A stretch of DNA of 64,000 nucleotides. Source: Eledone cirrhosa (lineage: Eukaryota). A program made the position numbers and the translations under genes. Where the stretch lies: positions 51,832,001-51,896,000 of the forward strand of contig OZ024745.1 of assembly GCA_964016885.1 (NCBI GenBank). Reading direction: 5' to 3'. The notes under the pieces are model-generated. The model saw nothing but the letters and a program-made list of their open reading frames with translations, had not been told where the DNA came from and ran no database searches. Below, piece after piece: positions 1 through 64,000 of the stretch. The number at the start of each line of letters is the position of its first letter. Within the stretch, counting starts at the first letter, position 1.

Positions 1-80
1 ACCTGCAAACGATGACAGCGTTCAAGCTTTGTCTTCCCGCATATCTTCCCCCGCTGATGTAACACTCAGAAAATACTAAC

Positions 81-573
81 AAATAATTTTCTACTTTTAG
101 CACAAGGCCAGCAATTATCCCAGTGCATTACTTGTACTTTATTTTATCGACCCCGTAAGGATGAAAGGCAAATTAACCTCGGCGGGATTTCACCTCAGAT
201 CATAAAGGGATGTAACTCTATGCTGGAAAGCATGGCGTCCGACTCTTTATAGATACTGCCAATAAATAATTGTTTCTACTTTTGGCACAAGGCCAGCAAT
301 TATCCAATGCATTACTGGTACCTTATTCTATCGACCCCGGAAGGATGAAAGGCAAAGTTAACCTCGGCGGGATTCTTATATAGGCTCAAGGCCAGCAATT
401 ATGGGGGAGGGAAAGTCGATTAAATCGACCCCAGTACGTGACTGGTACTTTATTTTATCGACCCCGTAAGGTTGAAAGACAAATTAACCTCGGCGGGATT
501 TGAACTCAGATCATAAAGGGACGTAACTCTCTGCTGGAAAGCATGGCATCCAAACCTTTATCGATACTGCCAA
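81..573 (-). mobile_element. Tandem cluster of three tRNA-derived SINE copies (81-263 near complete, 264-375 partial, 375-573 longer variant)
   Basis: Reverse strand reads TGGCAGTATC (A-box-like), GAGTTCAAATCC (B-box), core GCCTTTCATCCTTACGGGGTCGATAAAATAAAGTAC and an AT-rich tail; the same sequence recurs about 10 more times in the window. Confidence 0.9.
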
Positions 574-2680
574 TAAATAATGATAGATTAAAGAGTGGGG
601 AGAAGGAAACCTTTCAAAATCATAATACTGAATACCGTACGATATATTACGGCATGTTTAGTGTGAATCATTATCTGCAGTCATAGGAAGAGCCGGTGTA
701 ATTAGGGTTGGTGGCACTCACCTCATTTTATAGCAGAATAAATTACATGGTACTACTGAATTGAGGATACATATTACAAAAATAATACAAAAGAAACATT
801 GTATGAAATAGTCATACATATAGTGTAATCCTGTTCCCAACAGAAGATAAAATTCTGGTATATCAATATATTTAACAGATTTAATCCTAAGCCCGCTTGA
901 AGACGCTTGATCAGAACTAACTTACCGTTAGATATGACACAATATAAACAGAAGTTATTTGTATATTCAAAATATATGCGGTATTCTCTACAGTTTGGGT
1001 AGAATTGAGTATCCTCCTTTTTAATTATAGATGGTGAAATAGACAATACAAGCAAAATCAATAGTAATTACTTGACCACTATCCCTGCTAATCATGGTAA
1101 GTGTAAACAAATTTAATAACACTAGTGTATTGAGCAAGAACATCATATATTGAATAATATGCTCAAACCTGTGCTTAATGAAGTAATTCCCTGACTAATC
1201 ATTCAATTTAATTCTTGGAAGTATTGTGCAATTAACGAAAATCCAATACATTCTGACCGAAGCCTATATTCGAAAATAAAACGGAGAGAAGAGCTTAGAC
1301 TTTCGTTACACAATGATGAAATACAATAATAGCATAAGCCTTAGATGAAATCATAAAATATCTGCGAAACATCACAAAACCTACTAGAATAATATTTAAA
1401 AAAAGTAGAAACCGTTTTTAAAATCTATATTATCTATGGTATTAGAAACAGTATAAAAATCGGCTCAAACGCTGAATGATAAATTGGCTACAAAATACAT
1501 TTTCAAAAGATAAGACTACCTTTGCTATGTAACAGAATTTCATTTTAACATTGTTAGCAATTTGTATGAATTCAAAATCGCATCGCATTGGTATATAGTG
1601 ACAGAAATAAACTATAGCTCTACCTGATTTCATATGAAACTGTAAACATAGTTCATATGATTTACAATAGGATTTGTTGTTAGTTTCTTTCTACCTTAGT
1701 GAATATTATCATATGTATTGAATCATACATTGATATGAATTATTCTTTTTTTTGTAATATTATATGGTTATTTTTTACTATTTAGAATGAAATACATTTC
1801 ATTTCTTTACACATTTGCATAGCCTAAATCGTGTCGACGACCAGATGAATGTATCAAATCTCTATTTCCAAACTTGATGTATTACCTTCTTTTAATAAGA
1901 TCAATACCCTATTATTTCACAGGAAAATATATAACTATATTCCTGTCCGATAAGAATTAAATGCGAATGCGTAATATAAATTGCAAACAGAAAACTAAGC
2001 CAAAAGTAAATCGTGACATAATCTTTTTATTTTATTGCAAGTATCATATCAATTCAATTTTTTCTAGAATATTTCTCGTATCTTGTTACAACAATTTAGT
2101 GTATACATATTTGGAATATAATATATCTTGAAACATGAATTAGAATGTAGAATAGTGATTAAACGATCATCTTTTGAAGAATAATATTCGAGGGAAAATA
2201 TAAAATAATAAAACATATGAGATGAACGTCGAATATAAAACGCTACCTTCTTCTGAACTTTGCGTTGATTTATAAAATGTAGTGCAATTTAACGTTGAAC
2301 TTGCCATAAAAAAAGCCTGATTGTCGTTTGTACACATTTCGCAAAGCAATACATGTGAAATATTTAATTCAAACAAAATGTCTGAATTTGATATACAGTT
2401 AGTAATAAATTCGTTTCTATTTAAGCACATATAAGAAATCACAAAATTTATGGTTCTCAATTAAACAAAATATGTAAATATACAATGAATGTGACGTAAT
2501 TACATTTCTTTATAACCCCAAATTATAAGGCAAGGCATTCCCAAATGCAGGGAAGCACTAGAAATGTGCACACATATTAAAAACAATTATATATAAATAG
2601 CGGAAGTAGCAGCAGTAGCATGGAAGAAAGACGAGAGGGAGAGAAGAGAGAAAATTAGATAGGTTAGGAAAGAGAGAGTG

Positions 2681-2719
<39 letters not shown>

Positions 2720-3067
2720 TTAGCTTGTTCCCGATAGTAACAGGGAAGAAGCGAGCTCCTATTTTAGCTGCTACTATTACCAAACCACGAAGGAGGAGAG
2801 AGAGATACAGAGAAAGAGATAAACGAAGATGTGAACGTTTATATATATGTAAACTATGGTCTCTAGTACACTCATCTAATTAGTATAGACTTTAATTTTA
2901 TTATATACATTTCTTCTTATTTCCTGTAGCATAAAGAAGCCGAAATAATTATCGGCTGAATCCGGTACGATAAATTACTTTTAAAGAAATGTTTTGTTGT
3001 CATTCTATGAGAAAATCATATTCTTTCTTCTTTTCCTAATATATATGTATATATATATATGTATATA

Positions 3068-3104
<37 letters not shown>

Positions 3105-4044
3105 GAGAGACGTAAAATAAGAAAATTATAAAATTAACTTACTTTCTAAAATATCACTTCCAACTAATTAGTTTCTGGAATGGAATAAATATATTTTCTG
3201 AAGAAAACATCGAGAATCATTCCGTCGTCAGGGAAGACTATTCTCATCTAAGTATCCAGGCAAAGCGTGGACTCTGGAAACTTATTAAAAAATAATTCAG
3301 TGGATAGAAAATAGCAAAGCGTGGACTGAATTCCTAGCCATTGAGAACATTACTGCCTCTGCGTCGGTTGCAAATTCAAAAAGAATCAATCACGTGACAT
3401 CGAGGTCAATCAGTGGAAAGTGGTTTGCTAATAAGACAGCGGCCTGCCTGCTACCATAGCAGCAGTCGTGGCCAATATTGCTCGACAAATAATTTGGAGA
3501 TAATTATAAAGAATTAATATCTAGTAACATATATATACATACAGATGCATATCAATGCTAGCAAATATATAGGTTTTGTCTTAGTAACTTTGTGGTTCAA
3601 TGCATGGGGTTGCAGAACAATAATATGAGAGACGTAAAATAAGAAAATTATAAAATTAACTTACTTTCTAAAATATCACTTCCAACTAATTAGTTTCTGG
3701 AATGGAATAAATATATTTTCCGAAGAAAACATAGAGAATCATTCCGCCGTGAGGGAAGACTATTCTTATCTAAGTATCCAGGCAAAGCGTGGACACTGGA
3801 AACTTATTAACAAATAATTCGGTGGATAGAAAATTGCAAAGCAATGGCTAGGAATTCAGTCCACGCTCTAAAGTGATATTTTAGTAAGTAAGTTAATTTT
3901 ATAATTTTCTTATTTTACGTCTCTCATATTATTGTTCTGCAACCCCATGCATTGAACCACAAAGTTACTAAGAGAAAACCTATATATTTGCTAGCATAAG
4001 TATGCATCTGTGTATATATATGTTACTAGATATACTAATTCTTT

Positions 4045-4046
<2 letters not shown>
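3105..4046 (-). mobile_element. Family A non-coding hammerhead element (PLE pLTR/retrozyme-like): 522-bp unit, partial direct repeat and inverted segment, between (TA)n tracts
   Basis: GAGAGACGTAAAATAAG recurs at 3105 and 3627; 3842-4046 is the reverse complement of ~3319-3345 and ~3505-3680; homologous element at 52506-53145. Confidence 0.85.
3157..3236 (-). ncRNA. Type I hammerhead ribozyme (family A)
   Basis: Minus strand: CTTCC-CTGACGA-cGGAATG...CATTCCa-GAAA-CTAATTAG-TT-GGAAG. Stem I CTTCC/GGAAG, palindromic stem III. The repeat copy at 3679-3758 has a mutated core (CTCACGG). Confidence 0.8.
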
Positions 4047-4630
<584 letters not shown>

Positions 4631-6346
4631 CAGACACTTGTTTTGGTAATTACATTAGATGTAACGGTTCCGTCAATGTTTCATGTATTCCAAAGAATGA
4701 AATTGATTTGGGGCATGTTACATTCTAGAAAAATCGTTGAAGAAATGCATGAGCCGATGATCTATTACAGGGTGCAATCGTACATAAATGTATCTCATTC
4801 ATGTATTGAGAAATGTTATTGCAGTGGTCTTGTTCAATAATTATCGAACCTCCTTGCAGCATTATCGCAACTGCGCATTGGATGATGAATATTTGAATTT
4901 TATTATTTAGTTGCTGCTGCAATTTCAACGCTACTGATGCTTGTGGGCATTGATTACTAGACTTGGCTAATACTACCATTCACATGCTGCTTTCAAGGGA
5001 CCTTCGATATTAATCTATTGTTCTTCTTATTTACTGTTGTTGCATATCGTGTTAGTTTTGTTTTTATCTTGCAGCAATCGTAAACATGATGTAGTTTTAC
5101 AATGGTGCTATCATCGATGAATTAAAAAAAAAACAGAGGAGGATAGTAGAAGTAAAGCTAAAATAACACATATCAACGTCATAAAAGTAATTAGATTGAT
5201 GGCAAGAGGAATTGCATCATGATAATATATGTGGGAGTGGGTTTTGGGAAGTATAATCTATGTCCTTGATAAGAACTGTACCAATAGGAAGGTGTGGGTG
5301 TATTAGTTGAGAAGCACTGTGAAGGCAAAAGTGAGCATAAATGGCGATATTAATGTAGACGAATGCTAGCGTTATAATACCATAATTTATATTCATATTG
5401 GATCACATACCGATAGGAAGAAATCTCTTATAGTATTATTGGATGCATGTTTTCTTTCTTTCTTTAGTGACGAGAGATATGAGATACAAACAGCGTTAAG
5501 GTTAAGAAGAATTAATAAAATTATGGCGACGTAATAAATAATATATGTCAGTTGATGATAATGAGAAAGAAAAGGAAACCATGTTTATGCCATTCCGATA
5601 AAATATCAGTAAATTAGCTGTATTCTCATAACGTTATTTATAGGTTTATATTTAAAAGTCACCTTCCAAACACTCTTGACTTGGTTGCATTCTTTAGCAT
5701 CAACCACCAAGTAATTAATCTGTAAAGAATACATTCGTATAGACACCCTTTATTTGCAGGATAGGATTATATTTAATAACCGAGCTAAGAGTATTCATTT
5801 TCACAGAGAGAGATAGGAGGTGTTTTACATAGAGAGATATCTCTACTGTTTAGAAATATGGTTGTTAGTACATAGAATTGAAGTGGAGTGTTTCATTCTG
5901 TATGGCTAATGGAAGAGGTTATCCATTTGGTGGTTTTGACTAAAGTCGTTTTAATATAAAAAAAAACAACCACCAAATATACGTTTTTATTGAAATTTTC
6001 AATTGAATACATTTTCCTTCAAATTATAGAATGTATGTCATTACCTCATTCATATACATTTGATAAGATATAAATTTACCTAAAACATACTAACTAAATT
6101 GTTCAAATATGTCAACACAAGATATTATCTCAACGGAGGGAATATTGGAATATATAATTTGTTGTATGTACCACCGTTACCTGTTTCTTAAGTGGAGTCC
6201 ACATTTTCTTATGTATTGAAGCAAATATCTTCCAATATCAACTTTTGTTACTATGGATATAGTCATTCTTATATATATACATATGTATTCATTTTACTGA
6301 GTCGTTTGTTTTGTTGTTTCTCTTTGCCCACATACACACACATATT

Positions 6347-6378
<32 letters not shown>

Positions 6379-6739
6379 ACTGTGTTTGTGCGTGCGTGTG
6401 TGTTTGTGAAGGCATATAAGATTTCGTTTATGTATATCAGGAATGAATGCTTAAGCAAGAAAACAGCTTACCACACGCCGTCTTCTAATAATCGAATTCT
6501 GAAGCCGACTCTTTAGTGCAAACCCCTTGCAATTACTGCACTTAATTCAGCTTCCTGCCTTCCATCACTCGTGAACATGTCTACCTGCTTCAATGAAGCA
6601 GATAGACATGTATCTGCTTCATATGTACAGTGTTTTACGCAGACTATCATGCGAGACATAGTACCTTAGACTTCGCAGAACTTATTTCCATTCCAGCCGT
6701 GCAGAACTTAGTTGCAAACCAATCAAGAGCATATATAGA

Positions 6740-6990
6740 GTAACCTTTTGACGAATGAAGTGTACACCGACAGTTACGACGGTGAGTGCTCCTGTTAATA
6801 CGAACAACAGAACTGATTGATCATGAAATTACTGTGGATGTGGCTTGGTATTTCACATAGAAGTATACCCTTAACGTAAGCCTCGTGGGGATTCAGTGTG
6901 AAGCAGAATATGCCAAGGCTGGCCCTTCAAATTACATGTAAAATTCCAGCCCTGTGAACTGGAGCAGTGTCAAGCCCACGCACCAACTCC
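6740..6990 (-). mobile_element. Degenerate copy of a second SINE-like repeat
   Basis: GC-richer block CCCTTAACGT...GGGGATTCAG...AAGGCTGGCCCTTCAAATTACA...ACTGGAGCA resembles a cephalopod SINE recalled from memory; single copy here. Confidence 0.35.
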
Positions 6991-7683
6991 ATAATATTTA
7001 TGATTATGCTAACTATATACTTTTAAAGGTTACATTAATATTATTATCATGATGTACACGAACGACTGAGTCACTGAACTGTTAATAAATTAAACAAATT
7101 TCCAGTAGCTATGTTGTTTTTAACCTTTTATTTTTTGGTATAAAATTCCGCACTGATATACTTGTCAATAAATGTAAATTAGGTATATAAAATGAGGTCC
7201 GGTTCATTTATTATGTTGCTTTTAATATATATTTCTATATATTTGTGTGGCACTATGCCAGTATGAATAGTCATTATTAATTTCCAATTTTTATTTGACA
7301 CTTTGAAAATTTTGACAGAAATTATACGTACGTACATTTGTTTGGCAAGAATGGCCCGTTTGAATTAATCTATTCTGAACATGCACCTGTAGGCTGGTTA
7401 ATTTGAGAATGAGAGCGGTGCCCTCCCTTATATCTGCGAAGCGTCGGGTGGTGCAGGATTGGTGGGGTCCCTGAGTCACCTACTGGGGAACTTTCATTGT
7501 TTTATTTTTCTTGTTGATTGTTATTGGTTTTTTTATGTTATTTACTCCATTTGTATATAAAAAACCCTCTGTCTCCTTCTATTGTATTGTTCTCTATATT
7601 TCGGTCCTTGATATTATTGTTGTTATTAATGTTATTTATTTATTTATTTGTATTATATTTCTGTTGCTTTGTTGTCATTAATA

Positions 7684-7842
7684 TGTCGGACGCCATGCAT
7701 TGAAGCATAGTTACGTCCCTTTGCAGTCTGAGTTCAAATCCCGCCGAGGTTAACTTTGCCTTTTATCCTTATGGGGTCGATAAAATAGAGTACCAGTAAT
7801 GTACTGGGTAATTGCTGGCCTTGTGCCTAAAGTAGAAACAAA
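7684..7842 (+). mobile_element. tRNA-derived SINE (5' truncated)
   Basis: GTCGGACGCCATGC...GAGTTCAAATCCCGCCGAGG...GGTCGATAAAAT...GTAGAAACAA. Confidence 0.9.
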
Positions 7843-9764
7843 GCTAGCATGCAACCCTCGAAACTAATGCTGTGTGAAAATACTTTCGCATCCACCTGTT
7901 GCTACTTTCCTGAAAATTTGCAATCTACAAATTTAATATAGGTAGATAATATACAATTCTGCCTGCAAGTTTTTTTAGGTATCATTTCATTTGAACATTT
8001 TAAATATACGATCATGTCATTTTAAACGTTGTAAATATATTACTGTTCAGTTCACTTTTGCATATCCTTATATATAAATATTCATAAAGGTTTGCTATAT
8101 CGATGTTGAAAACGTTGCCTTCATTTCTGTCACATTAGATATTGTCATATATATTATATGCAATCGTGTGATTTCTTAAAATGGACTAATATCATAGTAC
8201 ACTTGCATTGTCATTTGCTAAGGCAGGTGAATATTCATATTTATTTCAGAAATGTGTTTTTCATTTGGCTTGAATTGAATTATTAGATATATCTAGAAGA
8301 GTTTAGCTATCTTATTTTATTCAAAATAGTCTTTGACGAAAAATCTATTTTTTCTTACTATTCCGCGCACATGCGTTATATATTATCTATAATAAAGAAA
8401 CTGTGGATATTTATTTTAATATAACCAGCAGTCATGACATGTGTCTTTAACCCGTGGCATTGCTTTTATGAACCATTCTGACTAAATTTATTTAAGAATT
8501 ACAGAGTCGGGTTCCGCATTTTATATATCTGGCATGCCGTTAGTAGAAATATTTGCTATGTAAAAACCAACTTTTTTACTCTTTGTAGCTGATTTATCCC
8601 ATTATACGTGTCTATTTCTAAGTTCCGATATAATTTGATTTATTGAGAGATCCTTGGAGTAGCGGTGACTACTTATTTACTAACATTTTCGAAAACATAT
8701 AGCAGGCATTTGTCTATGATAAACATATATTCATAAACATTAGAAATCTTATTAAGTAGTTTAACGAAGATCAATTGGTCCCTACCATATTCTCTGCTTC
8801 AAATGAACAGTCGTAAAATGGCAGATATCCTCTGTTTGTGTGTTACGATTTAGTAGATGTGCAGTGTTATGGAGAACATAAACATAATTTGTTTTTTGCG
8901 CATAATACAACCGTATTATCGATTTAATTATACTAATCCTATATTGTATAAAATCCTATATTGTATGAAATAGCGTAGGAAAACATTTGAAGACATTCAT
9001 CTCTTTTTTTATTTTTCCCATTCTCTAAGTTGACAAATACTTCAGCGTTTCATATCGGAGTTTATATATAATGTTTAAACATATCCGAAGGAGTACAACT
9101 AGTGGAATGCCGGTAGCTTCAATGTTTAAAAAGAGATCTTGTGACCTTGTGTCCATTTCTTTAAAAAATATTAGCAAATAACATTGACGTTAAATGGTCA
9201 CATTTAGTGCGAATCAACGACTATTTCCATGGCTTCTTCCTCATCAAATTCAATTTTTTTTCCTTTTGTTTTTGGAATTATTACTTCATGGTGAATAAGA
9301 GTAGTTAAACTATATACATTCGCATTCTCATCCTGATTAGTTACGCATTTAAACGGACCATATAACAAACCTATATGCACACATCTGAAAATTGTCCATG
9401 TAAAATATTGTCTTTATTAGAACAGTCTATATTTTAAAACTTCAGCACTAGTTCTGAAAAAGAAAAACTCTTTCGACAGCACATTTTTCTACTATTACGA
9501 GTACCACCTATGAAATATCATATATGTGCCAGCCCACTCACATCTAGTGACTGTTGGCGTTGAAGTGCAAACAGCGTATCCTTTTCTAAACATATTTTCA
9601 AATAACATTTAATATCATTACATCTTGTATCCGTCTTTCAATCAAGATTATGAGAATTTATATATATGAAGGAACGATCGACTTTCGTCAAATCGGACCG
9701 AGGGAACAATGTTTTCCGTTGGTCTTTCCAATTGCTAATACTATCTATCGGTCGCACTCCAGGT

Positions 9765-9838
<74 letters not shown>

Positions 9839-11784
9839 GTTTCCAACTGAACACTGTTGGGACTAATATAAGATAAATCTAAATAAAAATGGATGATTCT
9901 GTAATAATAGGCGTCATGAGTTTATTAGGATGGGTTCAATTCCTTGATGAAATTGCAGATTGCATCTTAATGGATTTAGAAAGCTCTTTGTAGTTATATC
10001 GGCCTTCTCGACCAAGGACAATGTTTTCATTGTAACATTGCTCTTTCAAATTTATGGCTACCTCCAATCATTTACATGTACAACTCCACATACCAAACGT
10101 TAGAGATGCATATATTACTGGTCAACAGACATTATATTTCATAATCTTTGTATAAACTTGGCTGAAGTACTTATCTGACCATCTACATTAAAAGCTTTAG
10201 CGTTTGATTATTAAGTAATTTGTTATTTTCCCACATACATTCAATGACATTCCCTTTTCAAATTAAATAGCAAACTAAACATAGGTAAACATACAATTAT
10301 ATCATGTGCCATCAATTCGTTATTTAATTCACTGCAATATGTTCATTAAATAATCATTGATTATCAACTAAACAATAATTACAATTTGCACAATATAAAA
10401 AACTTTAAAGCTTTGTTGGTGTTTTTCCTCCTTGATGATTATATTTAGTCTCTGCTAATCCACTAATAATTCTCCATAATATGACAAAATTACACATATG
10501 ATAGTAAATGATTTGTGAGGTTTTCGGAGATATTGTAGGAGAATATTTCAAATGTGGATAGTTTTGAAAGTTTTCCAATTATATTTCGCCTGATTGTATT
10601 CATTTCTTTCTTTATCCGAGATTTTAAGTGCTATTAAACATATATCTTTATATGTTGTTCCCTTCCAGTCTTCATCAAGAGTGAATACGTATAACAAGCC
10701 ACTGTCGATATTTGCCATGTGATGAAGGGGTACATCTTATTGGAGTTTATGTTTTAATCTAAATTCTTGTTAAATATAATTGCACTTTTAGGTCTAAATA
10801 TTTAATTTATTTAGATGAGCGATTTGAATTTATGCGTCTTGTATTTATCGTCGAAAATACAATATTTATGTAGTATTTTAAGTTTACAACGCCAATCTTA
10901 TCGAGAATGTGATGTGATGTGATTGTGTGTGTGTGTGTGTTGTGTGTGTGTTGGGTGGGATTTTGTATCCTTAATGTTTTTAATCTTTCTGATTCCATGC
11001 TGAAAATCACTTCCTTGGATTTAACAGTACGTTTATAATAAATCTAGAGAATATACCCAATTTTCTTCGTGATGAATGAAACCCGGATGTTAATTTAGTT
11101 AGCTGGATGATAGTATATGAGCATCGTATTTGATTTGTAGACGTTTATATCATTACGCATTAAGGTTTAGAGTGCTATCGATTTTTAATCTATATTTTCA
11201 TATCATAGCCATGTTCAAAATATTTACTTTCCACTCATTTTACACATCGATACGTACGTATAGAACTATGCATCATATTGCTAGTGGTGATGATCTAATA
11301 GGACACTTATTTGACGATATTTGGATTCGAAAATGTACATGTAATTTTTGATAACTTCTTTGGTATGTGTCTGTGTGTCAGAGTATTTTCGCTTCCAAGA
11401 ATATTTTCCATATTGATGTATGATGCTGTTATCTATAAGTTTTACGCAATTATTCTCCTTGTTCTGTTGCTTTCTGCTTTTATTATATGTTCGTTTCCAT
11501 ATGTTTTCTTTGTTTTCTATGTCGAATTACGTAATAGTCGTTTGGTACATAAATATAATTGTTGGGCATGAACACGTATATATAGTTAGCTCATGTACGA
11601 TTTCTGCTCATTTTATATAAATATATGTTCGGCTTTCGGCAATAGCAGTAGCAGCTACGAAAGCAACAGTATCAACAACTACAAAATCATTAGAGACGTC
11701 AAAAACACATCATTACCCCTATCATTGCACCATCACGATCACCACATTAACTGTTTCGTATGAGTTTTGTATCAGCAGGTATTA

Positions 11785-11968
11785 ATAATTGTTTATACTT
11801 TAGGCACAAGGCCAGCAATTACCCAGTGCATTAACGGTACTTTATTTTATCGACCACGTAAGGATGAAAGGCAAAGTCAACCTCGGCGGGATTTGAACTC
11901 AGATCGTAAAGGGACGTAACTATGCTGGAAAGCATGGCGTCCGACACTCTACCGATACTGCCAATCCA
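11785..11968 (-). mobile_element. tRNA-derived SINE, near full length
   Basis: Matches the family consensus; ATTAATAAT on both flanks is a possible TSD. Confidence 0.9.
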
Positions 11969-12102
11969 ATTAATAATATCTCTTTATATTTTTCCTCTTG
12001 TTATAAACAAATACTTAAGATGCAAGAGAAACAAAGTTTCCGAATAAATTTTTTGCATGAAAAATAAAATAATAACAAAGGTCTGTTGTTTTAAAGTCTT
12101 TG

Positions 12103-12268
<166 letters not shown>

Positions 12269-12298
12269 CAAAGACTTTAGAACAACAGACCATTGTTA

Positions 12299-12331
<33 letters not shown>

Positions 12332-13257
12332 CCACCATATAAACTCAATAGATTTGTCTAATTTATTATTTACTTTAAAACAGAATAAGACAATGATCAT
12401 TTTAAAGTAATTATGTAGTAATTATTTTAGCAAATATATGTCGTGTTGCATTCAGCGTCTTAAATGAGCCCCTATCACAGAAAACTTACTGTGAATATTA
12501 TAACAGGGAATGCTAAATATCGTAGCCTAATTCACGAGAAGTAACTACGATTAAACATCGTGTTATCTGACATTAATATGAGAAACAACACTTAAAATCA
12601 ATACTACATTAATAGGATTCACATTCAGCAAGATATGGCACATTGGGATATGCATGGCGAAGCGAAATATATTATCTATCGTGCAAATCAAATTGCACTA
12701 ATTTGAATTTTAATAGATACCAAATCAGATGCCTCGGAATAACGTTTCCCTGTTGATGTGTAATTACTAATTAGATGAGAAATCATTTGGCAAAACTTAT
12801 GAAAATGAGATCGACTTCACAGATAAGTTTATGCATGTATTGTCATTGACAGTCCATGCAATTTTGAGAGATATATGTGTGCGTTGTTAGAATTTGACTT
12901 GTTAAGAGATGCATGACTTTAATTACAGATATATTCATCAATCTCTACGTCAATATGCATTATAATTGTTTATCGAAGATAAAGCAACATATTCAATATA
13001 AGCAACATGCTCTCAGTCGTTTTGCAGAGCGTTTTGTGAAATAAGTAGATACATAAGAATTACAAACACAACGAGATAGTTTCGAGAGTTATATTTATTA
13101 AAATAAGAATCATAGAAAATAAAAGTAACTGAAATTTACATATTATGTAATATTTAATCAATGTATATGTAGGATATGCATATCACACAAAGTAAATAAT
13201 TTACATTAATGAGGGATTAATACTAAAATACATTCGTTAATTTGGTGAGTTTAAGGA

Positions 13258-13316
<59 letters not shown>

Positions 13317-13318
<2 letters not shown>

Positions 13319-14220
13319 AAAAAGTATGACCCCGACAGCAGAGCTCAAGCCGTTTCGACGGCTATTTCTGGACTTAATTAGAATTTTTAGCCTGGTGAAT
13401 AAATAGCCGAACTTTTCAAGGGGGTACTTCCTTATATGGGAAGAATGTAGTTGTTAAGCGGATTGGTTAAAATTTGTTGTAAACATAAATAAGTCTATCA
13501 TGGCATTTGGTGGGAGGTAAGGGTGGCTGAACTTGTTGTAGAACAATAGGGGTGTGAGTGGAGCGGTCAAGGGTTGAAAGTGATATGTATACAGCAGATT
13601 CTAAGGATAGTGAATGAAGTGGAGGAGGGAGGTTATAGAACAGGTAAATCGAATAAGAGTAGGAGACAATAAAAGATTATAGAAAGAAATTAACCTGTAA
13701 TTGTAAGATAGCATTGTGATTATTTTAATTCATTTCGCACTATCAAATTTTTTTATATATTTTTTATTTATTTCTATGATCTGTTATTGTCTCCTACTCT
13801 CATTCGATTTACCTGTTCTATAACCTCCCTCCTCCACTTCATTCACTATCCTTAGAATCTGCTGTATACATATCACTTTCAACACTTGACCGCTCCACTC
13901 ACTCCCCTATTTTTCGACATGCAAGTTCAGCCACCCCTACCACCCACCAAATGCCATGATAGACTTATTTGTCTCTACGACAAATTTTAACCAATCCGCT
14001 TGACAACTTCAATCTTCCCATGTAAGGAAGTACCCCCTTGAAAAGTTCGGCTATTTATTTACCAGGCTAAACATTCTAATTTAGTCCAGAAATAGCCGTC
14101 CAAACGGCTTGAGCTCTGCCGTTGGGGGTCATACATTTTCCTATTTCCCACTCTACTACCCGAAGTATAGAGTACTCTGGTGCGTTATGGTCCATCTGGT
14201 TCCTTACCACAATACCTTTG

Positions 14221-14222
<2 letters not shown>
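13317..14222. mobile_element. Family B hammerhead element as a head-to-head fold-back (~375-bp arms 13317-13690 and ~13765-14143, right arm extending to 14222) between (TA)n tracts
   Basis: The arms are imperfect reverse complements; shorter family members lie at 15205, 22191, 22441 and 27628. Confidence 0.85.
13329..13425 (-). ncRNA. Type I hammerhead ribozyme with U3-A8 variant core (family B)
   Basis: Minus strand: ACCCCC-TTGAAAA-GTTCGGCTATTT...AAATAGCCGTC-GAAA-CGGC-ttgagctct-GCTG-TC-GGGGT. The mirror copy at 14032-14129 (+) has GAAA changed to CAAA. Confidence 0.7.
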
Positions 14223-14271
<49 letters not shown>

Positions 14272-14274
<3 letters not shown>

Positions 14275-14546
14275 ACTAGAAATTGATTAACATATATATA
14301 AACATGAATAATCACAGGAGATCATTTTTACAAGTTTATAATAAGGTATCTATCAAATTATTATAAGGTATCTATTTTTGAGTTTATTATAAGGTATCTA
14401 TCAAATTATTATAATGTATCTATTTTTGAAGTTCCAGTCAACTTTATTTAGTTACCTACCTAGCTATGTATGGTTACACACTTGTAAAAAATTATCGCCT
14501 GTGATTATTCATGTTTATATATATGTTAATCTATTTCTAGTTATTA
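14272..14546. repeat. Inverted repeat (~65-bp arms) enclosing short tandem duplications
   Basis: ATAACTAGAAATTGATTAAC...TACAAGT versus ACTTGTA...TTTCTAGTTAT; ATAAGGTATCTAT repeated in the spacer. Confidence 0.75.
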
Positions 14547-15204
14547 TAACATGCTCGGACCTACTCGATAGAATCTTTCAGCTTATTTTCCGAGTGATAT
14601 GGCGCATGCCGTTCTGTCATGACACCGATAATTTTGATTTAGATTAAATTCATTTAATTTATCTTAATTTTGGATATATATAAATGTATAATTACGTTAC
14701 TTAATGATTAAGAATGACTGTCTAATATACAGTGTTGGTTTAAAAATGTAACTGGTTGAAATAAGAATCTACGTCAGTCTAACTGTGTAGACAAGTACTT
14801 GGAATTATATCTGCAAATTGATATTCACATACGAAAATATATACAATAACATGTACATGCCCATGTATATCCTTTCAGACAATATTATCATGAATATTTG
14901 TAGATATAGGGGATAAATATAAACGTAAACGTATGAATATGGGGACCACAGTGTAGTCATTAAAAGTCACATTTCATATCATATAATATTCAGCCGTAAT
15001 ATTGTATCTGAGTATTTATGTAAATAAATCTGAAGAAGTCTAAGTTAAGAATAACAGGCTAATAGGATTAAATAACAATTATAGGTTGTGTATATTAGAA
15101 AGAACAAGGTAAGTTGTTTAGAAAGTGTAGATAACTACACGTACAATCATCACACTCGTATTATGTCACCTATAGAAATAAATTATATATATATATATAT
15201 ATAT

Positions 15205-15344
15205 AATTTAGTCCAGAATTAGCCGTCGAAGCGGCTTGAGCTCAGCCGTCGGGGTCTTACTGGTTCCTATTACCCACTCTACTACCCTAAGTATATAGTA
15301 CTTTGGTGCGTTATGGTCCACCTGGTTCCTTACCACATTTCCTT

Positions 15345-15347
<3 letters not shown>
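15205..15347 (+). mobile_element. Family B 3' fragment (3' half of hammerhead plus tail) between (TA)n tracts
   Basis: Homologous to 14088-14222. Confidence 0.85.
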
Positions 15348-15415
<68 letters not shown>

Positions 15416-15513
15416 GGTGTCGAGTTCGTGGTTGGTTGGCGTGGGGTGGAGTGGGTTGTCGATGTGGTAAGTGGGGAACTTGGGGCGGGTTGCGTGGGTG
15501 TTGTTATTAGTAT

Positions 15514-15690
15514 AATAATTGTTTATACTTTAGGCACAAAGGCCAGCAATTACCCAGTGCATTACTGGTACTTATTTTATCGACCCCGTAAGGATGAAAG
15601 GCAAAGTCAACCTCGGCGGGATTTGAACTCAGATCATAAAGGGACGTAACTATGCTGGAAAGCATGGCGTCTGACCCTCTAACGATAGCC
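15514..15690 (-). mobile_element. tRNA-derived SINE
   Basis: Matches the family consensus. Confidence 0.9.
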
Positions 15691-15950
15691 GTATAAACCC
15701 CTATCACGGACGAAATATACACTGATATTATACTAATTCCTGCTGCCAATAACCTGCGAAACATTTCTTTAATTTCTCATATTTTCAATTGCCACCGAAT
15801 ATATTAACACACGCGTTCATTTACACACACATACACACACTCAAACTCACACATAGACACACGCGCACGCACACACACACACACACACACACCCACACAT
15901 ATATGTAAATATATATGTGCTTATATTTATATATATATATATATAAATAT

Positions 15951-18178
15951 AAGTTCCCCACTTACCACCTCGACAACACACTCCACCCCACACCAACCAA
16001 CCACGAACTCGACACCAAACTCATTAGGTTAAAACACTCCATCTCTGATATCCTACACAACCCCCCCCCCTCCCGCGCGCACAACACACAACCTCACTAA
16101 ATCTCAACTCATCACTCTGTCCCACCTGAAATCGAGGAACCTCATCTACCTCCCCTCCGACAAGGGAAAATAATTCTGCGTCATCAGCAGAGCGGCCTAC
16201 AACACCCTGGCCCTCCAACGCCTTGACGATGACAACCTCTACTCCAAGTCACAGGAATCACTCCGCGCAGATCGAGGAGCACATCAACGCCAGCTGGACC
16301 AAAATCTGTGACCGGCGGAAGCTCCCGAAGAAGCTCAGATACAACCTCCTCACGAGGAAAAAGCAGACTACCCGCCTTCTACCACCTTGTGAAAATACAC
16401 AAACAGGGACCCGACCTGAAGATCAGACCTATTGTATCGAGCGTGGAAGGAGCGCTCTATAAAACTTCATGGCTCATAGCCAGAATATTTAAACTCCTAC
16501 TGAACACCTTGCCGGGACACGTAAACAGCTCCGAGGAGGTGTTGGAGCGCCTACATTAGATGGATCCCGACACCAGAACGGCTAACAGGTATGCCTTCAG
16601 CATTGATGTCGCCGCTCTTTACACCTCGGTCCCGGCGTTCCCGGCCATTGATATATTGATGGAACGCGTTCAATCTACCTACCTACACTGCTCGGGCTCA
16701 CCCCCACTGACATCCACCAGCTCCTATCCGTCGTCATTGACAACACGTATTTCAGTTTTCTCGACCAAACAGACCGGCAAGCCTCGGGGCTACCCATGGG
16801 CTCAAGCCTGTCGGGTGTGCTAGCTATCGCATACATGGACAGCCTCGAGCGCAAGGCACTCAACACCTGCCACCCCAACGCCGTCGCCTTTTTCTTAAGG
16901 TACATGGACGACATCCTCATCGTCACATCTTCCAGGAGATGGCGAGCGGAATTTATGACACGGACGAGAATATTGATTTCAGTGTTGAACACCCCAACGA
17001 CGACAGGTCCCTTGCCCTCCTCGACTTCCGAATTAACATCACGAAGCAGGGAGGGATCCACACCAACTTCTACCGTAAGACAGCCTGCAGTGACTTGTTC
17101 GTCCACTACAAGTCTGCCATCCCTAACAGTGCTAAAGAGCGTTGATCACGCGAATTAAAAACAGATGTAGCGATCCCGTGAGTGGTGTCACCCATACCAA
17201 GCGGTTCCTCAGGGTGTTGGAGACTAACGGATACCCAGCCTCGCTTACAAACAGAGTAAGAGACACCAGACACAAGAGGCATAGAAACACCCAAGGCAAG
17301 TTCTTCCTTAAAATCCCGCACCTGGGCGAGAGAACAACCAACGCTATTCGCAGGGCTATACGGAGTGAGGGCCTCGACATCCACCTGGCCCACTCGGGCC
17401 CCTCCCTACGGAGATGCCTCTCCAGGAAATCAGGGAAATTGAGTGACATGTGTTCCCTCAGAAACTCTCCGATGCGGCAAACGAACTGTTGCTTAAGCAC
17501 ATACGTTGTATACAGGGTAGAATGTGACAAGTGCAAACACTACTATATCGGTAGTACAATCCGGCCGCTACATATCCGGATCAAGGAGCACATCCACACC
17601 AGGGCCTCGTCTTTCCAGAATTACATAACCAAATGCGGAAACAAAGACGGAAGGCCCATTGCCACAGTGCTAGCGACAGAACGCAACGTCGGCACGTTAC
17701 GAATCAAGGAAGCACTTTGGATTAAACGCCTAGGACCACAAATAAATAACCGATCCGAGAGAAGCGAGACTAGGTGGCTGGTGTAAACAAACGAGACGAC
17801 AGCACACGCACACACACAGTGGCATTCGAACGATTGTTATTGTGTGTATAGCGCCCCCACCATCCACCAACCAACAAGCGACCAGACAGACTACTACACT
17901 ACCAGTAACACAGACTGAAAATAAGTAATACAATGGATTGACAGCTAGCACCATCCCACCCCCACAATAAAGAGGAGCTGCCTCGACCTTTGGTTGAGCG
18001 CACCTATTCCGCGCGCACGTGCGCTCTACAGAATAACTCAGTTACATACAAACGGCAGACAAAAGAGGCCACGTACCCTTACCCTCCGACAGATAACTTT
18101 ACCATTCGGAAAATCCCCCATTTGATGGATGCGAAATCCGAAATATAGGGACAATTACATCTCGGCCAAGGTAACTCT
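15951..18178 (+). mobile_element. Penelope-like retroelement (RT plus C-terminal GIY-YIG), frameshifted; 3' region probably resumes at ~20514-20720 after the RTE insertion
   Basis: LPAFYHLVKIHK..IRPIVSS, SIDVAALYTSVP, MGSSLSGVLA, RYMDD, then VVYRVECDKCKHYYIGSTIRPLHIRIKEH in ORF 17142-17786. Confidence 0.9.
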
Positions 18179-20501
18179 TGGTCCTGTGGTCGTTCGAAGC
18201 CCATATGACCTCGTGGATGTTCTTGTGGTAAAATAGTGACGAGCCGATTTTCATATTGTTCATGGCACAGAACTGGACAAACCTGTCTCCGTTGTCAGTG
18301 CGGTTTCCATAAGCATGGGGGCAAAGGACATGTTCAAAGTCAACCCTGCTTCCCCGGATCTGTGCGTTCATGTCTTCCATGATGATCAGGATGTCATGAC
18401 GTGGGGCTTTGTTGACAACATCTTGCAGTTGCTGGTAGAAAGCATCCTTGTCATCGTCGTTATGTTCGTTGGTTGGAGCATAGCACTGAGCTATGGTGAC
18501 CTTTGCATGGGAAGTGGTGAATCTTGCTGTCATTAGGCGTTCGTTGATAGGAGTCCACTCCTCAAGGGAACTACTGGCAGCCCTGTCCATGATGATTGCA
18601 ACTCCATCTCGGTGGGTCCCGACCTGACGGCCTGAGAACAGGATGGTCTTGTTTTCATGGACAAACTTCCCAGAGACAGTCCAGCGGACCTCGCTGAGGC
18701 CCAGGATGTTAATTTTGTAGGCTTCCATTTCTCCGATAACTTGCGCAAGTTTGGATGGTTGGTACAGATTTATTATATTCCAATATCCAATACGCGTGGT
18801 TGTTTTTGCAGACAGAATTCTGGTCCTCAGGATGTCGGCTTCCTCATCGAGACTTTCGCCGACACACGTCATACAATCTCCGGTTAGAGACAACCGTTCT
18901 CCTGACTGCTTGGAATTTGAATCTGATGCACTGTGAATTGTTTTCGTAGCAGGAGAGTTTTTCCGGGAACAGGTCACTGACCTGAAGCCCAACCACTGAC
19001 ATTTAGTAAAGAGACAGTAAGTGGAGTAGTCTCTGGTAGAACTGCAAACCGACGGCCACGGAATATGGTGTGGGTCGCCTTCAGTCCTGGACCGGTGCCG
19101 AGGGAGGATTTCCTTCTGCTTTAACCAGTGGCTTCCTTGTTGAAGCTCATACGCCTAGTGGTGCCGTGTCAACACCACCTCCTCTCGTGGTTCAGTCCAC
19201 CAGCTGAAGTGGTGTGCTGGGGCATGGCGCTTGGAGCCACACGTGAGAGATTTAGGGGATGGGTGGGGGCTGGTGATGACAGACCACCCTACCAGTTAGG
19301 GTGCAGCTGTCAACCATCAAGGGTGCTACCCCTGCCCAAATCCCCTATGCCCCATACGCCGCATAATTGAGAGGTAAAACAAATTCCAGAGGCCCCTCGC
19401 CATCAGCTTCATCGATTTCTCCAAAGTATTCGATAGCATTCATCGACCGTCAGTCTGGAGCATCATGCATGACTATGGTCTGCCCCAGAAAGTCATTTCG
19501 GCAATCAAACAGATTTACGCAAACTCCAAGTGCTGCATACGGACAGAGGATGGTTACAGTGACTGGTTTGAGGTGGTTACTGGCGTGCGTCAAGGTTGCT
19601 CGCTCTCTCCAATTCTCTTTGTCATGACCATTGACTGGGTACTAAGAAGAGCGTCTAAAGACCAGGGTATATCTTGGGTGGGAGAGCAAAACTTGTCTGA
19701 CCTGGACTCTGCGGACGATATTGCTGCACTTGCAGAGAGCACAGCTAACCGGCAAATCATTGTGAACAATATCAATGACGAAGCAGGAAGCTTATGTCTC
19801 AATATCAGTGCCAAGAAGACCAAAAGCATGTTATCTGGGACACACCCATCACCAACTAGTGTCTTCATTTAACAGGGGGAGATGGAGATAGTTGACAACT
19901 TCACTTACCTAGGAAGCTCCATTAACAATGATGGCTCCATGGACAGTGAACTGCAATGTAGAATGGGAAAAGACTTCAGCAGCATTTAACCAGCTTGAGA
20001 ACAGATCTGGAAAAGCAGGAAGTTCACCCTCAAAACAAAGATGATATTCTACAACAGCAACGTGCTCTCCACACTCTTGTAGAGAAGTGAAACATGGCAC
20101 CTTAAGAGCAACCAAGAGAAGAAGTTGGACGCATTCGATTCCAGGTGTCTACGAAAGATCCTGGAGATTAAATGGAGTGACCATGTAACAAACCAGGAAG
20201 TCAGGAACGGAAACAACCAGCAGCTAGTCTCTTCTATTATCTGCAAGCGACGCCTGGGCTAGTTTGGACACGCTTTGAGACTTCCCCCGGAGAGACTGGC
20301 GAACCAAGTACTTAAATGGAGCCCGCAGGGAAGCAGACGTAGAGGGCGACCCAATATGAACTGGCGCCAGACAGTTGAGAGGGACCTGTGACCGATAATT
20401 AGACAATGGCAGGACGCTGTGCAACTGGCTGCTGACCAAACGCGATGGAACACTATGATTGCCTCATGCGTCGCAAGACGCGGGAGCTTCTGAGTCTGAG
20501 T
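18179..20501. mobile_element. RTE-clade LINE with inverted 5' part (5'UTR plus APE on - strand, 18179-~19366) and RT/3' end on + strand (~19367-20501)
   Basis: APE motifs IGYWN..GLSEVRW..QCYAPTN..DMNAQ; RT motifs GVRQGCSLSP, ADDI; tail CTGAGTCTGAGT; TSD CAAGGTAACTCT at 18167-18178 and 20502-20513. Confidence 0.9.
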
Positions 20502-20735
20502 CAAGGTAACTCTATCTCGTGTTATTATTTTTAGTTTTTACGCTCTTCCTACGTTACCATACACACTATACATCTCATTCTACATTTCATCTCACATCTC
20601 TCTCTCCACCACCGGATTCTGTTACCCGGAAATTTACCCATCTGCATTGTTGAGGCTTCCCAAACATTCAAACAATTTATTTAGTCAAAATACGATGAAT
20701 ATCTTCTAATTTAATAAAAGAAATGCACATACACA

Positions 20736-20989
<254 letters not shown>

Positions 20990-21002
20990 CATATATATAT
21001 AT

Positions 21003-21931
21003 ACTATAGAGTAAAGCATGTCCAGAGAATTATTTGATAATATATATACATCATCTCTAACCACACAAAAAATCAATTAGTCCAGGCTTTAAGAATAAAA
21101 GGCTCCTGTGAAGAAATAGTAAATAAGTACGCCACAGCGGCATCTTCGCGTCCAACCGCTATAGAATATTTACCCAACATTTCAACAGCACGTGGAAATT
21201 AATTCAATATACGGTCAACCCTACATAATTAGGTAAAATTAAAGTTAGAAATGCATATATACATACCAGGATTAAATAACTAAATCCCGACACATGGGTT
21301 TCGCTCACTTTTGAGATACCTTATTAAGGATAAATCTCGAGTTTTAGAGCTCTTCAGGGCACAAACTCGCTAGGACAGATTATTTTCCGAAGTGGCCCAC
21401 GCCAAACACGAATTCAAAATGGTTGAGAACTGTGACGTGGCAGTGGTCAAGTGAGGAAGGGTGTGATTGGTTGCTTACGGCGAGTGGGCTGGTTGCTAGA
21501 AAGCGCAGCCCAATATCGCCCAAATTGTATCTCAACCTTATGGGAGATTATTAAATATAAATATTTACACATACACCAATTAAACAAAGTCACAGGTATA
21601 TATGTGATTTGGCAACCATTCACGATGTGGCTCAATGAAGGATTAATAAATTAAACAATCAGAGCGAAATACTATAGAGTAAAACATGTCCAGAGAATTA
21701 TTTGATAATATATATACATAATCTCTACTCCCAATCAGCATAATTAACCCCACCAAAAAATCAATTAGACCAGGCTTTAAGAATAAAAGGCTCCTATCAG
21801 GAAACAGTAAATAAGTACGCCACAGCGGCGTCTTCGCGTCCAACCGCTATAGAATATTTACCCAACATTTCAATAGCACGTGGAAATTAATTAAATGTAC
21901 GGTCAACCCTACATAATTAGGTAAAATTAAA
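21003..21931 (-). mobile_element. Family C non-coding hammerhead element: 668-bp unit plus ~260-bp direct repeat, between (TA)n tracts
   Basis: ACTATAGAGTAAA recurs at 21003 and 21671 with colinear homology; no credible ORF. Confidence 0.8.
21284..21362 (-). ncRNA. Type I hammerhead ribozyme (family C)
   Basis: Minus strand: GTGCC-CTGAAGA-GCTC...GAGAT..CCTTAATAAGG..ATCTC...GAGC-GAAA-CCCATGTG-TC-GGGAT; stem I is weak. Confidence 0.7.
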
Positions 21932-21968
21932 ATATAAAGATATATAAATATATATATATATATATATA

Positions 21969-22170
21969 CGTTATTCCGGGTTGAATCGGAGGTAACCACA
22001 GTAAGTAAGGTACTCAATACATAGCAGAGTATAAAAGTTTTAATATAGATGAGATTCTACAGGACTAGAACTGTTTCATTCATTAGAAATCATCAGGGAT
22101 CAGGGATTCCTGATGATTTCTAATGAATGAAACAGTTCTAGTCCTGTAGAATCTCATCTATATTAAAACT
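21969..22170. mobile_element. Fold-back element (near-perfect palindrome 22036-22170) with hammerhead-like core, between (TA)n tracts
   Basis: ~63-bp arms; each arm reads CTGATGA-TTTCTAATGAAT-GAAAC outward from the centre. Confidence 0.7.
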
Positions 22171-22190
22171 ATATATATATATATATATAT

Positions 22191-22357
22191 AACGAAGGAA
22201 ATGTGGTAAGGAACCAGGTGGACCATAACGCACCAAAGTACTCAATACTTAGGGTAGTAGAGTGGGTAATAGGAACGAGTAGGACCCCGGCGGCCGAGCT
22301 CAAGTCGTTTCGACGGCTAATCCTGTCGAAACGGCTTGAGCCATAATCCTACTCGTT

Positions 22358-22360
<3 letters not shown>
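22191..22360. mobile_element. Family B short fold-back insertion
   Basis: Long arm on - strand, short inverted arm ending TTCCT-ATAT. Confidence 0.85.
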
Positions 22361-22738
<378 letters not shown>

Positions 22739-23341
22739 CTTTTTTCCTGTAGCAATAGTATTTTCTCTGTTGCCTCTTGTCATATAACTGAGATTCAGGA
22801 AGATTCTTATCAAACGTTGTATTTTTAGGGCAGGTTTACTGTGCAAAGTAGATCACTCAACCGAGATCAACCGGGATAGCAAGGTAAGTAAATCTGTTTT
22901 TTCCTTATTGCGCTCTATTCCAAGTCAGTTATATGGAACTTATCCCAAACACATGTACATGACTACTGGGACGTTATATACGTAGTAAGTAGAGCACTCT
23001 CACCGTCTGCCGAAAATTATGTGTGTTGTATTCTTATAGAATTCCAGTAACAATCAGGAACTGATTTTACAGAGTGGACACCGGCCCAGCAGAAATTGAA
23101 AATTAGAAGTTTCGGCAGACGGGGAGAGTAGTGAGTTTTGGTAAGTACCAAATAGTACGAAACAGCGCTGTCAACTTATCTCCCCCCCTCCCCATCTGCC
23201 GAAAATGTAAGTAAGCGACAACGTCGCTACTTTAAAACAATAGCGTATGGTCTTCAAAATAATTTTAATTAAGCATACAGTGTATTGCAAAATACACTAT
23301 ATATTCATTCATATATATATATCGCTATTTCAGAGCACCAA

Positions 23342-23414
<73 letters not shown>

Positions 23415-23756
23415 GTGTGTGTGTTTGTGTGTGTGTGTTCTGGGTGTCTTTATGCATGTGTTTGTGAATAGTAATATCCATACTTAGAACAACATTTATA
23501 TTATTCTCCTCCACAAACGTCTATAAAGATGACGAAATCTGTAAAATTGATAAAGCATTGATCATTAACATATATTGGAATCGAATATTCAATCAAAGAA
23601 TATATAAATAAAAACCATGTCACAAATCACTCGTCAAACTACACAAACACCACATATATTGATCAAATATAAACAAATATCAAAACAGGTGTAGAAATCA
23701 TCAAAACACTCACAATGAGTAATACAGTAATCAATAACTTACTACCAATAATACAC

Positions 23757-23950
23757 TAATAATTGTTTCTACTTTTGGCACAAGGCCAGCAATTACACAG
23801 TGCATTACTGATACTTTATTTTATCGACCCCGTAAGGATGAAAGGCAAAGTTAACCTCGGCGGAATTCGAACTCAGAATGGCAAGGGCCTTAACTCTATG
23901 CGTCAAAGCATAGCGTCCGTCCCTCTACCGATACTGCCAATACACCGCCC
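23757..23950 (-). mobile_element. tRNA-derived SINE
   Basis: Matches the family consensus. Confidence 0.9.
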
Positions 23951-24112
23951 TATAATGCAATAATAATCAAAATATTTACTACGTGTATATATGTGTCTGA
24001 GTTAGAGGACAAACATCTAATGTGTGTCATAAATTCTTTTTAGAAAATAGTTTTAAAATTAATGTAAGTAATTAACGCATTGGCTATGAAAGTTAAATAT
24101 TGTGAATGATGA

Positions 24113-24260
24113 CTAGGCGTTTACACAAAAACACAACACATACAAAATCTAGGCGTTTACCCCAACACACAACACATACAAAATCTAGGGGTTTACTCCA
24201 ACACACAACACATACAAAATCTAGGCGTTTACTCCAACACACAACACATATAAAATCTAG
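24113..24260. repeat. Minisatellite, 36-bp unit x4
   Basis: CTAGGCGTTTACTCCAACACACAACACATACAAAAT units start at 24113, 24149, 24185 and 24221. Confidence 0.9.
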
Positions 24261-25630
24261 ATAGTATAAAACATTATAGAATTCGAAAATTGACGTTGAT
24301 ATATGGAAGCAATATTTATATCGGAATACAATGCCAGAATCAACACACAAACCGCAATACAATGATAATGGCACAAGCAGTATACGACCAAAATATAATA
24401 AGGAAGACAGAAGATGTATAATTCTAAGGAACAAGCTACAAATTCAGATCAGCATTATTTCTGCAGAATTGATGCAATATTTTCCACATAATATACATGA
24501 TGTATTGCTTACGGTGACGTTTGAGATAATATTTTCAGCTTTTCAAGCTGACGCAAATTCATGACGGAAAACACCATCTTATTGGTAAATGTATGCCTCT
24601 GTTTATTTGTGCATATGAAAATATTCATATATGTGTATAAATGTATCAGATTTAGTGAAAATATGTGTGAGTCTCTTGGTTATGTCTTTATTCACGTGTA
24701 CACATGTACATAAATAAATAATAACTATTTATCTGAGAATTGATATGCATTTCATATGTAGGTTTCTGTAAATATAATCATTTATTTTCATGTTACATAC
24801 TTTTCCCCTAACTAAGAGTGTATTTATTAATTTCACTATTTTTTTTATGTTGGAAGAAAATATTTCTCATTCATATTGTAGGTGGAGATGTCATGTTTTT
24901 ACATACGAACTGCATAAACTTATTATGTGAAATGTATTGTTTGAGCGTTAATATATCGGAACATGCTTTAGAAACCCATTTCACGATGAGAAAATCAATA
25001 TGTCCATTGACTTAGTGAATTATTTGACCGCATGCTCTGGGTAACGTTAATATATTATTTATTTATTTATTTTAGGCTAGAGAATACAAAATAATAATAT
25101 TTTCTCTAATGCATTGCGGAATTATAATATTTAGAAAAAAAAATGCAATTTGGTTTCTTTTCACTTATGTCGTTGCTGATATAATTATATTACTATTGGA
25201 AACATGTTTTGATTATTTGCAGTATAACAAACAACGCATTGTAAAATTTTCTCTGCATTCTGCAAACATTTCCATATCTTAGCTAACAGCAATTAGACGT
25301 AAATATATATTCTATACAGAATTAACCAGAGAAAATATACCGACTGCAACGCACAATTCTAAAGAACTACTCTTAAATGGAAACAAAAAAAATTATTTTC
25401 TGCATATAAACACATATATACATACATACATACATACACACAAACACACACACACATATATATATGTATATATATATATGTATATACATACATATATATA
25501 TATATACATATATATACATATGCATATATGCATATATATGTACACACACACACGTATATATATATATATATATGACTACACACCCACACAAACACACAAA
25601 CATACAGAGAGAGCACATACCACACACATC

Positions 25631-25661
<31 letters not shown>

Positions 25662-26449
25662 TTTTGGGGTGTTGTATGTGTGTGTGTGTATTACGTGTGA
25701 ATAATGTTCAGATTTGTCCTTCGGCCCCGTTACTCCTATTCCTGATCTACATATAAATACCATTATTATAATATACATATGCGCATGTTATTGTTGAAAC
25801 CTTAATTCACTTATTTTCCCTTCACTTCACTTCACACTCTGCTTATGTCCCTCCTTCCTCCGGTACTATATGGTTCTAATGAATGCATAACGATTCCACA
25901 TATCCTCACGTTGTTTGAAGTTGTTTTTTGCGCTATCATTATAATCGTTAAACTGTGAATTGTTCTGATGCAACAGTAGTGAATTCTTGTAGTTTCAATA
26001 TTTTCCTTTAGAGATCGCACTGCGAAATATGCTAGAATGTGTGTACAATTTAATGTTCAATATGTATATATTAACTTTCTATATGCAGAGAAGCGTCCCA
26101 TACAATTCATGATATTTTTATATTGAGAGCCTAATGAGTCGGATTTTCTGAATTAGAAGATCGTCGGAGAGATCGTTGCAGAGATCACACTTTGCTTTCC
26201 ATCATTCTGTGCTCAATAAAATAAACTATCAGTTACTTGAAGACTCATTTTTAATGGCATTTTTCTCATATGTGCGTACTATTTCTTATTATCTGAGGAA
26301 AAGGCAGGCTGGAATCTTTGCTTCAAGTGCAGACTTTAGTGATTTAGAGATGGCTCACTTACAGAACAGAAGTTTATTGTTTGTTTGTAGAGAGCTGGGA
26401 GCAATTGCGATATTTGTACAGCAGTAGTCAGATCTAAAATAACCGCCCA

Positions 26450-27060
26450 GTCTCCTAGTATCAAAACTCGAAAGGTGTAGAAAATGTGCGATAAGAATCC
26501 CCAAAGGCTAATTATACATAGCGTATCGGAAGAATGTTACATAAAGACCTTCGATACGAATCATATATAATGCGTAGATTCATATTTACAAAGAGGAGAG
26601 ATTTTCGAGTAATTTCAAACATCAAGAAGCAGCTATGTCTGTTTTCTCTTATCATAAAAAAATAATTGATGAGGTCCAAAATACCAACCGAAAGAATGAC
26701 ACATGGTTATGAAGAATGCCAAAAGATGTTCCAACGGCTATGTACACCAATATTTCGGAAACTGTGATGGTTCTGGGAACCGTGACCAGTGAGGGAGATG
26801 TCACGCCTCCTTATGTTTTTAATCAAGGCTTAAAAAATCAATGTTGTTGATTATAATGAGCTGCTGGAGAGGATTCTTAGGATTTGGATAGAAATAAAGC
26901 TTGAGCAAAGAAAGACCAAACACCTACCAACAATACTCTGCACTGTAGCACGATGATAAGATGGCACAATAATGGATGAGTTACAATATCTTCGATCAAG
27001 TCATTCCAAACATATCGCTTCGCCTTTCTCCAAATCTGAATCAGATGGACTTCAAAGCCA
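26450..27060 (+). pseudogene. Decayed Tc1/mariner-superfamily transposase
   Basis: Manual translation gives NRKNDTWL, PKDVPTAMYT, TVMVLGTVTSEGDVTPPYVFNQGL, YQQYSA and SPNLNQMDF (compare WPPxSPDLNPxDY). Confidence 0.7.
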
Positions 27061-27586
27061 AAATGACCGATCTATAGACTTAAATCTTCTGCATGCGTGA
27101 CAAATGCAGTGACTATAGTGACAAACATACCAGCAAAGTAGGGCTTAGTCAAGAGGTAAATAAAACTATGGCTTCATAATACTTTAAAAGTATAATGAAG
27201 CAACACAAGTCTAATGTTTCAATATGTATTCATCATAAGAAATAAAATAAATGTGATCATTCACATTCAAGATATTAACGTAAAATGAGAGACTGCTCAG
27301 CCGAAATTTGAAATGTACAGATTTCGAAACTCTATAAAGACTGTTGACCAATAATCTGTCTATAGTGGTATATAAAGCTTCTTTATGAAATTGTTAATAT
27401 TTAGCATTATAAAAGAAGGTACATGTTTTTATGTGTCATTTAGCTCAATGATACAGCGCTCAGACTAAATTTGAAAGGTACAGTGTTCGAAAATATATAG
27501 CGGCTAGTGTTAAATTTTTCTGCCTATTTTTACCCGATTTCCTAATGCTGCTTTCACAGCTGTTCATTTTTCTCTCTCCCTCTGTA

Positions 27587-27627
<41 letters not shown>

Positions 27628-27630
<3 letters not shown>

Positions 27631-27828
27631 AACCAGTAAGACCCCGACAGCTGAGCTCAAGCCGTTTCGACGGCTAATTCTGGACTAATTGAGTCCAGAA
27701 TTAGCCGTCGAAACGGCTTGAGCTCAGCTGTCGGGGTCTTACTAGTTCCTATTACCCACTCTACTACCTCAAGTATTGAGTACTTTGGTGCGTTATGGTC
27801 CACCTGGTTCCTTACCACATTTCCTTCG

Positions 27829-27830
<2 letters not shown>
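27628..27830. mobile_element. Family B short fold-back insertion
   Basis: Near-perfect ~60-bp palindrome centred near 27689 plus a long-arm extension; (TA)n on both sides. Confidence 0.9.
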
Positions 27831-27865
<35 letters not shown>

Positions 27866-28335
27866 CAGAGGGAGAGGGAAAACTGAACAGCCGTGTATAT
27901 ATATATATATATATATATATATTCTAAAAATCTACCAACTATAAACAAACACTTTGGTGCATGGCGGCTACAAAATGATTAAAAAATAGAAACATATATC
28001 TTCTTCATATTTGCCAGTTTTTTCCCTTTTTCATTTTTCATTTGGCATCCGTTGATTTACCGGTGTTTTTTTCTCGCTTCGTAATTGTTTTTTTGTTTCT
28101 TAACTGAAAAGTGCAAAGGATACTATATACTTCTCCTAGACTGTCAGGCCTTACTAGCTGTATTGGGAGTCTTAAATTGATTATACACACACTCACACAC
28201 GCACACACGCATACACGCAAACACACACACACACATACACACCACATACACACAAATACACACACACATACATATATATATATATATGTGTATATGTGTG
28301 TGTATCTGTGTGTGTGTGTGTGTGTGCGTGTGCGT

Positions 28336-28368
<33 letters not shown>

Positions 28369-29594
28369 CATATGGCTATATTGAGAGAAGAAGACCCATT
28401 GTTTGATAAAGCAGTTTCTTTTTTGATGAATTACACTGGCTGTATACCTTTTGACATATTATAACCTTTTAAAAGGAAACTGGTTTTCTTTGCAAACACA
28501 AGTGCAAACTACATAAGCATATTTCAAGATTTATTCTTTAATTTTAATTGATATTTATTTATTTTTTTGCCCCATAGTGTGACTTTATTCTGCAATCTCT
28601 AGATAAACGTCTATTTTTTTAAAAATGTATACATATATTTGAAGTGGATTGAAAATAGAACAAAGACATACTATAATGTAAACATCATGCTATGTATAAT
28701 TACGATTGATGAAGTTTAAATAATGTTTTATGTGTTTTCCCTGTGCGGAATGAAAATAACTACAGAAAAATATATTCAATCCCATGTAGGATAGAACAAT
28801 CATCTCGTAATTTATTTCTAAATAATAATATTTTGACTTTTTGCCAATCTGCAGTTTGTATTGGGAATTAATAATCACAAATCACTCATTTAGATTTTCG
28901 ATGTTTATTTTTTTTTTTATGCTTATTTTTTTTTCCTTTCTTATCTGATGACAGGTACCAACTGGGAATGTTATTTGTTACTGTGATAATGAAATTCACA
29001 CAAATAATTGCTATACACTATGTGATATTGTATCTAAAGCAATCAATGTATATTTATTTCACACCAATCTGCTGAATATTCTCAGAACAAAAATACATCG
29101 ACGTAATATGTCCTAATCATAGGAATCCATCAATAGTAGTTTTTAATTTTGAATATCTCTAGTAAACATTTTGTATAGTGATCAGTATAGAAACTGTATA
29201 AAATTTATGATAAACCCGATGTTTTAATATAGGAATATTACATAGAACAACGCTTTATCCAATGTGTAATCCTCATATATAAATGAGACAACGGTAATTC
29301 GAAGGCTGTTTATGTGCAATATATTTATGTGCGCGCGCATGTGTGTTTGTATGTATCAGCTATTCCTAATATATTTCTTCGATAGCGAGGATATCCATTT
29401 GTTTAGTATATATAAAGGTATGATATATGTGTATATTTTATGCTTTAATATGCACCTATACATGCATATATATACAGCTGTTGAAATGGCAAGGATTCAG
29501 CCGTTGGTTCCCGTTATTTATAATATAGGCATGCTCTACTGTGTTGATTAATAGTCTACCTAGTTTTAAAGAAGATATGTCCTGATATAAATAA

Positions 29595-29645
<51 letters not shown>

Positions 29646-29947
29646 CATACACACACACACATATATATACATAAAGAGGAAATTAAAAGATGGTTAAAAA
29701 AGTTCCATATATTTTATTATACGCATTTCCAAAGCAACATCATCCTGGGACAAAAATTGTGCTCTCATCAGATAAAATAAGGTAACATGATATGAGGCCT
29801 AAAAATACTTGTGAACAAGAAAGTGTTCAATTACTCACCTCCTACACACATATATATATTTATATGTGTGTGTGTGTGTGTGTAATGTGAGTTTTTCGAA
29901 TATTAATAATAACATTCGATTCGTTTGCAATTATGTAAACAAGGGTC

Positions 29948-30007
<60 letters not shown>

Positions 30008-30044
30008 TATATATATATATATAGTATATATATACATATATATA

Positions 30045-30113
<69 letters not shown>

Positions 30114-30329
30114 GTATATATTATATATATATATTCCTTTACATTTACTATGGAAATACTTAACACCCATGCACACGCGTGCACCCGCACACGCACACAC
30201 ACGCACATACACACACACACACACACCTATATATATATATAGAGAGAGATATACACGATGTTTGTCAGGATAGGGATTGGCCTGTTGCATCCCTAACAGT
30301 TTCTCAATTTTAGTCTGTCGTGTAATAGG

Positions 30330-30650
30330 CACACGGCAACGAGCAAACCAGAAGTTACAATTCCGACTGGCAAAATCTTCATTAGAAGCACTCGAAAGGC
30401 TGCACCATTAATACGGAGACGAGACGATTTCACGAACATGAGTTTTCGAGTGAAACAAAAGATTTAAGACGATCTCGTGATCCAAATACCTTAAACGAGA
30501 AGGGCTTAAGTTAACTTTCAGCGCGTAAGGCGGGTGGTTCTTGGCGATCCTCGACTGACTGTTCGACTAATCGCAAGTGAGCTGAGCATGAACCGTGGCA
30601 GCGTTTAGAATATTTTCATCGAAGACTTATCATGTAGAAGATCTGCGCGA
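30330..30650 (+). pseudogene. Decayed mariner transposase N-terminal HTH region
   Basis: Manual translation gives GKSSLEALERL..YGDETISRT..VFE and DPRLTVRLIASELSMNRGSV.NIFIEDL. Confidence 0.65.
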
Positions 30651-30896
30651 TGATATATATAAATACGGGCTTCCCATATTTATCTTTCAGTTTGAGCACA
30701 GAAACAATTTGACAAAACGTATAATGAACATTTCTATATATTGTTATTCACACATATATATATATATATATTGTAAAATATGTAGGGAGTGGTATATTTA
30801 AAGAAAACATTAATGGAAGCGTGCCAGTGTAAAATAAATTTACTAGAAGCCTTTCACGTACACAGATATTAGCCTAGGTTATATTAACAATAATAA

Positions 30897-31082
30897 TTGT
30901 TTCTACTTTTGACACAAGGCCAGCAATTACCCAGTGCATTACTGGTACTTTATTTTATCGACCCCGTAAGGATGAAAGGCAAAGTCAACCTCGGCGGGAT
31001 TTGAACTCAGATTGTAAAGGGACGTAACTATGCTGGAAAGCATGGCGTCCGACCCTCTACCGATACTGCCAATCCACCCCCC
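30897..31082 (-). mobile_element. tRNA-derived SINE, full length with TSD
   Basis: TTATATTAACAATAATAAT at 30879 and 31083. Confidence 0.92.
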
Positions 31083-31308
31083 TTATATTAACAATAATAA
31101 TATCAGATGTTAACAATACTTATATACATACAATTCAAATGTAATATATAGTAACTTTACTTAATACAGTATTTTCCCCAGTAATTTGTAGTGTTTCTCT
31201 TGATTTCTGAAGATTTTAAGCAGGAACTTCAAGCTTGCATTCTGGCCCTCTAAATATTATGTACATCCATGTTAATTTTAACCAGCAATATTAGAGGCAA
31301 ATATGTGA

Positions 31309-31492
31309 ATTGGCAGTATCGGTAGAGGGTCGGACGCCATGCTTTGCAACATAGTTAGGTCCCTTTACGGCCTGAGTTCAAATTCCGTAGAGGTTAACTT
31401 TGCCTTTCATCCTTATTGGGTTCGATAAAAATAAAGTACCAGTAATGCACTTGGATAATTGCTGGCCTCGTGCTAAAAGTAGAAACAATATT
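31309..31492 (+). mobile_element. tRNA-derived SINE
   Basis: TTGGCAGTATCGGTAGAG...GAGTTCAAATTCC; GCAAATATG on both flanks. Confidence 0.9.
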
Positions 31493-31855
31493 ACATGCAA
31501 ATATGGCATGAATGTCATTTTCAGTGATTACTCGGTCTTGTTATATATCAAGATGTCTACAAATTTCCCTTCAAAAGACAGACTAATTGAGGATATATTA
31601 AACACCACGCAATTAACCGTCCGCCAAAGCTTTTAATGCAAATATACATAATGATGAAATTAATTGATAATATGAAAGGTTTTAGCTACAAATTGAAAAC
31701 GCTAAAACGTTGAAAACAATCACACACAAACGTATAGAGATTATCATATAAACAGAATAATGTGATTCAGAACACACACACGCATAGGTACACACACTGG
31801 GACACATATATATATATATATATATATGTATATATCTATTTATATGTTTTATATG

Positions 31856-31943
<88 letters not shown>

Positions 31944-31987
31944 TGTGTGTGTATAGATATATAGATATTTTTGTATATATATATATA

Positions 31988-32445
<458 letters not shown>

Positions 32446-33083
32446 TACCGTGTTTGTGTATATATGATATGCATAACTATGTTTGCGTATTTAATCTGAA
32501 AGGAAGTATAACAAACATTCGCAGGAGTTATCTATTGTGAAACATACAGATTCCAAATTTAACTGGGTGGGGTGAAGTTAAATTTTCCTGAATACTAACT
32601 CGAGTAATCCGTGAGATGTAAATTTCAATTTTTATAAGTGTGAAGGTTGTATTTTATGTTTGAGTGGAATACAGTTAGGCATGATATTTGCTTTATCAAG
32701 TAACTTGCATCATTTTAATTTTAGTTTCACTACCCCAACATTTTCTCGGATTTACACAAAACCCGATAGCTCTTCAACACGATTAACGAAATTATGAATT
32801 GCTGAGACATATAGAATATGGCAATGTTCACTTAAATTTAAAGAGTAAATATATTAAGTGAATCCAAGTGCTGTGTTCAATTATATATTCTGATCGGTAT
32901 CTGCAAAAACAACTTCTTAAAAAAGATTTTAATATAAACCTGGTTTACTACGAATTGTTGCCTTTCATCATACGTTACACTCACAGAAATCCATGTGAAA
33001 ACATATACATTTCTAAATAGATTAATAAATCTAACGTTAGAGAAATCGCAATTATATTCCAATAGATTCATTCCTAAACATAA

Positions 33084-33660
33084 CACTGATCAAAAACACT
33101 TTTGTTTACTTAGGTTGTCTTGTTATTTTTAGCTATTGTTGAGGAGCTGATTTCAAATATGGCAACAATTTTCCGTGACATCAGATATTCATTCTATAAC
33201 ACACACCTATTTCATTATGCACTATATGTATTATATAATTGACTTAGTATAGATACTCATTCTTATAGCTTGAAACCATAAGTTATACTATCTATAGAAT
33301 ATGATGTGATAGATGAAATATAAGATAACATCATTTATTAAATACATATTTTTAGTTCTCAAAAGTAATGGATAGAGCATAAACAATCGTACACCAGCAA
33401 ACATTTTCATGGAACAAATTTTCGCTTACAAGAGTGCCTAGAGTATTTCATGTCTACACAGTATCTTTGAATCCTCCAACAGTAGTCTGCTATCATGTGT
33501 GTGTTCCATCGACCTTGATATCTCTCCTCCATAACCTTGATATCTTGATGAAGGCAGAACCTCTAACACATCTATATTTACCTACCTTTTACTTGCCAAT
33601 AACCAGCTATATTATTTTTAATGAAAACTTCAAATATATTAGTCATTTTCAGAAGCTGTA
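33084..33660 (-). pseudogene. DNA transposon relic, probably CMC/Chapaev3-type transposase C-terminus
   Basis: Minus strand 33462-33556 translates HQDIKVMEERYQGRWNTHMIADYCWRIQR; possible CACTG terminus at 33084. Family assignment is from memory. Confidence 0.6.
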
Positions 33661-33999
33661 AGTGGGTGAAGGATGCTACGGACGTGTGTCACAGAACTGT
33701 TGCGCGGCTGCTCATATACATTATTTGAGTGAACTGAAGGCCCTTTAAATGAAGTGTATTTCTCAATAAAACAATACAGTGATAGACATTACGACTATTA
33801 ACGCATCTGTTATCACATATTAGCGTGCCTTCACTATCTGTAACACGGAGAACTTTAATATCATAGGCGCTGTCAGTATTCCCATTCTCATTTATTAACA
33901 TGGGAGGCTGTTGCAGAACATTTCCGGTATTTAATTAGAAGCTATATTCTACATCTACTTATTTTAAGATAATATGCTCTAATATTCATTTGTAATGTA

Positions 34000-34145
34000 G
34001 GCACAAGTCTAATTTGAGGATGTTAAATTTGATTAACATGAATAGTATCACCCCGTGAGATGGAATGGCAAGTTGACCACGGTGGCATTTGAACTGCTAA
34101 GCATTTGTTCGATGCTCTAAAGACTCTGCCAATACACTGCCTTCT
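34000..34145 (-). mobile_element. Degenerate tRNA-derived SINE
   Basis: GGCACAAG..GATGGAATGGCAAGTTGACCACGGTGGCATTTGAACT..CTGCCAAT. Confidence 0.6.
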
Positions 34146-35604
34146 AACGACACTGCCAATTCATCACTTGTAATATTAACTAGGATAATGTGTGTTAAAC
34201 GGATATGAATATCAAGGTGTCGAGTTGGTAGATTATTCATTGCAATCGTTTTAATCTTTGTGGTTTCTTTTTCCATTCAAATAGTATTCATTATATTAAC
34301 ATTATTTTCCATTAAAGTGTACAGCAAATTTATGTTGTGAAAATTCCAGTGTCGAACCATCCAATCACGGTAAATCATGCCTGATGCATGCTCCTTATAA
34401 TGGAATGGGAACGAGGTGATATTTCATAAACAATATGGAAAGTCTGAATCATTCCAGAGAAAACCATGAATCAAAGCCAAATTGTTGTAGTGAATTGTAC
34501 AAATTAAGAATGTATTATAACTTCTATTTTTCAATAGGCGGTATATAAACACACCAGTTTTCTTCTACCACACTTTGACACGTATGACCAAACTTCAGCA
34601 ACATTTTACAATATAACATGTTGCTGATTGTAAATTGTATATCATCGTTGCGAAATTATATTTCATATAAATGCTTTCAGATATCATTGAAGAAAATAAT
34701 GGTTTTTCACACATTTTACAATAGTTTCTTACACCTGTATACCAAATAATAACACATACCTCAATCGATTCCTCGATTATGCCCCCATCTTAAAGGTCTC
34801 TTTATCTCTTTCATATTCTCTACTTTATATCTAGAACATTGCTTTCATTTTCTCTTTCTCTCTCCTCTCAATTTCCTCCCCATAGCCAGTCCTCAGCGAT
34901 TCTCTCCTTCACACTTGCTCTCAACATTTTTCTTTATATCTCTATTGTTAAACTTTGTCAAGCTTCACTGTGCATTCTAAATAAGAATATTATTAATATA
35001 CTTTCAAATTTCATCGCAAGTTTTCACACACTTAATACAACTTTGAAAATCTTCAACACTTTTATAATTGAAACTAACATGTTCAAATTTTCAAGCAATA
35101 TCTCCTTCATATTTAAATATTGGGCAATAACTTTCAGAATATAAAACACACAGAGGCACAGGACTTAGACGCATATATATTAATACATACAGACGCATAT
35201 ACATTAACACGTTTGTTCCAACACACGTACGTGATGGTATACATAAATCATCATTTCAATGAACACTCTACAATGTTGTAAACACAACTGGTGATATCCA
35301 AGATTGCCACAAAACTAGGTATATTTTTTATCGTGGTAATACGTCCCGTAATGTTTAAAGTGTAAACGGCCATAATCCGTGATGCATTTTTACAACATCA
35401 TGAAATTAATATTTGTATATGGTGAAAAAGAATATATAAACATTTAAATATTAAATGTTGTTGATAAATGACATCACAGTGGGGAAAGAATTAAATGTAT
35501 TAATTAACTTATTAATTCATTGTACTAAAACTTTACAGAATTATATACTTGAACAGCGGCGAAACATCAGCACAGCCATCAAGTGATTCTGTGGTCATAT
35601 AAAC

Positions 35605-35936
35605 CAGGGGTTCTCAACCTGGTCCATGTGGACCACTAGTGGTCCACAGGAAAATTCAGGTGGTCCACAGAAAATTTTCAATAGCAAATTCTTTTTTGAT
35701 CCATGCATTTGACTTAAAGCGCTGTTCTTATTCTTCGCATAAGTAAGACTTCAGCTGTTTATTTACGTAGATTTTTAGGCACTGCGACATGATAATAGCA
35801 TTTTCTAATTCATTGAAAAAAAACATCTACTGATGCTTATAAGTAGCAGTTCTATTACAAAAGATTTAAAACTTTAGGTGGTCCACAGGAAAAAATTACT
35901 TATTTTGGTGGTCCACAGCGAAAAAAAGGTTCAGAA
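35605..35936. mobile_element. hAT-like non-autonomous element (MITE)
   Basis: Left TIR CAGGGGTTCTCAACCT, repeated subterminal TGGTCCAC motifs, truncated right TIR AGGTTCAGAA. Confidence 0.65.
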
Positions 35937-36168
35937 GATTATATTTTGTCGTTTATATTATAAACGACAAAATATAATCTTCTACGATATTTTAGTTATT
36001 AATCTGTTTGACGAGCATCTGTAACTTACGATATTTCAAAGCAATCAACATAGACGCAAGACGATTCTTAACAAATCTAAGCCAGACAAACGAGGAGATG
36101 AAGACACATAGAGGTGCATACACACACACACACACACACATACACAGACACACACACACACACATCCT

Positions 36169-36217
<49 letters not shown>

Positions 36218-36477
36218 TAACAAATGGAAACTATATTTATAAAGCCATATTTATTTCATTATACATATTTCAAGGACACCAAAGCAAATTATGGTGCGTT
36301 TTCATCAGATAAAATATAATATCGATCAGTTTTATAAACAAATATTAACATACCCTTAAATAATGCAACCATCCATCTGTTAATATATTCTATTTTTACT
36401 CCAACAATTTGTTGAATGCTTTATATCAGTTAGGAAAATATTTGCTTATTGTATCCCAACAAATTAAATATAACTTC

Positions 36478-36529
<52 letters not shown>

Positions 36530-36535
<6 letters not shown>

Positions 36536-39500
36536 TTTTTATTTGCCACCAGGGCATCAACAAGTGGGACAGGTACAATAGGGGGACTTTACATGAAAAG
36601 GCGTCCTCAATAAGGGGAGGCAATAACAAAGTATAAAAATAAGATAAAATATAATAAATTTTTTAAATTTCATAACAAAATCCTCAATAGGGAGGAGGCG
36701 CCTTGGGCGTCGCACACACAGCTGAAAAAAAGTGTGCAACCCTTCTCCTCAGGAGCACAGAGAGGGTGTGCTCCCTTGATCTTTCATCTTCCTCACCTAT
36801 AGTCTGATGTAGAGTGAAGGCCCATTCACACGGGCCATTCTCGCCACTTTCACCCATCTTTCATAAAAACGGCTGGGGTGCAGCACCTCTTTCTCCATCC
36901 TGATCTTTCTTCCGAAATGATATCGGAAGAAGCGGACCAGTTGTTGGCCAGAGAGAAAGGTGTCTGATCTCAGTCCTTTCAGACGCGTCAACCATACAAC
37001 CCCTTTCGCCATGGCAATTACGCACAGAAACACCGCATCTCCTTCGTTACAATAGACTCGGTGGTCAACCGGATCGGTCCCAACCTTGACAGCAGTTGTT
37101 CGACATAGCCGCACAGATCGGCAATGCCCGAGCAGTGTACCAATGCGTGTGCAATGGTTTCCTCATCGCACACGCATCTCGGACAGATCTTTTTCGAGGG
37201 GTCTCTACCCGGGCGCCCGTGTCTGTAGAGCCTTTCTCGAACGGGCAGAGCCCCTCGTTAGCACTGCCAGGCCAGGGACCTCTGGAAGTTATCCATGGGT
37301 CCCGGGCTGAATGTCCTACCGAACAGGTTGGCCAATTCGTCTTCCTCCATGCCTAGGGCTTCTCCGTGGGCGTCGTCGCACCTGCTAACCACCAGCCCTC
37401 TATAGAATGACAAGGTGGATTCTCCACTGACAGCCGGTCTTTGCTTGACCCAGGATTGCAGCTCGGTGAGTGAGACGAGTCTGCGAAAGGCTCGCCTCAC
37501 AAACGGGGCCCACACCGGTTGAACGGTGAGGAATACCCGGCAGTGCCATAGCGTTAATGCGTGGTTTACGTATCATTAGCCACGGCATCCCCAGCTCTCC
37601 TTTCGAAGGGTGTTGACAGCAGATGGATCTCCTCACCATAGGAGCCTGCTTCTTCCAAAGGAATTGGAAGAGTGCGCACTCCATTTTGGCGAGCATTTCC
37701 CTTGGGCAAGGCACAACGTTTAGGCGGTAGTAGATGAAAAAAGCTATATAAGTGTTCGCCACCCCCGCCCAACCTTTTAGGGACAGTTTGCACTCGGCCC
37801 ACTTCTGGGTCAGTGCAAACACCCTGTTCGTTACCTCACCCCAGTTCTTCTCCACCTGGAGGTCTGGTCCGAACCAGACCTCGAGCAACTTCACCGGGCC
37901 CTCCATCCAGCGCCTGAAGACGCCATCAGAGGGCATCGATCTGCCCCTCCACGTGCCGAGTTGCAGACCCATCGAATTGTCCCGGTTCAGCTTAGCCCCT
38001 GTAAACCTTTCGTACTCCTCCAGTAAGGTGCCGATCGTCCCGATTTCCGCGGCCGTCGACACCATTACTGTTACTACATCGGCGTAGGCCGACACCCCTT
38101 TCCGCAATCCCGGTTCTAACGGGATACCCTGCAACAACCCCAACTTCCGCAGCAGTGGCTCTAGAGTCATTACATACAGAAGGGAGGAGAGAGGTCACCC
38201 TTGTCGGATGGATCGCGCAATTTCGAACAGCTCCGAGAAGTAGCCGTTCACCTTGACCCTAGAGCAGATGCGGCTGCTGTGCATGGCATTGATCCAGCCC
38301 CTGAAAACGCGTCCGAAGCCTGCTGCCGCTAGCACCGCATCCAGGTAACCATGGTCGACCCTATCGAACGCCTTAGATTGATCCAAGTTGATCCGGGCCC
38401 CACCAAAGCCGGGTTCGTTCCCAACCCTCTATATGATGTATCGCATGAGGTTAAGGTTGTCGTGGATGGACCTGAACGGGATAGCACATGCCTGCGCCTC
38501 TCCCACCAGGTTGCCCACGACAAGCGCCAACCTCTTTGCGAGCACCTTGGCCAACATTTGTAACTCTGTATTTAGCATAATTATGGGTCTGAAATTATTT
38601 ATATCGTCCCCCTTGTTCTCGTCATTCCTCACTAGCGTGACTACGCCCTTAGTCACAGCACAGGGAATTTTCCCGTTCTGTTGCCAGTTGCAGTCGACCA
38701 CCTCCAGGAGATCGGGGAACAAGTCTGGCATAGCTAGATATAGTTCGTATGGAAGACCATCGAGACCCGGGGATTTGCGTTTGACGGACTGGCTCAGCAC
38801 GTCCTCTATCTCAGCGGCTGAAATCGGCTCCTCGCAGGACTTCGCCTCCCTGTCCGAGAGACGCGGCAAGCCGTCGAGGTATGGACCGAAGTCCAACTTC
38901 CCCAACCGCCTCCCCGCCCCTTCCGAACAATCTGGAAAAGTGCTTTTGAAAAGCCTCGCACATCTGCTTTGGCTCAAGGTTCACCCGTCCTTCCTGGTCT
39001 CGCAAAGAACGGATAGTGGATCTACTCCCTCTTTTGGCTTCTGTCACGCACGCCCAGCTAACAGCTTTGATCCCCTCGTTTCCCAGAGCACGTATTTTGC
39101 TTCGGACGATGCCGCCTTCGTGTTTCGCGTCGAAGAACTGGCCCAGGGCCGTTCTCAACGCTAGCACTCTGGCCACGTCGCCGCTTCTAATTGCCTCTTC
39201 TACACTATCTACCAACTCCCTTTCCTTCCTATTTCTATTTGAGGCTAACTCTTTACTAAATTCTATAGAGACTACTCTAATCTCTCTTTTGAGAGATCCC
39301 ACCACCTGCTGTTGACGATGGCGCCCGTCAACCGCTCCTTAACTAAAGTGCTAATCCGGTCCCTGTAAGCCTTACTTGCCGGTAAGTCAAGTTGAGCTTC
39401 CAGTAACCGGGTCCCTGTCTATGCGTTCTGTCAAGGTTGACCATGCAGGTCACTAACTTGTGGTCTGAATAGCCAAACATGCGCATTTTTGGACAACTTA

Positions 39501-41950
39501 AAAAGTCCTTATCCTTATTTCTAACTAAGAACCTATCAAGGTACGACCTAGATGATCCGCTGCGGTTTGCCCAAGTCCAGGTTGGCGCAGTCGGAAAATC
39601 TAGTCGATATCTATCGGCCAGGTCAAATCGACCGATTAACCCTTTGAGGCTATTACACCCCTCTCTATCGGGACAGGCCCCTACGTAGTCCCAGCGTGCA
39701 TCTAGGATACCATTCCAGTCCCCCACTAATAGCAAGGAGTGGGACGTCCCTAGAAAAGTCTCCAGATGATGGAAGAAGTCCGGCCGCATTGACCCGAAAG
39801 GGCCGTAGACGGCTACCAACTTAAACGCTACGCCTTCACCGCTGCCAAGGTCCAGAACCACTAGTCGACCCTCCGGGTCTAAATGTACCGTTTGTGTGGC
39901 CAGACCCAGATGTTTTTGCAGCAGAACTACAACCCCACCCCCACCTCCGGGCTGACAGAGAGAAGCGTGCATCTCACAGTCATCAAAGGTGGGGCCAGCT
40001 GTCGCACGTTGCTGATCCGGGCCTCGCAAATAACCATCACATCTATACGTTGTGACCTGAGGTCATTTAGTAGCATTGTTTGCTTCCAAGTTGAGCCCAG
40101 ACCACGCGCATTTAGACAGTCTACTCTTAGCATAGCCATGTTGGTGGTGAAGAGAAAAGTCACTTACCTCTCTGCGTCCCGGGTATCGGGCTGCACAATT
40201 TCCATGAGGGTGGGGGATGGGTTGTGGAGTGGGGTGGTGGTTTGTGGAAGTGTACGGGCATCAGTGTGTTGTGTGGTTTGGGTGTTTGGAGTTGTGTGGG
40301 TGTTTGGGGAGGGGGTGGGGTATTTTTTTAGGCGGACGCGGTTAATGGGCCCGACGCGGGGGGGGGGGGGGGCAGGGCACGTCCTCTTTAAAGTTGTTTA
40401 TTAGTGTTTTATATGTGTCCTCTGGGGCCTTAATCATTATGAGGTGGGAGGAATCCCCTGCCTGGGTGAAGTTAGGCCCTTGGGATTCTATCAAATTGTT
40501 GTTGTACACAATGTTTAACAGTTTTTTGTTTCTTGTGTTTATGTATGTGTATGCATGTTTTTGTTTTTGTGTGGTGTTTTTTGTTTGATGTTGTGTGCTC
40601 TTTTGTGTTGGTGTCAGTGTTATGTTTTGGGGAGGGTTTTTTTTCATTTGTGTGTCTGATGTGTGTTTTCTTTTTTTTCTTTTGATCGTGTGGAAGTGCT
40701 CTTCCTCGATTGACGACGAACGAGGGTCATCTTCCGCGTTGGAGGGGAGGGGTAGATTTTCGGGTTGTGTTTGCGGTGCGGGGTTTTGGAAATTGTTTTT
40801 TTTTTAGTGGGGGGGATGGGTTGGACATTGTTTTGTTTTTGGTTTGAGCTGTGGTTGTTGTTTTTGTAGTGGTGGTTGTGGTGATTGTGTTGGTTGTGCA
40901 GTTGTTGGTGGAGTAGGCAGGATTGGGATTTTCTTATTAAGTTGAGGACAGACAGCCCTCAGGTGACCTCCCGCTCCACAGAGGTAACACGAGGGCCGCC
41001 TACCCTCAAGGGTAATGTTGATAAAAGTTTGATCATCCAGTATGACGCGTTCAGGGATCTGGGCGATCCTTTCGGGCCTCATTTGAACTACAAGTTCGAG
41101 GCTCGTTCCACTGAACGCGTCACCCGATGCCTTTCCCATGGATATTAGTATGTCCTCGTCTAGGTTCAGGAAACCTGTCAAAACCCACCATATGTCCATA
41201 ATCGGCAGGATGGTGTGGATTTTTATTTTTTGTGTCCCTCTACCCATGTACGTAGGGTAGAAGGTGTATGCGGTGGATGTAATTGGTTTTATGGACAGTT
41301 TCACTGCTGTGTCCCTGTCCTTCATGAGAATGGATAGACTCCCGTAGAGTATATCCTTCTGAATGAATGTGATGTCTTTCATGACGTCTTTTAAAACCAG
41401 CTCTATCTCACTCTATGATGGTTGAGATGGTTTTTTGCTTTTGTTTGAGACTGTCCTAAATATGACAGTGTTTAGGAGTCTCTGGCTGTATAGTTCCGGG
41501 GGGGGGGGATCGAAAATGATCCATTTTCCCCGTACATTATGTATTTTTTTGGCATCTGCCAGTAGCTCCTTCGCTTTGGTTATATCTACTGGCAGATAGT
41601 CGAGGGTTTTCCTTGCCGTCTGGGCGAAGGAGACTTTTCTTTGTGTGTGTTGCCGTTGTAGTTGGTGGTGTTGTTGTTATCATTGTTGTTGTTATCACAG
41701 TTATTGGTCTTGTTGTTGTTGTTATTGTTATTGTTGTAGGTGTGGTTTTCGTTCGTAGCATTGTTGTTGTTGTTGTTATTGCTGGTGCCGCTGGTTGCTT
41801 GGTTTGTTGCCATGGCAACTCTCATCTCGGGAACAGTTTTGGATAGCGCTAGTTCGTAATTTAAATTCAAGAATTTTATATTCTTCGAATGAAAAGAACC
41901 TTCTGACCAGAATCTTTCTTTGCAACGAAGGCCGTATGGCCTCCGTTTAT
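36530..41950 (-). mobile_element. Near full-length L1/Tx1-clade LINE, frameshifted (ORF1 ~41870-40170; ORF2 ~40139-36800)
   Basis: ORF1 zinc knuckle CYLCGAGGHLRAVC; APE CLNARGL, GDWN, YLDRF, SDH, GYWKLN; RT SPGLDG, RPIIMLN, DQSKAFDRVDH, RQG, YADVV; AATAAA and an A-rich end abutting (TA)n. Confidence 0.92.
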
Positions 41951-42265
41951 TTTTGGGATTCGAAACCGATCGGTAAAGGTAACTATAGTAGTTAAAGTCA
42001 ATTTTTTAAAATTTATTTTGAAACTTTTTCATTATTTGCTAAACCTTGTTTATATATGTTCTGGCTCGTTAATTTATTAACCTGCCATTGAACCACATTG
42101 GCATTTGGTTGGACAATACATGCGTCCCTTAGCGCCTTGTGCGTGAAGGAACACATATCCTATTATTATTATATATATATATATATATATATATCCAAAC
42201 TGAACCTGAGCCGATAAGGTCTGGTTTCTTGGGTATGTCACCATTTATGAAATAAATTTTGCATT

Positions 42266-42296
42266 TTATCTGATGAGGGCGTACCGAAATGTTGGT
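42266..42296 (+). ncRNA. Minimal PLE-type hammerhead motif in a solo pLTR-like block (~42195-42460) between TA tracts
   Basis: CTGATGA-GG-gcgta-CC-GAAATGTT-GG; stem I is poorly paired. Confidence 0.55.
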
Positions 42297-42509
42297 CCCC
42301 TTGAAATATATATAATAAAATAAATATCGTTTTATAAATATGGTTTCCATTTATTAATATCATTGATATTATACTCCAGAAAATTTGTTGAGTGCTTCGA
42401 ATCTGTTTTAAATAAATTTGTTGAATAACCAACAAATTATTAAATATCTCTTTGCTTATATATATATATTTATATATTTATTTATATGTATACATATATA
42501 GATATATAT

Positions 42510-42596
<87 letters not shown>

Positions 42597-43287
42597 AAGA
42601 GAGAGAGAGAGTGTGTGAGAGCGAGAGAGAGAGATAGAGAGAGAGATATATATAGAGAGAGATACAATACTTACACATATACATATATAATATCTCCCTC
42701 TACTGAAAATGCTTTATCTCATCCAGCAATGAGTTGAAAGTCTGTACACGTTTCCTCTCTGTCTTTCTATCAATAGAGATGTTGCAGCTTTAATTCTTTC
42801 TGAGAGAATTCTGTTGGTGCATAGAGTTGGCACATATTCACTAATTCGAGGATGATATGTAGAAGCTTCCGCATATTGCTATATATTATAGAATATGACC
42901 ACCTCCATTTCCAACATATAATGTGTGCTCTAATTTGTTGTTGTTTATTATTGCTGCCTCTTGCATATAGAGGAACACCCACGTAGTTGCCTATTCCATG
43001 CATATCATTGATTCATTGTCTTGGCACATTACCATGCAATCATAGGGAATTTGAGAATTCAATTAAATCATCTCCAACTAACACCTGTGTATATCGACTG
43101 CAGCGTGTGTTCATTTGAACCCCAGTTTCCGCCTTTCATGGGTTTGAATGGAAAACGGAATAAAACATCTTAGTTTAAAACACCTACGAAACACCCTTAG
43201 AATATTTCTTCTTCATTATGCATATTCCTCTCCCCTCAAATTGTTGGCATTCGTCCTAAATCAGAAACCATTATTATTATTACTATT

Positions 43288-43446
43288 TGTCGGACGCCAT
43301 GCTTTGAAGCATAGAGTTACGTCCCTTTATGATCTGAGTTCAAATCCCGCCGAGGTTAACTTTGCCTTTCATCCTTACGGGGTCGATAAAATAAAGTACC
43401 AGTAATGTACTGGGTAATTGCTAGCCTTGTGCCTAAAATAGAAACA

Positions 43447-43450
<4 letters not shown>
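43288..43450 (+). mobile_element. tRNA-derived SINE whose tail runs into a long (ATT)n tract
   Basis: Family consensus followed by (ATT)n 43447-43556. Confidence 0.9.
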
Positions 43451-43545
<95 letters not shown>

Positions 43546-43556
43546 GTTATTGTTAT

Positions 43557-45589
43557 TCCTTGAATCTCGGTCATTGATGTTGGTTAACTGGAAAGTCCGT
43601 TGGATTGAATATCAAGCCACTACCTGCAGCCTCAGATATTCAGGACGTATCGGAGGGTTCTTGCTGTTCCAAGCAAGCATGCCTTTTGAAGCGTTCCAAA
43701 AAGCGTGAAGGGGCCGATTTTCTTTAACCATCCCTGGAAACCTTTGGAGATAGTCCCCAGTGCGCCTATGACAATCGGGATCACTTTGACTTCATGGCAG
43801 TTCCAAATCCTTTTCACCTCCCACTTTAGGTCCTGGTATCGGTTAATTTTCTCCCTCTCCTTCTCTTGCACTCTCGTGTCGAACGGGCAGGCCACATCCA
43901 CAATCAGGCACGATCTTTTTTCTTTGTCCACAACCACCAGGTCGGGTCTATTGTGTTCCAGTTTTTTGTCCGTCTGTATCCTAAAATCCCACAGCACCTT
44001 CACCTGACTGTTCTCCATCACCGCCTCTGGCCTATGCTCATACCATTTCTCAGAATGTGGTAGATTGTTTACTTTGCACAGGTGCCAGTGGATCACCCTG
44101 CCCATCACATCGTGTCTCCAGCCCTTATAGTGGGTCTGGGCTAGGTGTTTACACTCGGACACAATGTGAGCCACCGTCTCCTCTCTCTCTCCACAGATCC
44201 TGCACAGTGGGCTAGCCTCCTCCTTGTAGATATGGTGCTTCAACCACTTCGTTTTGAGGGCCTGCTCCTGCGCAGCCATTAGCATTCCTTCTGTAGCCTT
44301 TTTGAGGTCTCCTCTTCTCAACCAGTTCCATGTCTGTGGATCTCTAAATTCAGTTTTCTCAAAGAAGGTACTATGAAGGGATTTTCCCTTAAGGCTGCTC
44401 TTCCTCCTTGATGTTATTTCCTCCTTGGACATCCCCTGGCCTACTGTCCCCTCCTTCAGTACAGTTCTGAGCATTGGCTCCTTACTATAGGTCACGTATT
44501 TGTATAGGTTGTTTTTCTCCATCTGAACACAGTCCTCTATGCTGATAAGACCTCTTCCACCCTCAGATCTCCTTAGGTAGAGTCTATCGACATCAATCCT
44601 CTTGTGGAACATGTTGTAGATAGTCAATAGCTTCCTAGTCTTCCTATCCATTTCTTTTTGTTCAGCAACATTCCATCTCAGAATTCCCGCACTGTACCTA
44701 ATAATAGACACAGCTCGGGAATTTACTGCGCTTATGGCATTTCTGCTGTTCAGATGTGACTTCAATACGCTCCTTACTCTCCGAATGTATTCAGTTCTTA
44801 ACAATTCCTTCATTTTTTTGTTCTTTATGCCATCAGCCTCCAGAACGCCCAAATACTTGTATCCTTCCTCGGAGTCAATTTCCTTTATCATCTCACCTGT
44901 TGGTATCTGGATCCCGTTACTTCTGCTCAACCTACCCCTCTTCATCACAATGACTCCACATTTACCAATACCAAACTGCATACATATATCACTGCTGAAA
45001 ATACGGACAGTGTCAACAAGCACATCCAACTCCTTCTCACTTTTCCCGAAGAGCTTAAGATCGTCCATGAAGAGGAGGTGATTGATGGTAAGCTCTCCCC
45101 TTCCCAACTTGTATCCTGCTCTCACCTTTCGCAGCATAATGGTCAAGGGCATCAGGGCAAGGACAAACAACAGAGGGGACAGGCTATCTCCCTGGAAGAT
45201 ACCTCTCTTGATCTTCACGCTTCCCAAGGATACTCCAGTTGATGTCAACTCTGTCTCCCAGGACCCCATACTCCTGCCCAGCAACTGTCTGATGTTATCT
45301 GCCACCCTGAAGATCTCCAGGCTTTTGGTGATCCAGGAATGAGGCACCATGTCAAATGCCTTTCTGTAGTCTATCCATCCCATGGCAAGATCAGTGTGTC
45401 TCCTCCTGCAATTCCCCATTACCATCTTATCAATAAGCAACTGGTCCTTTGTACCACGTGACTTCTTTCGGCATCCTTTCTGTTCGTCCGGTAACAAGTT
45501 GTTTGTGTGGAGGTGATGGTAGATTTCCCCAGACACAATGCTCGTCAACAGTTTCCACATTACGGGCAGACATGTGATAGGTCTATATC

Positions 45590-45590
<1 letters not shown>
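43557..45590 (-). mobile_element. Dong/R4-clade non-LTR retrotransposon, 5'-truncated, RT plus restriction-like endonuclease, uninterrupted frame 45590-43632
   Basis: [71 protein letters not shown]; (TAA)n on both sides, the known Dong target. Confidence 0.95.
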
Positions 45591-45650
<60 letters not shown>

Positions 45651-45849
45651 GTTATTTTGCTTTTGCATCATGGTTTCCACCTGAGAGATCTGAACAAACT
45701 GAGCAACAAGTCTGGCGACCTCACATAGTGTGCACGTTTCGCACGAGATGGGCTGAGCGAAAAAGTGCTGATATTTTAAGGCAGTAAATGTGAGGTTGTA
45801 CTCCAATTTCTTCTAATTTCTTATCTAATTCCTTTGGTATCAACCCCAG

Positions 45850-46690
45850 TGCACCAATAACAACAGTACTCGCATAAAAAAGAAGGGACAAAAGCTAAAT
45901 ATTTTGGGCAACAAATACCATCATCTAAACCAAAGTCACCAGCACCTACACCAATTCCACCTCCACCACCATCACCAACAACTACCACAATTAACACCCC
46001 AACAGAAACCGCAGACACCAACATCATCGCAAACCAAACCAAATCCACATCCACAACAAAAGAAAATCTAAAAGAAAGAAACAAACCTCTGTTATTATAC
46101 AGCAAAAACACAATCTAAACAACTACACACAACAGAACACAAGCATTCCAGAAACACACGACATAACCCCTGCGTTATCAGAGAAGGCGTATGATCTTAG
46201 ACACGAGGGGACGAAAGAGTCGCTTAGTTGAGGGGTGTTAACTAAACCACAATATGGTCTTTGGCAGACCACAACAGACGCATGGTATTTGATCCCAAGC
46301 ACCATGAGGTTTTTCAGTGACAATTCACGCAAATGAGGGATGGATTTCAGAGCCTACCTCGATTTCCTACCATGACTCTTGGCATTGGAGGCGGAGTGTT
46401 GCTAAAAACCGTTAACAGCCTAGGAAATATGGGTCACAATGGCTAACTGCACGAGTGACAAATCCCCTGGTTTAGATGATCTGCCATACCAGATTTACAC
46501 AAGCATGCCAGACGTGTTCGGCGACATACTAGCGAACGTCTTCGCCAACTGTATATGTAACTCATCACCTTTTAACTTTTTACCTGTTTTCTCTGTTTAC
46601 GTTTTTCATTATATGTAAGTCGTCACTCTTCTTGTCTAATGACATTGTCGTTTTTTCTTTTGGCCCTAAAGAACAATAAAGAAATAATAT
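45850..46690 (+). mobile_element. Internally deleted Tx1-type LINE relic
   Basis: 46340-46550 translates MDFRAYLDFLP..KSPGLDDLPYQIYTSMPDVFGDILANV, homologous to ORF 38429-38977; C/A-rich ORF1-like upstream part; AATAAA at ~46675. Confidence 0.7.
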
Positions 46691-46692
46691 TT

Positions 46693-46812
46693 AGCTTTGC
46701 CTTTTATCATCACGAGGTAGACAGAATAAATTACGCACTGAAGCCGAATTAAATGACTTTTACCTTTCTTTCAAATTGCTGGCCTTGTGCCAAATGTAGA
46801 CACACTTATTAT
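46693..46812 (+). mobile_element. Degenerate SINE 3' part
   Basis: CTTTGCCTTTTATC...TTGCTGGCCTTGTGCCAAATGTAGA..ATTATT. Confidence 0.6.
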
Positions 46813-47869
46813 TATTGAAATAATAATTTTATTTTGTTTTATTGCTAATCATACTCTTGCCGTTGCTGATGCTTTTGATAATTATATCCTATTAATTTTA
46901 TTTGTTACTGTCATTTATACTATGATTACCTTTAACAAAACAAAACGCTACAGTCAGAAATAATAACATCGTAGGAAACAATACGATAGTTAGAGCATTT
47001 CCATTATATACAACTAGAATATCACTTGGAATGAATTCATGATTTAAATACATAACGAGCTTATATTTTCAGATATGTATGTAATCCTATCACTATCCCC
47101 GAACATAGGTTATACCTGCCAAGAAATACTTCCAATCATTTCCGACTGGCATATTTCCCATTGAAAGTGAACATCGGCAGTTGTGTTGCCTAAAAGTATA
47201 TAAATTAATATGATGGCATACTAAATAAAATCGATCATCTACTTTTGGCCAAGGAAGCTATTAAGTGCTTTATACATACAAACGCACACACATACACAGG
47301 CAAACACACATACAAACACATACACACAATCATACGCATATAATTATGTGTATATACAATTTAGTTGATTACTCAAGGAAAGAAAAATTAGAAAGCATTG
47401 TAACATTTCATAATATTAAGGTACTAAATTTGGCACATGTTGCACGAAAAGTATTCTATATAATTTATTATATAGGTCGCTTCGTACATTTGTATTTAGC
47501 AGTTCGAATTTCGCTTGATTCATTTTATTATAAAGCATGCCTTCAGTAGATGGCACGGCTATTTTCTTCACATATGTGTAGTATCATTCTGATCGGATTC
47601 TATTTCTCCTATAAGAGAGTGTATGTAGTTTAAATTAAGTTATAATACACTGAAACAACCATCAATATTTCTATATTACTATTAGCAGATTTTGAAGAAA
47701 CAATTTAGCGTAACCAATTATAGCTACATTTACTAGGTATTGCAATCTAGTAATATATTTGATAGACATATGGTCCTCTCATTGCAAGTATTAGAAACAC
47801 TAAAAGAGATTGTGTTATGTATTGTCTCATTCCATAATTCATGTCACGATGGTAAATAGTTTCTGCATT

Positions 47870-48020
47870 TGACATTATGCCCGAAATTCCAACGGAAGTC
47901 GATTAAACCAACTGTAGTACTTTACTGGTACCTTATTTTCTCGGGCAGCAATTGGATCTAAGAACGTAAATGACCGTAACTCTAAAGGTTGTCCGACACG
48001 TTACCCATTCTGACAATCTA
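47870..48020 (-). mobile_element. Degenerate SINE
   Basis: GTCGATTAA..ACTGGTACCTTATTTT..GAACGTAAA..CGTAAC..GTCCGAC. Confidence 0.5.
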
Positions 48021-48258
48021 ACGATCATACGATGAAAAAGAGGGAGTAAAATAGAAATGCAAGTATATTTATAAACGATATTGAACGGAATCTTTTCGGG
48101 GTGGCACAATTTGTCAACGAATCAGATTCTGGAGGATTTGAAGGCAAAAAGTGGTAGGAAAAAAAGAAATAACGAAGGGATAAATATATTTAGTAGAAGT
48201 TTTTGTTTTGGAGGGGGGGGGGGGTATGATGTTTCCTTTTATAATGTTTGGTGGTGGT

Positions 48259-48296
<38 letters not shown>

Positions 48297-48649
48297 TGAG
48301 TGTGGTTGCAAATATAGAGGTTTGCTTACAGATTTGCGTAAATTGGTTATTCCCATCACATATACTGCTGACGTCATAGCTGATCTTGCCTAAACTGATA
48401 ATATCTTGCTTTCCGGAAATACGATCGAACAGCACAGGATCTCTTCATCTGCACCTGAATCCTTCTTAGATTCAGAACCTGCAAGCATCAGATACCTCAG
48501 ATATCGAGCATATATGTTATTTCAAATATCTGATAGGGTCCACTGTCTCCATTCGCAACATGGATGTCAGGAATGCTCAATCATGGAGAGCACTTCACTC
48601 TTTACAGAGGGTGTCGAATGTGGCCATCTTCAAGGACACATAAACAATG

Positions 48650-49270
48650 GTTTTATGAATTGTTTGGAATAGATCCCGGAGTACAGTTCGGAGTTGTGGA
48701 TGATTAATACTCTTTGCCGCAACAGACTCAATGATACTTACCTCAGGATATTACGTGTGGTATACTTAAACTCATGGATTATGCATCCCCCAAAGAATGG
48801 TTGTATGGATCTCTGATGTTGTGGCATGTCGAAGTTTGGCCCTTGTCGGCCTTTTTACTCATTACGATGAACCCGATGGATTCTAGATACAAAGTGATGA
48901 GCTGGTCCATATCACCTTGAAATCAATTATCAAGTTATTGACATCAACCAACAAAATTTTGGCATAATTTTACAAGTGATCCTTATATTAGACGTTCATT
49001 CTCAGATGTAATACCATTTTCGGCTCCCATTAATGATTCATTCAATCTGCTCCCAGGGACTGCCGGATTTAGCTTTTTCCAATCCACGAAGAGTGAAAAA
49101 CGTGTCGTTGAAATGTCGCATTCGTCTGCTTGAAATTAAATTGCAAGACGGTATCTTACTATCTTAGTCCGTTAAAACCTAATATCAGGCTTCATTTTGC
49201 TATGGTGCCCCACTATATTAAATACTTACCTGAAACCAAGTAAACTTCAAAGAAATCAATAAATTTCATC
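48650..49270 (-). pseudogene. Highly decayed Tc1/mariner-like transposase relic
   Basis: Weak remnants resembling SDE, WFQQDGAPAH and F-WG motifs on the minus strand. Confidence 0.35.
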
Positions 49271-52200
49271 ATCTCCGTTCGCACTTAGGATGCAATATAC
49301 CTTAATTGACATACCTAATTCCCCCATAACCAACCTCTTTGTAATATCTGTGCTAATTTCTAGCAATTCCTAATCAGAGCCTGACAGGATTAGTTCTTGA
49401 ACTACAGACCAGTATATCAATCGTGCCACTTGATCTACCTCTACATTAATATTACAGTAAGGCTTCTTTTCTGTGAACATATAGACAATAAAACAATTAT
49501 TTCCGCAGCTGGCAGATTAAAATTGCAGAGAGCTTATTCAATCGACATAACATATACTCTACTTAGATATTTTCTAGATAGCATCAGCTGCAGGTTAACT
49601 ACGGATCATTCGAAATAAACTAGGTTACCAATTTAACAATTAGAAAGGCCTGAGTAGATTTCGTTGATATTTAAACACCGATACCAAATCTAATAATGAC
49701 CATCCCTCAAACCTTATTTCTATATGCCATTCCTGTATTCTCTTCCTCCATATAGTTGGAGGTTTCTAATTAAACTTGTAGACACCCCAAACGTTTACGT
49801 AGCCCGTCCTTATTTGAGTCATAGATGAGCATTAGATAATTCACCAATGTTGTTGCTGCCCACAATCAGTAATATTGACTTGCCATGCGGTCTATTAAGA
49901 CGCTCCATATTGATGGATGCACACATCACTCAAATACCAGATCCAGACGTACCGCACGAGTAACACGGCACAGCAGTGGCTAATATACACAAGTTTATAT
50001 CGTGGGAGAGGTCTTTAAAAATATAAGTGTCATGGGTGGTATGCTAGAGTTGAATATATATACGTGCGAAGAAATAAAAGGATCAAGTCCACATTTCTGC
50101 CGGTTAAACTACTACATCAATATTCATTTAACAGGTGAAGGTAGCGTTTTAAATGAGTGATAGTTTAATGAATTATATTCACACGTATCTCACTGTATTA
50201 AATCTATGACTATGTTGACTATTCAAGCGATAATGAATAATGTAATCAAGGAAATCTAGCGAAATTACTAGGTTGCATTTTCTGCCAGTTTCACAGGCCT
50301 TTGTTCCTTGTCTTGGCATGTGTGAGTCGACATGTAATGTGTTTCTATTTATCTTAGTATTAGTCTTTAATAGTGAATTTATCAATTATGGTTAATTAAC
50401 CAATAAAGGAAATTGCATCAATGTGTTGCTTCCTGATTTTCTGTTCCCATTATTACAATAAATTATTAGTTAACATGACAAGAATCATATGCGTGTGATG
50501 TTGATCTTATCAAGCATAGCGTAAGCTCAAATATTATGTCACTTAGAAGTTGCATAATATACATCAGAATATAGCCAACTGCATATCAGGCAGATTATAT
50601 ATAATTGACATAATTTCATTATAAATGATTTTTAAAAATTTTCTAATTTAATTTTCTTTTATGATACTATATTTAGACACGAAAAGAGAAAAAAAAAGGA
50701 CACGTCTAAAGACTTGAATTGATTGCCTAGTGTTTAATAAATAATTATACTGAGTGCAGAGGCTTGAAATTCCTATAAAATTCAAATAAAATTACATATC
50801 GAAAAAGCAATTTCTAACATAATTGCAAATATGTGAGAAACTGATTTCTCAATTAATTTACGTATTGCATACACGCGTACATATTATTCAAGCTAAAGCT
50901 GAAGTTAACGTTGGCGAATTTATACGCATGGAGTTTAAACGTCTCGGTGTATGTTCTCACTTGTATCAATTCTTCATTGGTTGTTACAAAATATTTCTAT
51001 AGTCTGTTATTTCCCTAGTGGTGTGTCACATTTGTAGATAATGAGGATTTATTTCTTCTTTATTAAAGACGAACATTTGGAAGTTGGAATAGTATTGGTA
51101 TAATATAAAGCATTGGTATAAGAGAAAGAAATGGTATAAAAGAAGGAACATTTATATTGGGAAGGCAAAATTTCGTTTTGATATGACTTATCAAGGGTAA
51201 GCAATATTCATGAAGCCATTAAAGATACAGCTATATCTACAAATACCTAATGGTATTTTCTCTCCTCACGTTCTATCAATCTCTCTATACATTTTCATAT
51301 TTCAATGTATTCAATAATATGGGTTTATGCGTATTTCCGTCGGGCTAGTCAATGTTTATCTAACAGTAACTTTAATACATACACCTTCCTCAGCATATTA
51401 CAGGTAAAAAAAAAGTGATATATAAATATGTGATATGATACACCGATGTACATACGATGTTCAATGTTCTGAGTTGAATCTCAGTTTTTCTCAGCATGTT
51501 GGTGTTCGACATTTAAACATAATCGTTGGTTCGAACTGCTTTCAACGACATGCTATATATTTGTCTAAGGCATCCGGCCATCACCAGATTCATGGATATC
51601 GCCAACAATCATTCAGCTATCGGGAGTGATAAAGATAACTGATAACGTGGTCGCTAAGTTGCATTCCCTAATAAAGTACTCGTTATTTCATTTATGCTTA
51701 AATGGTCAGTTTATTCCATAAATTGAAATAGGAAAAGTAGAAAATTGACTTCATATTGATTGTATTAACAATATTCCGTTGTGTCGAGGTTTACATTAAA
51801 TGGATTGGTGTAGAAAATATTTGTGGTCAGTATGTGGTGAGCGATTGTCGTCCCCCATATAGGCTCATGTGTTATGGTGGATTGCCTTTATCATGATTTG
51901 TGCATTATGTATAGTTTAAAAGATAATGTATTTCTGCTAATGAGAGGTGTTGTAATATGCTACGTTTCTTAGGAACTACGGTAAAAAGATTTTCGGTTGA
52001 TACTATCTATAATTGTTAAGGACGCTTGTAGGTAACCAATGGGAGCTTGTACTTAAAAGTCGGATCTATTGTTAATTACTTGTGTCCCGTTTCTAATTAT
52101 TGAAATATAAGAGCCACATTTGATGGTTGTTCGGATCTAATCTTCGACAACCAGTAATTTCTATACTAATTTCGATTCGGTTTTTCTTTTTTTCTTTTCT

Positions 52201-52455
52201 AGAAACTGGGTAAGGAACACATTAACGGGAAAAACTTTGACAGCAGAAAAACCAGGTTGAGATGGAATTCAACCACCTTTATTACATATATATATATTGT
52301 TATATTTAGGGAGGGTCATATTGTTATTATATTGCAGAAAGAATAATTTAAAAAATCTCACCGTTTGGTTTGGACTGGTTTTCGTTTCTATATATTTTAT
52401 ATCTCTATAGTTAATTTAGCTGGCAATCAATGTTTAACATTGATTGACCAACGGT

Positions 52456-52505
<50 letters not shown>

Positions 52506-52510
<5 letters not shown>

Positions 52511-53138
52511 AATTAGTATATCTACCAACATGGACATGGACACATGGAACTTATACAAAAATAATTCAGTGGATGGAAAAAAGCGAGCGTGGACTAAATT
52601 CCAAGACATTGAAAAAATCACTGCCTACTCGGTCGGTGGCAAATTCAAAAGAATCAATCACGTGAGATCGAGGTTAATCAGTCAGGAGTGGGGTGTTAAA
52701 AAGACAGTAGCCGAGCCATTACTATTAACTATAGTAGCAGTTTTGGCAAATTTTTGCTCAACAAAATAATTCGGAGATAAATTATAAAGAATTAGTATAT
52801 CTACCAACATATATATACAGATGCATACCTATGCTAGCAAATATATAGGTTTTGTCTAAGTAACTTTGTGGTTCAATGCAAGGGGATGCAGAACAATTAT
52901 ATGAAAAACGTAAAATAAGAAAATTATAAAAATTAACTTACTTACTAAAATTTCACTCTTACTAATTAGTTTCTGAAAGGGAATAAACATGGTTTCCAAA
53001 TTGAGAGCATGGAAAAGCCTTTCGTCATCAGGAAGTCTGATCTCAGATAAGTTACCAGGCGATGCGTGGACACAGGGAACTTATACAAAAATAATTCAGT
53101 GGATTTTATAATTTTTTATAATTTTCTAATTTTAAGTC

Positions 53139-53145
<7 letters not shown>
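52506..53145 (-). mobile_element. Family A hammerhead element, second insertion (~530-bp unit, circularly permuted relative to 3105)
   Basis: GGACACA.GGAACTTATACAAAAATAATTCAGTGGAT at 52538 and 53068; colinear homology to 3105-3626; (TA)n flanks. Confidence 0.85.
52955..53036 (-). ncRNA. Type I hammerhead ribozyme (family A)
   Basis: ACTTC-CTGATGA-cGAAAGG...CCTTTCa-GAAA-CTAATTAG-TA-AGAGT. Confidence 0.8.
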
Positions 53146-53209
<64 letters not shown>

Positions 53210-53211
<2 letters not shown>

Positions 53212-56200
53212 TTAGTTAAGAAAAACAAGGCCACAAATTTCATAAGGAAGACATTATTAAAAGATTGTCAGCATATTTTAGTTTGATGTAAGGAATGTAG
53301 AGAATAATAATAATAATATTAATAATAATAATGTCCGTTTACAATTGTTTCGCTACTCCATATAATATTTCTGTATCAGATGACTATATATCATTATTGA
53401 TCTGGTTCAGTTGAAAATAATTAGCATATTTAAAAACAGAGCGGCTCATCGGAATTTCAAGGAATATACATTAAAATAAGGAGAGAATGTTACATAATAT
53501 AGCGTTCCATATATTGGTGTTTCACTATGGTATCCTGGTTGTATCAGTTGTCAGCCATAATCAAGCAGTATTCATCTGTCGAGGCTGAGATCTGCCTATG
53601 GGTAACAAGATGGCCGCCAAAGGACATATTTACCTTACTAATTAGAGGGTGGTTTCAGGGGAAGTAACTCCTCGAGAGAGGGTAGTTTATAGTTAAGTGC
53701 TAATTTTTAATTTTTTTTAATTGACAGACAATGTAGGGGAGGTAACTTATAATTATCTAAGTTAGTTATAGCTATTTAACTTATTAGCTACAAGTTAAAA
53801 TGGGGCTAAGTGACTATGTTGGGTCAAATATTCTATTGGCGAAGGAATTAGCCCTTCGATGTTGACAGCTCATAGTTACCTCCGTTCTATCGTTAATTGG
53901 TAGCGGTCGTGATAGTGTTATGTAATATGCTTCGGTAATACAGAGATCACTAAATTTTCTTCGTCCCTTGAAGGGTTGGACCCTAGCTACGATATCCCAT
54001 TTTAGTGAGTGTTCAATGTTGCTTAATTTAAAGTTTTTAATGAGCCTAGCTAGAGATGTCGAACATCTGTTGCTAGGGTCTCGGAAGGAAAAAGAGACTG
54101 CGTTATAACGTACCTTAAAAGGGTTAAAGGTAGACCCGATATAAGAGCTGGTATTCGAAGCAGTTTCAACCGTGCACCTATAGACTATGTTGGGTGTCAG
54201 GCAGTGTCCATTTAATGGGCATGCATTAGGGTAACGTCAGTTGCAGTTGCTTCTGCGGTTAGTGAGAGTAGGGTAGTTTAACCTAAGCGGTTGGTCAGGG
54301 CTAGAATGATTAGATGGGGGAGGTGTGCTACTAGAGTAATTATTGGTGTAGTGGCGTGGTGCATTTGATCGGGGTGGTGGTACCGCGGTGTGGGAGTTAT
54401 ACTGTCTTAGTTTATGATGGTTACTGAATGCGATGTGGCTGCTAGCTAGGTTAGGTGTTGTGGAGAATGAGATTTTAATTTTATTTTTATTAAAGAGTTT
54501 GTAATATCTATGGTTGGGGGGATGTTTAGATAGGATAGAGAAAAAGTGTTTAGGGATATTAGTGGCTAGATTATATGAGAATGTGTGTGTGTGTGTGGGG
54601 GGGGGTTAAGCCAGGTGATTTTTCTAGGTCTATACCTTCTAGGGGTTCTAGTGGAGTTAGTAGGGGCCTTCCTAGGATTATTATTACCTGGGGATTTGTT
54701 ATTTGTCATCCCATTTCTCATTCCTATTCTAGGGTTGATTTTTACTTTGCTACTTGGAGTGGGGAGCAGGCCGCTGCCACCATTAAACCTCCATGTGTAG
54801 GTGCTGTTACTGCAAAAATTCCGGCGAATCTGGCTATATACTAAGGTATTTCTAGTTCTAGTGTTAAGTTTATTATGGTGAATTGCTGTGTTATGGTATG
54901 TAGTAAATGATTTAGAAAGAGCCTTATTATAATATTGTGCATGGTTTATAAATATCTCCTCATTTGCTGATAGCATGGAGATCCTATATGAGATAGATTT
55001 GATTACTGCTCTAATGACTGCCGGTGGGTGGTTAGAGTGTGGGCTAATATATGTGAGTATTTCACCTGGTTTATGGTAAGGGTAATATAGGTTATTGCTG
55101 AGATCCAGGGTGACGTCTAGGAAGCTTACTACTTTATGGTTCGGCTCGATGGTGATAGAGAGACCGTTATTTTTAGTAATTGTTTTTTTAGCAAACCAAT
55201 GCCCCGATTAGTGCAATTGTGGACTGCAAATAGGGCGTCGTCCCTGTATATTCCGCCTTGCAAGGGTTCGATTTCGGCTCTGATGTTATGTAATAGGTAA
55301 ATTCCAACTAAATCTGTGCTTTGCGCAGAGCCCATCGTGATGTCAAAGTTGTCTGTTCTATCCTTTCTAGTCCAGAGTGCTCCGTTGAATTCAATGATTG
55401 TCTGCCTATGATTTTAATCTCATTATTGGTTATGTCCGAGTTGGTGCTGGAAAGGGTTAATGCTTTGTTGAGCAGTTCCGAGGTTATTGAAACGTAATAG
55501 CTGTCGATGTCAAATTGGATGAACCTCATAGATTGCTTGGACCTTAGATCGGAGAACCATCTAATGACTTGGCCGGTGTTGGACCACAACTTGTAGGTGA
55601 TGTCATCCCGTAGCCCAGGGATTATCCTTTCAAGGATGTTCTTACTGATACGACCCAGGTAGGATGTGGTTGGGCTTATAAGTCTAATAGATGGCTTTTC
55701 TATAAAGTTTGGCTTATGATCCTTGAGAGAGAACCTTGGGGTTGTTGGTACATAAGGGTGGGTAAATCTATCCAGATGCAAGTCCTTAACCAAAGCCTGG
55801 GCCTTTCGGTTAAGTACGTTTACACTGGAGGGTATAGTTTTTTATAGTATTTATTAAGTTCCTTAAGAAGGAAAGAGTTGTAAGTTTCAGGTGTTATGGT
55901 GTATAGATTTTTAGTTTTGTCATACATAACATGTAAGAGGTGGCTATCTTTATATACTTTTATAGTTGTTGCTAATTTAGTGAGGACATTATTCTTGTGT
56001 CTATAATGCTTTTTAAATTTAATGCTCCTGGCGAAGTTGAATAGAGCTTTCTTATGAAATGTGTGGCCTTGTTTTGCTTAACTAATGAATATTTCCAGCT
56101 CTACGCGCCTAACTTCTGCATAAACCCAGCCACCTAGCTGCTTTCTACTGCATATTGCACATTGAGCACATGCCTTTACGCTTTGGCTTCTAACTTATTC

Positions 56201-56267
56201 ACCAATCTCTCCTCTCCTATTTCCTCTCCTATCTCTATCTCTCTCTTTAAGATTGGTTACTCTTGAA

Positions 56268-56270
<3 letters not shown>
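53210..56270 (-). mobile_element. Penelope-like element of probable Naiad type (RT plus GIY-YIG), frameshifted, flanked by (TA)n
   Basis: LKDHKPNF..RLISP, QFDIDSYY, MGS, GIYRDD, RKITWLNPP, CN*R...CPLNGHC..IVY..YIGST..FKVRY..KWDI..LCITE..CQHR; stop at ~53814. Confidence 0.88.
53336..53456 (-). ncRNA. Hammerhead-like motif with ~100-nt stem II in the 3' region of the Naiad-like PLE
   Basis: CCGATGA-GCCGCTCT...GGAGTAGC-GAAA-CAATTG-TA; palindromic stem III, U4C core change, weak stem I. Confidence 0.55.
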
Positions 56271-56366
<96 letters not shown>

Positions 56367-56370
56367 TAGT

Positions 56371-56970
56371 CTATCAAGATTCTTTCATCCCACACTTGTG
56401 ACATCATCAGTGGTAGTATTATGTTTTTTTATGTATTGAAATGCCTCCTCAATTCTTTTTCTTGTTTCTGTTTGCGCATGCGTTTGTGTGTGTGTTGTCT
56501 GTTTGGTGTGTGTTCGTGTCTGAGACTGTGTGTGTTTGTATTCTATCTTTGTTCACTAGTGTGTGTTTATGTGTGGTTTTGTTGATGTACCTGTGTATAT
56601 TTATTTATTTATTTATTTATATTTATTTAGGTCAATATTGTGTCTTTCTGTATGTTTGTTGTGTTTATTCCATTCATTTTTTTTAATTCATTTTTTTTTA
56701 GTTTTCCCAGTTTTATTTCAGTTGCTTCTCTGATCTGTCTACCTGTTAGATCATTCCTATATTCAGTTATTATTTTAATTTCTGTTGTGTCTATATTACC
56801 ATCATGACATTGTCTGGCGTGTTCATATAGTACCGAACCGTCCCTTTGTCCTTTTAGTCCTCCCAGTGCTTCGAGCTGTGTCACTTACGTATGTCGTTGT
56901 CATGTTTCTGCAAGTACCCTCTGTACATCACATGATATACTCTACATTTCTAGATTTACAATTTATTTGT
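56371..56970 (-). mobile_element. 3' fragment of another PLE (GIY-YIG remnant plus 3' hammerhead-like motif at 56371-56416)
   Basis: NCKSRNVEY..C..TYV..TAR and SVLYEHARQCH..RQIREATEIK; CTACCA-CTGATGA-TGTC..GGGAT-GAAA-GAATC-TT-GATAG. Confidence 0.65.
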
Positions 56971-57418
56971 GGATTTATTCTACATATATGTCTGTATATA
57001 TATATATATGGATATTTGTATCGTTAATTCCTAAATGCAATTATGCGGTCACAGCTAAATTATGAGGTTAAAGATTTACTCACATGTTCACACACAATAT
57101 TGTTCACTTAATACATGCTAAACACTAAATTATTGAAACATCTTATCATTTTCTAAAATGTTTAGATGGTAGAAAAGATAAATCTTGGTTGATGTGCAAT
57201 GGAGAACTTTTCTCCCAAATTTAATTACTTCTAATTACCTGTACAGCTCTACTAAAAACATTAAATATGTTTCTTCATTAATAAAACGCATCTGAATCCG
57301 TTCCCCATGGATACTCTATAGAATACTACTTGAATGGAAATTTAAACTGAAATGTTATTTAATAGTCTGACTCCGAAATATATTGAAAATACATGAACGG
57401 ACATCCGGACAAGTGTCT

Positions 57419-57532
<114 letters not shown>

Positions 57533-58161
57533 TACATATGTATTCTATACAAACACACAATCATTATATTTAATATTTATGCTTTAAAATGATTCAAATT
57601 TATGCCAGTTCCTAGGAAATGGGAGATGCATTCAATATATTCTAAATCTATACTAATTTCTATACGTGCCAGTTTTTCGATTTTTATTTTCTCTTTATGA
57701 AATTTATTTTAAAGTGAAGGAAATCTTGTGCTCATCACCTTCCTCGGCGTTACAGTCTAGTGAATATAAATCATGAAATCAAATACTATTTGAGATATTG
57801 ACTGCTTGATAAACGTTTATTGAGTTGCAACGTTTAATCAGAATCAACCATTCCGCAACACGTTATGCATGATGCTCGCTGAAGTAGATTCCAAAGATTA
57901 CAAACCTCAAGAGATAGTTTTTATTGTAAAAAGGTTAACATATATGTATAGACACACTGAATATACTTGCCAATTATGTTTATTCAATTATATCATATGT
58001 GCGAAGCAGTGTAAATGACCGGCGGTCGGTAGAACATCGTGGAGTATACACTGATTTAACTAGATTGTAGCAAATTAATACTGTTCATAATGTTTGCTTA
58101 CGCACTTATACTAAATATTACCTTGCAATTACGGACACACACACATACGTACACGCACAAG

Positions 58162-58207
<46 letters not shown>

Positions 58208-58240
58208 GACACGCACACACACACACAATTTCTCTCGCTC

Positions 58241-58278
<38 letters not shown>

Positions 58279-59114
58279 CTATATATATGTATGTCTATAT
58301 GTACATGTATGCAAGTATGTTGACTAACTTGAGTTGATTTTACAGAGCTTCAATGAAAATGAATGTTGAATTTGAATGAAACTCACACAACGTAATATAT
58401 ATATTATTCCACTTCTGATGTGGTAACCCGTGCCGCAGTACCAGTACAGTAAACATAAATTGCGAAGGCTTGACTTACTTAATGTATTTTATTTACAAAG
58501 TTGTTGTAATACGTATTCCTGTTGCGTTATTAACTATGTAATGTTGGCATAACGAATTTATTCACACAACTTCTTCAGATAGCATCTTAGATCATCATTT
58601 GTTATGTGATATATTTCTAATGCAATAAAGGCTATTGGTAAGAGGAGGGACTTGTATTTGATGTTGCTCTTGAAAACGTTTTTCCACGGGGCAAATGTAA
58701 ATAATTGTGTGTTGGTAAATATGTATTACAGTGTATTAGGTAATAACATGAATTATGTGAATCAAGATATCTCCTACATTCATATATGACCTCGCATTCA
58801 TATCGTATATACCTCCATAAACATTCGTATTATGAAGGAGGCAGAGATAGGGCTACTGCTAATTAATTCTACCTAGTCAAGTACATATTATATGGAAATG
58901 TTTTATACGAAAAAGAAACAAACAAAAAAACATCATGTAAGCCTATCACTTATCGTTCTCTAACTACGGAATGAGTAAATATCCCCGATAATAGATAAAG
59001 TATCCAAAACACGTTTCACATTCTTGCGTCTACTGCGATATCCATGATATGATCGCAGCTTAAATCCTTCTTAGAGGGATATCTCTTTCTGTCTCTCTAT
59101 CTATCCCTCTCTCT

Positions 59115-59194
<80 letters not shown>

Positions 59195-59236
59195 TGTATA
59201 TATTTAAAAGAATAGAGGTGTAACACACAAGTTATG

Positions 59237-59668
59237 ATATATTGGTAAACGGAAAAGAAAATGCTGACAAATTGTTCACAGTGAAACATAGTTTAATTAG
59301 GAATAAGTGAGAATTAGTAATAGTATTGGTTAGTATTCAGTTCTGGTTTTACGTTTTACCGGTTGCGCATTTCAAATGCTTTTCAAAAATAATTTTGAGC
59401 TAGAGCGTCCGTGATCTTTGCTCCTAATCTGAGCAACATCACGGACGCTCTATCTCAAAATTATTTTTGAAAAGCATTAGAAATGCGCAACCTCACGGAC
59501 GCTCTATCTCAAAATTATTTTTGAAAATCATTAGAAATGCGCAACCGGTAAAACTTAAAATCAAAACTGAATACTAACCAATACTATTACTAATTCTCAC
59601 TTATTCCTAATTAAACTATTTTTCGCTGTGAACAATTTGTCAGCATGTTCTTTTCCGTTTACCAATAT
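59237..59668. repeat. Fold-back element (~185-bp arms, 7-nt loop) with a 54-bp tandem duplication in the right arm, TA-flanked
   Basis: Arms 59237-59423 and 59431-59668; TCACGGACGCTC at 59439 and 59493. Confidence 0.85.
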
Positions 59669-59766
59669 ATATATATATATATATGAGTGTATGTGTGTGT
59701 CTATGTATGCATGTTTGCTAAAGTAAATGGAATCAACAAAGCAAACAACACCTCACAATAAAGAAT

Positions 59767-59812
<46 letters not shown>

Positions 59813-60876
59813 ATACGTATCTATATATATATATATGTATATATATAGATAGATAGATAGATATGTTCGTATGTTTGTTTGGTTGTGTGTGAGGAGAGAA
59901 GAGATAATTGTAAATTTCCTTTGCTTTGAATATTGCTCTCTCCATCTGCTCTGATTTGCCGTCTAATCGTTCATCTTCACTGCCTTGGCGAGGATTTTAT
60001 TTAATAGTATTGACATATCGGTACATAACCAGCGCGGCACTGATGTATTATGCATGCCTTACTTTAGATCAGTATTATAATCGTGCGGTGTCCAAATTCA
60101 CTCATATATTATATCAAACATGCCGAGAAAAAATCATTACGCTAAACCTCTTTCTTGTAGTCACATCTTGTTGAAATTGAATTAGGTCGTTGATTTGAAA
60201 TTAAAGGAAACTATCACCGTTTAGGTTCATGTATTTCTCTATCAATATATCTAATCAAATCAGAATAGCTGATGACCTCATCCAAAAGAGCGCATTAATG
60301 AACAAATGTGTTTGTCAGTTGTAATATATGCAATGAGATTAATTTTGATAATTAAAAATTTAATATCCATTACATCGTACGTAATTAGAACGATATGCAC
60401 TACTTTATTTACAAGGAACATTATCCGATATTCATTCAAATTTTGATGGAAGAAATTATTGGATTATAGCTATTGATCTTTTGAAGAAGATGCATCTTAT
60501 TTAACCCGAAATGATGATTATATGACCAATTGATAATTCCTCATTATATATATATTACGGTGTCGAGTGAGGCATTTACACGGGAAGTTGAAAGTGGTTT
60601 CAGTCGGCGAAATAATATTGTTTCAAACTTGTATTATCTTACAACATCTGAATTGAGCAAACCATCATCTTTAGTTCAATTAGAAATGTAATATATCTCA
60701 CAAAAGCAACTGGGTAAACAGCTTTCGATGTTTCACATGTAAAAATCATTTAGAAAAAAAGGTTAAATATATCGCGTATAGACCAGCGTCCCAGCAAAGC
60801 AATTGTGATACACATAAAAATAGATAGATATTTCAGCGCATATATGTACTCGCTCTTGCATACATGCAAAGAGGGA

Positions 60877-61493
<617 letters not shown>

Positions 61494-62802
61494 AGACACC
61501 CACAGCCGCATAAACATACGTCTATGTTTGTTTGCATATACCTACTTATATGTATGGGTATGTCTATATTTATGTAAGGTTATCCAAAATAGAGATTTCA
61601 GAATAAACTTGATGTTGCAAAGAATGACACACATTTCTCCTTTATTGAACATTATTACCGAGATAAAATTTTCATTTTAGGATTTCAAATCTGTAATTCA
61701 TATTATGAAAACATATAACTAAAGAAATAAAAGTGAAATAATATATATATATATATTACGTCCTTTTATTGTTAATACAGAATGCTAATAGGTATTTTAC
61801 TTATTTGAAATAAAGCTAATGATTTTTCTAATTGAAATAATTCAGAACGAAGAATGAAAGTAACTAAAAGAGATGCAATTACTTTGACATACTGATATGA
61901 CAATATATTGTTTGACTTCTATAACATAATATAATTACTAAATTACTAACGTTTTTGGAATTTCGATATCGTTTTCTGTACAATCAAGGTTAGTTTATTA
62001 CATTGCAGTAACTCGAATAGAAATTAAGGCAGCCAAGCCCGATTACTCTTGTCTTATATATGACAGATTTTCATTAGTTAGTTCTAGTGCCATTAGCCAG
62101 AGTATTTTATAAACAAACATGCATAGGTATGCATACATAGCCATGAGCCAACACTCACACTTATATATATTAGACTCACACATACACACAAACAGACACA
62201 CGCGCACACACACATATCTATATATGTATATTATACTAATGTTATGTAATGTTGCGTATATATATATCTATATGTTATGTTTATGAAGAAAATAGGAAAT
62301 ATGTATATTCATTCCATTTATAACGCGTATCTACAAACTTTCTCTCGTTTTCTCAGTTTATATATCTTTATAGATCTGTTTAAGTGAGTTTTCTGCAATG
62401 AGACATATTCACTGAAAACGTCCAATATAGTCTATATAGTTGTGGTATTATTAGATTTGCAGTTCTTTGATCACATTATAATACGAAAGAATTTTTAATG
62501 ACTTTTAGCCTTATCACTTGTAAAATGATCAAATAAGAGTGCTCATTCGTTGTGGTTTCAGTAACAATCCGGTTGCTTAAAATGATTAGCTAGTGGAATT
62601 TAATTGTCGAACAAATCAAGAATACGTAAATATAAACGTGTAATGGCATGTTAAAATCTTCATGTTTGCGACATGGATAATATCAAACATTGTCCTCAAT
62701 TATCATATGAGTTTATGAGAAACGAATATTACATAGTAGGTTGAATATAATATATCAGGATGCTGGTAACATAATTTTGCAGAAAAATATTGCACATTCC
62801 CA

Positions 62803-62887
62803 CTACGCTATTTAATTAGTTAACTCTTCTTGAGGTGTGAATTTTTACTTCCCACCTCAAGAAGAGTTAAGTAATTAAATAGCGTAG
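62803..62887. repeat. Isolated hairpin (~35-bp arms)
   Basis: CTACGCTATTTAATTA.TTAACTCTTCTTGAGGTG versus CACCTCAAGAAGAGTTAA.TAATTAAATAGCGTAG. Confidence 0.75.
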
Positions 62888-64000
62888 AAAGGATGTTCCG
62901 CAGAATAATAATTACCAACATCTTTCGAAATCATTGCACCAGTGGCTTCTGATATTCTCTGTTTAATGTACCTGATTCAAATGAAGTTTTAGGCTTCTAT
63001 CATCTTATCTCTTCACCCACTCGACATGATCAAAAGCATTGCGTCATGGGCATAGAGGCATGTGTGGTTTTATAAATTCTATATAATGGATATCATAAAT
63101 ATACATATCACACATACACGGTTATCATTTCTATGAATTAGGTTTTCAGAAAATTGACTAACTACCGCAATCCAATATTCTAGATAAAATGGCTAAAATG
63201 CTCTACATGGTTATCAATATATAACCTGAAATTTATTTACAGTTTAATACAATGTGAAGCCTTGTGGCCAATAAAGTACTTTCTTGTAAGGGTCACTTTT
63301 CATTGAAAGTTTGTATTATATGAATACAAAAAGCTCCGAAATTATCGTCGAGCATTTGTGACATTTACATTTGTAGATTTCTTTTAAAATATTAAGTTAC
63401 AAAATTGCAAAAATAAAACCCACCATAATAACAACAAACACGGCTTAAGTACGATCAACTCAATAACGTATAGGCATCCTGTCAAAGAAGGATCGAGAAT
63501 CCATCACCAGAACAACCGCTTTCAAAACAATAATATTAACGGAAACATATACAAAACCGATTGCAGAAACAGTTAGAGCACGATCCCCTACGCAACCAAC
63601 ACTTCACCGTCCAAAAGCAGAACCAAAATCTCAACGGAAAACTCCACTTGTTTATGTTCTTGTCTTATCATATGTTCTTGTCGTCTATTATTTGATTCCA
63701 GCTTATTAAAATCAACTTGTGATGTAACATAATCTAATGCATATTAAAATATATAAACGTTGCCGTGAACATTAAAACTGTCACAAAAGTTTCTATTTTA
63801 TGTGAATGAGATTCTCAAGCATACATCTATATGGAATACGCAGTTACAAAATTTGTCAAAAGACCTTATTTAATCTTTGAGAAGAACACTAACTCTCAAA
63901 ACGAATTCAATATCGTCGACGTTTTTATAAACATACGGAAAATTGAAACTAAATACGAACGCGAACAAATAATAAATATAAGTGTGTAATTGTAGGCGTA

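What the first reader, a model, noticed from the sequence alone, without database searches (positions are those of the whole stretch)
52506..53145. Family A insertions are circular permutations of one ~525-nt unit
The 3.1-kb insertion is about 1.4 units (period 522) starting at GAGAGACG. The 52.5-kb insertion is just over one unit (period ~530) starting at a different point. More-than-unit-length permuted copies with one ribozyme per unit are expected from reverse transcription of a circular or multimeric RNA (inference).
Basis: partly seen in the sequence, partly recalled or inferred. Interest (0 to 1): 0.75.

Follow-up and report, generated by a model that had tools for sequence, protein, structure and literature searches.

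The report
Two-armed hammerhead retrozyme in TA repeats
This is one of thousands of copies of a non-coding, roughly 530-base jumping repeat that carries a predicted self-cutting RNA motif; its copies start at two fixed points rather than at random ones, which fits likely pasting by a Penelope-type retrotransposon enzyme, probably from a small RNA circle that has not yet been seen.

Summary
The periods (530, 522 nt) and the more-than-unit lengths are real; free circular permutation is not. The genome holds at least 4,250 and 2,033 exact TA-flush starts at two fixed sites 115-118 nt apart. Two-armed insertions use one site at each end in 90 of 91 cases, as ORF-bearing Penelope-like elements (PLEs) here do with their 36-64-nt tails. 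Eight subfamilies (522-556 nt) keep a covarying type I hammerhead on the minus strand, unmatched by Rfam. All passes and arms of an insertion share one haplotype (3-4% versus 32-33% discordance), 67 of 228 arms exceed one unit, and no long master array or unit-flanked ORF was found. Best reading: a non-LTR retrozyme copied by PLE enzymes, likely from a monomer circle (about 0.6). Cleavage, circle and partner are untested; no editing signature. The scan noted this architecture before in other families of this genome, and a 530/555-nt hammerhead that is probably this family.

The parts
52459..52507 (.). left (TA)n target
52504..52531 (-). first 28 nt of the arm primed at fixed start S2 (RNA sense is minus); followed by a 5-nt filler and a jump over about 255 nt of the unit
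   Evidence: 100% match to 52783-52810
52537..53104 (-). main arm, 1.07 units of the 530-nt subfamily; holds internal S2 (52783) and S1 (52898)
52651..52667 (-). conserved palindromic E-box-like block, candidate internal promoter element (inference)
   Evidence: 17-nt block the same in the majority units of all 8 subfamilies; one change in this copy
52953..53050 (-). type I hammerhead motif with pseudoknot and branched loop II; predicted cut between 52960 and 52959; in this copy the first pairs of helix I are broken
   Evidence: 98 bits, E 3.9e-21 with model R1, which was built with this copy included
53114..53146 (+). short inverted second arm primed at fixed start S1
53143..53208 (.). right (TA)n target, shared with a neighbouring PLE remnant
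3101..3842 (-). second insertion: arm from S1, 1.42 units of the 522-nt subfamily
3155..3251 (-). hammerhead with intact core and helices I-III; predicted cut between 3162 and 3161
3677..3773 (-). second hammerhead of the 3.1-kb copy, core mutated
3871..4047 (+). inverted second arm from S2 (177 nt), preceded by a 26-nt inverted piece at 3842-3867

Best explanation
A protein-free 522-556-nt unit with a covarying hammerhead fold is inserted thousands of times in (TA)n as one or two opposed arms that begin at two fixed internal sites, and it is likely copied by the enzyme of an autonomous Penelope-like element from a predicted self-cut, re-ligated monomer circle. Steps: (1) shown: anatomy, copy number, fixed starts, one start per end, shared haplotype within an insertion, hammerhead covariation. 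(2) inferred: a copy spanning two hammerheads is transcribed on the minus strand, cut at GUU (perhaps as a dimer, helix III being a 10-nt palindrome) and closed by a host ligase, as shown for coral, mussel and axolotl retrozymes (PMC7229834). (3) inferred: a PLE protein cuts both strands of (TA)n and extends both ends, one from S1 and one from S2, as the anole PLE protein does in vitro with two internal starts (PMC11167929). (4) inferred: each cDNA runs round the circle for a variable length, and the two far ends are joined by repair with fillers and small templated pieces. (5) some arrays over two units were later homogenised or duplicated in place.
For: Exact TA+S1 starts 4,250 and TA+S2 starts 2,033, controls 1 and 3; a longer TA run inside the unit gives 47 matches against 13 control, 3 of 12 inspected being true starts, so the start is site-chosen, not homology-chosen. 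90 of 91 two-armed insertions with both starts at S1/S2 are S1+S2 (S1-anchored 0 of 33 with a second S1; S2-anchored 1 of 58 with a second S2, p 4e-9; 8 more second arms began elsewhere). GIY-YIG-bearing PLEs here show the same one-sided tail: 36-40 nt (L076, L083, L099, L100), 61-64 nt (L086, L090, L092, L096). Hammerhead: 94.5% of 965 cells paired against 86.6% shuffled and 39-52% slid, six pairs with two-sided change, helix II pair 2 in four types; GAAA in 235 and GUU in 235 of 247 distinct motifs; unit folds at z -3.9. 67 of 228 arms are 530 nt or longer, 175 of 228 run through the predicted cut site and 45 through it twice or more; far ends have no sharp pile-up (p 0.2). Discordance at lineage-informative sites 2.5-4.3% within a locus against 32-33% between loci; tandem overlap divergence equals arm-to-arm divergence (1.63 vs 1.61% in 23 loci; 3.4 vs 3.8% in 15). 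57 variants in 31 loci are fixed in every pass of one locus and absent from other sampled loci, some in 4-5 passes. Internal S2 passes number only 1,815, longest run 4 among the 100 listed: no large master array in the assembly.
Against: No RNA evidence of any kind. Cleavage triplet is GUU and the pair next to the core is a C-A mismatch; only 109 of 247 motifs pass a strict intactness filter. Ends exactly at the cut site are barely enriched (4 observed, 1 expected, p 0.018 uncorrected; 6 vs 3 in a 3-nt window, p 0.08), and about 2 of some 25 TA-joined ends listed lie there. No A-to-G editing signature in shared variants (A>G 10, U>C 17). Template-borne private variation is small, so the tandem-versus-arm test has little power against a young homogeneous multimer. 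Some long arrays are more uniform than their opposite arm (L033, L053, L003) or show a gradient (L028, L210), so array length alone is not evidence for rolling copying. Four loci have mosaic-looking passes (L002, L030, L186, L210). Pseudoknot helix shows no two-sided change in A3. One PLE family (L072, L080, L097, L098) showed no tail asymmetry. The partner PLE is not identified.
Confidence: 0.6

Rival explanations
1. Same PLE-driven insertion, but the template is a linear, terminally redundant 1.x-unit RNA on which the enzyme jumps by homology from the 5' end back to the 3' repeat, mimicking a circle.
For: Gives seamless multimers, one haplotype and no pile-up of ends; ribozyme mutants did not impair anole PLE insertion in vitro and uncut RNA was the main template (PMC11167929); four mosaic-looking loci; junction fillers and short extra pieces show template switching occurs.
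Against: Does not explain why a covarying hammerhead is kept in 8 subfamilies 70-80% apart; intermolecular jumps should give more mosaics than 4 among the multi-pass loci of two subfamilies.
Confidence: 0.2
2. Uncut multimeric transcripts of a few homogeneous tandem master loci are the templates; the ribozyme is incidental.
For: 175 of 228 arms read through the cut site; arrays up to 4.8 units exist (L187); local homogenisation of arrays is visible.
Against: Only 1,815 exact internal S2 passes genome-wide and no run over 4 among 100 listed; many haplotypes in 8 subfamilies would each need a master; truncating copy of linear RNA can only shorten arrays; no recurrent arm junction among 65 listed.
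Confidence: 0.12
3. The unit is merely the pLTR of an unsampled autonomous PLE and the copies are its 5'-truncated ends.
For: All insertion marks are those of PLEs; 10,597 GIY-YIG candidates in the genome, only 40 loci examined; four insertions abut PLE sequence without TA.
Against: Units run head to tail with no ORF between them; none of 144 sampled insertions continues into an ORF whose 3' end is the unit, and the abutting PLEs have their own different 3' ends; profile and RNA-model scans of 40 PLE loci hit only separate unit insertions.
Confidence: 0.05
4. DNA-level spread (satellite expansion or rolling-circle DNA transposition) without an RNA step.
For: Tandem units; some in-place homogenisation.
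Against: Fixed start with variable far end, inverted second arms, PLE-type tail asymmetry and RNA-structure covariation.
Confidence: 0.03

Closest known systems
Metazoan non-LTR retrozymes (Cervera and de la Pena 2020, PMC7229834, parts 2-4 of 6 read; Li, Clavereau and Pollet 2026, bioRxiv 10.64898/2026.07.22.740005, parts 1-3 of 5 read)
   Same: ORF-less tandem unit, one type I hammerhead per unit, low GC, co-occurrence with PLEs, stable predicted fold; a mismatch at the base of helix II is reported for an axolotl motif.
   Different: Unit 522-556 nt (170-400 nt in the 2020 paper, within the 51-972 range of the 2026 preprint); mostly 0.1-2 units per arm, dispersed, two-armed; hammerhead has a 40-nt branched loop II, a predicted pseudoknot and a GUU triplet and is missed by Rfam; circles and cleavage shown there, untested here.
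Penelope-like elements, Poseidon PAc (Frangieh et al. 2024, PMC11167929, parts 1-2 of 4 read) and Neptune/Naiad structure (Craig et al. 2021, PMC8557442, passages read)
   Same: Two fixed internal starts defining a tail, both strands extended, inverted truncated second copy, (TA)n targets.
   Different: No RT-EN ORF; tail 115-118 nt against 30-40 nt; units directly tandem.
Non-autonomous Chlamys elements such as MRC1 (PMC8557442, passage read)
   Same: Non-autonomous PLE-type, multicopy head-to-tail insertions.
   Different: Those share 3' sequence with an autonomous family and mostly lack hammerheads; no such shared 3' end was found here.
Minimal PLE hammerheads (Cervera and de la Pena 2014, PMC4209133, parts 1-2 of 4 read)
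   Same: Extra nucleotide after A9, G-C opening helix II, palindromic helix III suited to dimers; that paper already proposes circles as templates for more-than-unit copies.
   Different: Here helix III has 3-4 pairs, loop II is long and structured, and the motif sits in an ORF-less unit.

Membership tests
non-LTR retrozyme | tandem repeat unit of some hundred bases without ORF, LTR, PBS or PPT | tested here: met
   head-to-tail units up to 4.8, no ORF of 110 aa over either window copy; PBS/PPT not searched separately
non-LTR retrozyme | type I hammerhead in each unit | tested here: met
   descriptor hit in 8 of 8 subfamily majority units, one strand only; covariation; no Rfam match
non-LTR retrozyme | self-cleavage of the RNA | not testable with these tools
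   indirect: 4 arm ends exactly at the site, weak
non-LTR retrozyme | expressed as monomeric circular RNA | not testable with these tools
   needs RNA data; DNA evidence fits a monomer template
non-LTR retrozyme | co-occurrence with autonomous PLEs | tested here: met
   10,597 GIY-YIG candidates, 150 scored over the cut-off, frames up to 1,096 aa
Penelope-like element (autonomous) | RT plus GIY-YIG ORF between pLTRs | tested here: not met
   0 of 144 sampled insertions; 0 of 40 PLE loci have the unit as pLTR
Penelope-type insertion footprint | two fixed 3' ends (tail), tail at one end only, inverted truncated second arm, AT-rich target | tested here: met
   same pattern in ORF-bearing PLEs of this genome
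non-autonomous derivative of a named PLE family | sequence shared with the pLTR or 3' end of an autonomous partner | tested here: inconclusive
   none among 40 loci of about 7 families; four abutting PLE fragments of two families
pseudoknotted hammerhead | bases before helix I pair with loop II | tested here: inconclusive
   90% paired, no two-sided change in A3; two copies outside A3 (L226, L242) show a compensated version by eye

The most novel reading that the evidence does not exclude
Every insertion is a fossil of one PLE enzyme dimer copying a single ribozyme-made RNA circle from both ends of a (TA)n break at two different fixed sites, giving direct genomic proof of the proposed retrozyme life cycle, with a pseudoknot-braced, GUU-cutting animal hammerhead class that Rfam misses.
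Probability: 0.4. Interest if true: 0.7.

Novelty: new member of a known kind. Interest (0 to 1): 0.48.

Why it matters
That PLE enzymes copy retrozyme circles into genomes is proposed in the papers read (PMC7229834, PMC4209133, the 2026 preprint) but not shown there. This family gives exact, testable predictions: which strand, which cut site, two start sites 115-118 nt apart, one per target end, and one haplotype per insertion. The near-strict S1/S2 pairing also bears on how PLE tails arise. The hammerhead is invisible to Rfam and to short-helix descriptors, so such families are probably undercounted.

Tried and rejected
Random circular permutation: rejected. My own first reading that the motif had no helix II and was no hammerhead (notes 1-2): overturned by the descriptor search. 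Rfam: no ribozyme match in the window or in two unit stretches. Sequencing runs: no RNA holder listed; contigs of two coded runs laid add nothing on RNA; the second run gave a single contig. Apparent pile-up of far ends near the ribozyme: not significant in the anchored set (p 0.2), significant only with similarity-selected loci added (p 0.0075). Editing signature: none. TA-joined ends at the cut site: no clear excess; one search returned only a count (4,107) because trailing N is ignored. Search for the autonomous partner among 40 GIY-YIG loci: negative. One search dropped 53 loci as duplicates by too loose a rule; redid it (4 duplicates, 2 internal starts left out of 150). L241 (two adjacent insertions of different subfamilies) is but left out. 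Alignment A2 had three mis-cut rows and was replaced by A3: 41 of the 50 motifs listed (of 247 distinct) plus one window copy; left out were truncated, duplicated or second copies from a locus and two others. PMC1636495 held no passage on GUU. Look-ups of earlier findings by sequence were blank.

Full report
Observation. Self-comparison confirms both periods and lengths: 530 nt and 1.07 units at 52537-53104, 522 nt and 1.42 units at 3101-3842, 81% identity between the two. Both sit in (TA)n. That jump, with a short repeated filler, looks like repair or template switching (inference); it is not a start point.

Family. The genome is 3.0 Gb; the two units drew 2,917 and 1,585 first-look candidates. 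In the 60 loci found with whole-unit queries, arms began almost always at one of two sites, S1 and S2, flush with (TA)n, while the other end varied. Exact patterns give 4,250 TA+S1 and 2,033 TA+S2 junctions, with 1 and 3 control matches. A longer TA run inside the unit gives 47 matches against 13 control, and 3 of 12 inspected were true starts. So the start is fixed by site. A fixed end with a variable far end marks the fixed end as the RNA 3' side, making the window's minus strand the RNA (established retrotransposon logic); the hammerhead lies on that strand only, which agrees. Of 303 TA-flush arms, 146 began at S1, 151 at S2 and 6 elsewhere, but most of these loci were fetched by S1 or S2 patterns, so the unbiased figure is the second arms: 91 of 99 began at S1 or S2. 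88 full units fell into 8 clusters of 522-556 nt.

Asymmetry. Of 144 non-duplicate anchored insertions, 99 had a second, inverted arm, 44 had one arm and 1 ran off the locus. In 90 of the 91 with both starts at S1/S2 the two arms used different sites. The window's two copies obey this. ORF-bearing PLEs in the same genome show the same one-sided extension of 36-40 or 61-64 nt in eight loci, while one family (four loci) showed none. Craig et al. describe the tail, the inverted truncated copy and (TA)n targets (PMC8557442, passages); Frangieh et al. show a PLE protein cutting and extending both strands and starting at two internal RNA sites that define the tail (PMC11167929, parts 1-2 of 4). The footprint is therefore that of PLE enzymes.

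Ribozyme. Rfam finds nothing and I first doubted the motif. A descriptor allowing a long loop II found a type I fold in all 8 majority units: helix I, core CUGANGA, a C-A mismatch, 6-bp helix II, a loop with its own hairpin, GAAA, a 10-nt palindromic helix III and GUU. On 42 copies 94.5% of 965 cells pair (shuffles 86.6%, slid controls 39-52%), with two-sided changes in helices I, II and the loop hairpin; related sequences can beat the shuffles without structure, so the four pair types at one helix II position are the stronger point. The pseudoknot is 90% paired but without two-sided change in that alignment; two copies outside it show a compensated form by eye. GUU is listed among active NUH sites in a review (PMC3138052, three passages); that it cuts slowly is recalled, not checked. 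109 of 247 distinct motifs pass a strict filter. The 52.5-kb copy has one motif with a broken helix I, and the 3.1-kb copy one intact and one core-mutated motif, so neither should yield a monomer (inference).

Template. 67 of 228 anchored arms are 530 nt or longer; 175 read through the predicted cut, 45 twice or more; far ends have no sharp pile-up. A cut linear monomer is therefore not the usual template. Passes and opposite arms of one insertion share lineage alleles (2.5-4.3% discordance against 32-33% between loci), and overlaps within 1.x-unit arms have diverged as much as opposite arms, so these arms were made at insertion. 57 variants are fixed in all passes of one locus and unseen in the other sampled loci of the subfamily; this needs a monomer bottleneck followed by re-expansion somewhere in the ancestry. 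Long masters are not evident: 1,815 internal S2 passes in all, longest run 4 among 100 listed; collapsed arrays cannot be excluded. Against over-reading: private variation is small, so young homogeneous multimers are not excluded by divergence; some long arrays were homogenised later; four loci look mosaic; there is no editing signature; ends at the cut site are only weakly enriched. A circle is the simplest re-expansion route and has precedent (PMC7229834, parts 2-4 of 6; proposed for PLEs in PMC4209133, parts 1-2 of 4), but homologous jumping on a redundant linear RNA predicts the same DNA.

Partner. The genome is rich in PLEs. None of 40 PLE loci carries the unit as pLTR. Four insertions abut PLE fragments of two families without TA between; these may be mixed two-template insertions or neighbours joined by deletion.

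Known or new. It files as a non-LTR retrozyme on structure; cleavage and circles are untested. The 2026 preprint (parts 1-3 of 5) argues such units derive from PLEs and covers this size range, but reports no end mapping in the parts read. Searches for retrozyme with cephalopod, octopus with hammerhead and Penelope, and PLE tail with both ends listed no paper describing this family or the S1/S2 pairing in an ORF-less unit. Supplements were not seen; those of PMC7229834 and the preprint may list related mollusc units. The host group is not established here; an earlier scan note calls it a cephalopod. Earlier scan notes report the same architecture for 310-, 464-472-, 558- and 591-nt families and a similar hammerhead for 530/555-nt families; they are unchecked and add no independent support.

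Verdict. Real feature, partly misread; new member of a known kind with unusually clean mechanistic footprints; interest 0.48.

Noticed in passing
window 53209-56088: Broken PLE on the minus strand sharing the right (TA)n; 42-nt inverted copy of its 3' end at 56047-56088; candidate hammerhead cores in its 3' region.
   Followed up: partly
window 16130-17786: Broken PLE on the plus strand with RVT_1 and weak GIY-YIG matches.
   Followed up: partly
window 59243-59664: Two-armed hairpin made only of the 3' end of the L099-type PLE, with the tail on one side and a 54-nt tandem inside.
   Followed up: partly
window 13316-14142, 15415-16017, 21003-21931, 31989-32213, 61021-61493: Further inverted insertions in (TA)n; the first has a 79-nt one-sided tail; weak hits of my models at 32110-32183 (E 0.049) and 21409-21637 (E 0.064) hint at other ribozyme-bearing families.
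   Followed up: no
window 72-585, 7681-7854, 11783-11968, 15512-15698, 23753-23967, 30879-31101, 31286-31500, 43285-43446: Dispersed family of about 160-190 nt, SINE-like in size.
   Followed up: no
window 18099-19872, 37400-40062, 43632-45812: Three LINE-like endonuclease/RT remnants, read from the translations by eye.
   Followed up: no
L216, L247, L192, L177: Unit arms joined directly to fragments of two PLE families, inverted in two cases and in the same direction in two.
   Followed up: partly
L061 3' region (minus strand): Minimal hammerhead with a U3-A8 core in an autonomous PLE family; the L099-type family seems to carry a degenerate form.
   Followed up: partly
L028, L053, L033, L210: Neighbouring units within long arrays are more alike than distant units or the opposite arm: later duplication, conversion or assembly polishing.
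   Followed up: partly
unit, just upstream of S1 and S2 in RNA sense: A hairpin is predicted 10-20 nt before each start in all 8 subfamilies, strong at S2 and weak and AU-rich at S1.
   Followed up: partly
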